Source of the DNA: Azolla caroliniana
Taxonomy: Eukaryota; Plantae; Polypodiophyta
Assembly: GCA_043228905.1 (NCBI GenBank)
Contig: JBHGNT010000023.1
Location: 558,001 to 622,000, forward strand
Direction: 5' to 3'
DNA: 64,000 bases
Shown: positions 1-64,000 of the stretch, piece after piece
Layout of the letters: each line of letters starts with the position of its first letter
How positions within the stretch are numbered: the first letter of the stretch is position 1
Position numbers and translations under genes: made by a program
Notes under the pieces: model-generated
The model's input: the letters and a program-made list of their open reading frames with translations, nothing else
The model's database searches: none
What the model was told of the DNA's origin: nothing

Positions 1-399
1 CTATGATATGGATTTAAAAAATCAAGATTTTGAAACTCAGGTCGAGAGACATGAAGAAATTAGTAAATTAGGGGAGGGAGTTGAGAAGAGCGCGTGAGTA
101 AATTAAAATGTTCATAGCTGGCTCGTGTGATATCGGATTTTTGTGTTCAAACATGCGAATCGAAGCTAACAACACTTGCTATGATATGGAATTAAAAAAT
201 CAAGATTTTGAAACTCAGGTCGAGAGACATGAAGAAATTAGTAAATTAGGGGAGGGAGTTGAGAAGAGCGCGTGAGTAAATTAAAATGTTCATACCTGGC
301 TCTTGTGATATCGGATTTTAGTGTTCAAAGATGCCAATCGAAGCTAACAACACTAGCTATGATATGGAATTAAAAAATCAAGATTTTGAAACTTGGGTC

Positions 400-3250
400 G
401 AGAGACATGAAGAAATTAGTAAATTAGAGGAGGGTGTTGACGAGAGCGCGTGAGTAAATTAAAATGTTCATAGCTGGCTCGTGTGATATCGGATTTTTGT
501 GTTCAAACATGCGAATCGAAGCTAACAACACTTGCTATGATATGGAATTAAAAAATCAAGATTTTGAAACTCAGGTCGAGAGACATGAAGAAATTAGTAA
601 AGTAGGGGAGGGAGTTGAGAAGAGCGCGTGAGTAAATTAAAATGTTCATAGCTGGCTCGTGTGATATCGGATTTTTGTGTTCAGAGATGCGAATCGAAGC
701 TAACAACACTAGCTATGATATGGAATTAAAAAATCAAGATTTTCAAACTTGGGTCGAGAGACATGAAGAAATTAGTAAATTAGAGGAGGGTGTTGACAAG
801 AGCGCATGAGTAAATTAAAATGTTCATAGCTGGCTCGTGTGATATCGGATTTTAGTGTTCAAACATGCGAATCGAAGCTAACAACACCAACTATGATATG
901 GAATTAAAAAATCAAGATTTTGAGACTAAGGTCGAGAAACATGAAGAAATTAGTAAATTAGGGGAGGGAGTTGATAAGAGCGCGTGAGTAAATTAAAATG
1001 TTCATACCTGGCTCGTGTGATCCCGGATTTTTGTGTTCAAAGATGCCAATCGAAGCTAACAATACTAGTTATGATATGGAATTAAAAAATCAAGATTTTG
1101 AAACTCAAGTCGAGAGACATGAAGAAATTAGTAAATTAGGGGAGGGAGTTGAGAAGAGCGCGTGAGTAAATTAAAATGTTCATAGCTGGCTCGTGTGATC
1201 CCGGATTTTTGTGTTCAAAGATGCCAATCGAAGCTAACAATACTAGTTATGATATGGAATTAAAAAATCAAGATTTTGAAACTCAGGTCGAGAGACATGA
1301 AGAAATTAGTAAATTAGGGGAGGGAGTTGAGAAGAGCGCGTGAGTAAATTAAAATGTTCATAGCTGGCTCGTGTGATATCGGATTTTTGTGTTCAAACAT
1401 GTGAATCGAAGCTAACAACACTTGCTATGATATGGAATTAAAAAATCAAGATTTTGAAACTCAGGTCGAGAGACATGAAGAAATTAGTAAAGTAGGGGAG
1501 GGAGTTGAGAAGAGCGCGTGAGTAAATTAAAATGTTCATAGCTGGCTCGTGTGATATCGGATTTTTGTGTTCAGAGATGCGAATCGAAGCTAACAACACT
1601 AGCTATGATATGGAATTAAAAAATCAAGATTTTGAAACTCAGGTCGAGAGACATGAAGAAATTAGTAAATTAGAGGAGGGTGTTGACAAGAGCGCATGAG
1701 TAAATTAAAATGTTCATACCTGGCTCTTGTGAGATCGGATTTTAGTGTTCAAAGATGCCAATCGAAGCTAACAACACTAGCTATGATATGGAATTAAAAA
1801 ATCAAGATTTTCAAACTTGGGTCGAGAGACATGAAGAAATTAGTAAATTAGAGGAGGGTGTTGACGAGAGCGCGTGAGTAAATTAAAATGTTCATAGCTG
1901 GCTCGTGTGATATCGGATTTTTGTGTTCAAACATGCGAATCGAAGCTAACAACACTTGCTATGATATGGAATTAAAAAATCAAGATTTTGAAACTCAGGT
2001 CGAGAGACATGAAGAAATTAGTAAAGTAGGGGAGGGAGTTGAGAAGAGCGCGTGAGTAAATTAAAATGTTCATAGCTGGCTCGTGTGATATCGGATTTTT
2101 GTGTTCAGAGATGCGAATCGAAGCTAACAACACTAGCTATGATATGGAATTAAAAAATCAAGATTTTCAAACTTGGGTCGAGAGACATGAAGAAATTAGT
2201 AAATTAGAGGAGGGTGTTGACAAGAGCGCATGAGTAAATTAAAATGTTCATAGCTGGCTCGTGTGATATCGGATTTTAGTGTTCAAACATGCGAATCGAA
2301 GCTAACAACACCAACTATGATATGGAATTAAAAAATCAAGATTTTGAGACTAAGGTCGAGAAACATGAAGAAATTAGTAAATTAGGGGAGGGAGTTGATA
2401 AGAGCGCGTGAGTAAATTAAAATGTTCATACCTGGCTCGTGTGATCCCGGATTTTTGTGTTCAAAGATGCCAATCGAAGCTAACAATACTAGTTATGATA
2501 TGGAATTAAAAAATCAAGATTTTGAAACTCAAGTCGAGAGACATGAAGAAATTAGTAAATTAGGGGAGGGAGTTGAGAAGAGCGCGTGAGTAAATTAAAA
2601 TGTTCATAGCTGGCTCGTGTGATCCCGGATTTTTGTGTTCAAAGATGCCAATCGAAGCTAACAATACTAGTTATGATATGGAATTAAAAAATCAAGATTT
2701 TGAAACTCAGGTCGAGAGACATGAAGAAATTAGTAAATTAGGGGAGGGAGTTGAGAAGAGCGCGTGAGTAAATTAAAATGTTCATAGCTGGCTCGTGTGA
2801 TATCGGATTTTTGTGTTCAAACATGTGAATCGAAGCTAACAACACTTGCTATGATATGGAATTAAAAAATCAAGATTTTGAAACTCAGGTCGAGAGACAT
2901 GAAGAAATTAGTAAAGTAGGGGAGGGAGTTGAGAAGAGCGCGTGAGTAAATTAAAATGTTCATAGCTGGCTCGTGTGATATCGGATTTTTGTGTTCAGAG
3001 ATGCGAATCGAAGCTAACAACACTAGCTATGATATGGAATTAAAAAATCAAGATTTTGAAACTCAGGTCGAGAGACATGAAGAAATTAGTAAATTAGAGG
3101 AGGGTGTTGACAAGAGCGCATGAGTAAATTAAAATGTTCATACCTGGCTCTTGTGAGATCGGATTTTAGTGTTCAAAGATGCCAATCGAAGCTAACAACA
3201 CTAGCTATGATATGGAATTAAAAAATCAAGATTTTCAAACTTGGGTCGAG
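400..3250 (+). repeat. 8-monomer (1424 bp) higher-order duplication; boundaries approximate
   Basis: Diagnostic variants recur at +1424 (TCCCGG at 1021 and 2445; GAGAAAC variant in both copies). Confidence 0.85.
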
Positions 3251-4600
3251 AGACATGAAGAAATTAGTAAATTAGAGGAGGGTGTTGACGAGAGCGCGTG
3301 AGTAAATTAAAATGTTCATAGCTGGCTCGTGTGATATCGGATTTTTGTGTTCAAACATGCGAATCGAAGCTAACAACACCAACTATGATATGGAATTAAA
3401 AAATCAAGATTTTGAGACTAAGGTCGAGAGACATCAAGAAATTAGTAAATTAGGGGAGGGAGTTGATAAGAGCGCGTGAGTAAATTAAAATGTTCATACC
3501 TGGCTCGTGTGATCCCGGATTTTTGTGTTCAAAGATGCGAATCGAAGCTAACAATACTAGTTACGATATGGAATTAAAAAATCAAGATTTTGAAACTCAG
3601 GTCGAGAGACATGAAGAAATTAGTAAATTAGGGGAGGGAGTTGAGAAGAGCGCGTGAGTAAATTAAAATGTTCATAGCTGGCTCGTGTGATATCGGATTT
3701 TTGTGTTCAAACATGTGAATCGAAGCTAACAACACTTGCTATGATATGGAATTAAAAAATCAAGATTTTGAAACTCAGGTCGAGAGACATGAAGAAATTA
3801 GTAAAGTAGGGGAGGGAGTTGAGAAGAGCGCGTGAGTAAATTAAAATGTTCATAGTTGGCTCGTGTGATATCGGATTTTTGTGTTCAGAGATGCGAATCG
3901 AAGCTAACAACACTAGCTATGATATGGAATTAAAAAATCAAGATTTTGAAACTCAGGTCGAGAGACATGAAGAAATTAGTAAATTAGAGGAGGGTGTTGA
4001 CAAGAGCGCATGAGTAAATTAAAATGTTCATACCTGGCTCTTGTGAGATCGGATTTTAGTGTTCAAAGATGCCAATCGAAGCTAACAACACTAGCTATGA
4101 TATGGAATTAAAAAATCAAGATTTTCAAACTTGGGTCGAGAGACATGAAGAAATTAGTAAATTAGAGGAGGGTGTTGACGAGAGCGCGTGAGTAAATTAA
4201 AATGTTCATAGCTGGCTCGTGTGATATCGGATTTTTGTGTTCAAACATGCGAATCGAAGCTAACAACACCAACTATGATATGGAATTAAAAAATCAAGAT
4301 TTTGAGACTAAGGTCGAGAGACATCAAGAAATTAGTAAATTAGGGGAGGGAGTTGATAAGAGCGCGTGAGTAAATTAAAATGTTCATACCTGGCTCGTGT
4401 GATCCCGGATTTTTGTGTTCAAAGATGCGAATCGAAGCTAACAATACTAGTTACGATATGGAATTAAAAAATCAAGATTTTGAAACTCAGGTCGAGAGAC
4501 ATGAAGAAATTAGTAAATTAGGGGAGGGAGTTGAGAAGAGCGCGTGAGTAAATTAAAATGTTCATAGCTGGCTCGTGTGATATCGGATTTTTGTGTTCAA
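2900..4600 (+). repeat. 5-monomer (890 bp) higher-order duplication; boundaries approximate
   Basis: ACATCAAGAA at 3431 and 4321; GTTACGAT and GTGAGATC variants repeat at the same spacing. Confidence 0.8.
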
Positions 4601-7600
4601 ACATGCGAATCGAAGCTAACAACACTTGCTATGATATGGAATTAAAAAATCAAGATTTTGAAACTCAGGTCGAGAGACATGAAGAAATTAGTAAAGTAGG
4701 GGAGGCAGTTGAGAAGAGCGCATGAGTAAATTAAAATGTTCATACCTGGCTCTTGTGATATCGGATTTTAGTGTTCAAAGATGCCAATCGAAGCTAACAA
4801 CACTAGCTATGATATGGAATTAAAAAATCAAAATTTCGAAACTTGGGTCGAGAGACATTAAGAAATTAGTAAATTAGGGGAGGGAGTTGAGAAAAGCGCG
4901 TGAGTAAATTAAAATGTTCATAGCTGGCTCGTGTGATATCGGATTTTTGTGTTCAAACATGCGAATCGAAGCTAACAACACTTGCTATGATATGGAATTA
5001 AAAAATCAAGATTTTGAAACTCAGGTCGAGAGACATGAAGAAATTAGTAAAGTAGGGGAGGGAGTTGAGAAGAGCGCGTGAGTAAATTAAAATGTTCATA
5101 GTTGGCTCGTGTGATATCGGATTTTTGTGTTCAGAGATGCGAATCGAAGCTAACAACACTAGCTATGATATGGATTTAAAAAATCAAGATTTTGAAACTC
5201 AGGTCGAGAGACATGAAGAAATTAGTAAATTAGGGGAGGGAGTTGAGAAGAGCGCGTGAGTAAATTAAAATGTTCATAGCTGGCTCGTGTGATATCGGAT
5301 TTTTGTGTTGAAACATGCGAATCGAAGCTAACAACACTTGCTATGATATGGAATTAAAAAATCAAGATTTTGAAACTCAGGTCGAGAGACATGAAGAAAT
5401 TAGTAAAGTAGGGGAGGCAGTTGAGAAGAGCGCATGAGTAAATTAAAATGTTCATACCTGGCTCTTGTGATATCGGATTTTAGTGTTCAAAGATGCCAAT
5501 CGAAGCTAACAACACTAGCTATGATATGGAATTAAAAAATCAAAATTTCGAAACTTGGGTCGAGAGACATGAAGAAATTAGTAAATTAGGGGAGGGAGTT
5601 GAGAAAAGCGCGTGAGTAAATTAAAATGTTCATAGCTGGCTCGTGTGATATCGGATTTTTGTGTTCAAACATGCGAATCAAAGCTAACAACACTAGCTAT
5701 GATAAGGAATGAAAAAATCAAGATTTTGAAACTCAGGTCGAGAGACATGAAGAAATTAGTAAATTAGAGGAGGGTGTTGACGAGAGCGCGTGAGGAAATT
5801 AAAATGTTCATAGCTGGCTCGTGTGATATCGGATTTTTGTGTTCAGAGATGCGAATCGAAGCTAACAACACTAGCTATGATATGGAATTAAAAAATCAAG
5901 ATTTTGAAACTCAGGTCGCGAGACATGAAGAAATTAGTAAATTAGAGGAGGGTGTTGACAAGAGCGCATGAGTAAATTAAAATGTTCATACCTGGCTCTT
6001 GTGATATCGGATTTTAGTGTTCAAAGATGCCAATCGAACCTAACAACACTAGCTATGATATGGAATTAAAAAATCAAGATTTTGAGACTAAGGTCGAGAG
6101 ACATGAAGAAATTAGTAAATTAGAGGAGGGTGTTGACAAGAGCGCATGAGTAAATTAAAATGTTCATACCTGGCTCTTGTGAGATCGGATTTTAGTGTTC
6201 AAAGATGCCAATCGAAGCTAACAACACTAGCTATGATATGGAATTAAAAAATCAAGATTTTGAAACTTGGGTCGAGAGACATGAAGAAATTAGTAAATTA
6301 GAGGAGGGTGTTGACGAGAGCGCGTGAGTAAATTAAAATGTTCATAGCTGGCTCGTGTGATATCGGATTTTTGTGTTCAAACATGCGAATCGAAGCTAAC
6401 AACACCAACTATGATATGGAATTAAAAAATCAAGATTTTGAGACTAAGGTCGAGAGACATGAAGAAATTAGTAAATTAGGGGAGGGAGTTGATAAGAGCG
6501 CGTGAGTAAATTAAAATGTTCATACCTGGCTCGTGTGATCCCGGATTTTTGTGTTCAAAGATGCGAATCGAAGCTAACAATACTAGTTACGATATGGAAT
6601 TAAAAAATCAAGATTTTGAAACTCAGGTCGAGAGACATGAAGAAATTAGTAAATTAGGGGAGGGAGTTGAGAAGAGCGCGTGAGTAAATTAAAATGTTCA
6701 TAGCTGGCTCGTGTGATATCGGATTTTTGTGTTCAAACATGCGAATCGAAGCTAACAACACTTGCTATGATATGGAATTAAAAAATCAAGATTTTGAAAC
6801 TCAGGTCGAGAGACATGAAGAAATTAGTAAAGTAGGGGAGGCAGTTGAGAAGAGCGCATGAGTAAATTAAAATGTTCATACCTGGCTCTTGTGATATCGG
6901 ATTTTAGTGTTGAAAGATGCCAATCGAAGCTAACAACACTAGCTATGATATGGAATTAAAAAATCAAAATTTCGAAACTTGGGTCGAGAGACATTAAGAA
7001 ATTAGTAAATTAGGGGAGGGAGTTGAGAAAAGCGCGTGAGTAAATTAAAATGTTCATAGCTGGCTCGTGTGATATCGGATTTTTGTGTTCAAACATGCGA
7101 ATCGAAGCTAACAACACTTGCTATGATATGGAATTAAAAAATCAAGATTTTGAAACTCAGGTCGAGAGACATGAAGAAATTAGTAAAGTAGGGGAGGGAG
7201 TTGAGAAGAGCGCGTGAGTAAATTAAAATGTTCATAGTTGGCTCGTGTGATATCGGATTTTTGTGTTCAGAGATGCGAATCGAAGCTAACAACACTAGCT
7301 ATGATATGGAATTAAAAAATCAAGATTTTGAAACTCAGGTCGAGAGACATGAAGAAATTAGTAAATTAGAGGAGGGTGTTGACAAGAGCGCATGAGTAAA
7401 TTAAAATGGTCATACCTGGCTCTTGTGGTATCGGATTTTAGTGTTCAAAGATGCCAATCGAAGCTAACAACACTAGCTATGATATGGAATTAAAAAATCA
7501 AGATTTTGAGACTAAGGTCGAGAGACATGAAGAAATTAGTAAATTAGAGGAGGGTGTTGACAAGAGCGCATGAGTAAATTAAAATGTTCATACCTGGCTC

Positions 7601-8229
7601 TTGTGATATCGGATTTTAGTGTTCAAAGATACCAATCGAAGCTAACAACACTAGCTATGATATGGAATTAAAAAATCAAGATTTCGAAACTTGGGTCGAG
7701 AGACATGAAGAAATTAGTAAATTAGGGGAGGGTGTTGACAAGAGCGCATGAGTAAATTAAAATGTTCATACCTGGCTCTTGTGATATCGGATTTTAGTGT
7801 TCAAAGATGCCAATCGAAGCTAACAACACTAGCTATGATATGGAATTAAAAAATCAAGATTTTGAAACTTGGGTCGAGAGACATGAAGAAATTAGTAAAT
7901 TAGAGGAGGGTGTTGACGAGAGCGGGTGAGTAAATTAAAATGTTCATAGCTGGCTCGTGTGATATCGGATTTTAGTGTTCAAACATGCGAATCGAAGCTA
8001 ACAACACCAACTATGATATGGAATTAAAAAATCAAGATTTTGAGACTAAGGTCGAGAGACATGAAGAAATTAGTAAATTAGGGGAGGGAGTTGATAAGAG
8101 CGCGTGAGTAAATTAAAATGTTCATACCTGGCTCGTGTGATCCCGGATTTTTGTGTTCAAAGATGCCAATCGAAGCTAACAATACTAGTTATGATATGGA
8201 ATTAAAAAATCAAGATTTTGAAACTCAGG

Positions 8230-10200
8230 TCGAGAGACATGAAGAAATTAGTAAATTAGGGGAGGGAGTTGAGAAGAGCGCGTGAGTAAATTAAAATGTT
8301 CATAGCTGGCTCGTGTGATATCGGATTTTTGTGTTGAAACATGCGAATCGAAGCTAACAACACTTGCTATGATATGGAATTAAAAAATCAAGATTTTGAA
8401 ACTCAGGTCGAGAGACATGAAGAAATTAGTAAAGTAGGGGAGGCAGTTGAGAAGAGCGCATGAGTAAATTAAAATGTTCATACCTGGCTCTTGTGATATC
8501 GGATTTTAGTGTTCAAAGATGCCAATCGAAGCTAACAACACTAGCTATGATATGGAATTAAAAAATCAAAATTTCGAAACTTGGGTCGAGAGACATGAAG
8601 AAATTAGTAAATTAGGGGAGGGAGTTGAGAAAAGCGCGTGAGTAAATTAAAATGTTCATAGCTGGCTCGTGTGATATCGGATTTTTGTGTTCAAACATGC
8701 GAATCAAAGCTAACAACACTAGCTATGATAAGGAATGAAAAAATCAAGATTTTGAAACTCAGGTCGAGAGACATGAAGAAATTAGTAAATTAGAGGAGGG
8801 TGTTGACGAGAGCGCGTGAGGAAATTAAAATGTTCATAGCTGGCTCGTGTGATATCGGATTTTTGTGTTCAGAGATGCGAATCGAAGCTAACAACACTAG
8901 CTATGATATGGAATTAAAAAATCAAGATTTTGAAACTCAGGTCGCGAGACATGAAGAAATTAGTAAATTAGAGGAGGGTGTTGACAAGAGCGCATGAGTA
9001 AATTAAAATGTTCATACCTGGCTCTTGTGATATCGGATTTTAGTGTTCAAAGATGCCAATCGAACCTAACAACACTAGCTATGATATGGAATTAAAAAAT
9101 CAAGATTTTGAGACTAAGGTCGAGAGACATGAAGAAATTAGTAAATTAGGGGAGGGAGTTGAGAAGAGCGCGTGAGTAAATTAAAATGTTCATAGCTGGC
9201 TCGTGTGATATCGGATTTTTGTGTTGAAACATGCGAATCGAAGCTAACAACACTTGCTATGATATGGAATTAAAAAATCAAGATTTTGAAACTCAGGTCG
9301 AGAGACATGAAGAAATTAGTAAAGTAGGGGAGGCAGTTGAGAAGAGCGCATGAGTAAATTAAAATGTTCATACCTGGCTCTTGTGATATCGGATTTTAGT
9401 GTTCAAAGATGCCAATCGAAGCTAACAACACTAGCTATGATATGGAATTAAAAAATCAAAATTTCGAAACTTGGGTCGAGAGACATGAAGAAATTAGTAA
9501 ATTAGGGGAGGGAGTTGAGAAAAGCGCGTGAGTAAATTAAAATGTTCATAGCTGGCTCGTGTGATATCGGATTTTTGTGTTCAAACATGCGAATCAAAGC
9601 TAACAACACTAGCTATGATAAGGAATGAAAAAATCAAGATTTTGAAACTCAGGTCGAGAGACATGAAGAAATTAGTAAATTAGAGGAGGGTGTTGACGAG
9701 AGCGCGTGAGGAAATTAAAATGTTCATAGCTGGCTCGTGTGATATCGGATTTTTGTGTTCAGAGATGCGAATCGAAGCTAACAACACTAGCTATGATATG
9801 GAATTAAAAAATCAAGATTTTGAAACTCAGGTCGCGAGACATGAAGAAATTAGTAAATTAGAGGAGGGTGTTGACAAGAGCGCATGAGTAAATTAAAATG
9901 TTCATACCTGGCTCTTGTGATATCGGATTTTAGTGTTCAAAGATGCCAATCGAACCTAACAACACTAGCTATGATATGGAATTAAAAAATCAAGATTTTG
10001 AGACTAAGGTCGAGAGACATGAAGAAATTAGTAAATTAGGGGAGGGAGTTGAGAAGAGCGCGTGAGTAAATTAAAATGTTCATAGCTGGCTCGTGTGATA
10101 TCGGATTTTTGTGTTGAAACATGCGAATCGAAGCTAACAACACTTGCTATGATATGGAATTAAAAAATCAAGATTTTGAAACTCAGGTCGAGAGACATGA
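8230..10200 (+). repeat. 5-monomer (890 bp) higher-order duplication; the same block also occurs at about 5.2-6.1 kb and 10.8-11.6 kb
   Basis: GTGAGGAAATT, GTCGCGAG and GAACCTAAC variant block; identical pseudo-ORFs at 5774, 8800, 9690 and 11089. Confidence 0.85.
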
Positions 10201-12250
10201 AGAAATTAGTAAAGTAGGGGAGGGAGTTGAGAAGAGCGCATGAGTAAATTAAAATGTTCATACCTGGCTCGTGTGATCCCGGATTTTTGTGTTCAAAGAT
10301 GCCAATCGAAGCTAACAATACTAGTTATGATATGGAATTAAAAAATCAAGATTTTGAAACTCAGGTCGAGAGACATGAAGAAATTAGTAAATTAGGGGAG
10401 GGAGTTGAGAAGAGCGCGTGAGTAAATTAAAATGTTCATAGCTGGCTCGTGTGATATCGGATTTTTGTGTTCAAACATGCGAATTAAAGCTAACAACACT
10501 AGCTATGATAAGGAATGAAAAAATCAAGATTTTGAAACTCAGGTCGACGAGAGCGCGTTGACAAGAGCGCATGAGTAAATTAGAATGTTCATACCTGGCT
10601 CTTGTGATATCGGATTTTAGTGTTCAAAGATGCCAATCGAAGCTAACAACACTAGCTATGATATGGAATTAAAAAATCAAGATTTTGAGACTAAGGTCGA
10701 GAGACATGAAGAAATTAGTAAATTAGGGGAGGGAGTTGATAAGAGCGCGTGAGTAAATTAAAATGTTCATACCTGGCTCTTGTGATATCGGATTTTAGTG
10801 TTCAAAGATGCCAATCGAAGCTAACAACACTAGCTATGATATGGAATTAAAAAATCAAAATTTCGAAACTTGGGTCGAGAGACATGAAGAAATTAGTAAA
10901 TTAGGGGAGGGAGTTGAGAAAAGCGCGTGAGTAAATTAAAATGTTCATAGCTGGCTCGTGTGATATCGGATTTTTGTGTTCAAACATGCGAATCAAAGCT
11001 AACAACACTAGCTATGATAAGGAATGAAAAAATCAAGATTTTGAAACTCAGGTCGAGAGACATGAAGAAATTAGTAAATTAGAGGAGGGTGTTGACGAGA
11101 GCGCGTGAGGAAATTAAAATGTTCATAGCTGGCTCGTGTGATATCGGATTTTTGTGTTCAGAGATGCGAATCGAAGCTAACAACACTAGCTATGATATGG
11201 AATTAAAAAATCAAGATTTTGAAACTCAGGTCGCGAGACATGAAGAAATTAGTAAATTAGAGGAGGGTGTTGACAAGAGCGCATGAGTAAATTAAAATGT
11301 TCATACCTGGCTCTTGTGATATCGGATTTTAGTGTTCAAAGATGCCAATCGAACCTAACAACACTAGCTATGATATGGAATTAAAAAATCAAGATTTTGA
11401 GACTAAGGTCGAGAGACATGAAGAAATTAGTAAATTAGGGGAGGGAGTTGAGAAGAGCGCGTGAGTAAATTAAAATGTTCATAGCTGGCTCGTGTGATAT
11501 CGGATTTTTGTGTTGAAACATGCGAATCGAAGCTAACAACACTTGCTATGATATGGAATTAAAAAATCAAGATTTTGAAACTCAGGTCGAGAGACATGAA
11601 GAAATTAGTAAAGTAGGGGAGGGAGTTGAGAAGAGCGCATGAGTAAATTAAAATGTTCATACCTGGCTCGTGTGATCCCGGATTTTTGTGTTCAAAGATG
11701 CCAATCGAAGCTAACAATACTAGTTATGATATGGAATTAAAAAATCAAGATTTTGAAACTCAGGTCGAGAGACATGAAGAAATTAGTAAATTAGGGGAGG
11801 GAGTTGAGAAGAGCGCGTGAGTAAATTAAAATGTTCATAGCTGGCTCGTGTGATATCGGATTTTTGTGTTCAAACATGCGAATTAAAGCTAACAACACTA
11901 GCTATGATAAGGAATGAAAAAATCAAGATTTTGAAACTCAGGTCGACGAGAGCGCGTTGACAAGAGCGCATGAGTAAATTAGAATGTTCATACCTGGCTC
12001 TTGTGATATCGGATTTTAGTGTTCAAAGATGCCAATCGAAGCTAACAACACTAGCTATGATATGGAATTAAAAAATCAAGATTTTGAGACTAAGGTCGAG
12101 AGACATGAAGAAATTAGTAAATTAGGGGAGGGAGTTGATAAGAGCGCGTGAGTAAATTAAAATGTTCATACCTGGCTCTTGTGATATCGGATTTTAGTGT
12201 TCAAAGATGCCAATCGAAGCTAACAACACTAGCTATGATATGGAATTAAA
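9370..12250 (+). repeat. 1399-bp duplication (8 monomers including one 153-bp deletion monomer)
   Basis: Junction GTCGACGAGAGCGCGTTGAC at 10543 and 11942; 8x178-25=1399. Confidence 0.88.
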
Positions 12251-14449
12251 AAATCAAGATTTTGAGACTAAGGTCGAGAGACATGAAGAAATTAGTAAAT
12301 TAGGGGAGGGAGTTGAGAAGAGCGCGTGAGTAAATTAAAATGTTCATAGTTGGCTCGTGTGATATCGGATTTTTGTGTTCAGAGATGCGAATCGAAGCTA
12401 ACAACACTAGCTATGATAAGGAATTAAGAAATCAAGATTTTGAAACTCAGGTCGAGAGACATGAAGAAATTAGTAAATTAGAGGAGGGTGTTGACGAGAG
12501 CGCATGAGTAAATTAAAATGTTCATACCTGGCTCTTGTGATATCGGATTTTAGTGTTCAAAGATGCCAATCGAAGCTAACAACACTAGCTATGATATGGA
12601 ATTAAAAAATCAAGGTTTTGAAACTTGGGTCGAGAGACATGAAGAAATTAGTAAATTAGAGGAGGGTGTTGACGAGAGCGCGTGAGTAAATTAAAATGTT
12701 CATAGCTGGCTCGTGTGATATCAGATTTTTGTGTTCAAACATGCGAATCGAAGCAAACAACACCAACTATGATATGGAATTAACAAATCAAGATTTTGAG
12801 ACTAAGGTCGAGAGACATCAAGAAATTAGTAAATTAGGGGAGGGAGTTGATAAGAGCGCGTGAGTAAATTAAAATGTTCATACCTGGCTCGTGTGATCCC
12901 GGATTTTTGTGTTCAAAGATACCAATCGAAGCTAACAATACTAGTTATGATATGGAATTAAAAAATCAAGATTTTGAAACTCAGGTCGAGAGACATGAAG
13001 AAATTAGTAAATTAGGGGAGGGAGTTGAGAAGAGCGCGTGAGTAAATTAAAATGTTCATAGCTGGGTCGTGTGATATCGGATTTTTGTGTTGAAACATGC
13101 GAATCGAAGCTAACAACACTTGCTATGATATGGAATTAAAAAATCAAGATTTTGAAACTCAGGTCGAGAGACATGAAGAAATTAGTAAAGTAGGGGAGGC
13201 AGTTGAGAAGAGCGCATGAGTAAATTAAAATGTTCATACCTGGCTCTTGTGATATCGGATTTTAGTGTTCAAAGATGCGAATCGAAGCTAACAACACTAG
13301 CTATGATATGGAATTAAAAAATCAAAATTTCGAAACTTGGGTCGAGAGACATGAAGAAATTAGTAAATTAGGGGAGGGAGTTGAGAAAAGCACGTGAGTA
13401 AATTAAAATGTTCATAGCTGGCTCGTGTGATATCGGATTTTTGTGTTCAAACATGCGAATCAAAGCTAACAACACTAGCTATGATAAGGAATGAAAAAAT
13501 CAAGATTTTGAAACTCAGGTCGAGAGACATGAAGAAATTAGTAAATTAGAGGAGGGTCTTGACGAGAGCGCGTGAGGAAATTAAACTGTTCATAGCTGGC
13601 TCGTGTGATATCGGATTTTTGTGTTCAGAGATGCGAATCGAAGCTAACAACACTAGCTATGATATGGAATTAAAAAATCAAGATTTTGAAACTCAGGTCG
13701 AGAGACATGAAGAAATTAGTAAAGTAGGGGAGGGAGTTGAGAAGAGCGCGTGAGTAAATTAAAATGTTCATAGCTGGCTCGTGTGATATCGGATTTTAGT
13801 GTTCAAACATGCGAATCGAAGCTAACAACACTAGCTATGATATGGAATTAAAAAATCAAGATTTTGAGACTAAGGTCGAGTGACATGAAGAAATTAGTAA
13901 ATTAGGGGAGGGAGTTGATAAGAGCGCGTGAGTAAATTAAAATGTTCATACCTGGCTCGTGTGATATCGGATTTTTGTGTTCAGAGATGCGAATCGAAGC
14001 TAACAACACTTGGTATGATATGGAATTAAAAAATCAAGATTTTGAGACTAAGGTCGAGAGACATCAAGAAATTAGTAAATTAGGGGAGGGAGTTGATAAG
14101 AGCGCGTGAGTAAATTAAAATGTTCATACCTGGCTCGTGTGATCCCGGATTTTTGTCTTCAAAGATGCCAATCGAAGCTAACAATACTAGTTACGATATG
14201 GAATTAAAAAATCAAGATTTTGAAACTCAGGTCGAGAGACATGAAGAAATTAGTAAATTAGGGGAGGGAGTTGAGAAGAGCGCGTGAGTAAATTAAAATG
14301 TTCATAGCTGGCTCGTGTGATATCGGATTTTTGTGTTCAAACATGCGAATCGAAGCTAACAACACTTGCTATGATATGGAATTAAAAAATCAAGATTTTG
14401 AAACTTAGGTCGAGAGACATGAAGAAATTAGTAAAGTAGGGGAGGCAGT

Positions 14450-17400
14450 TGAGAAGAGCGCATGAGTAAATTAAAATGTTCATACCTGGCTCTTGTGATA
14501 TCGGATTTTAGTGTTCAAAGATGCCAATCGAAGCTAACAACAGTAGCTATGATATCGAATTAAAAAATCAAAATTTCGAAACTTGGGTCGAGAGACATGA
14601 AGAAATTAGTAAATTAGGAGAGGGAGTTGAGAAGAGCGCGTGAGTAAATTAAAATGTTCATAGCTGGCTCGTGTGATATCGAATTTTAGTGTTCAAACAT
14701 GCGAATCAAAGCTAACAACACTAGCTATGATAAGGAATGAAAAAATCAAGATTTTGAAACTTGGGTCGAGAGACATGAAGAAATTAGTAAATTAGAGGAT
14801 GGTGTTGACGAGAGCGCGTGAGTAAATTAAAATGTTCATAGCTGGCTCGTGTGATATCGGATTTTAGTGTTCAAACATGCGAATCGAAGCTAACAACACT
14901 AACTATGATATGGAATTAAAAAATCAATATTTTGAAACTCAGGTCGAGAGACATCAAGAAATTAGTAAATTACATGAGGGAGTTGAGAAGAGCGCGTGAG
15001 TAAATTAAACTATTCATAGCTGGCTCGTGTGATATCCGATTTTAGTGTTCAAACATATGAATCGAAGCTAACAACACTAGCTATGATATGGAATTAAAAA
15101 ATCAAGATTTTGAAACTTGGGTCGAGAGACATCAAGAAATTAGTAAATTAAATGACGGAGTTGAGAAGAGCGCGTGAGTAAATTAAAATGTTCATAGCTG
15201 GCTCGTGTGATATCGGATTTTAGTGTTCAAAGATGCCAATCGAAGCTATCAATACTAGCTATGATAAGAAATGAAAAAATCAAGATTTTGAAACTCAGGT
15301 TGAGAGACATGAAGATATTAGTAAATTAGAGGAGGGAGTTGAGAAGAGCGCGTGAGTAAATTAAAATGTTCATAGCTGGCTCGTGTGATCCCGGATTTTT
15401 ATGTTCAAAGATGCGAATCGAAGCTAAAAACACTACGTATGATATGGAATTAAAAAATCAAGATTTTGAAACTCAGTTCAAGAGACATGAAGAAATTAGT
15501 AAATTAGAGGAGGGTGTTGACAAGAGCGCATGAGTAAATTAAAATGTTCATACCTGGCTCTTGTGATATCGGATTTTAGTGTTCAAAGATGCGAATCGAA
15601 GCTAACAACACTAGCTATGATATGAAATGAAAAAATCAAGATTTTGAAACTCAGGTCGAGAGACATGAAGATATTAGTAAATTAGAGGAGGGAGTTGAGA
15701 AGAGCGCGTGAGTAAATTAAAATGTTCATAGCTGGCTCGTGTGATCCCGGATTTTTATGTTCAAAGATGCGAATCGAAGCTAACAACACTACGTATGATA
15801 TGGAATGAAAAAATCAAGATTTTGAAACTCAGGTCGAGAGACATGAAGAAATTGGTAAATTAGAGGAGGGTATTGCAAGAGCGCGTGAGTAAATTAAAAT
15901 GTTCATAGCTGGCTCGTGTGATATCGGATTTTTGTGTTCAGAGATGCGAATCGAAGCTAACAACACTAGCTATGATATGGAATTAAAAAATCAAGATTTT
16001 GAAACACAGGTCGAGAGACATGAAGAAATTAGTAAATTAGAGGAGGGTGTTGACAAGAGCGCATGAGTAAATTAAAATGTTCATACCTGGCTCTTGTGAT
16101 ATCGGATTTTAGTGTTCAAAGATGCCAATCGAAGCTAACAACACTAGCTATGATATGGAATTAAAAAATCAAGATTTCGAAACTTGGGTCGAGAGACATG
16201 AAGAAATTAGTAAATTAGGGGAGGGAGTTGAGAAGAGCGCGTGAGTAAATTAAAATGGTCATAGCTGGCTCGTGTGATGTCGGATTTTTGTGTTCAAACA
16301 TGCCAATCGAAGCTAACAACACTAGCTATGATATGGAATTAAAAAATCAAGATTTTGAGACTCAGGTCGAGAGACATGAAGAAATTAGTAAATTAGGGGA
16401 GGGAGTTTAGAAGAGCGCTTGAGTAAATTAAAATGTTCATAGCTGGCTCGTGTGATATCGGATTTTAGTGTTCAAACATGCGAATCGAAGCTAACAACAC
16501 TTGCTATGATATGGAATTAAACAATCAAGATTTTGAAACTCAGGTCGAGAGACATGAAGAAATTAGTAAATTAGAGGAGGGTATTGCAAGAGCGCGTGAG
16601 TAAATTAAAATGTTCATAGCTGGCTCGTGTGATATCGGATTTTTGTGTTCAGAGATGCGAATCGAAGCTAACAACACTAGCTATGATATGGAATTAAAAA
16701 ATCAAGATTTTGAAACTCAGGTCGAGAGACATGAAGAAATTAGTAAATTAGAGGAGGGTGTTGACAAGAGCGCATGAGTAAATTAAAATGTTCATACCTG
16801 GCTCTTGTGATATCGGATTTTAGTGTTCAAAGATGCCAATCGAAGCTAACAACACTAGCTATTATATCGAATTAAAAAATCAAAATTTCGAAACTTGGGT
16901 CGAGAGACATGAAGAAATTAGTAAATTAGGAGAGGGAGTTGAGAAGAGCGCGTGAGTAAATTAAAATGTTCATAGCTGGCTCGTGTGATATCGGATTTTA
17001 GTGTTCAAACATGCGAATCAAAGCTAACAACACTAGCTATGATAAGGAATGAAAAAATCAATATTTTGAAACTTGGGTCGAGAGACATGAAGAAATTAGT
17101 AAATTAGAGGAGGGTGTTGACGAGAGCGCGTGAGTAAATTAAAATGTTCATAGCTGGCTCGTGTGATATCGGATTTTAGTGTTCAAACATGCGAATCGAA
17201 GCTAACAACACTAACTATGATATGGAATTAAAAAATCAATATTTTGAAACTTGGGTCGAGAGATATCAAGAAATTAGTAAATTACATGAGGGAGTTGAGA
17301 AGAGCGCGTGAGTAAATTAAACTATTCATAGCTGGCTCGTGTGATATCCGATTTTAGTGTTCAAACATATGAATCGAAGCTAACAACACTAGCTATGATA

Positions 17401-18820
17401 TGGAATTAAAAAATCAAGATTTTGAAACTTGGGTCGAGAGACATCAAGAAATTAGTAAATTACATGACGGAGTTGAGAAGAGCGCGTGAGTAAATTAAAA
17501 TGTTCATAGCTGGCTCGTGTGATATCGGATTTTAGTGTTGAAAGATGCGAATCGAAGCTAACAATACTAGCTATGATAAGAAATGAAAAAATCAAGATTT
17601 TGAAACTCAGGTCGAGAGACATGAAGATATTAGTAAATTAGAGGAGGGAGTTGAGAAGAGCGCGTGAGTAAATTAAAATGTTCATAGCTGGCTCGTGTGA
17701 TCCCGGATTTTTATGTTCAAAGATGCGAATCGAAGCTAACAACACTACGTATGATATGGAATTAAAAAATCAAGATTTTGAAACTCAGTTCAAGAGACAT
17801 GAAGAAATTAGTAAATTAGAGGAGGGTGTTGACAAGAGCGCATGAGTAAATTAAAATGTTCATACCTGGCTCTTGTGATATCGGATTTTAGTGTTCAAAG
17901 ATGGGAATCGAAGCTAACAACACTAGCTATGATATGGAATGAAAAAATCAAGATTTTGAAACTCAGGTCGAGAGACATGAAGATATTAGTAAATTAGAGG
18001 AGGGAGTTGAGAAGAGCGCGTGAGTAAATTAAAATGTTCATAGCTGGCTCGTGTGATCCCGGATTTTTATGTTCAAAGATGCGAATCGAAGCTAACAACA
18101 CTACGTATGATATGGAATGAAAAAATCAAGATTTTGAAACTCAGGTCGAGAGACATGAAGAAATTGGTAAATTAGAGGAGGGTATTGCAAGAGCGCGTGA
18201 GTAAATTAAAATGTTCATAGATGGCTCGTGTGATATCGGATTTTTGTGTTCAGAGATGCGAATCGAAGCTAACAACACTAGCTATGATATGGAATTAAAA
18301 AATCAAGATTTTGAAACACAGGTCGAGAGACATGAAGAAATTAGTAAATTAGAGGAGGGTGTTGACAAGAGCGCATGAGTAAATTAAAATGTTCATACCT
18401 GGCTCTTGTGATATCGGATTTTAGTGTTCAAAGATGCCAATCGAAGCTAACAACACTAGCTATGATATGGAATTAAAAAATCAAGATTTCGAAACTTGGG
18501 TCGAGAGACATGAAGAAATTAGTAAATTAGGGGAGGGAGTTGATAAGAGCGCGTGAGTAAATTAAAATGTTCATAGCTGGCTCGTGTGATGTCGGATTTT
18601 TGTGTTCAAACATGCCAATCGAAGCTAACAACACTAGCTATGATATGGAATTAAAAAATCAAGATTTTGAGACTCAGGTCGAGAGACATGAAGAAATTAG
18701 TAAATTAGGGGAGGGAGTTTAGAAGAGCGCTTGAGTAAATTAAAATGTTCATAGCTGGCTCGTGTGATATCGGATTTTAGTGTTCAAACATGCGAATCGA
18801 AGCTAACAACACTTGCTATG
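14450..18820 (+). repeat. 13-monomer (2312 bp) diverged duplication
   Basis: ACTATTCATA at 15009 and 17321; CAGTTCAAG and AAACACAGG variants repeat at the same offset, with several mismatches between copies. Confidence 0.8.
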
Positions 18821-21800
18821 ATATGGAATCAAAAAATCAAGATTTTGAGACTCAGCTCGAGAGACATGAAGAAATTAGTAAATTAGGGGAGGGAGTTGAT
18901 AAGAGCGCGTGAGTAAATTAAAATGTTAACAATCGAAGCTAACAACACTAGCTATGATATGGAATTAAAAAATCAAGATTTCGAAACTTGGGTCTAGAGA
19001 CATGAAGAAATTAGTAAATTAGGGGAGGGAGTTTAGAAGAGCGCTTGAGTAAATTAAAATGTTCATAGCTGGCTCGTGTGATATTGGATTTTTGTGTTCA
19101 AACATGCGAATCGAAGCTAACAACACTTGCTATGATATGGAATCAAAAAATCAAGATTTTGAGACTCAGCTCGAGAGACATGAAGAAATTAGTAAGTTAG
19201 GGGAGGGAGTTGATAAGAGCGCGTGAGTAAATTAAAATGTTCATACCTGGCTCGTGTGATACCGGATTTTTGTGTTCAAACATGCGAATCGAAGCTAACA
19301 ACACTAGCTAGGATATGGAATTAAAAAATCAAGATTTTGAAACTCAGGTCGAGAGACATGTAGAAATTAGTAAATTAGGGGAGGGAGCTAGGAAGAGCGC
19401 GTGAGTAAATTAAAATGTTCATACCTGGCTCGTGTGATCCCGGATTTTTGTGTTCAAAGATGCGAATCGAAGCTAACAACACTAGCTATGATATGGAATT
19501 AAAAAATCAAGATTTTGAAACTTGGGTCGAGAGACATGAAGAAATTAGTAAAGTAGGGGAGGGAGTTGAGAAGAGCGCGTGAGTAAATTAAAATGTTCAT
19601 ACCTGGCTCGTGTGATATCGGATTTTAGTGTTCAAACATGCGAATCGAAGCTAACAACACTAGCTATGATATGGAATTAAAAAATCAAGATTTTGAAACT
19701 CAGGTCGAGAGACATGAAGAAATTAGTAAAGTAGGGGAGGGAGTTGAGAAGAGCGCGTGAGTAAATTAAAATGTTCATAGCTGGCTCGTGTGATATCGGA
19801 TTTTAGTGTTCAAACATGCGAATCGAAGCTAACAACACTAGCTATGATATGGAATTAAGAAATCAATATTTTGAAACTTAGGTCGAGAGACATGAAGAAA
19901 TTAGTAAATTAGAGGAGGGCGTTGACGAGAGCGCGTGAGTAAATTAAAATGTTCATAGCTGGCTCCTGTGATATTGGATTTTTGTGTTCAAACATGCGAA
20001 TCGAAGCTAACAACACTTGCTATGATATGGAATCAAAAAATCAAGATTTTGAGACTCAGCTCGAGAGACATGAAGAAATTAGTAAATTAGGGGAGGGAGT
20101 TGATAAGAGCGCGTGAGTAAATTAAAATGTTTATACCTGGCTCGTGTGATACCGGATTTTTGTGTTCAAACATGCGAATCGAAGCTAACAACACTAGCTA
20201 GGATATGGAATTAAAAAATCAAGATTTTGAAACTCAGGTCGAGAGACATGAAGAAATTAGTAAATTAGGGGAGGGAGCTAGGAAGAGCGCGCGAGTAAAT
20301 TAAAATGTTCATAGCTGGCTCGTGTGATATCGGATTTTAGTGTTCAAAGATGCCAATCGAAGCTAACAACACTAGCTATGATAAGAAATGAAAAAATCAA
20401 GATTTTGAAACTCAGGTCGAGAGACATGAAGATATTAGTAAATTAGAGGAGGGAGTTGAGAAGAGCGCGTGAGTAAATTAAAATGTTCATAGCTGGCTCG
20501 TGTGATCCCGGATTTTTATGTTCAAAGATGCGAATCGAAGCTAACAACACTACGTATGATATGGAATGAAAAAATCAAGATTTTGAAACTTGGGTCGAGA
20601 GACATCAAGAAATTAGTAAATTACATGAGGGAGTTGAGAAGAGCGCGTGAGTAAATTAAACTGTTCATAGCTGGCTCGTGTGATATCGGATTTTAGTGTT
20701 CAAACATATGAATCGAAGCTAACAACACTAGCTATGATATGGAATTAAAAAATCAAGATTTTTGAAACTTGGGTCGAGAGACATCAAGAAATTAGTAAAT
20801 TACATGACGGAGTTGAGAAGAGCGCGCGAGTAAATTAAAATGTTCATAGCTGGCTCGTGTGATGTCGGATTTTTGTGTTCAAACATGCTAATCAAAGCTA
20901 ACAACACTAGCTATGATAAGGAATGAAAAAATCAAGATTTTGAAACTCAGGTCGAGAGACATGAAGATATTAGTAAATTAGAGGAGGGAGTTGAGAAGAG
21001 CGCATGAGTAAATTAAAATGTTCATAGCTGGCTCGTGTGATCCCGGATTTTTATGTTCAAAGATGCGAATCGAAGCTAACAACACTACGTATGATATGGA
21101 ATGAAAAAATCAAGATTTTGAAACTCAGGTCGAGAGACATGAAGATATTAGTAAATTAGAGGAGGGAGTTGAGAAGAGCGCGTGAGTAAATTAAAATGTT
21201 CATAGCTGGCTCCTGTGATATCGGATTTTTGTGTTCAGAGATGCGAATCGAAGCTAACAACACTAGCTATGATATGGAATTAAAAAATCAAGATTTTGAA
21301 ACTCAGGTCGAGAGACATGAAAAAATTAGTAAATTAGAGGAGGGTGTTGACAAGAGCGCATGAGTAAATTAAAATGTTCATACCTGGCTCTTGTGATATC
21401 GGATTTTAGTGTTCAAAGATGCCAATCGAAGCTAACAACACTAGCTATTATATCGAATTAAAAAATCAAAATTTCGAAACTCAGGTCGAGAGACATGAAG
21501 AAATTAGTAAAGTAGGGGAGGGAGTTGAGAAGAGCGCGTGAGTAAATTAAAATGTTCATAGCTGGCTCGTGTGATATCGGATTTTAGTGTTCAAACATGC
21601 GAATCAAAGCTAACAACACTAGCTATGATAAGGAATGAAAAAATCATGATTTTGAAACTTGGGTCGAGAGACATGAAGAAATTAGTAAATTAGAGGAGGG
21701 TGTTGACGAGAGCGCGTGAGTAAATTAAAATGTTCATAGCTGGCTCGTGTGATATCGGATTTTAGTGTTCAAACATGCGAATCGGATCTAACAACACTAA

Positions 21801-24800
21801 CTATGATATGGAATTAAAAAATCAATATTTTGAAACTTGGGTCGAGAGATATCAAGAAATTAGTAAATTACATGAGGGAGTTGAGAAGAGCGCGTGAGTA
21901 AATTAAACTGTTCATAGCTGGCTCGTGTGATATCGGATTTTAGTGTTCAAACATATGAATCGAAGCTAACAACACTAGCTATGATATGGAATTAAAAAAT
22001 CAAGATTTTGAAACTTGGGTCGAGAGACATCAAGAAATTAGTAAATTACATGACGGAGTTGAGAAGAGCGCGCGAGTAAATTAAAATGTTCATAGCTGGC
22101 TCGTGTGATATCGGATTTTAGTGTTCAAAGATGCCAATCGAAGCTAACAACACTAGCTATGAGAAGAAATGAAAAAATCAAGATTTTGAAACTCAGGTCG
22201 AGAGACATGAAGATATTAGTAAATTAGAGGAGGGAGTTGAGAAGAGCGCGTGAGTAAATTAAAATGTTCATAGCTGGCTCGTGTGATCCCGGATTTTTAT
22301 GTTCAAAGATGCGAATCGAAGCTAACAACACTACGTATGATATGGAATGAAAAAATCAAGATTTTGAAACTTGGGTCGAGAGACATCAAGAAATTAGTAA
22401 ATTACATGAGGGAGTTGAGAAGAGCGCGTGAGTAAATTAAACTGTTCATAGCTGGCTCGTGTGATATCGGATTTTAGTGTTCAAACATATGAATCGAAGG
22501 TAACAGCACTAGCTATGATATGGAATTAAAAAATCAAGATTTTGAAACTTGGGTCGAGAGACATCAAGAAATTAGTAAATTACATGACGGAGTTGAGAAG
22601 AGCGCGCGAGTAAATTAAAATGTTCATAGCTGGCTCGTGTGATATCGGATTTTAGTGTTCAAAGATGCCAATCGAAGCTAACAACACTAGCTATGATAAG
22701 AAATGAAAAAATCAAGATTTCGAAACTCAGGTCGAGAGACATGAAGATATTAGTAAATTAGAGGAGGGAGTTGAGAAGAGCGCGTGAGTAAATTAAAATG
22801 TTCATAGCTGGCTCGTGTGATCCCGGATTTTTATGTTCAAAGATGCGAATCGAAGCTAACAACACTACGTTTGATATGGAATGAAAAAATCAAGATTTTG
22901 AAACTCAGGTCGAGAGACATGAAGAAATTGGTAAATTAGAGGAGGGTATTGCAAGAGCGCGTGAGTAAATTAAAATGTTCATAACTGGCTCGTGTGATAT
23001 CGGATTTTTGTGTTCAGAGATGCGAATCGAATCTAACAGCACTAGCTATGATATGGAATTAAAAAATCAAGATTTTGAAACACAGGTCGAGAGACATGAA
23101 GAAATTAGTAAATTAGAGGAGGCTGTTGACAAGAGGGCATGAGTAAATTAAAATGTTCATACCTGGCTCTTGTGATATCGGATTTTAGTGTTCAAAGATG
23201 CCAATCGAAGCTAACAACACTAGCTATGATATGGAATTAAAAAATCAAGATTTCGAAACTTGGGTCGAGAGACATGAAGAAATTAGTAAATTAGGGGAGG
23301 GAGTTGAGAAGAGCGCGTGAGTAAATTAAAATGTTCATAGCTGGCTCGTGTGATATCGGATTTTTGTGTTCAAACATGCGAATCGAAGCTAACAACACTT
23401 GCTATGATATGGAATCAAAAAATCAAGATTTTGAGACTCAGGTCGAGAGACATGAAGAAATTAGTAAATTAGGGTAGGGAGTTTAGAAGAGCGCTTGAGT
23501 AAATTAAAATGTTCATAGCTGGCTCGTGTGATATCGGATTTTAGTGTTCAAACATGCGAATCGAAGCTAACAACACTTGCTATGATATGGAATCAAAAAA
23601 TCAAGATTTTGAGACTCAGCTCGAGAGACATGAAGACATTAGTAAATTAGGGGAGGGAGTTGATAAGAGCGCGTGAGTAAATTAAAATGTTAACAATCGA
23701 AGCTAACAACACTAGCTATGATATGGAATTAAAAAATCAAGATTTCGAAACTTGGGTCTAGAGACATGAAGAAATTAGTAAATTAGGGGAGGGAGTTTAG
23801 AAGAGCGCTTGAGTAAATTAAAATGTTCATAGCTGGCTCGTGTGATATCGGATTTTTGTGTTCAAACATGCGAATCGAAGCTAACAACACTTGCTATGAT
23901 ATGGAATCAAAAAATCAAGATTTTGAGACTCAGCTCGAGAGACATGAAGAAATTAGTAAATTAGGGGAGGGAGTTGATAAGAGCGCGTGAGTAAATTAAA
24001 ATGTTCATACCTGGCTCGTGTGATACCGGATTTTTGTGTTCAAACATGCGAATCGAAGCTAACAACACTAGCTAGGATATGGAATTAAAAAATCAAGATT
24101 TTGAAACTCAGGTCGAGAGACATGAAGAAATTAGTAAATTAGGGGAGGGAGCTAGGAAGAGCGCGTGAGTAAATTAAAATGTTCATACCTGGCTCGTGTG
24201 ATGTCGGATTTTTGTGTTCAAAGATGCGAATCGAAGCTAACAACACTAGCTATGATATGGAATTAAAAAATCAAGATTTTGAAACTTGGGTCGAGAGACA
24301 TGAAAAAATTAATAAAGTAGGGGAGGGAGTTGATAAGAGCGCGTGAGTAAATTAAAATGTTCATAGCTGGCTCGTGTGATATCGGATTTTAGTGTTCAAA
24401 CATGAGAATCGAAGCTAATAACACTAGCTATGATATGGAATTAAAAAATCAAGATTTTGAAACTTGGGTCGAGAGACATCAAGAAATTAGTAAATTACAT
24501 GACGGAGTTGAGAAGAGCGCGTGAGTAAATTAAAATGTTCATAGCTGGCTCGTGTGATACCGGATTTTTGTGTTCAAAGATGCCAATCGTAGCTAACAAC
24601 ACTTGCTATGATATGGAATTAAAAAATCAAGATTTTGAAACTCAGGTCGAGAGACATGAAGAAATTAGTAAAGTAGGGGAGGGAGTTGAGAAGAGCGCGT
24701 GAGTAAATTAAAATGTTCATAGCTGGCTCGTGTGATATCGGATTTTAGTGTTCAAACATGCGAATCGAAGCTAACAACACTAACTATGATATGGAATTAA

Positions 24801-27800
24801 AAAATCAAGATTTTGAAACTTGGGTCTAGAGATATCAAGAAATTAGTAAATTACATGAGGGAGTTGAGAAGAGCGCGTGAGTAAATTAAAATGTTCATAG
24901 CTGGCTCGTGTGATATCGGATTTTAGTGTTCAAACATGCGAATCAAAGCTAACAACACTAGCTATGATAAGGAATGAAAAAATCAAGATTTTGAAACTCA
25001 GGTCGAGAGACATGAAGATATTAGTAAATTAGAGGAGGGAGTTGAGAAGAGCGCGTGAGTAAATTAAAATGTTCATAGCTGGCTCGTGTGATCCCGGATT
25101 TTTATGTTCAAAGATGCGAATCGAAGCTAACAACACTACGTATGATATGGAATTAAAAAATCAAGATTTTGAAACTCAGGTCGAGAGACATGAAGAAATT
25201 AGTAAATTAGAGGAGGGTGTTGACAAGAGCGCATGAGTAAATTAAAATGTTCATACCTGGCTCTTGGGATATCGGATTTTAGTGTTCAAAGATGCGAATC
25301 GAAGCTAACAACACTAGCTATGATATGGAATTAAAAAATCAAGATTTCGAAACTTGGGTCGAGAGACATGAAGAAATTAGTAAATTAGGGGAGGGAGTTT
25401 AGAAGAGCGCTTGAGTAAATTAAAATGTTCATAGCTGGCTCGTGTGATATCGGATTTTTGTGTTCAAACATGCGAATCGAAGCTAACAACACTAGCTATG
25501 ATAAGGAATGAAAAATCAAGATTTTGAAACTCAGGTCGTGAGACATGAAGATATTAGTAAATTAGAGGAGGGAGTTGAGAAGAGCGCGTGAGTAAATTAA
25601 AATGTTCATAGCTGGCTCGTGTGATCCCGGATTTTTATGTTCAAAGATGCGAATCGAAGCTAACAACACTACGTATGATATGGAATGAAAAAATCAAGAT
25701 TTTGAAACTCAGGTCGAGAGACATGAAGAAATTGGTAAATTAGAGGAGGGTATTGCAAGAGCGCGTGAGTAAATTAAAATGTTCATAGATGGCTCGTGTG
25801 ATATCGGATTTTTGTGTTCAGAGATGCGAATCGAAGCTAACAACACTAGCTATGATATGGAATTAAAAAATCAAGATTTTGAAACTCAGGTCGAGAGACA
25901 TGAAGAAATTAGTAAATTAGAGGAGGGTGTTGACAAGAGCGCATGAGTAAATTAAAATGTTCATACCTGGCTCTTGTGATATCGGATTTTAGGGTTCAGA
26001 GATGCCAATCGAAGCTAACAACACTAGCTATGATATGGAATTAAAAAATCAAGATTTCGAAACTTGGGTCGAGAGACATGAAGAAATTAGTAAATTAGGG
26101 GAGGGAGTTGATAAGAGCGCGTGAGTAAATTAAAATGTTCATAGCTGGCTCGTGTGATGTCGGATTTTTGTGTTCAAACATGCCAATCGAAGCTAACAAC
26201 ACTAGCTATGATATGGAATTAAAAAATCAAGATTTTGAGACTCAGGTCGAGAGACATGAAGAAATTAGTAAATTAGGGGAGGGAGTTTAGAAGAGCGCTT
26301 GAGTAAATTAAAATGTTCATAGCTGGCTCGTGTGATATCGGATTTTAGTGTTCAAACATGCGAATCGAAGCTAACAACACTTGCTATGATATGGAATCAA
26401 AAAATCAAGATTTTGAGACTCAGCTCGAGAGACATGAAGAAATTAGTAAATTAGGGGAGGGAGTTGATAAGAGCGCGTGAGTAAATTAAAATGTTAACAA
26501 TCGAAGCTAACAACACTAGCTATGATATGGAATTAAAAAATCAAGATTTCGAAACTTGGGTCTAGAGACATGAAGAAATTAGTAAATTAGGGGAGGGAGT
26601 TTAGAAGAGCGCTTGAGTAAATTAAAATGTTCATAGCTGGCTCGTGTGATATTGGATTTTTGTGTTCAAACATGCGAATCGAAGCTAACAACACTTGCTA
26701 TGATATGGAATCAAAAAATCAAGATTTTGAGACTCAGCTCGAGAGACATGAAGAAATTAGTAAGTTAGGGGAGGGAGTTGATAAGAGCGCGTGAGTAAAT
26801 TAAAATGTTCATACCTGGCTCGTGTGATACCGGATTTTAGTGTTCAAACATGAGAATCGAAGCTAATAACACTAGCTATGATATGGAATTAAAAAATCAA
26901 GATTTTGAAACTTGGGTCGAGAGACATCAAGAAATTAGTAAATTACATGACGGAGTTGAGAAGAGCGCGTGAGTAAATTAAAATGTTCATAGCTGGCTCG
27001 TGTGATACCGGATTTTTGTGTTCAAAGATGCCAATCGTAGCTAACAACACTTGCTATGATATGGAATTAAAAAATCAAGATTTTGAAACTCAGGTCGAGA
27101 GACATGAAGAAATTAGTAAAGTAGGGGAGGGAGTTGAGAAGAGCGCGTGAGTAAATTAAAATGTTCATAGCTGGCTCGTGTGATATCGGATTTTAGTGTT
27201 CAAACATGCGAATCGAAGCTAACAACACTAACTATGATATGGAATTAAAAAATCAAGATTTTGAAACTTGGGTCTAGAGATATCAAGAAATTAGTAAATT
27301 ACATGAGGGAGTTGAGAAGAGCGCGTGAGTAAATTAAAATGTTCATAGCTGGCTCGTGTGATATCGGATTTTAGTGTTCAAACATGCGAATCAAAGCTAA
27401 CAACACTAGCTATGATAAGGAATGAAAAAATCAAGATTTTGAAACTCAGGTCGAGAGACATGAAGATATTAGTAAATTAGAGGAGGGAGTTGAGAAGAGC
27501 GCGTGAGTAAATTAAAATGTTCATAGCTGGCTCGTGTGATCCCGGATTTTTATGTTCAAAGATGCGAATCGAAGCTAACAACACTACGTATGATATGGAA
27601 TTAAAAAATCAAGATTTTGAAACTCAGGTCGAGAGACATGAAGAAATTAGTAAATTAGAGGAGGGTGTTGACAAGAGCGCATGAGTAAATTAAAATGTTC
27701 ATACCTGGCTCTTGGGATATCGGATTTTAGTGTTCAAAGATGCGAATCGAAGCTAACAACACTAGCTATGATATGGAATTAAAAAATCAAGATTTCGAAA

Positions 27801-30800
27801 CTTGGGTCGAGAGACATGAAGAAATTAGTAAATTAGGGGAGGGAGTTTAGAAGAGCGCTTGAGTAAATTAAAATGTTCATAGCTGGCTCGTGTGATATCG
27901 GATTTTTGTGTTCAAACATGCGAATCGAAGCTAACAACACTAGCTATGATAAGGAATGAAAAATCAAGATTTTGAAACTCAGGTCGTGAGACATGAAGAT
28001 ATTAGTAAATTAGAGGAGGGAGTTGAGAAGAGCGCGTGAGTAAATTAAAATGTTCATAGCTGGCTCGTGTGATCCCGGATTTTTATGTTCAAAGATGCGA
28101 ATCGAAGCTAACAACACTACGTATGATATGGAATGAAAAAATCAAGATTTTGAAACTCAGGTCGAGAGACATGAAGAAATTGGTAAATTAGAGGAGGGTA
28201 TTGCAAGAGCGCGTGAGTAAATTAAAATGTTCATAGATGGCTCGTGTGATATCGGATTTTTGTGTTCAGAGATGCGAATCGAAGCTAACAACACTAGCTA
28301 TGATATGGAATTAAAAAATCAAGATTTTGAAACTCAGGTCGAGAGACATGAAGAAATTAGTAAATTAGAGGAGGGTGTTGACAAGAGCGCATGAGTAAAT
28401 TAAAATGTTCATACCTGGCTCTTGTGATATCGGATTTTAGGGTTCAGAGATGCCAATCGAAGCTAACAACACTAGCTATGATATGGAATTAAAAAATCAA
28501 GATTTCGAAACTTGGGTCGAGAGACATGAAGAAATTAGTAAATTAGGGGAGGGAGTTGATAAGAGCGCGTGAGTAAATTAAAATGTTCATAGCTGGCTCG
28601 TGTGATGTCGGATTTTTGTGTTCAAACATGCCAATCGAAGCTAACAACACTAGCTATGATATGGAATTAAAAAATCAAGATTTTGAGACTCAGGTCGAGA
28701 GACATGAAGAAATTAGTAAATTAGGGGAGGGAGTTTAGAAGAGCGCTTGAGTAAATTAAAATGTTCATAGCTGGCTCGTGTGATATCGGATTTTAGTGTT
28801 CAAACATGCGAATCGAAGCTAACAACACTTGCTATGATATGGAATCAAAAAATCAAGATTTTGAGACTCAGCTCGAGAGACATGAAGAAATTAGTAAATT
28901 AGGGGAGGGAGTTGATAAGAGCGCGTGAGTAAATTAAAATGTTAACAATCGAAGCTAACAACACTAGCTATGATATGGAATTAAAAAATCAAGATTTCGA
29001 AACTTGGGTCTAGAGACATGAAGAAATTAGTAAATTAGGGGAGGGAGTTTAGAAGAGCGCTTGAGTAAATTAAAATGTTCATAGCTGGCTCGTGTGATAT
29101 TGGATTTTTGTGTTCAAACATGCGAATCGAAGCTAACAACACTTGCTATGATATGGAATCAAAAAATCAAGATTTTGAGACTCAGCTCGAGAGACATGAA
29201 GAAATTAGTAAGTTAGGGGAGGGAGTTGATAAGAGCGCGTGAGTAAATTAAAATGTTCATACCTGGCTCGTGTGATACCGGATTTTTGTGTTCAAACATG
29301 CGAATCGAAGCTAACAACACTAGCTAGGATATGGAATTAAAAAATCAAGATTTTGAAACTCAGGTCGAGAGACATGTAGAAATTAGTAAATTAGGGGAGG
29401 GAGCTAGGAAGAGCGCGTGAGTAAATTAAAATGTTCATACCTGGCTCGTGTGATCCCGGATTTTTGTGTTCAAAGATGCGAATCGAAGCTAACAACACTA
29501 GCTATGATATGGAATTAAAAAATCAAGATTTTGAAACTTGGGTCGAGAGACATGAAGAAATTAGTAAAGTAGGGGAGGGAGTTGAGAAGAGCGCGTGAGT
29601 AAATTAAAATGTTCATACCTGGCTCGTGTGATATCGGATTTTAGTGTTCAAACATGCGAATCGAAGCTAACAACACTAGCTATGATATGGAATTAAAAAA
29701 TCAAGATTTTGAAACTCAGGTCGAGAGACATGAAGAAATTAGTAAAGTAGGGGAGGGAGTTGAGAAGAGCGCGTGAGTAAATTAAAATGTTCATAGCTGG
29801 CTCGTGTGATATCGGATTTTAGTGTTCAAACATGCGAATCGAAGCTAACAACACTAGCTATGATATGGAATTAAGAAATCAATATTTTGAAACTTAGGTC
29901 GAGAGACATGAAGAAATTAGTAAATTAGAGGAGGGCGTTGACGAGAGCGCGTGAGTAAATTAAAATGTTCATAGCTGGCTCCTGTGATATTGGATTTTTG
30001 TGTTCAAACATGCGAATCGAAGCTAACAACACTTGCTATGATATGGAATCAAAAAATCAAGATTTTGAGACTCAGCTCGAGAGACATGAAGAAATTAGTA
30101 AATTAGGGGAGGGAGTTGATAAGAGCGCGTGAGTAAATTAAAATGTTTATACCTGGCTCGTGTGATACCGGATTTTTGTGTTCAAACATGCGAATCGAAG
30201 CTAACAACACTAGCTAGGATATGGAATTAAAAAATCAAGATTTTGAAACTCAGGTCGAGAGACATGAAGAAATTAGTAAATTAGGGGAGGGAGCTAGGAA
30301 GAGCGCGCGAGTAAATTAAAATGTTCATAGCTGGCTCGTGTGATATCGGATTTTAGTGTTCAAAGATGCCAATCGAAGCTAACAACACTAGCTATGATAA
30401 GAAATGAAAAAATCAAGATTTTGAAACTCAGGTCGAGAGACATGAAGATATTAGTAAATTAGAGGAGGGAGTTGAGAAGAGCGCGTGAGTAAATTAAAAT
30501 GTTCATAGCTGGCTCGTGTGATCCCGGATTTTTATGTTCAAAGATGCGAATCGAAGCTAACAACACTACGTATGATATGGAATGAAAAAATCAAGATTTT
30601 GAAACTTGGGTCGAGAGACATCAAGAAATTAGTAAATTACATGAGGGAGTTGAGAAGAGCGCGTGAGTAAATTAAACTGTTCATAGCTGGCTCGTGTGAT
30701 ATCGGATTTTAGTGTTCAAACATATGAATCGAAGCTAACAACACTAGCTATGATATGGAATTAAAAAATCAAGATTTTGAAACTTGGGTCGAGAGACATC

Positions 30801-33800
30801 AAGAAATTAGTAAATTACATGACGGAGTTGAGAAGAGCGCGCGAGTAAATTAAAATGTTCATAGCTGGCTCGTGTGATGTCGGATTTTTGTGTTCAAACA
30901 TGCTAATCAAAGCTAACAACACTAGCTATGATAAGGAATGAAAAAATCAAGATTTTGAAACTCAGGTCGAGAGACATGAAGATATTAGTAAATTAGAGGA
31001 GGGAGTTGAGAAGAGCGCGTGAGTAAATTAAAATGTTCATAGCTGGCTCGTGTGATCCCGGATTTTTATGTTCAAAGATGCGAATCGAAGCTAACAACAC
31101 TACGTATGATATGGAATGAAAAAATCAAGATTTTGAAACTCAGGTCGAGAGACATGAAGATATTAGTAAATTAGAGGAGGGAGTTGAGAAGAGCGCGTGA
31201 GTAAATTAAAATGTTCATAGCTGGCTCCTGTGATATCGGATTTTTGTGTTCAGAGATGCGAATCGAAGCTAACAACACTAGCTATGATATGGAATTAAAA
31301 AATCAAGATTTTGAAACTCAGGTCGAGAGACATGAAAAAATTAGTAAATTAGAGGAGGGTGTTGACAAGAGCGCATGAGTAAATTAAAATGTTCATACCT
31401 GGCTCTTGTGATATCGGATTTTAGTGTTCAAAGATGCCAATCGAAGCTAACAACACTAGCTATTATATCGAATTAAAAAATCAAAATTTCGAAACTCAGG
31501 TCGAGAGACATGAAGAAATTAGTAAAGTAGGGGAGGGAGTTGAGAAGAGCGCGTGAGTAAATTAAAATGTTCATAGCTGGCTCGTGTGATATCGGATTTT
31601 AGTGTTCAAACATGCGAATCAAAGCTAACAACACTAGCTATGATAAGGAATGAAAAAATCATGATTTTGAAACTTGGGTCGAGAGACATGAAGAAATTAG
31701 TAAATTAGAGGAGGGTGTTGACGAGAGCGCGTGAGTAAATTAAAATGTTCATAGCTGGCTCGTGTGATATCGGATTTTAGTGTTCAAACATGCGAATCGG
31801 ATCTAACAACACTAACTATGATATGGAATTAAAAAATCAATATTTTGAAACTTGGGTCGAGAGATATCAAGAAATTAGTAAATTACATGAGGGAGTTGAG
31901 AAGAGCGCGTGAGTAAATTAAACTGTTCATAGCTGGCTCGTGTGATATCGGATTTTAGTGTTCAAACATATGAATCGAAGCTAACAACACTAGCTATGAT
32001 ATGGAATTAAAAAATCAAGATTTTGAAACTTGGGTCGAGAGACATCAAGAAATTAGTAAATTACATGACGGAGTTGAGAAGAGCGCGCGAGTAAATTAAA
32101 ATGTTCATAGCTGGCTCGTGTGATATCGGATTTTAGTGTTCAAAGATGCCAATCGAAGCTAACAACACTAGCTATGAGAAGAAATGAAAAAATCAAGATT
32201 TTGAAACTCAGGTCGAGAGACATGAAGATATTAGTAAATTAGAGGAGGGAGTTGAGAAGAGCGCGTGAGTAAATTAAAATGTTCATAGCTGGCTCGTGTG
32301 ATCCCGGATTTTTATGTTCAAAGATGCGAATCGAAGCTAACAACACTACGTATGATATGGAATGAAAAAATCAAGATTTTGAAACTTGGGTCGAGAGACA
32401 TCAAGAAATTAGTAAATTACATGAGGGAGTTGAGAAGAGCGCGTGAGTAAATTAAACTGTTCATAGCTGGCTCGTGTGATATCGGATTTTAGTGTTCAAA
32501 CATATGAATCGAAGGTAACAGCACTAGCTATGATATGGAATTAAAAAATCAAGATTTTGAAACTTGGGTCGAGAGACATCAAGAAATTAGTAAATTACAT
32601 GACGGAGTTGAGAAGAGCGCGCGAGTAAATTAAAATGTTCATAGCTGGCTCGTGTGATATCGGATTTTAGTGTTCAAAGATGCCAATCGAAGCTAACAAC
32701 ACTAGCTATGATAAGAAATGAAAAAATCAAGATTTCGAAACTCAGGTCGAGAGACATGAAGATATTAGTAAATTAGAGGAGGGAGTTGAGAAGAGCGCGT
32801 GAGTAAATTAAAATGTTCATAGCTGGCTCGTGTGATCCCGGATTTTTATGTTCAAAGATGCGAATCGAAGCTAACAACACTACGTTTGATATGGAATGAA
32901 AAAATCAAGATTTTGAAACTCAGGTCGAGAGACATGAAGAAATTGGTAAATTAGAGGAGGGTATTGCAAGAGCGCGTGAGTAAATTAAAATGTTCATAAC
33001 TGGCTCGTGTGATATCGGATTTTTGTGTTCAGAGATGCGAATCGAATCTAACAGCACTAGCTATGATATGGAATTAAAAAATCAAGATTTTGAAACACAG
33101 GTCGAGAGACATGAAGAAATTAGTAAATTAGAGGAGGGTGTTGACAAGAGGGCATGAGTAAATTAAAATGTTCATACCTGGCTCTTGTGATATCGGATTT
33201 TAGTGTTCAAAGATGCCAATCGAAGCTAACAACACTAGCTATGATATGGAATTAAAAAATCAAGATTTCGAAACTTGGGTCGAGAGACATGAAGAAATTA
33301 GTAAATTAGGGGAGGGAGTTGAGAAGAGCGCGTGAGTAAATTAAAATGTTCATAGCTGGCTCGTGTGATATCGGATTTTTGTGTTCAAACATGCGAATCG
33401 AAGCTAACAACACTTGCTATGATATGGAATCAAAAAATCAAGATTTTGAGACTCAGGTCGAGAGACATGAAGAAATTAGTAAATTAGGGTAGGGAGTTTA
33501 GAAGAGCGCTTGAGTAAATTAAAATGTTCATAGCTGGCTCGTGTGATATCGGATTTTAGTGTTCAAACATGCGAATCGAAGCTAACAACACTTGCTATGA
33601 TATGGAATCAAAAAATCAAGATTTTGAGACTCAGCTCGAGAGACATGAAGACATTAGTAAATTAGGGGAGGGAGTTGATAAGAGCGCGTGAGTAAATTAA
33701 AATGTTAACAATCGAAGCTAACAACACTAGCTATGATATGGAATTAAAAAATCAAGATTTCGAAACTTGGGTCTAGAGACATGAAGAAATTAGTAAATTA

Positions 33801-36110
33801 GGGGAGGGAGTTTAGAAGAGCGCTTGAGTAAATTAAAATGTTCATAGCTGGCTCGTGTGATATCGGATTTTTGTGTTCAAACATGCGAATCGAAGCTAAC
33901 AACACTTGCTATGATATGGAATCAAAAAATCAAGATTTTGAGACTCAGCTCGAGAGACATGAAGAAATTAGTAAATTAGGGGAGGGAGTTGATAAGAGCG
34001 CGTGAGTAAATTAAAATGTTCATACCTGGCTCGTGTGATACCGGATTTTTGTGTTCAAACATGCGAATCGAAGCTAACAACACTAGCTAGGATATGGAAT
34101 TAAAAAATCAAGATTTTGAAACTCAGGTCGAGAGACATGAAGAAATTAGTAAATTAGGGGAGGGAGCTAGGAAGAGCGCGTGAGTAAATTAAAATGTTCA
34201 TACCTGGCTCGTGTGATGTCGGATTTTTGTGTTCAAAGATGCGAATCGAAGCTAACAACACTAGCTATGATATGGAATTAAAAAATCAAGATTTTGAAAC
34301 TTGGGTCGAGAGACATGAAAAAATTAATAAAGTAGGGGAGGGAGTTGATAAGAGCGCGTGAGTAAATTAAAATGTTCATAGCTGGCTCGTGTGATATCGG
34401 ATTTTAGTGTTCAAACATGAGAATCGAAGCTAATAACACTAGCTATGATATGGAATTAAAAAATCAAGATTTTGAAACTTGGGTCGAGAGACATCAAGAA
34501 ATTAGTAAATTACATGACGGAGTTGAGAAGAGCGCGTGAGTAAATTAAAATGTTCATAGCTGGCTCGTGTGATACCGGATTTTTGTGTTCAAAGATGCCA
34601 ATCGAAGCTAACAACACTTGCTATGATATGGAATTAAAAAATCAAGATTTTGAAACTCAGGTCGAGAGACATGAAGAAATTAGTAAAGTAGGGGAGGGAG
34701 TTGAGAAGAGCGCGTGAGTAAATTAAAATGTTCATAGCTGGCTCGTGTGATATCGGATTTTAGTGTTCAAACATGCGAATCGAAGCTAACAACACTAACT
34801 ATGATATGGAATTAAAAAATCAAGATTTTGAAACTTGGGTCTAGAGATATCAAGAAATTAGTAAATTACATGAGGGAGTTGAGAAGAGCGCGTGAGTAAA
34901 TTAAAATGTTCATAGCTGGCTCGTGTGATATCGGATTTTAGTGTTCAAACATGCGAATCAAAGCTAACAACACTAGCTATGATAAGGAATGAAAAAATCA
35001 AGATTTTGAAACTCAGGTCGAGAGACATGAAGATATTAGTAAATTAGAGGAGGGAGTTGAGAAGAGCGCGTGAGTAAATTAAAATGTTCATAGCTGGCTC
35101 GTGTGATCCCGGATTTTTATGTTCAAAGATGCGAATCGAAGCTAACAACACTACGTATGATATGGAATTAAAAAATCAAGATTTTGAAACTCAGGTCGAG
35201 AGACATGAAGAAATTAGTAAATTAGAGGAGGGTGTTGACAAGAGCGCATGAGTAAATTAAAATGTTCATACCTGGCTCTTGGGATATCGGATTTTAGTGT
35301 TCAAAGATGCGAATCGAAGCTAACAACACTAGCTATGATATGGAATTAAAAAATCAAGATTTCGAAACTTGGGTCGAGAGACATGAAGAAATTAGTAAAT
35401 TAGGGGAGGGAGTTTAGAAGAGCGCTTGAGTAAATTAAAATGTTCATAGCTGGCTCGTGTGATATCGGATTTTTGTGTTCAAACATGCGAATCGAAGCTA
35501 ACAACACTAGCTATGATAAGGAATGAAAAATCAAGATTTTGAAACTCAGGTCGTGAGACATGAAGATATTAGTAAATTAGAGGAGGGAGTTGAGAAGAGC
35601 GCGTGAGTAAATTAAAATGTTCATAGCTGGCTCGTGTGATCCCGGATTTTTATGTTCAAAGATGCGAATCGAAGCTAACAACACTACGTATGATATGGAA
35701 TGAAAAAATCAAGATTTTGAAACTCAGGTCGAGAGACATGAAGAAATTGGTAAATTAGAGGAGGGTATTGCAAGAGCGCGTGAGTAAATTAAAATGTTCA
35801 TAGATGGCTCGTGTGATATCGGATTTTTGTGTTCAGAGATGCGAATCGAAGCTAACAACACTAGCTATGATATGGAATTAAAAAATCAAGATTTTGAAAC
35901 TCAGGTCGAGAGACATGAAGAAATTAGTAAATTAGAGGAGGGTGTTGACAAGAGCGCATGAGTAAATTAAAATGTTCATACCTGGCTCTTGTGATATCGG
36001 ATTTTAGGGTTCAGAGATGCCAATCGAAGCTAACAACACTAGCTATGATATGGAATTAAAAAATCAAGATTTCGAAACTTGGGTCGAGAGACATGAAGAA
36101 ATTAGTAAAT
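18450..36110 (+). repeat. About 7.57-kb tandem duplication whose copies are now offset by 10,015-10,016 bp because of a nested 2448-bp duplication
   Basis: GTTAAC markers at 18925, 26493 and 28941 and at 23689 and 33704; rare variants (ACATGTAG, GGATCTAAC, GAAGGTAACAGC) recur at about +10015. Confidence 0.88.
24383..29278 (+). repeat. 2448-bp (14-monomer) tandem duplication
   Basis: CATGAGAATC at 24401 and 26849; AATCGTAG SNP at 24590 and 27038; hybrid junction GATACCGGATTTTAGTG near 26830. Confidence 0.88.
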
Positions 36111-36684
36111 TACATGAGGGAGTTGATAAGAGCGCGTGAGTAAATTAAAATGTTCATAGCTGGCTCGTGTGATATCGGATTTTAGTGTTCAAAGATGCGA
36201 ATCGAAGCTAACAACACTAGCTATGATAAGGAATGAAAAAATCAAGATTTTGAAACTCAGGTCGAGAGACATGAAGATATTAGTAAATTAGAGGAGGGAG
36301 TTGAGAAGAGCGCGTGAGTAAATTAAAATGTTCATAGCTGGCTCGTGTGATCCCGGATTTTTATGTTCAAACATGCGAATCGAAGCTAACAACACTAGCT
36401 ATGATATGGAATTAAAAAATCAAGATTTTGAAACTCAGGTCGAGAGAGATGAAGAAATTAGTAAATTAGAGGAGGGTATTGCAAGAGCGCGTGAGTAAAT
36501 TAAAATGTTCAAAGCTGGCTCGTGTGATATCGGATTTTTGTGTTCAAACATGCGAATCGAAGCTAACAACACTTGCTATGATATGGAATCAAAAAATCAA
36601 GATTTTGAGACTCAGCTCGAGAGACATGAAGAAATTAGTAAATTAGGGGAGGGAGTTGATAAGAGCGCGTGAGTAAATTAAAAT

Positions 36685-36956
36685 GTTAACAATCGAAGCT
36701 AACAACACTAGCTATGATATGGAATTAAAAAATCAAGATTTCGAAACTTGGGTCTAGAGACATGAAGAAATTAGTAAATTAGGGGAGGGAGTTGATAAGA
36801 GCGCGTGAGTAAATTAAAATGTTAACAATCGAAGCTAACAACACTAGCTATGATATGGAATTAAAAAATCAAGATTTCGAAACTTGGGTCGAGAGACATA
36901 AAGAAATTAGTAAATTAGAGGAGGGTGTTGACCAGAGCGCGTGAGTAAATTAAAAT
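36685..36956 (+). repeat. Doublet of 136-bp deletion monomer (GTTAAC junction)
   Basis: AAAATGTTAACAATCG junction at 36685 and 36821. Confidence 0.92.
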
Positions 36957-39900
36957 GTTCATAGCTGGCTCGTGTGATATCGGATTTTAGTGTTCAAACA
37001 TTGGAATCGAAGCTAACAACACTAACTATGATATGGAATTAAAAAATCAATATTTTGAAACTTGGGTCGAGAGATATTAAGAAATTAGTAAATTACATGA
37101 GGGAGTTGATAAGAGCGCGTGAGTAAATTAAAATGTTCATAGCTGGCTCGTGTGATATCGGATTTTAGTGTTCAAACATGAGAATCGAAGCTAATAACAC
37201 TAGCTATGATATGGAATTAAAAAATCAAGATTTTGAAACTTGGGTCGAGAGACATCAAGAAATTAGTAAATTACATGACGGAGTTGAGAAGAGCGTGTGA
37301 GTAAATTAAAATGTTCATAGCTGGCTCGTGTGATACCGGACTTTTGTGTTCAAAGATGCCAATCGAAGCTAACAACACTAGCTATGATATGAAATGAAAA
37401 AATCAAGATTTTGAAACTCAGGTCGAAAGCGCGTGAGTAAATTAAAATGTTCATAGCTGGCTCGTGTGATATCGGATTTTTGTGTTCAAACATGCGAATC
37501 GAAGCTAACAACACTTGCTATGATATGGAATTAAAAAATCAAGATTTTGAAACTCAGGTCGAGAGACATGAAGAAATTAGTAAAGTAGGGGAGGGAGTTG
37601 AGAAGAGCGCGTGAGTAAATTAAAATGTTCATAGCTGGCTCGTGTGATATCGGATTTTAGTGTTCAAACATGCGAATCGAAGCTAACAACACTAACTATC
37701 ATATGGAATTAAAAAATCAAGATTTTGAAACTTGGGTCTAGAGATATCAAGAAATTAGTAAATTACATGAGGGAGTTGATAAGAGCGCGTGAGTAAATTA
37801 AAATGTTCATAGCTGGCTCGTGTGATATCGGATTTTAGTGTTCAAACATGCGAATCAAAGCTAACAACACTAGCTATGATAAGGAATGAAAAAATCAAGA
37901 TTTTGAAACTCAGGTCGAGAGACATGAAGATATTAGTAAATTAGAGGAGGGAGTTGAGAAGAGCGCGTGAGTAAATTAAAATGTTCATAGCTGGCTCGTG
38001 TGATCCCGGATTTTTATGTTCAAAGATGCGAATCGAAGCTAACAACACTACGTATGATATGGAATTAAAAAATCAAGATTTTGAAACTCAGGTCGAGAGA
38101 CATGAAGAAATTAGTAAATTAGAGGAGGGTGTTGACAAGAGCGCATGAGTAAATTAAAATGTTCATACCTGGCTCTTGGGATATCGGATTTTAGTGTTCA
38201 AAGATGCGAATCGAAGCTAACAACACTAGCTATGATATGGAATTAAAAAATCAAGATTTCGAAACTTGGGTCGAGAGACATGAAGAAATTAGTAAATTAG
38301 GGGAGGGAATTTAGAAGAGCGCTTGAGTAAATTAAAATGTTCATAGCTGGCTCGTGTGATATCGGATTTTTGTGTTCAAACATGCGAATCGAAGCTAACA
38401 ACACTAGCTATGATAAGGAATGAAAAATCAAGATTTTGAAACTCAGGTCGTGAGAGATGAAGAAATTAGTAAATTAGAGGAGGGAGTTGAGAAGAGCGCG
38501 TGAGTAAATTAAAATGTTCATAGCTGGCTCGTGTGATCCCGGATTTTTATGTTCAAAGATGCGAATCGAAGCTAACAACACTACGTATGATATGGAATGA
38601 AAAAATCAAGATTTTGAAACTCAGGTCGAGAGACATGAAGAAATTGGTAAATTAGAGGAGGGTATTGCAAGAGCGCGTGAGTAAATTAAAATGTTCATAC
38701 CTGGCTCTTGTGATATCGGATTTTTGTGTTCAGAGATGCGAATCGAAGCTAACAACACTAGCTATGATATGGAATTAAAAAATCAAGATTTTGAAACTCA
38801 GGTCGAGAGACATGAAGAAATTAGTAAATTAGAGGAGGGTGTTGACAAGAGCGCATGAGTAAATTAAAATGTTCATACTTGGCTCTTGTGATATCGGATT
38901 TTAGTGGTCAGAGATGCCAATCGAAGCTAACAACACTAGCTATGATATGGAATTAAAAAATCAAGATTTCGAAACTTGGGTCGAGAGACATGAAGAAATT
39001 AGTAAATTACATGAGGGAGTTGATAAGAGCGCGTGAGTAAATTAAAATGTTCATAGCTGGCTCGTGTGATATCGGATTTTAGTGTTCAAAGATGCGAATC
39101 GAAGCTAACAACACTAGCTATGATAAGGAATGAAAAAATCAAGATTTTGAAACTCAGGTCGAGAGACATGAAGATATTAGTAAATTAGAGGAGGGAGTTG
39201 AGAAGAGCGCGTGAGTAAATTAAAATGTTCATAGCTGGCTCGTGTGATCCCGGATTTTTATGTTCAAACATGCGAATCGAAGCTAACAACACTAGCTATG
39301 ATATGGAATTAAAAAATCAAGATTTTGAAACTCAGGTCGAGAGAGATGAAGAAATTAGTAAATTAGAGGAGGGTATTGCAAGAGCGCGTGAGTAAATTAA
39401 AATGTTCAAAGCTGGCTCGTGTGATATCGGATTTTTGTGTTCAAAGATGCCAATCGAAGCTAAGAACACTAGCTATGATATGGAATTAAAAAATCAAGAT
39501 TTTGAAACTCAGATCGAGAGACATGAAGAAATTAGTAAATTAGAGGAGGGTGTTGACAAGAGCGCATGAGTAAATTAAAATGTTCATACCTGGCTCTTGT
39601 GATATCGGATTTTTGTGTTCAAAGATACCAATCGAAGCTAACAACACTAGCTATGATATGGAATTAAAAAATCAAGATTTTGAAACTCAGGTCGAGAGAC
39701 ATGAAGAAATTAGTAAATTAGAGGAGGGTGTTGACAAGAGCGCATGAGTAAATTAAAATGTTCATACCTGGCTCTTGTGATATCGGATTTTAGTGTTCAG
39801 AGATGCCAATCGAAGCTAACAACACTAGCTATGATATGGAATTAAAAAATCAAGATTTCGAAACTTGGGTCGAGAGACATGAAGAAATTAGTAAATTACA

Positions 39901-41264
39901 TGAGGGAGTTGATAAGAGCGCGTGAGTAAATTAAAATGTTCATAGCTGGCTCGTGTGATATCGGATTTTAGTGTTCAAAGATGCGAATCGAAGCTAACAA
40001 CACTAGCTATGATAAGGAATGAAAAAATCAAGATTTTGAAACTCAGGTCGAGAGACATGAAGATATTAGTAAATTAGAGGAGGGATTTGAGAAGAGCGCG
40101 TGAGTAAATTAAAATGTTCATAGCTGGCTCGTGTGATCCCGGATTTTTATGTTCAAACATGCGAATCGAAGCTAACAACACTAGCTATGATATGAAATTA
40201 AAAAATCAAGATTTTGAAACTCAGGTCGAGAGAGATGAAGAAATTAGTAAATTAGAGGAGGGTATTGCAAGAGCGCGTGAGTAAATTAAAATGTTCAAAG
40301 CTGGCTCGTGTGATATCGGATTTTTGTGTTCAAAGATGCCAATCGAAGCTAACAACACTAGCTATGATATGGAATTAAAAAATCAAGATTTTGAAACTCA
40401 GATCGAGAGACATGAATAAATTAGTAAATTAGAGGAGGGTGTTGACAAGAGCGCATGAGTAAATTAAAATGTTCATACCTGGCTCTTGTGATATCGGATT
40501 TTTGTGTTCAAAGATACCAATCGAAGCTAACAACACTAGCTATGATATGGAATTAAAAAATCAAAATTTCGGAACTTGGGTCGAGAGGCATGAAGAAATT
40601 AGTAAATTAGGGGAGGGAGTTTAGAAGAGCGCGTGAGTAAATTAAAATGTTCATAGCTGGCTCGTGTGATATCGGATTTTTGTGTTCAAACATGCGAATC
40701 GAAGCTAACAACACTTGCTATGATATGGAATTAAAAAATCAAGATTTTGAAACTCAGGTCGAGAGACATGAAGAAATTAGTAAATGACATGAGGGAGTTG
40801 ACAAGAGCGCATGAGTAAATTAAAATGTTCATACCTGGCTCTTGTGATATCGGATTTTAGTGTTCAAAGATGCCAATCGAAGCTAACAACACTAGCTATG
40901 ATATGGAATTAAAAAATCAAAATTTCGAAACTTGGGGCGAGAGACATGAAGAAATTAGTAAATTAGGGGAGGGAGTTGAGAAGAGCGCGTGAGTAAATTA
41001 AAATGTTCATAGCTGGCTCGTGTGATATCGGATTTTTGTGTTCAAACATGCGAATCGAAGCTAACAACACTTGCTATGATATGGAATTAAAAAATCAAGA
41101 TTCTGAAACTCAGGTCGAAAGACATGAAGAAATTAGTAAAGTAGGGGAGGGTGTTGACGAGAGCGCGTGAGTAAATTAAAATGTTCATAGCTGGTTCGTG
41201 CGATATCGGATTTTAGTGTTCAAACATGCGAATCGAAGCTAACAACACTAACTATGATATGGAA

Positions 41265-41288
41265 GGGTTTAGGGTTTAGGGTTTAGGG
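41265..41288 (+). repeat. Interstitial telomeric tract GGG(TTTAGGG)3 inside a satellite monomer, copy 1 (right flank type A)
   Basis: ATGGAA-GGGTTTAGGGTTTAGGGTTTAGGG-TTGGGTCGAGAGACATCAAG. Confidence 0.97.
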
Positions 41289-42333
41289 TTGGGTCGAGAG
41301 ACATCAAGAAATTAGTAAATTACATGAGGGAGTTGAGAAGAGCGCGTGAGTAAATTAAAATGTTCATAGCTGGCTCGTGTGATATCGGATTTTAGTGTTC
41401 AAACATGCGAATCAAAGCTAACAACACTAGCTATGATAAGGAATGAAAAAATCAAGATTTTGAAACTCAGGTCGAGAGACATGAAGAAATTAGTAAATTA
41501 GAGGAGGGTGTTGACAAGAGCGCATGAGTAAATTAAAATGTTCATACCTGGCTCTTGTGATATCGGATTTTAGTGTTCAAAGATGCCAATCGAAGCTAAC
41601 AACACTACCTATGATATGGAATTAAAAAATCAAGATTTCGAAACTTGGGTCGAGAGACATGAAGAAATTAGTAAATTAGGGGAGGGAGTTTAGAAGAGCG
41701 CTTGAGTAAATTAAAATGTCCATAGCTGGCTCGTGTGATATCGGATTTTTATGTTCAAACATGCGAATCGAAGCTAACAACACTAGCTATGATAAGGAAC
41801 GAAAAAATCAAGATTTTGAAACTCAGGTCGTGAGACATGAAGATATTAGTAAATTAGAGGAGGGAGTTGAGAAGAGCGCGTGAGTAAATTAAAATGTTCA
41901 TAGCTGGCTCGTGTGATCCCGGATTTTTATGTTCAAAGATGCGAATCGAAGCTAACAACACTACGTAAGATATGGAATGAAAAAATCGAGATTTTGAAAC
42001 TCAGGTCGAGAGACATCAAGAAATTGGTAAATTACATGAGGGAGTTGAGAAGACCGCTTGAGTAAATTAAAATGTTCATAGCTGGCTCGTGTGATATCGG
42101 ATTTTTGTGTTCAAACATGCGAATCGAAGCTAACAACACTAGCTATGATAAGGAATTAAAAAATCAAGATTTTGAAACTCAGGTCGAGAGACATGAAGAA
42201 ATTAGTAAAGTAGGGGATGGTGTTGACGAGAGCGCGTGAGTAAATTAAAATGTTCATAGCTGGTTCGTGCGATATCGGATTTTAGTGTTCAAACATGCGA
42301 ATCGAAGCTAACAACACTAACTATGATATGGAA

Positions 42334-42357
42334 GGGTTTAGGGTTTAGGGTTTAGGG
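42334..42357 (+). repeat. Interstitial telomeric tract, copy 2 (flank type B)
   Basis: Same 24-mer, followed by TTGGGTCGTGAGACATGAAGATATT. Confidence 0.97.
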
Positions 42358-43579
42358 TTGGGTCGTGAGACATGAAGATATTAGTAAATTAGAGGAGGGA
42401 GTTGAGAAGAGCGCGTGAGTAAATTAAAATGTTCATAGCTGGCTCGTGTGATCCCGGATTTTTATGTTCAAAGATGCGAATCGAAGCTAACAAGACTACG
42501 TATGATATGGAATGAAAAAATCGAAATTTTGAAACTCAGGTCGAGAGACATGAAGAAATTGGTAAATTAGAGGAGGGTATTGCAAGAGCGCGTGAGTAAA
42601 TTAAAATGTTCATAGCTGGCTCGTGTGATATCGGATTTTTGTGTTCAGAGATGCGAATCGAAGCTAACAACACTAGCTATGATATGGAATTAAAAAATCA
42701 AGATTTTGAAACTCAGGTCGAGAGACATGAAGAAATTAGTAAATTAGAGGAGGGTGTTGACAAGAGCGCATGAGTAAATTAAAATGTTCATACCTGGCTC
42801 TTGTGATATCGGATTTTAGTGTTCAAAGATGCCAATCGAATCTAACAACACTAGCTATGATATGGAATTAAAAAATCAAGATTTCGAAACTTGGGTCGAG
42901 AGACATGAAGAAATTAGTAAATTAGGGGAGGGAGTTGAGAAGAGCGCGTGAGTAAATTAAAATGTTCATAGCTGGCTCGTGTGATATCGGATTTTTGTGT
43001 TCAAACATGCGAATCGAAGCTAACAACACTTGCTATGATATGGAATCAAAAAATCAAGATTTTGAAACTCAGGTCGAGAGACATGAAGAAATTAGTAAAT
43101 TAGAGGAGGGTGTTGACAAGAGCGCATGAGTAAATTAAAATGTTCATACCTGGCTCTTGTGATATCGGATTTTAGTGTTCAAAGATGCCAATCGAAGCTA
43201 ACAACACTAGCTATGATATGGAATTAAAAAATCAAAATTTCGAAACTTGGGGTGAGAGACATGAAGAAATTAGTAAATTAGGGGAGGGAGTTGAGAAGAG
43301 CGCGTGAGTAAATTAAAATGTTCATAGCTGGCTCGTGTGATATCGGATTTTTGTGTTCAAACATGCGAATCGAAGCTAACAACACTTGCTATGATATGGA
43401 ATTAAAAAATCAAGATTCTGAAACTCAGGTCGAAAGACATGAAGAAATTAGTAAAGTAGGGGAGGGTGTTGACGAGAGCGCGTGAGTAAATTAAAATGTT
43501 CATAGCTGGTTCGTGCGATATCGGATTTTAGTGTTCAAACATGCGAATCGAAGCTAACAACACTAACTATGATATGGAA

Positions 43580-43603
43580 GGGTTTAGGGTTTAGGGTTTA
43601 GGG
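43580..43603 (+). repeat. Interstitial telomeric tract, copy 3 (flank type A)
   Basis: Same 24-mer, 2315 bp after copy 1. Confidence 0.97.
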
Positions 43604-45715
43604 TTGGGTCGAGAGACATCAAGAAATTAGTAAATTACATGAGGGAGTTGAGAAGAGCGCGTGAGTAAATTAAAATGTTCATAGCTGGCTCGTGTGATAT
43701 CGGATTTTAGTGTTCAAACATGCGAATCGAAGCTAACAACACTAGCTATGATAAGGAATGAAAAAATCAAGATTTTGAAACTCAGGTCGAGAGACATGAA
43801 GAAATTAGTAAATTAGAGGAGGGTGTTGACAAGAGCGCATGAGTAAATTAAAATGTTCATACCTGGCTCTTGTGATATCGGATTTTAGTGTTCAAAGATG
43901 CCAATCGAAGCTAACAACACTACCTATGATATGGAATTAAAAAATCAAGATTTCGAAACTTGGGTCGAGAGACATGAAGAAATTAGTAAATTAGGGGAGG
44001 GAGTTTAGAAGAGCGCTTGAGTAAATTAAAATGTCCATAGCTGGCTCGTGTGATATCGGATTTTTATGTTCAAACATGCGAATCGAAGCTAACAACACTA
44101 GCTATGATAAGGAATGAAAAAATCAAGATTTTGAGACTCAGGTCGTGAGACATGAAGATATTAGTAAATTAGAGGCGGGAGTTGAGAAGAGCGCGTGAGT
44201 AAATTAAAATGTTCATAGCTGGCTCGTGTGATCCCGGATTTTTATGTTCAAAGATGCGAATCGAAGCTAACAACACTACGTATGATATGGAATGAAAAAA
44301 TCGAGATTTTGAAACTCAGGTCGAGAGACATCAAGAAATTGGTAAATTACATGAGGGAGTTGAGAAGACCGCTTGAGTAAATTAAAATGTTCATAGCTGG
44401 CTCGTGTGATATCGGATTTTTGTGTTCAAACATGCGAATCGAAGCTAACAACACTAGCTATGATAAGGAATTAAAAAATCAAGATTTTGAAACTCAGGTC
44501 GAGAGACATGAAGAAATTAGTAAAGTAGGGGATGGTGTTGACGAGAGCGCGTGAGTAAATTAAAATGTTGATAGCTGGCTCGTGTGATATCGGATTTTAG
44601 TGTTCAAACATGCGAATCGAAGCTAACAACACTTGCTATGATATGGAATTAAACAATCAAGATTTTGAAACTCAGGTCGAGAGACATGAAGAAATTGGTA
44701 AATTAGAGGAGGGTATTGCAAGAGCGCGTGAGTAAATTAAAATGTTCATAGCTGGCTCGTGTGATATCGGATTTTTGTGTTCAGAGATGCGAATCGAAGC
44801 TAACAACACTAGCTATGATATGGAATTAAAAAATCAAGATTTTGAAACTCAGGTCGAGAGACATGAAGAAATTAGTAAATTAGAGGAGGGTGTTGACAAG
44901 AGCGCATGAGTAAATTAAAATGTTCATACCTGGCTCTTGTGATATCGGATTTTAGTGTTCAAAGATGCCAATCGAATCTAACAACACTAGCTATGATATG
45001 GAATTAAAAAATCAAGATTTCGAAACTTGGGTCGAGAGACATGAAGAAATTAGTAAATTAGGGGAGGGAGTTGAGAAGAGCGCGTGAGTAAATTAAAATG
45101 TTCATAGCTGGCTCGTGTGATATCGGATTTTTGTGTTCAAACATGCGAATCGAAGCTAACAACACTTGCTATGATATGGAATCAAAAAATCAAGATTTTG
45201 AAACTCAGGTCGAGAGACATGAAGAAATTAGTAAATTAGAGGAGGGTGTTGACAAGAGCGCATGAGTAAATTAAAATGTTCATACCTGGCTCTTGTGATA
45301 TCGGATTTTAGTGTTCAAAGATGCCAATCGAAGCTAACAACACTACCTATGATATGGAATTAAAAAATCAAGATTTCGAAACTTGGGTCGAGAGACATGA
45401 AGAAATTAGTAAATTAGGGGAGGGAGTTTAGAAGAGCGCTTGAGTAAATTAAAATGTTCATAGCTGGCTCGTGTGATATCGGATTTTTGTGTTCAAACAT
45501 GCGAATCGAAGCTAACAACACTAGCTATGATAAGGAATGAAAAAATCAAGATTTTGAAACTCAGGTCGAGAGACATGAAGAAATTAGTAAAGTAGGGGAT
45601 GGTGTTGACGAGAGCGCGTGAGTAAATTAAAATGTTCATAGCTGGTTCGTGCGATATCGGATTTTAGTGTTCAAACATGCGAATCGAAGCTAACAACACT
45701 ACGTATGATATGGAA

Positions 45716-45739
45716 GGGTTTAGGGTTTAGGGTTTAGGG
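45716..45739 (+). repeat. Interstitial telomeric tract, copy 4 (flank B, left ACTACGTATG)
   Basis: Same 24-mer. Confidence 0.97.
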
Positions 45740-46523
45740 TTGGGTCGTGAGACATGAAGATATTAGTAAATTAGAGGAGGGAGTTGAGAAGAGCGCGTGA
45801 GTAAATTAAAATGTTCATAGCTGGCTCGTGTGATCCCGGATTTTTATGTTCAATGATGCGAATCGAAGCTAACAACACTACGTATGATATGGAATGAAAA
45901 AATCGAGATTTTGAAACTCAGGTCGAGAGACATGAAGAAATTGGTAAATTAGAGGAGGGTATTGCAAGAGCGCGTGAGTAAATTAAAATGTTCATACCTG
46001 GCTCGTGTGATATCGGATTTTTGTGTTCAGAGATGCGAATCGAAGCTAACAACACTAGCTATGATATGGAATTAAAAAATCAAGATTTTGAAACTCAGGT
46101 CGAGAGACATAAAGAAATTAGTAAATTAGAGGAGGGTGTTGACAAGAGCGCATGAGTAAATTAAAATGTTCATACCTGGCTCTTGTGATATCGGATTTTA
46201 GTGTTCAAAGATGCCAATTGAATCTAACAACACTAGCTATGATATGGAATTAAAAAATCAAGATTTCGAAACTTGGGTCGAGAGACATGAAGAAATTAGT
46301 AAATTAGGGGAGGGAGTTGAGAAGAGCGCGTGAGTAAATTAAAATGTTCATAGCTGGCTCGTGTGATATCGGATTTTTGTGTTCAAACATGCGAATCGAA
46401 GCTAACAACACTTGCTACGATATGGAATCAAAAAATCAAGATTTTGAGACTCAGGTCGAGAGACATGAAGAAATTAGTAAATTAGGGGAGGGAGTTGATA
46501 AGAGCGCGTGAGTAAATTAAAAT

Positions 46524-46931
46524 GTTAACAATCGAAGCTAACAACACTAGCTATGATATGGAATTAAAAAATCAAGATTTCGAAACTTGGGTCTAGAGAC
46601 ATGAAGAAATTAGTAAATTAGGGGAGGGAGTTGATAAGAGCGCGTGAGTAAATTAAAATGTTAACAATCGAAGCTAACAACACTAGCTATGATATGGAAT
46701 TAAAAAATCAAGATTTCGAAACTTGGGTCTAGAGACATGAAGAAATTAGTAAATTAGGGGAGGGAGTTGATAAGAGCGCGTGAGTAAATTAAAATGTTAA
46801 CAATCGAAGCTAACAACACTAGCTATGATATGGAATTAAAAAATCAAGATTTTGAAACTCAGGTCGAGAGACATGAAGAAATTAGTAAAGTAGGGGATGG
46901 TGTTGACGAGAGCGCGTGAGTAAATTAAAAT
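46524..46931 (+). repeat. Triplet of 136-bp deletion monomer; further triplets start at 47823, 48588, 52487 and 53252
   Basis: GTTAAC at 46524, 46660 and 46796 (period 136). Confidence 0.93.
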
Positions 46932-47013
46932 AATCATAGCTGGTTCGTGCGATATCGGATTTTAGTGTTCAAACATGCGAATCGAAGCTAACAACACTAA
47001 CTATGATATGGAA

Positions 47014-47037
47014 GGGTTTAGGGTTTAGGGTTTAGGG
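47014..47037 (+). repeat. Interstitial telomeric tract, copy 5 (flank B)
   Basis: Same 24-mer. Confidence 0.97.
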
Positions 47038-48312
47038 TTGGGTCGTGAGACATGAAGATATTAGTAAATTAGAGGAGGGAGTTGAGAAGAGCGCGTGAGT
47101 AAATTAAAATGTTCATAGCTGGCTCGTGTGATATCGGATTTTAGTGTTCAAAGATGCCAATCGAATCTAACAACACTAGCTATGATATGGAATTAAAAAA
47201 TCAAGATTTCGAAACTTGGGTCGAGAGACATGAAGAAATTAGTAAATTAGGGGAGGGAGTTGAGAAGAGCGCGTGAGTAAATTAAAATGTTCATAGCTGG
47301 CTCGTGTGATATCGGATTTTTGTGTTCAAACATGCGAATCGAAGCTAACAACACTTGCTATGATATGGAATCAAAAAATCAAGATTTTGAAACTCAGGTC
47401 GAGAGACATGAAGAAATTAGTAAATTAGAGGAGGGTGTTGACAAGAGCGCATGAGTAAATTAAAATGTTCATACCTGGCTCTTGTGATATCGGATTTTAG
47501 TGTTCAAAGATGCCAATTGAATCTAACAACACTAGCTATGATATGGAATTAAAAAATCAAGACTTCGAAACTTGGGTCGAGAGACATGAAGAAATTAGTA
47601 AATTAGGGGAGGGAGTTGAGAAGAGCGCGTGAGTAAATTAAAATGTTCATAGCTGGCTCGTGTGATATCGGATTTTTGTGTTCAAACATGCGAATCGAAG
47701 CTAACAACACTTGCTACGATATGGAATCAAAAAATCAAGATTTTGAGACTCAGGTCGAGAGACATGAAGAAATTAGTAAATTAGGGGAGGGAGTTGATAA
47801 GAGCGCGTGAGTAAATTAAAATGTTAACAATCGAAGCTAACAACACTAGCTATGATATGGAATTAAAAAATCAAGATTTCGAAACTTGGGTCTAGAGACA
47901 TGAAGAAATTAGTAAATTAGGGGAGGGAGTTGATAAGAGCGCGTGAGTAAATTAAAATGTTAACAATCGAAGCTAACAACACTAGCTATGATATGGAATT
48001 AAAAAATCAAGATTTCGAAACTTGGGTCTAGAGACATGAAGAAATTAGTAAATTAGGGGAGGGAGTTGATAAGAGCGCGTGAGTAAATTAAAATGTTAAC
48101 AATCGAAGCTAACAACACTAGCTATGATATGGAATTAAAAAATCAAGATTTTGAAACTCAGGTCGAGAGACATGAAGAAATTAGTAAAGTAGGGGATGGT
48201 GTTGACGAGAGCGCGTGAGTAAATTAAAATAATCATAGCTGGTTCGTGCGATATCGGATTTTAGTGTTCAAACATGCGAATCGAAGCTAACAACACTAAC
48301 TATGATATGGAA

Positions 48313-48336
48313 GGGTTTAGGGTTTAGGGTTTAGGG
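48313..48336 (+). repeat. Interstitial telomeric tract, copy 6 (flank B)
   Basis: Same 24-mer. Confidence 0.97.
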
Positions 48337-49077
48337 TTGGGTCGTGAGACATGAAGATATTAGTAAATTAGAGGAGGGAGTTGAGAAGAGCGCGTGAGTA
48401 AATTAAAATGTTCATAGCTGGCTCGTGTGATATCGGATTTTTGTGTTCAAACATGCGAATCGAAGCTAACAACACTTGCTATGATATCGAATCAAAAAAT
48501 CAAGATTTTGAGACTCAGGTCGAGAGACATGAAGAAATTAGTAAATTAGGGGAGGGAGTTGATAAGAGCGCGTGAGTAAATTAAAATGTTAACAATCGAA
48601 GCTAACAACACTAGCTATGATATGGAATTAAAAAATCCAGATTTCGAAACTTGGGTCTAGAGACATGAAGAAATTAGTAAATTAGGGGAGGGAGTTGATA
48701 AGAGCGCGTGAGTAAATTAAAATGTTAACAATCGAAGCTAACAACACTAGCTCTGATATGGAATTAAAAAATCAAGATTTCGAAACTTGGGTCTAGAGAC
48801 ATGAAGAAATTAGTAAATTAGGGGAGGGAGTTGATAAGAGCGCGTGAGTAAATTAAAATGTTAACAATCGAAGCTAACAACACTAGCTATGATATGGAAT
48901 TAAAAAATCAAGATTTTGAAACTCAGGTCGAGAGACATGAAGAAATTAGTAAAGTAGGGGATGGTGTTGACGAGAGCGCGTGAGTAAATTAAAATGTTCA
49001 TAGCTGGTTCGTGCGATATCGGATTTTAGTGTTCAAACATGCGAATCGAAGCTAACAACACTAACTATGATATGGAA

Positions 49078-49101
49078 GGGTTTAGGGTTTAGGGTTTAGG
49101 G
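49078..49101 (+). repeat. Interstitial telomeric tract, copy 7 (flank B)
   Basis: Same 24-mer. Confidence 0.97.
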
Positions 49102-51678
49102 TTGGGTCGTGAGACATGAAGATATTAGTAAATTAGAGGAGGGAGTTGAGAAGAGCGCGTGAGTAAATTAAAATGTTCATAGCTGGCTCGTGTGATCCCG
49201 GATTTTTATGTTCAAAGATGCGAATCGAAGCTAACAACACTACGTATGATATGGAATGAAAAAATCGAGATTTTGAAACTCAGGACGAGAGACATGAAGA
49301 AATTGGTAAATTAGAGGAGGGTATTGCAAGAGCGCGTGAGTAAATTAAAATGTTCATAGCTGGCTCGTGTGATATCGGATTTTTGTGTTCAGAGATGCAA
49401 ATCGAAGCTAACAACACTAGCTATGATATGGAATTAAAAAATCAAGATTTTGAAACTCAGGTCGAGAGACATCAAGAAATTAGTAAATTACATGACGGAG
49501 TTGAGAAGCGCGCGTGAGTAAATTAAAATGTTCATAGCTGGCTCGTGTGATACCGGATTTTTGTGTTCAAAGATGCCAATCGAAGCTAACAACACTAGCT
49601 ATGATATGAAATGAAAAAATCAAGATTTTGAAACTCAGGTCGAAAGCGCGTGAGTAAATTAAAATGTTCATAGCTGGCTCGTGTGATATCGGATTTTTGT
49701 GTTCAAACATGCGAATCGAAGCTAACAACACTTGCTATGATATGGAATTAAAAAATCAAGATTTTGAAACTCAGGTCGAGAGACATGAAGAAATTAGTAA
49801 AGTAGGGGAGGGAGTTGAGAAGAGCGCGTGAGTAAATTAAAATGTTCATAGCTGGCTCGTGTGATATCGGATTTTAGTGTTCAAACATGCGAATCGAAGC
49901 TAACAACACTAACTATGATATGGAATTAAAAAATCAAGATTTTGAAACTTGGTTCTAGAGATATCAAGAAATTAGTAAATTACATGAGGGAGTTGAGAAG
50001 AGCGCGTGAGTAAATTAAAATGTTCATAGCTGGCTCGTGTGATATCGGATTTTAGTGTTCAAACATGCGAATCAAAGCTAACAACACTAGCTATGATAAG
50101 GAATGAAAAAATCAAGATTTTGAAACTCAGGTCGAGAACCATGAAGATATTAGTAAATTAGAGGAGGGAGTTGAGAAGAGCGCGTGAGTAAATTAAAATG
50201 TTCATAGCTGGCTCGTGTGATCCCGGATTTTTATGTTCAAAGATGCGAATCGAAGCTAACAACACTACGTATGATATGGAATTAAAAAATCAAGATTTTG
50301 AAACTCAGGTCGAGAGACATGAAGAAATTAGTAAATTAGAGGAGGGTGTTGACAAGAGCGCATGAGTAAATTAAAATTTTCATACCTGGCTCTTGGGATA
50401 TCGGATTTTAGTGTTCAAAGATGCGAATCGAAGCTAACAACACTACCTCTAATATGGAATTAAAAAATCAAGATTTCGAAACTTGGGTCGAGAGACATGA
50501 AGAAATTAGCAAATTAGTAAATTAAAATGTTCATAGCTGGCTCGTGTCATATCGGATTTTTGTGTTCAAACATGCGAATCAAAGCTAACAACACTAGCTA
50601 TGATAAGGAATGAAAAAATCAATATTTTGAAACTCAGGTCGAGAGACATGAAGAAATTAGTAAATTAGAGGAGGGTGTTGACGAGAGCGCGTGAGTAAAT
50701 TAAAATGTTCATAGCTGGCTCGTGTGATATCGGATTTTTGTGTTCAGAGATGCGAATCGAAGCTAACAACACTAGCTATGATATGGAATTAAAAAATCAA
50801 AATTTTGAAACTCAGGTCGAGAGACATGAAGAAATTAGTAAATTAGAGGAGGGTGTTGACAAGAGCGCATGAGTAAATTAAAATGTTCATACCTGGCTCT
50901 TGTGATATCGGATTTTAGTGTTCAAAGATGCCAATCGAAGCTAACAACACTAGCTATGATATGGAATTAAAAAATCAAAATTTCGAAACTTGGGTCGAGA
51001 GACATGAAGAAATTAGTAAATTAGGGGAGGGAGTTGAGAAGAGCGCGTGAGTAAATTAAAATGTTCAGAGCTGGCTCGTGTGATATCGGATTTTTGTGTT
51101 CAAACATGCGAATCCAAGCTAACAACACTAGCTATGATAAGGAATGAAAAAATCAAGATTTTGAAACTCAGGTCGAGAGACATGAAGAAATTAGTAAATT
51201 ACATGAGGGTGTTGATAAGAGCGCATGAGTAAATTAAAATGTTCATACCTGGCTCTTGTGATATCGGATTTTAGTGTTCAAAGATGCCAATCGAAGCTAA
51301 CAACACTACCTATGATATGGAATTAAAAAATCAAGATTTCGAAACTTGGGTCGAGAGACATGAAGAAATTAGTAAATTAGGGGAGGGAGTTTAGAAGAGC
51401 GCTTGAGTAAATTAAAATGTTCATAGCTGGCTCGTGTGATATCGGATTTTTGTGTTCAAACATGCGAATCGAAGCTAACAACACTAGCTATGATAAGGAA
51501 TGAAAAAATCAAGATTTTGAAACTCAGGTCGAGAGACATGAAGAAATTAGTAAAGTAGGGGATGGTGTTGACGAGAGCGCGTGAGTAAATTAAAATGTTC
51601 ATAGCTGGTTCGTGCGATATCGGATTTTAGTGTTCAAACATGCGAATCGAAGCTAACAACACTACGTATGATATGGAA

Positions 51679-51702
51679 GGGTTTAGGGTTTAGGGTTTAG
51701 GG
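51679..51702 (+). repeat. Interstitial telomeric tract, copy 8 (flank B, left ACTACGTATG)
   Basis: Same 24-mer. Confidence 0.97.
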
Positions 51703-52976
51703 TTGGGTCGTGAGACATGAAGATATTAGTAAATTAGAGGAGGGAGTTGAGAAGAGCGCGTGAGTAAATTAAAATGTTCATAGCTGGCTCGTGTGATCCC
51801 GGATTTTTATGTTCAAAGATGCGAATCGAAGCTAACAACACTACGTATGATATGGAATGAAAAAATCGAGATTTTGAAACTCAGGTCGAGAGACATGAAG
51901 AAATTGGTAAATTAGAGGAGGGTATTGCAAGAGCGCGTGAGTAAATTAAAATGTTCATACCTGGCTCGTGTGATATCGGATTTTTGTGTTCAGAGATGCG
52001 AATCGAAGCTAACAACACTAGCTATGATATGGAATTAAAAAATCAAGATTTTGAAACTCAGGTCGAGAGACATAAAGAAATTAGTAAATTAGAGGAGGGT
52101 GTTGACAAGAGCGCATGAGTAAATTAAAATGTTCATACCTGGCTCTTGTGATATCGGATTTTAGTGTTCAAAGATGCCAATTGAATCTAACAACACTAGC
52201 TATGATATGGAATTAAAAAATCAAGATTTCGAAACTTGGGTCGAGAGACATGAAGAAATTAGTAAATTAGGGGAGGGAGTTGAGAAGAGCGCGTGAGTAA
52301 ATTAAAATGTTCATAGCTGGCTCGTGTGATATCGGATTTTTGTGTTCAAACATGCGAATCGAAGCTAACAACACTTGCTACGATATGGAATCAAAAAATC
52401 AAGATTTTGAGACTCAGGTCGAGAGACATGAAGAAATTAGTAAATTAGGGGAGGGAGTTGATAAGAGCGCGTGAGTAAATTAAAATGTTAACAATCGAAG
52501 CTAACAACACTAGCTATGATATGGAATTAAAAAATCAAGATTTCGAAACTTGGGTCTAGAGACATGAAGAAATTAGTAAATTAGGGGAGGGAGTTGATAA
52601 GAGCGCGTGAGTAAATTAAAATGTTAACAATCGAAGCTAACAACACTAGCTATGATATGGAATTAAAAAATCAAGATTTCGAAACTTGGGTCTAGAGACA
52701 TGAAGAAATTAGTAAATTAGGGGAGGGAGTTGATAAGAGCGCGTGAGTAAATTAAAATGTTAACAATCGAAGCTAACAACACTAGCTATGATATGGAATT
52801 AAAAAATCAAGATTTTGAAACTCAGGTCGAGAGACATGAAGAAATTAGTAAAGTAGGGGATGGTGTTGACGAGAGCGCGTGAGTAAATTAAAATAATCAT
52901 AGCTGGTTCGTGCGATATCGGATTTTAGTGTTCAAACATGCGAATCGAAGCTAACAACACTAACTATGATATGGAA

Positions 52977-53000
52977 GGGTTTAGGGTTTAGGGTTTAGGG
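52977..53000 (+). repeat. Interstitial telomeric tract, copy 9 (flank B)
   Basis: Same 24-mer. Confidence 0.97.
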
Positions 53001-53741
53001 TTGGGTCGTGAGACATGAAGATATTAGTAAATTAGAGGAGGGAGTTGAGAAGAGCGCGTGAGTAAATTAAAATGTTCATAGCTGGCTCGTGTGATATCGG
53101 ATTTTTGTGTTCAAACATGCGAATCGAAGCTAACAACACTTGCTATGATATCGAATCAAAAAATCAAGATTTTGAGACTCAGGTCGAGAGACATGAAGAA
53201 ATTAGTAAATTAGGGGAGGGAGTTGATAAGAGCGCGTGAGTAAATTAAAATGTTAACAATCGAAGCTAACAACACTAGCTATGATATGGAATTAAAAAAT
53301 CCAGATTTCGAAACTTGGGTCTAGAGACATGAAGAAATTAGTAAATTAGGGGAGGGAGTTGATAAGAGCGCGTGAGTAAATTAAAATGTTAACAATCGAA
53401 GCTAACAACACTAGCTCTGATATGGAATTAAAAAATCAAGATTTCGAAACTTGGGTCTAGAGACATGAAGAAATTAGTAAATTAGGGGAGGGAGTTGATA
53501 AGAGCGCGTGAGTAAATTAAAATGTTAACAATCGAAGCTAACAACACTAGCTATGATATGGAATTAAAAAATCAAGATTTTGAAACTCAGGTCGAGAGAC
53601 ATGAAGAAATTAGTAAAGTAGGGGATGGTGTTGACGACAGCGCGTGAGTAAATTAAAATGTTCATAGCTGGTTCGTGCGATATCGGATTTTAGTGTTCAA
53701 ACATGCGAATCGAAGCTAACAACACTAACTATGATATGGAA

Positions 53742-53765
53742 GGGTTTAGGGTTTAGGGTTTAGGG
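53742..53765 (+). repeat. Interstitial telomeric tract, copy 10 (flank B)
   Basis: Same 24-mer. Confidence 0.97.
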
Positions 53766-55209
53766 TTGGGTCGTGAGACATGAAGATATTAGTAAATTAG
53801 AGGAGGGAGTTGAGAAGAGCGCGTGAGTAAATTAAAATGTTCATAGCTGGCTCGTGTGATCCCGGATTTTTATGTTCAAAGATGCGAATCGAAGCTAACA
53901 ACACTACGTATGATATGGAATGAAAAAATCGAGATTTTGAAACTCAGGACGAGAGACATGAAGAAATTGGTAAATTAGAGGAGGGTATTGCAAGAGCGCG
54001 TGAGTAAATTAAAATGTTCATAGCTGGCTCGTGTGATATCGGATTTTTGTGTTCAGAGATGCGAATCGAAGCTAACAACACTAGCTATGATATGGAATTA
54101 AAAAATCAAGATTTTGAAACTCAGGTCGAGAGACATCAAGAAATTAGTAAATTACATGACGGAGTTGAGAAGCGCGCGTGAGTAAATTAAAATGTTCATA
54201 GCTGGCTCGTGTGATACCGGATTTTTGTGTTCAAAGATGCCAATCGAAGCTAACAACACTAGCTATGATATGAAATGAAAAAATCAAGATTTTGAAACTC
54301 AGGTCGAAAGCGCGTGAGTAAATTAAAATGTTCATAGCTGGCTCGTGTGATATCGGATTTTTGTGTTCAAACATGCGAATCGAAGCTAACAACACTTGCT
54401 ATGATATGGAATTAAAAAATCAAGATTTTGAAACTCAGGTCGAGAGACATGAAGAAATTAGTAAAGTAGGGGAGGGAGTTGAGAAGAGCGCGTGAGTAAA
54501 TTAAAATGTTCATAGCTGGCTCGTGTGATATCGGATTTTAGTGTTCAAACATGCGAATCGAAGCTAACAACACTAACTATGATATGGAATTAAAAAATCA
54601 AGATTTTGAAACTTGGTTCTAGAGATATCAAGAAATTAGTAAATTACATGAGGGAGTTGAGAAGAGCGCGTGAGTAAATTAAAATGTTCATAGCTGGCTC
54701 GTGTGATATCGGATTTTAGTGTTCAAACATGCGAATCAAAGCTAACAACACTAGCTATGATAAGGAATGAAAAAATCAAGATTTTGAAACTCAGGTCGAG
54801 AACCATGAAGATATTAGTAAATTAGAGGAGGGAGTTGAGAAGAGCGCGTGAGTAAATTAAAATGTTCATAGCTGGCTCGTGTGATCCCGGATTTTTATGT
54901 TCAAAGATGCGAATCGAAGCTAACAACACTACGTATGATATGGAATTAAAAAATCAAGATTTTGAAACTCAGGTCGAGAGACATGAAGAAATTAGTAAAT
55001 TAGAGGAGGGTGTTGACAAGAGCGCATGAGTAAATTAAAATTTTCATACCTGGCTCTTGGGATATCGGATTTTAGTGTTCAAAGATGCGAATCGAAGCTA
55101 ACAACACTACCTCTGATATGGAATTAAAAAATCAAGATTTCGAAACTTGGGTCGAGAGACATGAAGAAATTAGCAAATTAGTAAATTAAAATGTTCATAG
55201 CTGGCTCGT

Positions 55210-58200
55210 GTCATATCGGATTTTTGTGTTCAAACATGCGAATCAAAGCTAACAACACTAGCTATGATAAGGAATGAAAAAATCAATATTTTGAAACTCA
55301 GGTCGAGAGACATGAAGAAATTAGTAAATTAGAGGAGGGTGTTGACGAGAGCGCGTGAGTAAATTAAAATGTTCATAGCTGGCTCGTGTGATATCGGATT
55401 TTTGTGTTCAGAGATGCGAATCGAAGCTAACAACACTAGCTATGATATGGAATTAAAAAATCAAAATTTTGAAACTCAGGTCGAGAGACATGAAGAAATT
55501 AGTAAATTAGAGGAGGGTGTTGACAAGAGCGCATGAGTAAATTAAAATGTTCATACCTGGCTCTTGTGATATCGGATTTTAGTGTTCAAAGATGCCAATC
55601 GAAGCTAACAACACTAGCTATGATATGGAATTAAAAAATCAAAATTTCGAAACTTGGGTCGAGAGACATGAAGAAATTAGTAAATTAGGGGAGGGAGTTG
55701 AGAAGAGCGCGTGAGTAAATTAAAATGTTCAGAGCTGGCTCGTGTGATATCGGATTTTTGTGTTCAAACATGCGAATCCAAGCTAACAACACTAGCTATG
55801 ATAAGGAATGAAAAAATCAAGATTTTGAAACTCAGGTCGAGAGACATGAAGAAATTAGTAAATTACATGAGGGTGTTGATAAGAGCGCGTGAGTAAATTA
55901 AAATGTTCATACCTGGCTGTTGTGATATCGGATTTTAGTGTTCAAAGATGCCAATCGAAGCTAACAACACTAGCTATGATATGGAATTAAAAAATCAAAA
56001 TTTCGAAACTTGGGTCGAGAGACATGAAGAAATTAGTAAATTAGGGGAGGGAGTTGAGAAGAGCGCGTGAGTAAATTAAAATGTTCATAGTTGGCTCGTG
56101 TGATATCGGATTTTTGTGTTCAAACATGTGAATCAAAGCTAACAACACTAGCTATGATAAGGAATGAAAAAATCAAGATTTTGAAACTCAGGTCGAGAGA
56201 CATGAAGAAATTAGTAAATTAGAGGAGGGTGTTGACGAGAGCGCGTGAGTAAATTAAAATGTTGATAGCTGGCTCGTGTGATATCGGATTTTAGTGTTCA
56301 AACATGCGAATCGAAGCTAACAACACTAACTATAATATGGAATTAAAAAATCAAGATTTTGAAACTTGGGTCGAGAGACATCAAGAAATTAGTAAATTAG
56401 AGGAGGGTATTGCAAGAGCGCGTGAGTAAATTAAAATGTTCATAGCTGGCTCGTGTGATATCGGATTTTTGTGTTCAGAGATGCGAATCGAAGCTAACAA
56501 CTCTAGCTATGATATGGAATCAAAAAATCAAGATTTTGAAACTTGGGTAGAGAGACATGAAGAAATTAGTAAATTACATGAGGGAGTTGATAAGAGCGCG
56601 TGAGTAAATTAAAATGTTCATAGCTGGCTCGTGTGATATCGGATTTTAGTGTTCAAAGATGCGAATCGAAGCTAACAACACTAGCTATGATAAGGAATGA
56701 AAAAATCAAGATTTTGAAACTCAGGTCGAGAGACATGAAGATATTAGTAAATTAGAGGAGGGAGTTGAGAAGAGCGCGTGAGTAAATTAAAATGTTCATA
56801 GCTGGCTCGTGTGATCCCGGATTTTTATGTTCAAACATGCGAATCGAAGCTAACAACACTAGCTATGATATGGAATTAAAAAATCAAGATTTTGAAACTC
56901 AGGTCGAGAGAGATGAAGAAATTAGTAAATTAGAGGAGGGTATTGCAAGAGCGCGTGAGTAAATTAAAATGTTCAAAGCTGGCTCGTGTGATATCGGATT
57001 TTTGTGTTCAAAGATGCCAATCGAAGCTAAGAACACTAGCTATGATATGGAATTAAAAAATCCAGATTTTGAAACTCAGATCGAGAGACATGAAGAAATT
57101 AGTAAATTAGAGGAGGGTGTTGACAAGAGCGCATGAGTAAATTAAAATGTTCATACCTGGCTCTTGTGATATCGGATTTTTGTGTTCAAAGATATCAATC
57201 GAAGCTAACAACACTAGCTATGATATGGAATTAAAAAATCAAGATTTTGAAACTCAGGTCGAGAGACATGAAGAAATTAGTAAATTAGAGGAGGGTGTTG
57301 ACAAGAGCGCATGAGTAAATTAAAATGTTCATACCTGGCTCTTGTGATATCGGATTTTAGTGTTCAGAGATGCCAATCGAAGCTAAGAACACTAGCTATG
57401 ATATGGAATTAAAAAATCAAGATTTCGAAACTTGGGTCGAGAGACATGAAGAAATTAGTAAATTACATGAGGGAGTTGATAAGAGCGCGTGAGTAAATTA
57501 AAATGTTCATAGCTGGCTCGTGTGATATCGGATTTTAGTGTTCAAAGATGCGAATCGAAGCTAACAACACTAGCTATGATAAGGTATAAAAAAATCAAGA
57601 TTTTGAAACTCAGATCGAGAGACATGAAGATATTAGTAAATTAGAGGAGGGAGTTGAGAAGAGCGCGTGAGTAAATTAAAATGTTCATAGCTGGCTCGTG
57701 TGATCCCGGATTTTTATGTTCAAACATGCGAATCGAAGCTAACAACACTAGCTATGATATGGAATTAAAAAATCAAGATTTTGAACTCAGGTCGAGAGAG
57801 ATGAAGAAATTAGTAAATTAGAGGAGGGTATTGCAAGAGCGCGTGAGTAAATTAAAATGTTCAAAGCTGGCTCGTGTGATATCGGATTTTTGTGTTCAAA
57901 GATGCCAATCGAAGCTAAGAACACTAGCTATGATATGGAATTAAAAAATCAAGATTTTGAAACTCAGATCGAGAGACATGAAGAAATTAGTAAATTAGAG
58001 GAGGGTGTTGACAAGAGCGCATGAGTAAATTAAAATGTTCATACCTGGCTCTTGTGATATCGGATTTTTGTGTTCAAAGATACCAATCAAAGCTAACAAC
58101 ACTAGCTATGATATGGAATTAAAAAATCAAAATTTCGAAACTTGGGTCGAGAGACATGAAGAAATTAGTAAATTAGGGGAGGGAGTTTAGAAGAGCGCGT

Positions 58201-60495
58201 GAGTAAATTAAAATGTTCATAGCTGGCTCGTGTGATATCGGATTTTTGTGTTCAAACATGCGAATCGAAGCTAACAACACTTGCTATGATATGGAATTAA
58301 AAAATCAAGATTTTGAAACTCAGGTCGAAAGACATGAAGAAATTAGTAAAGTAGGGGAGGGTGTTGACGAGAGCGCGTGAGTAAATTAAAATGTTCATAG
58401 CTGGTTCGTGCGATATCGGATTTTAGTGTTCAAACATGCGAATCGAAGCTAACAACACTAACTATGATATGGAAGGGTTTAGGGTTTAGGGTTTAGGGTT
58501 GGGTCGAGAGACATCAAGAAATTAGTAAATTACATGAGGGAGTTGAGACGAGCGCGTGAGTAAATTAAAATGTTCATAGCTGGCTCGTGTGATATCGGAT
58601 TTTAGTGTTCAAACATGCGAATCAAAGCTAACAACACTAGCTATGATAAGGAATGAAAAAATCAAGATTTTGAAACTCAGGTCGAGAGACATGAAGAAAT
58701 TAGTAAATTAGAGGAGGGTGTTGACAAGAGCGCATGAGTAAATTAAAATGTTCATACCTGGCTCTTGTGATATCGGATTTTAGTGTTCAAAGATGCCAAT
58801 CGAAGCTAACAACACTAGCTATGACATGGAATTAAAAAATCAAAATTTCGAAACTTGGGTCGAGAGACATGAAGAAATTAGTAAATTAGGGGAGGGAGTT
58901 GAGAAGAGCGCGTGAGTAAATTAAAATGTTCATAGCTGGCTCGTGTGATATCGGATTTTTGTGTTCAAACATGCGAATCAAAGCTAACAACACTAGCTAT
59001 GATAAGGAATGAAAAAATCAATATTTTGAAACTCAGGTCGAGAGACATGAAGAAATTAGTAAATTAGAGGAGGGTGTTGACGAGAGCGCGTGAGTAAATT
59101 AAAATGTTCATAGCTGGCTCGTGTGATATCGGATTTTTGTGTTCAGAGATGCGAATCGAAGCTAACAACACTAGCTATGATATGGAATTAAAAAATCAAA
59201 ATTTTGAAACTCAGGTCGAGAGACATGAAGAAATTAGTAAATTAGAGGAGGGTGTTGACAAGAGCGCATGAGTAAATTAAAATGTTCATACCTGGCTCTT
59301 GTGATATCGGATTTTAGTGTTCAAAGATGCCAATCGAAGCTAACAACACTAGCTATGATATGGAATTAAAAAATCAAAATTTCGAAACTTGGGTCGAGAG
59401 ACATGAAGAAATTAGTAAATTAGGGGAGGGAGTTGAGAAGAGCGCGTGAGTAAATTAAAATGTTCAGAGCTGGCTCGTGTGATATCGGATTTTTGTGTTC
59501 AAACATGCGAATCCAAGCTAACAACACTAGCTATGATAAGGAATGAAAAAATCAAGATTTTGAAACTCAGGTCGAGAGACATGAAGAAATTAGTAAATTA
59601 CATGAGGGTGTTGATAAGAGCGCGTGAGTAAATTAAAATGTTCATACCTGGCTCTTGTGATATCGGATTTTAGTGTTCAAAGATGACAATCGAAGCTAAC
59701 AACACTAGCTATGATATGGAATTAAAAAATCAAAATTTCGAAACTTGGGTCGAGAGACATGAAGAAATTAGTAAATTAGGGGAGGGAGTTGAGAAGAGCG
59801 CGTGAGTAAATTAAAATGTTCATAGTTGGCTCGTGTGATATCGGATTTTTGTGTTCAAACATGTGAATCAAAGCTAACAACACTAGCTATGATAAGGAAT
59901 GAAAAAATCAAGATTTTGAAACTCAGGTCGAGAGACATGAAGAAATTAGTAAATTAGAGGAGGGTGTTGACGAGAGCGCGTGAGTAAATTAAAATGTTCA
60001 TAGCTGGCTCGTGTGATATCGGATTTTAGTGTTCAAACATGCGAATCGAAGCTAACAACACTAACTATAATATGGAATTAAAAAATCAAGATTTTGAAAC
60101 TTGGGTCGAGAGACATCAAGAAATTAGTAAATTAGAGGAGGGTATTGCAAGAGCGCGTGAGTAAATTAAAATGTTCATAGCTGGCTCGTGTGATATCGGA
60201 TTTTTGTGTTCAGAGATGCGAATCGAAGCTAACAACTCTAGCTATGATATGGAATCAAAAAATCAAGATTTTGAAACTTGGGTAGAGAGACATGAAGAAA
60301 TTAGTAAATTACATGAGGGAGTTGATAAGAGCGCGTGAGTAAATTAAAATGTTCATAGCTGGCTCGTGTGATATCGGATTTTAGTGTTCAAAGATGCGAA
60401 TCGAAGCTAACAACACTAGCTATGATAAGGAATGAAAAAATCAAGATTTTGAAACTCAGGTCGAGAGACATGAAGATATTAGTAAATTAGAGGAG
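55210..60495 (+). repeat. About 1.5-kb block repeated at 3735 bp offset
   Basis: Pseudo-ORFs at 55711 and 59446; ACTATAATATGG, AACTCTAGC and GGGTAGAGAG variants shared. Confidence 0.8.
58475..58498 (+). repeat. Interstitial telomeric tract, copy 11 (flank type A)
   Basis: Same 24-mer, followed by TTGGGTCGAGAGACATCAAG. Confidence 0.97.
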
Positions 60496-62279
60496 GGAGC
60501 TAGGAAGAGCGCGTGAGTAAATTAAAATGTTCATAGCTGGCTCGTGTGATCCCGGATTTTTATGTTCAAAGATGTGAATCGAAGCTAACAACACTACGTA
60601 TGATATGGAATTAAAAAATCAAGATTTTGAAACTCAGGTCGAGAGACATCAAGAAATTAGTGAATTAGAGGAGGGAGCTAAGAAGAGCGCGTGAGTAAAC
60701 TAAAATGTTCATACCTGGCTCGTGTGATCCCGGATTTTTGTGTTCAAAGATGCGAATCGAAGCTAACAACACTAGCTATGATATGGAATTAAAAAATCAA
60801 GATTTTGAAACTTGGGTCGAGAGACATGAAGAAATTAGTAAATTAGAGGAGGGAGCTAGGAAGAGCGCGTGAGTAAATTAAAATGTTCATACCTGGCTCG
60901 TGGTGATCCCGGATTTTTGTGTTCAAAGATGCGAATCGAAGCTAACAACACTAGCTATGATATGAAATGAAAAAATCAAGATTTTGAAACTCAGGTCGAA
61001 AGCGCGTGAGTAAATTAAAATGTTCATAGCTGGCTCGTGTGATATCGGATTTTTGTGTTCAAACATGCGAATCGAAGCTAACAACACTTGCTATGTTATG
61101 GAATTAAAAAATCAAGATTTTGAAACTCAGGTCGAGAGACATGAAGAAATTACTAAAGTAGGGGAGGGAGTTGAGAAGAGCGCGTGAGTAAATTAAAATG
61201 TTCATAGCTGGCTCGTGTGATATCGGATTTTAGTGTTCAAACATGCGAATCGAAGCTAACAACACTAACTATGATATGGAATTAAAAAATCAAGATTTTG
61301 AAACTCAGGTCGAAAGACATGAAGAAATTAGTAAATTAGAGGAGGGTGTTGACGAGAGCGAGTGAGTAAATTAAAATGTTCATAGCTGGCTCGTGTGATA
61401 TCGGATTTTTGTGTTCAAACATGCGAATCGAAGCTAACAACACTTGCTATGATATGGAATTAAAAAATCAAGATTTGGAAACTCAGGTCGAGAGACATCA
61501 AGAAATTAGTAAATTAGGGGAGGGAGTTGAGAAGAGCGCGTGAGTAAATTAAAATGTTCATAGCTGGCTCGTGTGATATCAGATTTTTGTGTTCAAACAT
61601 GAGAATCGAAGCTAACAACACTAGCTATGATATGGAATTAAAAAATCAAGATTTTAAAACTTGGGTCGAGAGACATGAAGAAATTAGTAAATTAGAGGAG
61701 GGTATTGCAAGAGCGCGTGAGTAAATTAAAATGTTCATAGCTGGCTCGTGTGATATCGGATTTTTGTGTTCAGAGATGCGAATCGAAGCTAACAACACTA
61801 GCTATGATATGGAATTAAAAAATCAAGATTTTGAAACTCAGGTCGAGAGACATGAAGAAATTAGTAAATTAGAGGAGGGTGTTGACAAGAGCGCATGAGT
61901 AAATTAAAATGTTCATACCTGGCTCTTGTGATATCGGATTTTAGTGTTCAAAGATGCCAATCGAAGCTAACAACACTAGCTATTATATCGAATTAAAAAA
62001 TCAAAATTTCGAAACTTGGGTCGAGAGATATCAAGAAATTAGTAAATTACATGAGGGAGTTGAGAAGAGCGCGTGAGTAAATTAAAATGTTCATAGCTGG
62101 CTCGTGTGATATCGGATTTTAGTGTTCAAACATGAGAATCGAAGCTAACAACACTAGCTATGATATGGAATTAAAAAATCAAGATTTTGAAACTTGGGTC
62201 GAGAGACATCAAGAAATTAGTAAATTACATGAGGGAGTTGACAAGAGCGCGTGAGTAAATTAAAATCTTCATAGGTGGC

Positions 62280-63720
62280 TCGTGTGATATCGGATTTTAG
62301 TGTTCAAACATGCGAATCAAAGCTAACAACACTAGCTATGATAAGGAATGAAAAAATCAAGATTTTGAAACTCAGGTCGAGAGACATGAAGATATTAGTA
62401 AATTAGAGGAGGGAGTTGAGAAGAGCGCGTGAGTAAATTAAAATGTTCATAGCTGGCTCGTGTGATATCGGATTTTTGTGTTCAAAGATGCCAATCGAAG
62501 CTAACAATACTAGTTATGATATGGAATTAAGAAATCAAGATTTTGAAACTCAGGTCGAGAGACATGAAGAAATTAGTAAATTAGGGGAGGGAGTTGAGAA
62601 GAGCGCGTGAGTAAATTAAAATGTTCATAGCTGGCTCGTGTGATATCGGATTTTTGTGTTCAAACATGCGAATCGAAGCTAACAACACTTGCTATGATAT
62701 GGAATTAAAAAATCAAGATTTTGAAACTCAGGTCGAGAGACATGAAGAAATTAGTAAAGTAGGGGAGAGAGTTGAGAAGAGCGCATGAGTAAATTAAAAT
62801 GTTCATACCTGGCTCTTGTGATATCGGATTTTAGTGTTCAAAGATGCCAATCGAAGCTAACAACACTAGCTATGATATGGAATTAAAAAATCAAAATTTC
62901 GAAACTTGGGTCGAGAGACATGAAGAAATTAGTAAATTAGGGGAGGGAGTTGAGAAGAGCGCGTGAGTAAATTAAAATGTTCATAGCTGGCTCGTGTGAT
63001 ATCGGATTTTAGTGTTCAAACATGCGAATCAAAGCTAACAACACTAGCTATGATAAGGAATGAAAAAATCAAGATTTTGAAACTCAGGTCGAGAGACATG
63101 AAGATATTAGTAAATTAGAGGAGGGAGTTGAGAAGAGCGCGTGAGTAAATTAAAATGTTCATAGCTGGCTCGTGTGATATCGGATTTTTGTGTTCAAAGA
63201 TGCCAATCGAAGCTAACAATACTAGTTATGATATGGAATTAAGAAATCAAGATTTTGAAACTCAGGTCGAGAGACATGAAGAAATTAGTAAATTAGGGGA
63301 GGGAGTTGAGAAGAGCGCGTGAGTAAATTAAAATGTTCATAGCTGGCTCGTGTGATATCGGATTTTTGTGTTCAAACATGCGAATCGAAGCTAACAACAC
63401 TTGCTATGATATGGAATTAAAAAATCAAGATTTTGAAACTCAGGTCGAGAGACATGAAGAAATTAGTAAAGTAGGGGAGAGAGTTGAGAAGAGCGCATGA
63501 GTAAATTAAAATGTTCATACCTGGCTCTTGTGATATCGGATTTTAGTGTTCAAAGATGCCAATCGAAGCTAACAACACTAGCTATGATATGGAATTAAAA
63601 AATCAAAATTTCGAAACTTGGGTCGAGAGACATGAAGAAATTAGTAAATTAGGGGAGGGAGTTGAGAAGAGCGCGTGAGTAAATTAAAATGTTCATAGCT
63701 GGCTCGTGTGATATCGGATT
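62280..63720 (+). repeat. 4-monomer (712 bp) duplication
   Basis: AGGGGAGAGA at 62761 and 63473; TTAAGAAATC variant repeats. Confidence 0.85.
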
Positions 63721-64000
63721 TTTGTGTTCAAACATGTGAATGAAAGCTAACAACACTTGCTATGATAAGGAATGAGAAAATCAAGATTTTGAAACTCAGG
63801 TCGAGAGACATGAAGAAATTAGTAAATTAGGGGAGGGAGTTGACAAGAGCGCGAGAGTAAATTAAAATGTTCATACCTGGCTCGTGTGATCCCGGATTTT
63901 TGTGTTCAAACATGCGAATCGAAGCTAAAGACACTTGCTATGATATGGAATTAAAAAATCAAGATTTTGAAACTCAGGTCGAGAGACATCAAGAAATTAG

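Follow-up and report, generated by a model that had tools for sequence, protein, structure and literature searches.

Short interstitial telomeric sequences at repaired breaks have been described in primates, rodents and horse, where a few perfect telomeric units appear suddenly, accompanied by a deletion at the target and by nucleotides at the break that continue the telomere register (PMC7215372). In mammals, target deletions are the commonest change at such loci, and in-register nucleotides are found at 77.5% of them (PMC7215372). The locus described here resembles these loci in each respect: perfect internal units occur 11 times, they are sudden when compared with a paralogous empty site, and they are accompanied by a short deletion and by in-register nucleotides. 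It differs from them in that the target is the monomer of a fern satellite, the scar has been multiplied 11-fold, and the tract has no sequence derived from telomerase RNA that would implicate the enzyme.

Telomeric and satellite sequence are also joined in one repeat unit in the CenTel mosaic satellites of Arabidopsis, which expanded in situ into higher-order repeats (bioRxiv 10.64898/2026.05.10.723265), as the present monomers have. The CenTel satellites are pericentromeric, with units of 530–600 bp (ITR-1R and ITR-4L) that carry partly degenerate telomere islands of about 180 bp antisense to CEN178, and they are proposed to have arisen by point mutation and drift (bioRxiv 10.64898/2026.05.10.723265). 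In contrast, the present unit is 179 bp long and contains 3.5 perfect telomeric units acquired by a one-step replacement, and it has no degenerate islands of the drift type. The subtelomeric satellites TcSAT1–3 of Tanacetum (PMC6532368) likewise have nucleosome-sized monomers with telomere motifs. Their motifs are single or degenerate and belong to the family consensus, whereas here the perfect tract is found in a young subfamily, 11 of the 365 monomers, for which a progenitor can be named. Chromosome healing, or de novo telomere addition, is similar in that repeats are added directly to non-telomeric sequence with minimal priming homology, but here the tract lies internally, spans 27 bp and is followed by satellite that is still in register. 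Earlier work has described both short telomeric insertions at sites of break repair and mosaic repeats of telomere and satellite, and the present locus is a clean, young example in which the two are combined. It provides a base-level record of the birth of a satellite subfamily, comprising the scar, its progenitor, a conversion and a readable order of block duplications.

The satellite array and its telomeric tract

The window, the whole 64,000-bp stretch of DNA analysed, consists of satellite, and the first telomeric tract lies about two thirds of the way along it:

1–64000, + strand: 178-bp satellite array, from anchor spacing and TRF
41264–41290, + strand: perfect TTTAGGG register of 27 bp, made up of the 24-bp insert with a flanking A and TT (TRF row, 100% matches)

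Scanning with a conserved 28-base anchor, with which TRF agrees, revealed head-to-tail monomers in a single orientation that fill the window without interruption. The anchor marks 366 monomer starts on the + strand and none on the opposite strand of the 64-kb window, with spacings of 178 bp (296 times), 177 bp (26), 136 bp (25) and 179 bp (12), and a few of 151 or 153 bp. Since all anchor intervals fall between 136 and 179 bp, the window is free of foreign DNA. A literature search with five 20-mers found the monomer sequence in no paper, and the satellite family was not found described. The + strand of the window is composed of 36.8% A, 26.6% T, 24.4% G and 12.2% C, a strong strand asymmetry that is purine-rich with G over C. 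The G-rich box of the normal monomer contains TTAGGGG (vertebrate-type telomere hexamer), at 118 sites including 68, 246 and 958.

The original prediction, made from the sequence alone, reported 11 identical TTTAGGG-type tracts and none in the first 41 kb. Both points were borne out: the 24-mer has exactly 11 perfect matches in the window, at the predicted coordinates, all on the + strand and all beyond 41 kb, where 100 shuffles gave an expectation of 0. The G-strand of the tract is the + strand, and TTTAGGG, in keeping with what is known of ferns, is presumably the telomere repeat of the host. The 11 tract monomers are each 179 bp long, and their flanks are uniform in 11 of 11, with GGAA on the left and TTGGG on the right, the same junctions that the prediction had named. 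Its figure of 27 bp of perfect repeat, including the flanking A and TT, was reproduced by TRF, which reports for each tract 27 bp, 3.9 copies of a 7-bp unit and 100% matches. The in-register nucleotides at the junctions are the A on the left and the TT on the right, of which the TT is already present in the progenitor type. TTGGG is a common normal variant as well, not peculiar to the tract monomers, with AAACTTGGGTCG occurring 89 times.

The tract of 24 bp stands in place of a lost A-rich segment of 23 bp. The replaced 23-mer is the array consensus and has 112 exact copies in the window. No other normal version of the segment is more than 3 edits from the consensus, and the tract is 16 edits away. 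No intermediates between the A-rich segment and the tract were found among 273 scored monomers. Outside the tracts, telomere-type dimers are absent from both strands of the window, CCCTAAA has 0 occurrences, and no degenerate telomere motifs were found in the window. These observations bear on the idea that the satellite segment drifted gradually until it resembled telomere motifs, the kind of origin proposed for Arabidopsis CEN178 (bioRxiv 10.64898/2026.05.10.723265). A perfect tract at such an edit distance is not what drift predicts, and because intermediates are missing, drift is excluded within the window; we give it a negligible probability overall. The locus thereby stands in contrast to the drift origin proposed for the Arabidopsis mosaic repeats.

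A hairpin at the replaced 'dyad' segment was considered and rejected. Its folding energies are no better than those of shuffles (z of −0.55 and 0.02), giving no reason to call the segment break-prone.

Single origin and the founder monomer

The tract is linked to further sequence that the 11 monomers have in common, and the comparison with normal monomers makes use of the following features:

41195–41201, + strand: two private substitutions linked to the tract, C to T and T to C, from motif counts
41150–41296, + strand: 147-bp core haplotype common to 11 of 11 copies, made up of 115 bp on the left, the tract and 8 bp on the right, from copy comparison
41162–41340, + strand: founder tract monomer, type A, with the tract at 41265–41288 and the monomer context h-*i-I; right half identical to that of normal monomers 115, 125, 172 and 182
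17125–17302, + strand: closest tract-less relative, a J-type monomer that already has TTGGG, used as stand-in for the 'empty site'

The prediction had noted that an otherwise absent variant precedes each tract. Indeed, GGTTCGTGCG occurs 11 times in the window and in tract monomers only, compared with 255 occurrences of its normal counterpart GGCTCGTGTG. GGTTCGTG and TCGTGCG, with 11 occurrences each, are similarly confined to tract monomers. The private substitutions sit 64 and 70 bp from the tract. The first mismatches between tract copies appear at −116 and +9, the exceptions being private double changes in two subtypes, and the 11 copies amount to 5 distinct monomer sequences. In a tree of the left half of the monomer (left 104 columns), the tract monomers form an exclusive clade with support of 0.93, while in a tree of the right half (right 52 columns) they are not monophyletic. 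An exclusive clade on the left but not on the right indicates that the tract and its left flank have one ancestor and that the right flank has two sources. The common 147-bp core with its two private substitutions likewise indicates that the tract arose once. The tract thus has one origin and was acquired in one step, and the single ancestry for which the prediction had proposed a monomer tree is upheld by the left-half clade and the common core.

The same linkage bears on whether the tract could be an artefact of assembly or polishing. When positions 41190–41365 of the window (176 bases) were compared with the short contigs of four sequencing runs, the satellite was extremely abundant in all four. 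Among the matches listed, no run contig spans the junctions, which leaves some room for an artefact; depth is flat over the tract and may stem from true telomere contigs. Against an artefact, the tract is found in 5 monomer sequences and several contexts, always together with the two substitutions at a distance, and it tracks the block duplications exactly, as an error process would not. We consider an artefact extremely unlikely. In metagenome contigs, the 40-base junction had 0 matches, as did the 48-base control from a normal monomer, so that the absence carries no weight. The satellite is abundant also in the run filed under a second organism label, which means that two or more labelled taxa or samples share it. 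The ACATGAGG variant carried by the right half of the founder is rare genome-wide, nearly all run contigs having G and G at 41323 and 41325.

Type A comprises 3 copies, starting at 41162, 43477 and 58372. Several normal monomers have exactly the right half of type A, with its TTGGG, and the nearest full-length relatives of type A are J-type monomers. Apart from the 23/24-bp segment, the J monomer at 17125 differs from type A in the two private substitutions and a single further base, and in nothing else; the 'empty site' of this comparison is a paralogous J monomer and not an orthologous allele. The monomers preceding and following the founder differ from those around J monomers at 4 and 3 positions, compared with about 15 for unrelated positions. 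Because both neighbours of the founder match the J context and the phase is kept, the break appears to have been rejoined in register and not fused to foreign DNA. Judged from the monomer comparisons, the in-register flanks fit the repair of a two-ended break and argue against a healed end fused to unrelated satellite.

Probable repair of a broken monomer

The explanation that we regard as probable is a single break in a J-type monomer, to which about 3.5 repeats were added, most likely by telomerase, before the ends were rejoined and the product spread by duplication. Within this explanation we infer the break itself, telomerase as the polymerase and the joining by microhomology. The prediction had proposed the same course, and those of its parts that could be tested are upheld. 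One double-strand break would have occurred inside the A-rich segment of a J-type monomer, with the loss of 23 A-rich bases. On the centromere-side 3' end, finishing in ...GGAA, about 3.5 TTTAGGG repeats would then have been synthesised, most likely by telomerase, and the new ...GGGTT end would have been joined across the break to the pre-existing TTGGG, through an overlap of 2 nt. The product would be a 179-bp monomer still in the register of the array. Its 147-bp core later moved into a T-type background, and nested block duplications brought the number of copies to 11. With such an event, an origin of short interstitial telomere repeats by break repair, documented mainly in mammals, would extend to a fern.

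Several considerations count against this explanation. Nothing in the sequence points to a particular polymerase, none of the run contigs listed bridges a junction, the swap is nearly length-neutral (23 to 24 bp), which is a coincidence under plain end joining, and the founder could have come from another array of the genome and then been imported.

The nearly length-neutral, in-register swap would be no coincidence if telomerase had begun to heal the end and homology-guided repair, using a sister or homologous array, had then taken over. Register would be maintained by the monomers upstream, with the 24-nt tail bubbling out opposite the 23-nt segment and ...GGGTT priming at the TTGGG of the donor. 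We judge this alternative to be rather unlikely. If it were true, telomerase and recombination would compete at breaks in terminal satellites, and the tracts could be seeds for new telomeres or sites for telomere-repeat-binding proteins.

Sequence alone cannot tell apart telomerase, the copying of telomeric DNA and the reverse transcription of a telomere-tailed RNA. Filler DNA repair in plants typically deletes a few bases and puts a short templated insert in their place, with end overlaps of 1–2 nt. The tract has this pattern of short deletion, short insert and 1–2 nt overlaps, and is a perfect copy of the canonical telomere unit, both as expected if the same break and spread had involved a DNA polymerase that copied 24–27 bases from real telomeric DNA, without telomerase. 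This could have been a templated insertion of the polymerase-theta type or a double template switch at a stalled fork, with the telomere in cis or another telomere as template. However, templated inserts mostly copy sequence adjacent to the break, and the tract has the orientation that telomerase would give on the centromere-side end, although this agreement has an even chance of arising anyway. Copying from telomeric DNA is accordingly an alternative that we hold to be unlikely, but with appreciable weight.

The tract could also have been left by reverse transcription that was primed by the broken end and aborted soon after it began, the template being an RNA whose tail is complementary to the telomere, either from an endonuclease-less Penelope-like element or a telomeric transcript. 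Insertion of telomeric RNA has been proposed as an alternative route to short interstitial telomeric sequences (PMC7215372). Yet no element-derived sequence lies beside any tract and the window is satellite alone; Penelope-like element sequence was looked for next to the tracts and not found, the anchor intervals leaving no larger gap. We regard this origin as improbable.

A further reading takes the left junction as a former chromosome end, at which a new telomere capped a terminal deletion and later shrank to 3.5 repeats, the end then being extended by satellite captured from the sister chromatid or from another chromosome end. The orientation of the tract agrees with such a history. At a healed end, telomere repeats run on to the end of the molecule, but here satellite resumes in register after 27 bp, one base off, with a right half and a following monomer that fit the J context. 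If capture was random and not guided by upstream homology, the probability of matching both register and monomer type is well below 1 in 100. A healed end is very improbable.

Spread of the tract through the array

The eight type B copies, the remaining type A copies and the duplicated block that carries two of the tract monomers are the following:

41697–41874, + strand: T-type monomer whose right part matches that of type B, with 2 differences in 52 columns, both from TCAGG versus TTGGG
42231–42409, + strand: type B tract monomer (core with T-type right part), monomer context d-*M-D
43477–43655, + strand: type A copy, identical to the 41162 monomer, one 2315-bp higher-order repeat further on (1951 bp common, 23 mismatches)
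45613–45791, + strand: type B copy with a private AA-to-CG change 13–14 bp left of the tract
46911–47089, + strand: type B copy that follows three 136-bp monomers and has a private GT-to-AA change 81–82 bp left of the tract
48210–48388, + strand: type B copy with the sequence of the 46911 copy, 1299 bp downstream of it
48975–49153, + strand: type B copy with the sequence of the 42231 copy
51576–51754, + strand: type B copy, duplicate of the 45613 copy at an offset of 5963 bp (2285 bp common, 12 mismatches)
52874–53052, + strand: type B copy, duplicate of the 48210 copy at an offset of 4664 bp (4218 bp common, 18 mismatches)
53639–53817, + strand: type B copy, duplicate of the 48975 copy, inside the duplicated 4.2-kb block
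58372–58550, + strand: type A copy with one private change, in the h-*i-I context, 17.2 kb from the first copy (887 bp common, 12 mismatches)
47362–51579, + strand: 4.2-kb block with two tract monomers, duplicated at 52026–56243 (18 mismatches in 4218 bp)

The 8 type B copies have the same core as type A, followed from the ninth base after the tract by a T-type right part. The monomer next to type B is the usual follower of T, and the left neighbours of type B differ from those of type A. The core joined to a T-type right part, with other neighbours on the left, suggests that conversion, or else a pair of crossovers, transferred a patch of about 150 bp. The arrangement of flanks points to acquisition of the core by a second monomer background via conversion or crossover.

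The monomer map contains nested duplicated blocks of 0.77, 1.3, 2.3, 4.7/6.0 and 17 kb, with local units of 1299 bp and 765 bp. The prediction that the tract had spread by satellite duplication is in agreement with these multi-monomer blocks, which range from 0.77 to 17 kb and whose duplication included the tracts. As read from the shared stretches listed above, block duplications are what raised the tract count to 11. The tract is a unique tag that could be used to trace satellite turnover and exchange between chromosome ends and accessions.

Other odd monomers have multiplied in the same array. A 136-bp variant with a 42-bp internal deletion (alignment columns 27–69) has 22 occurrences, at sites that include 18904–19039, 46503–46910, 47802–48209, 48567–48974, 52466–52873 and 53231–53638, often in runs of three immediately upstream of a tract monomer. 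Since this deletion variant was amplified 22 times, the 11 copies of another odd monomer need no selection. Selection for the tract was considered and is not supported, given that amplification in the same array. The best reading of the tract is that of a neutral scar of repair, multiplied by the normal turnover of the array, and not that of a selected device.

At least three more deletion variants are present, each duplicated with its own block. They include the monomers at 10413 and 11812 (153 bp), those at 50357 and 55021 (151 bp), and a 3' deletion variant of 136/137 bp at 37292, 49509, 54173 and 60864, which was copied along with its block. In addition, a block of about 30 monomers is repeated with equal type order at about 18.5–23.7 kb and about 28.6–33.7 kb, a spacing of about 10 kb, and its recurrence indicates that large segmental duplication shapes the tract-free part of the array as well.
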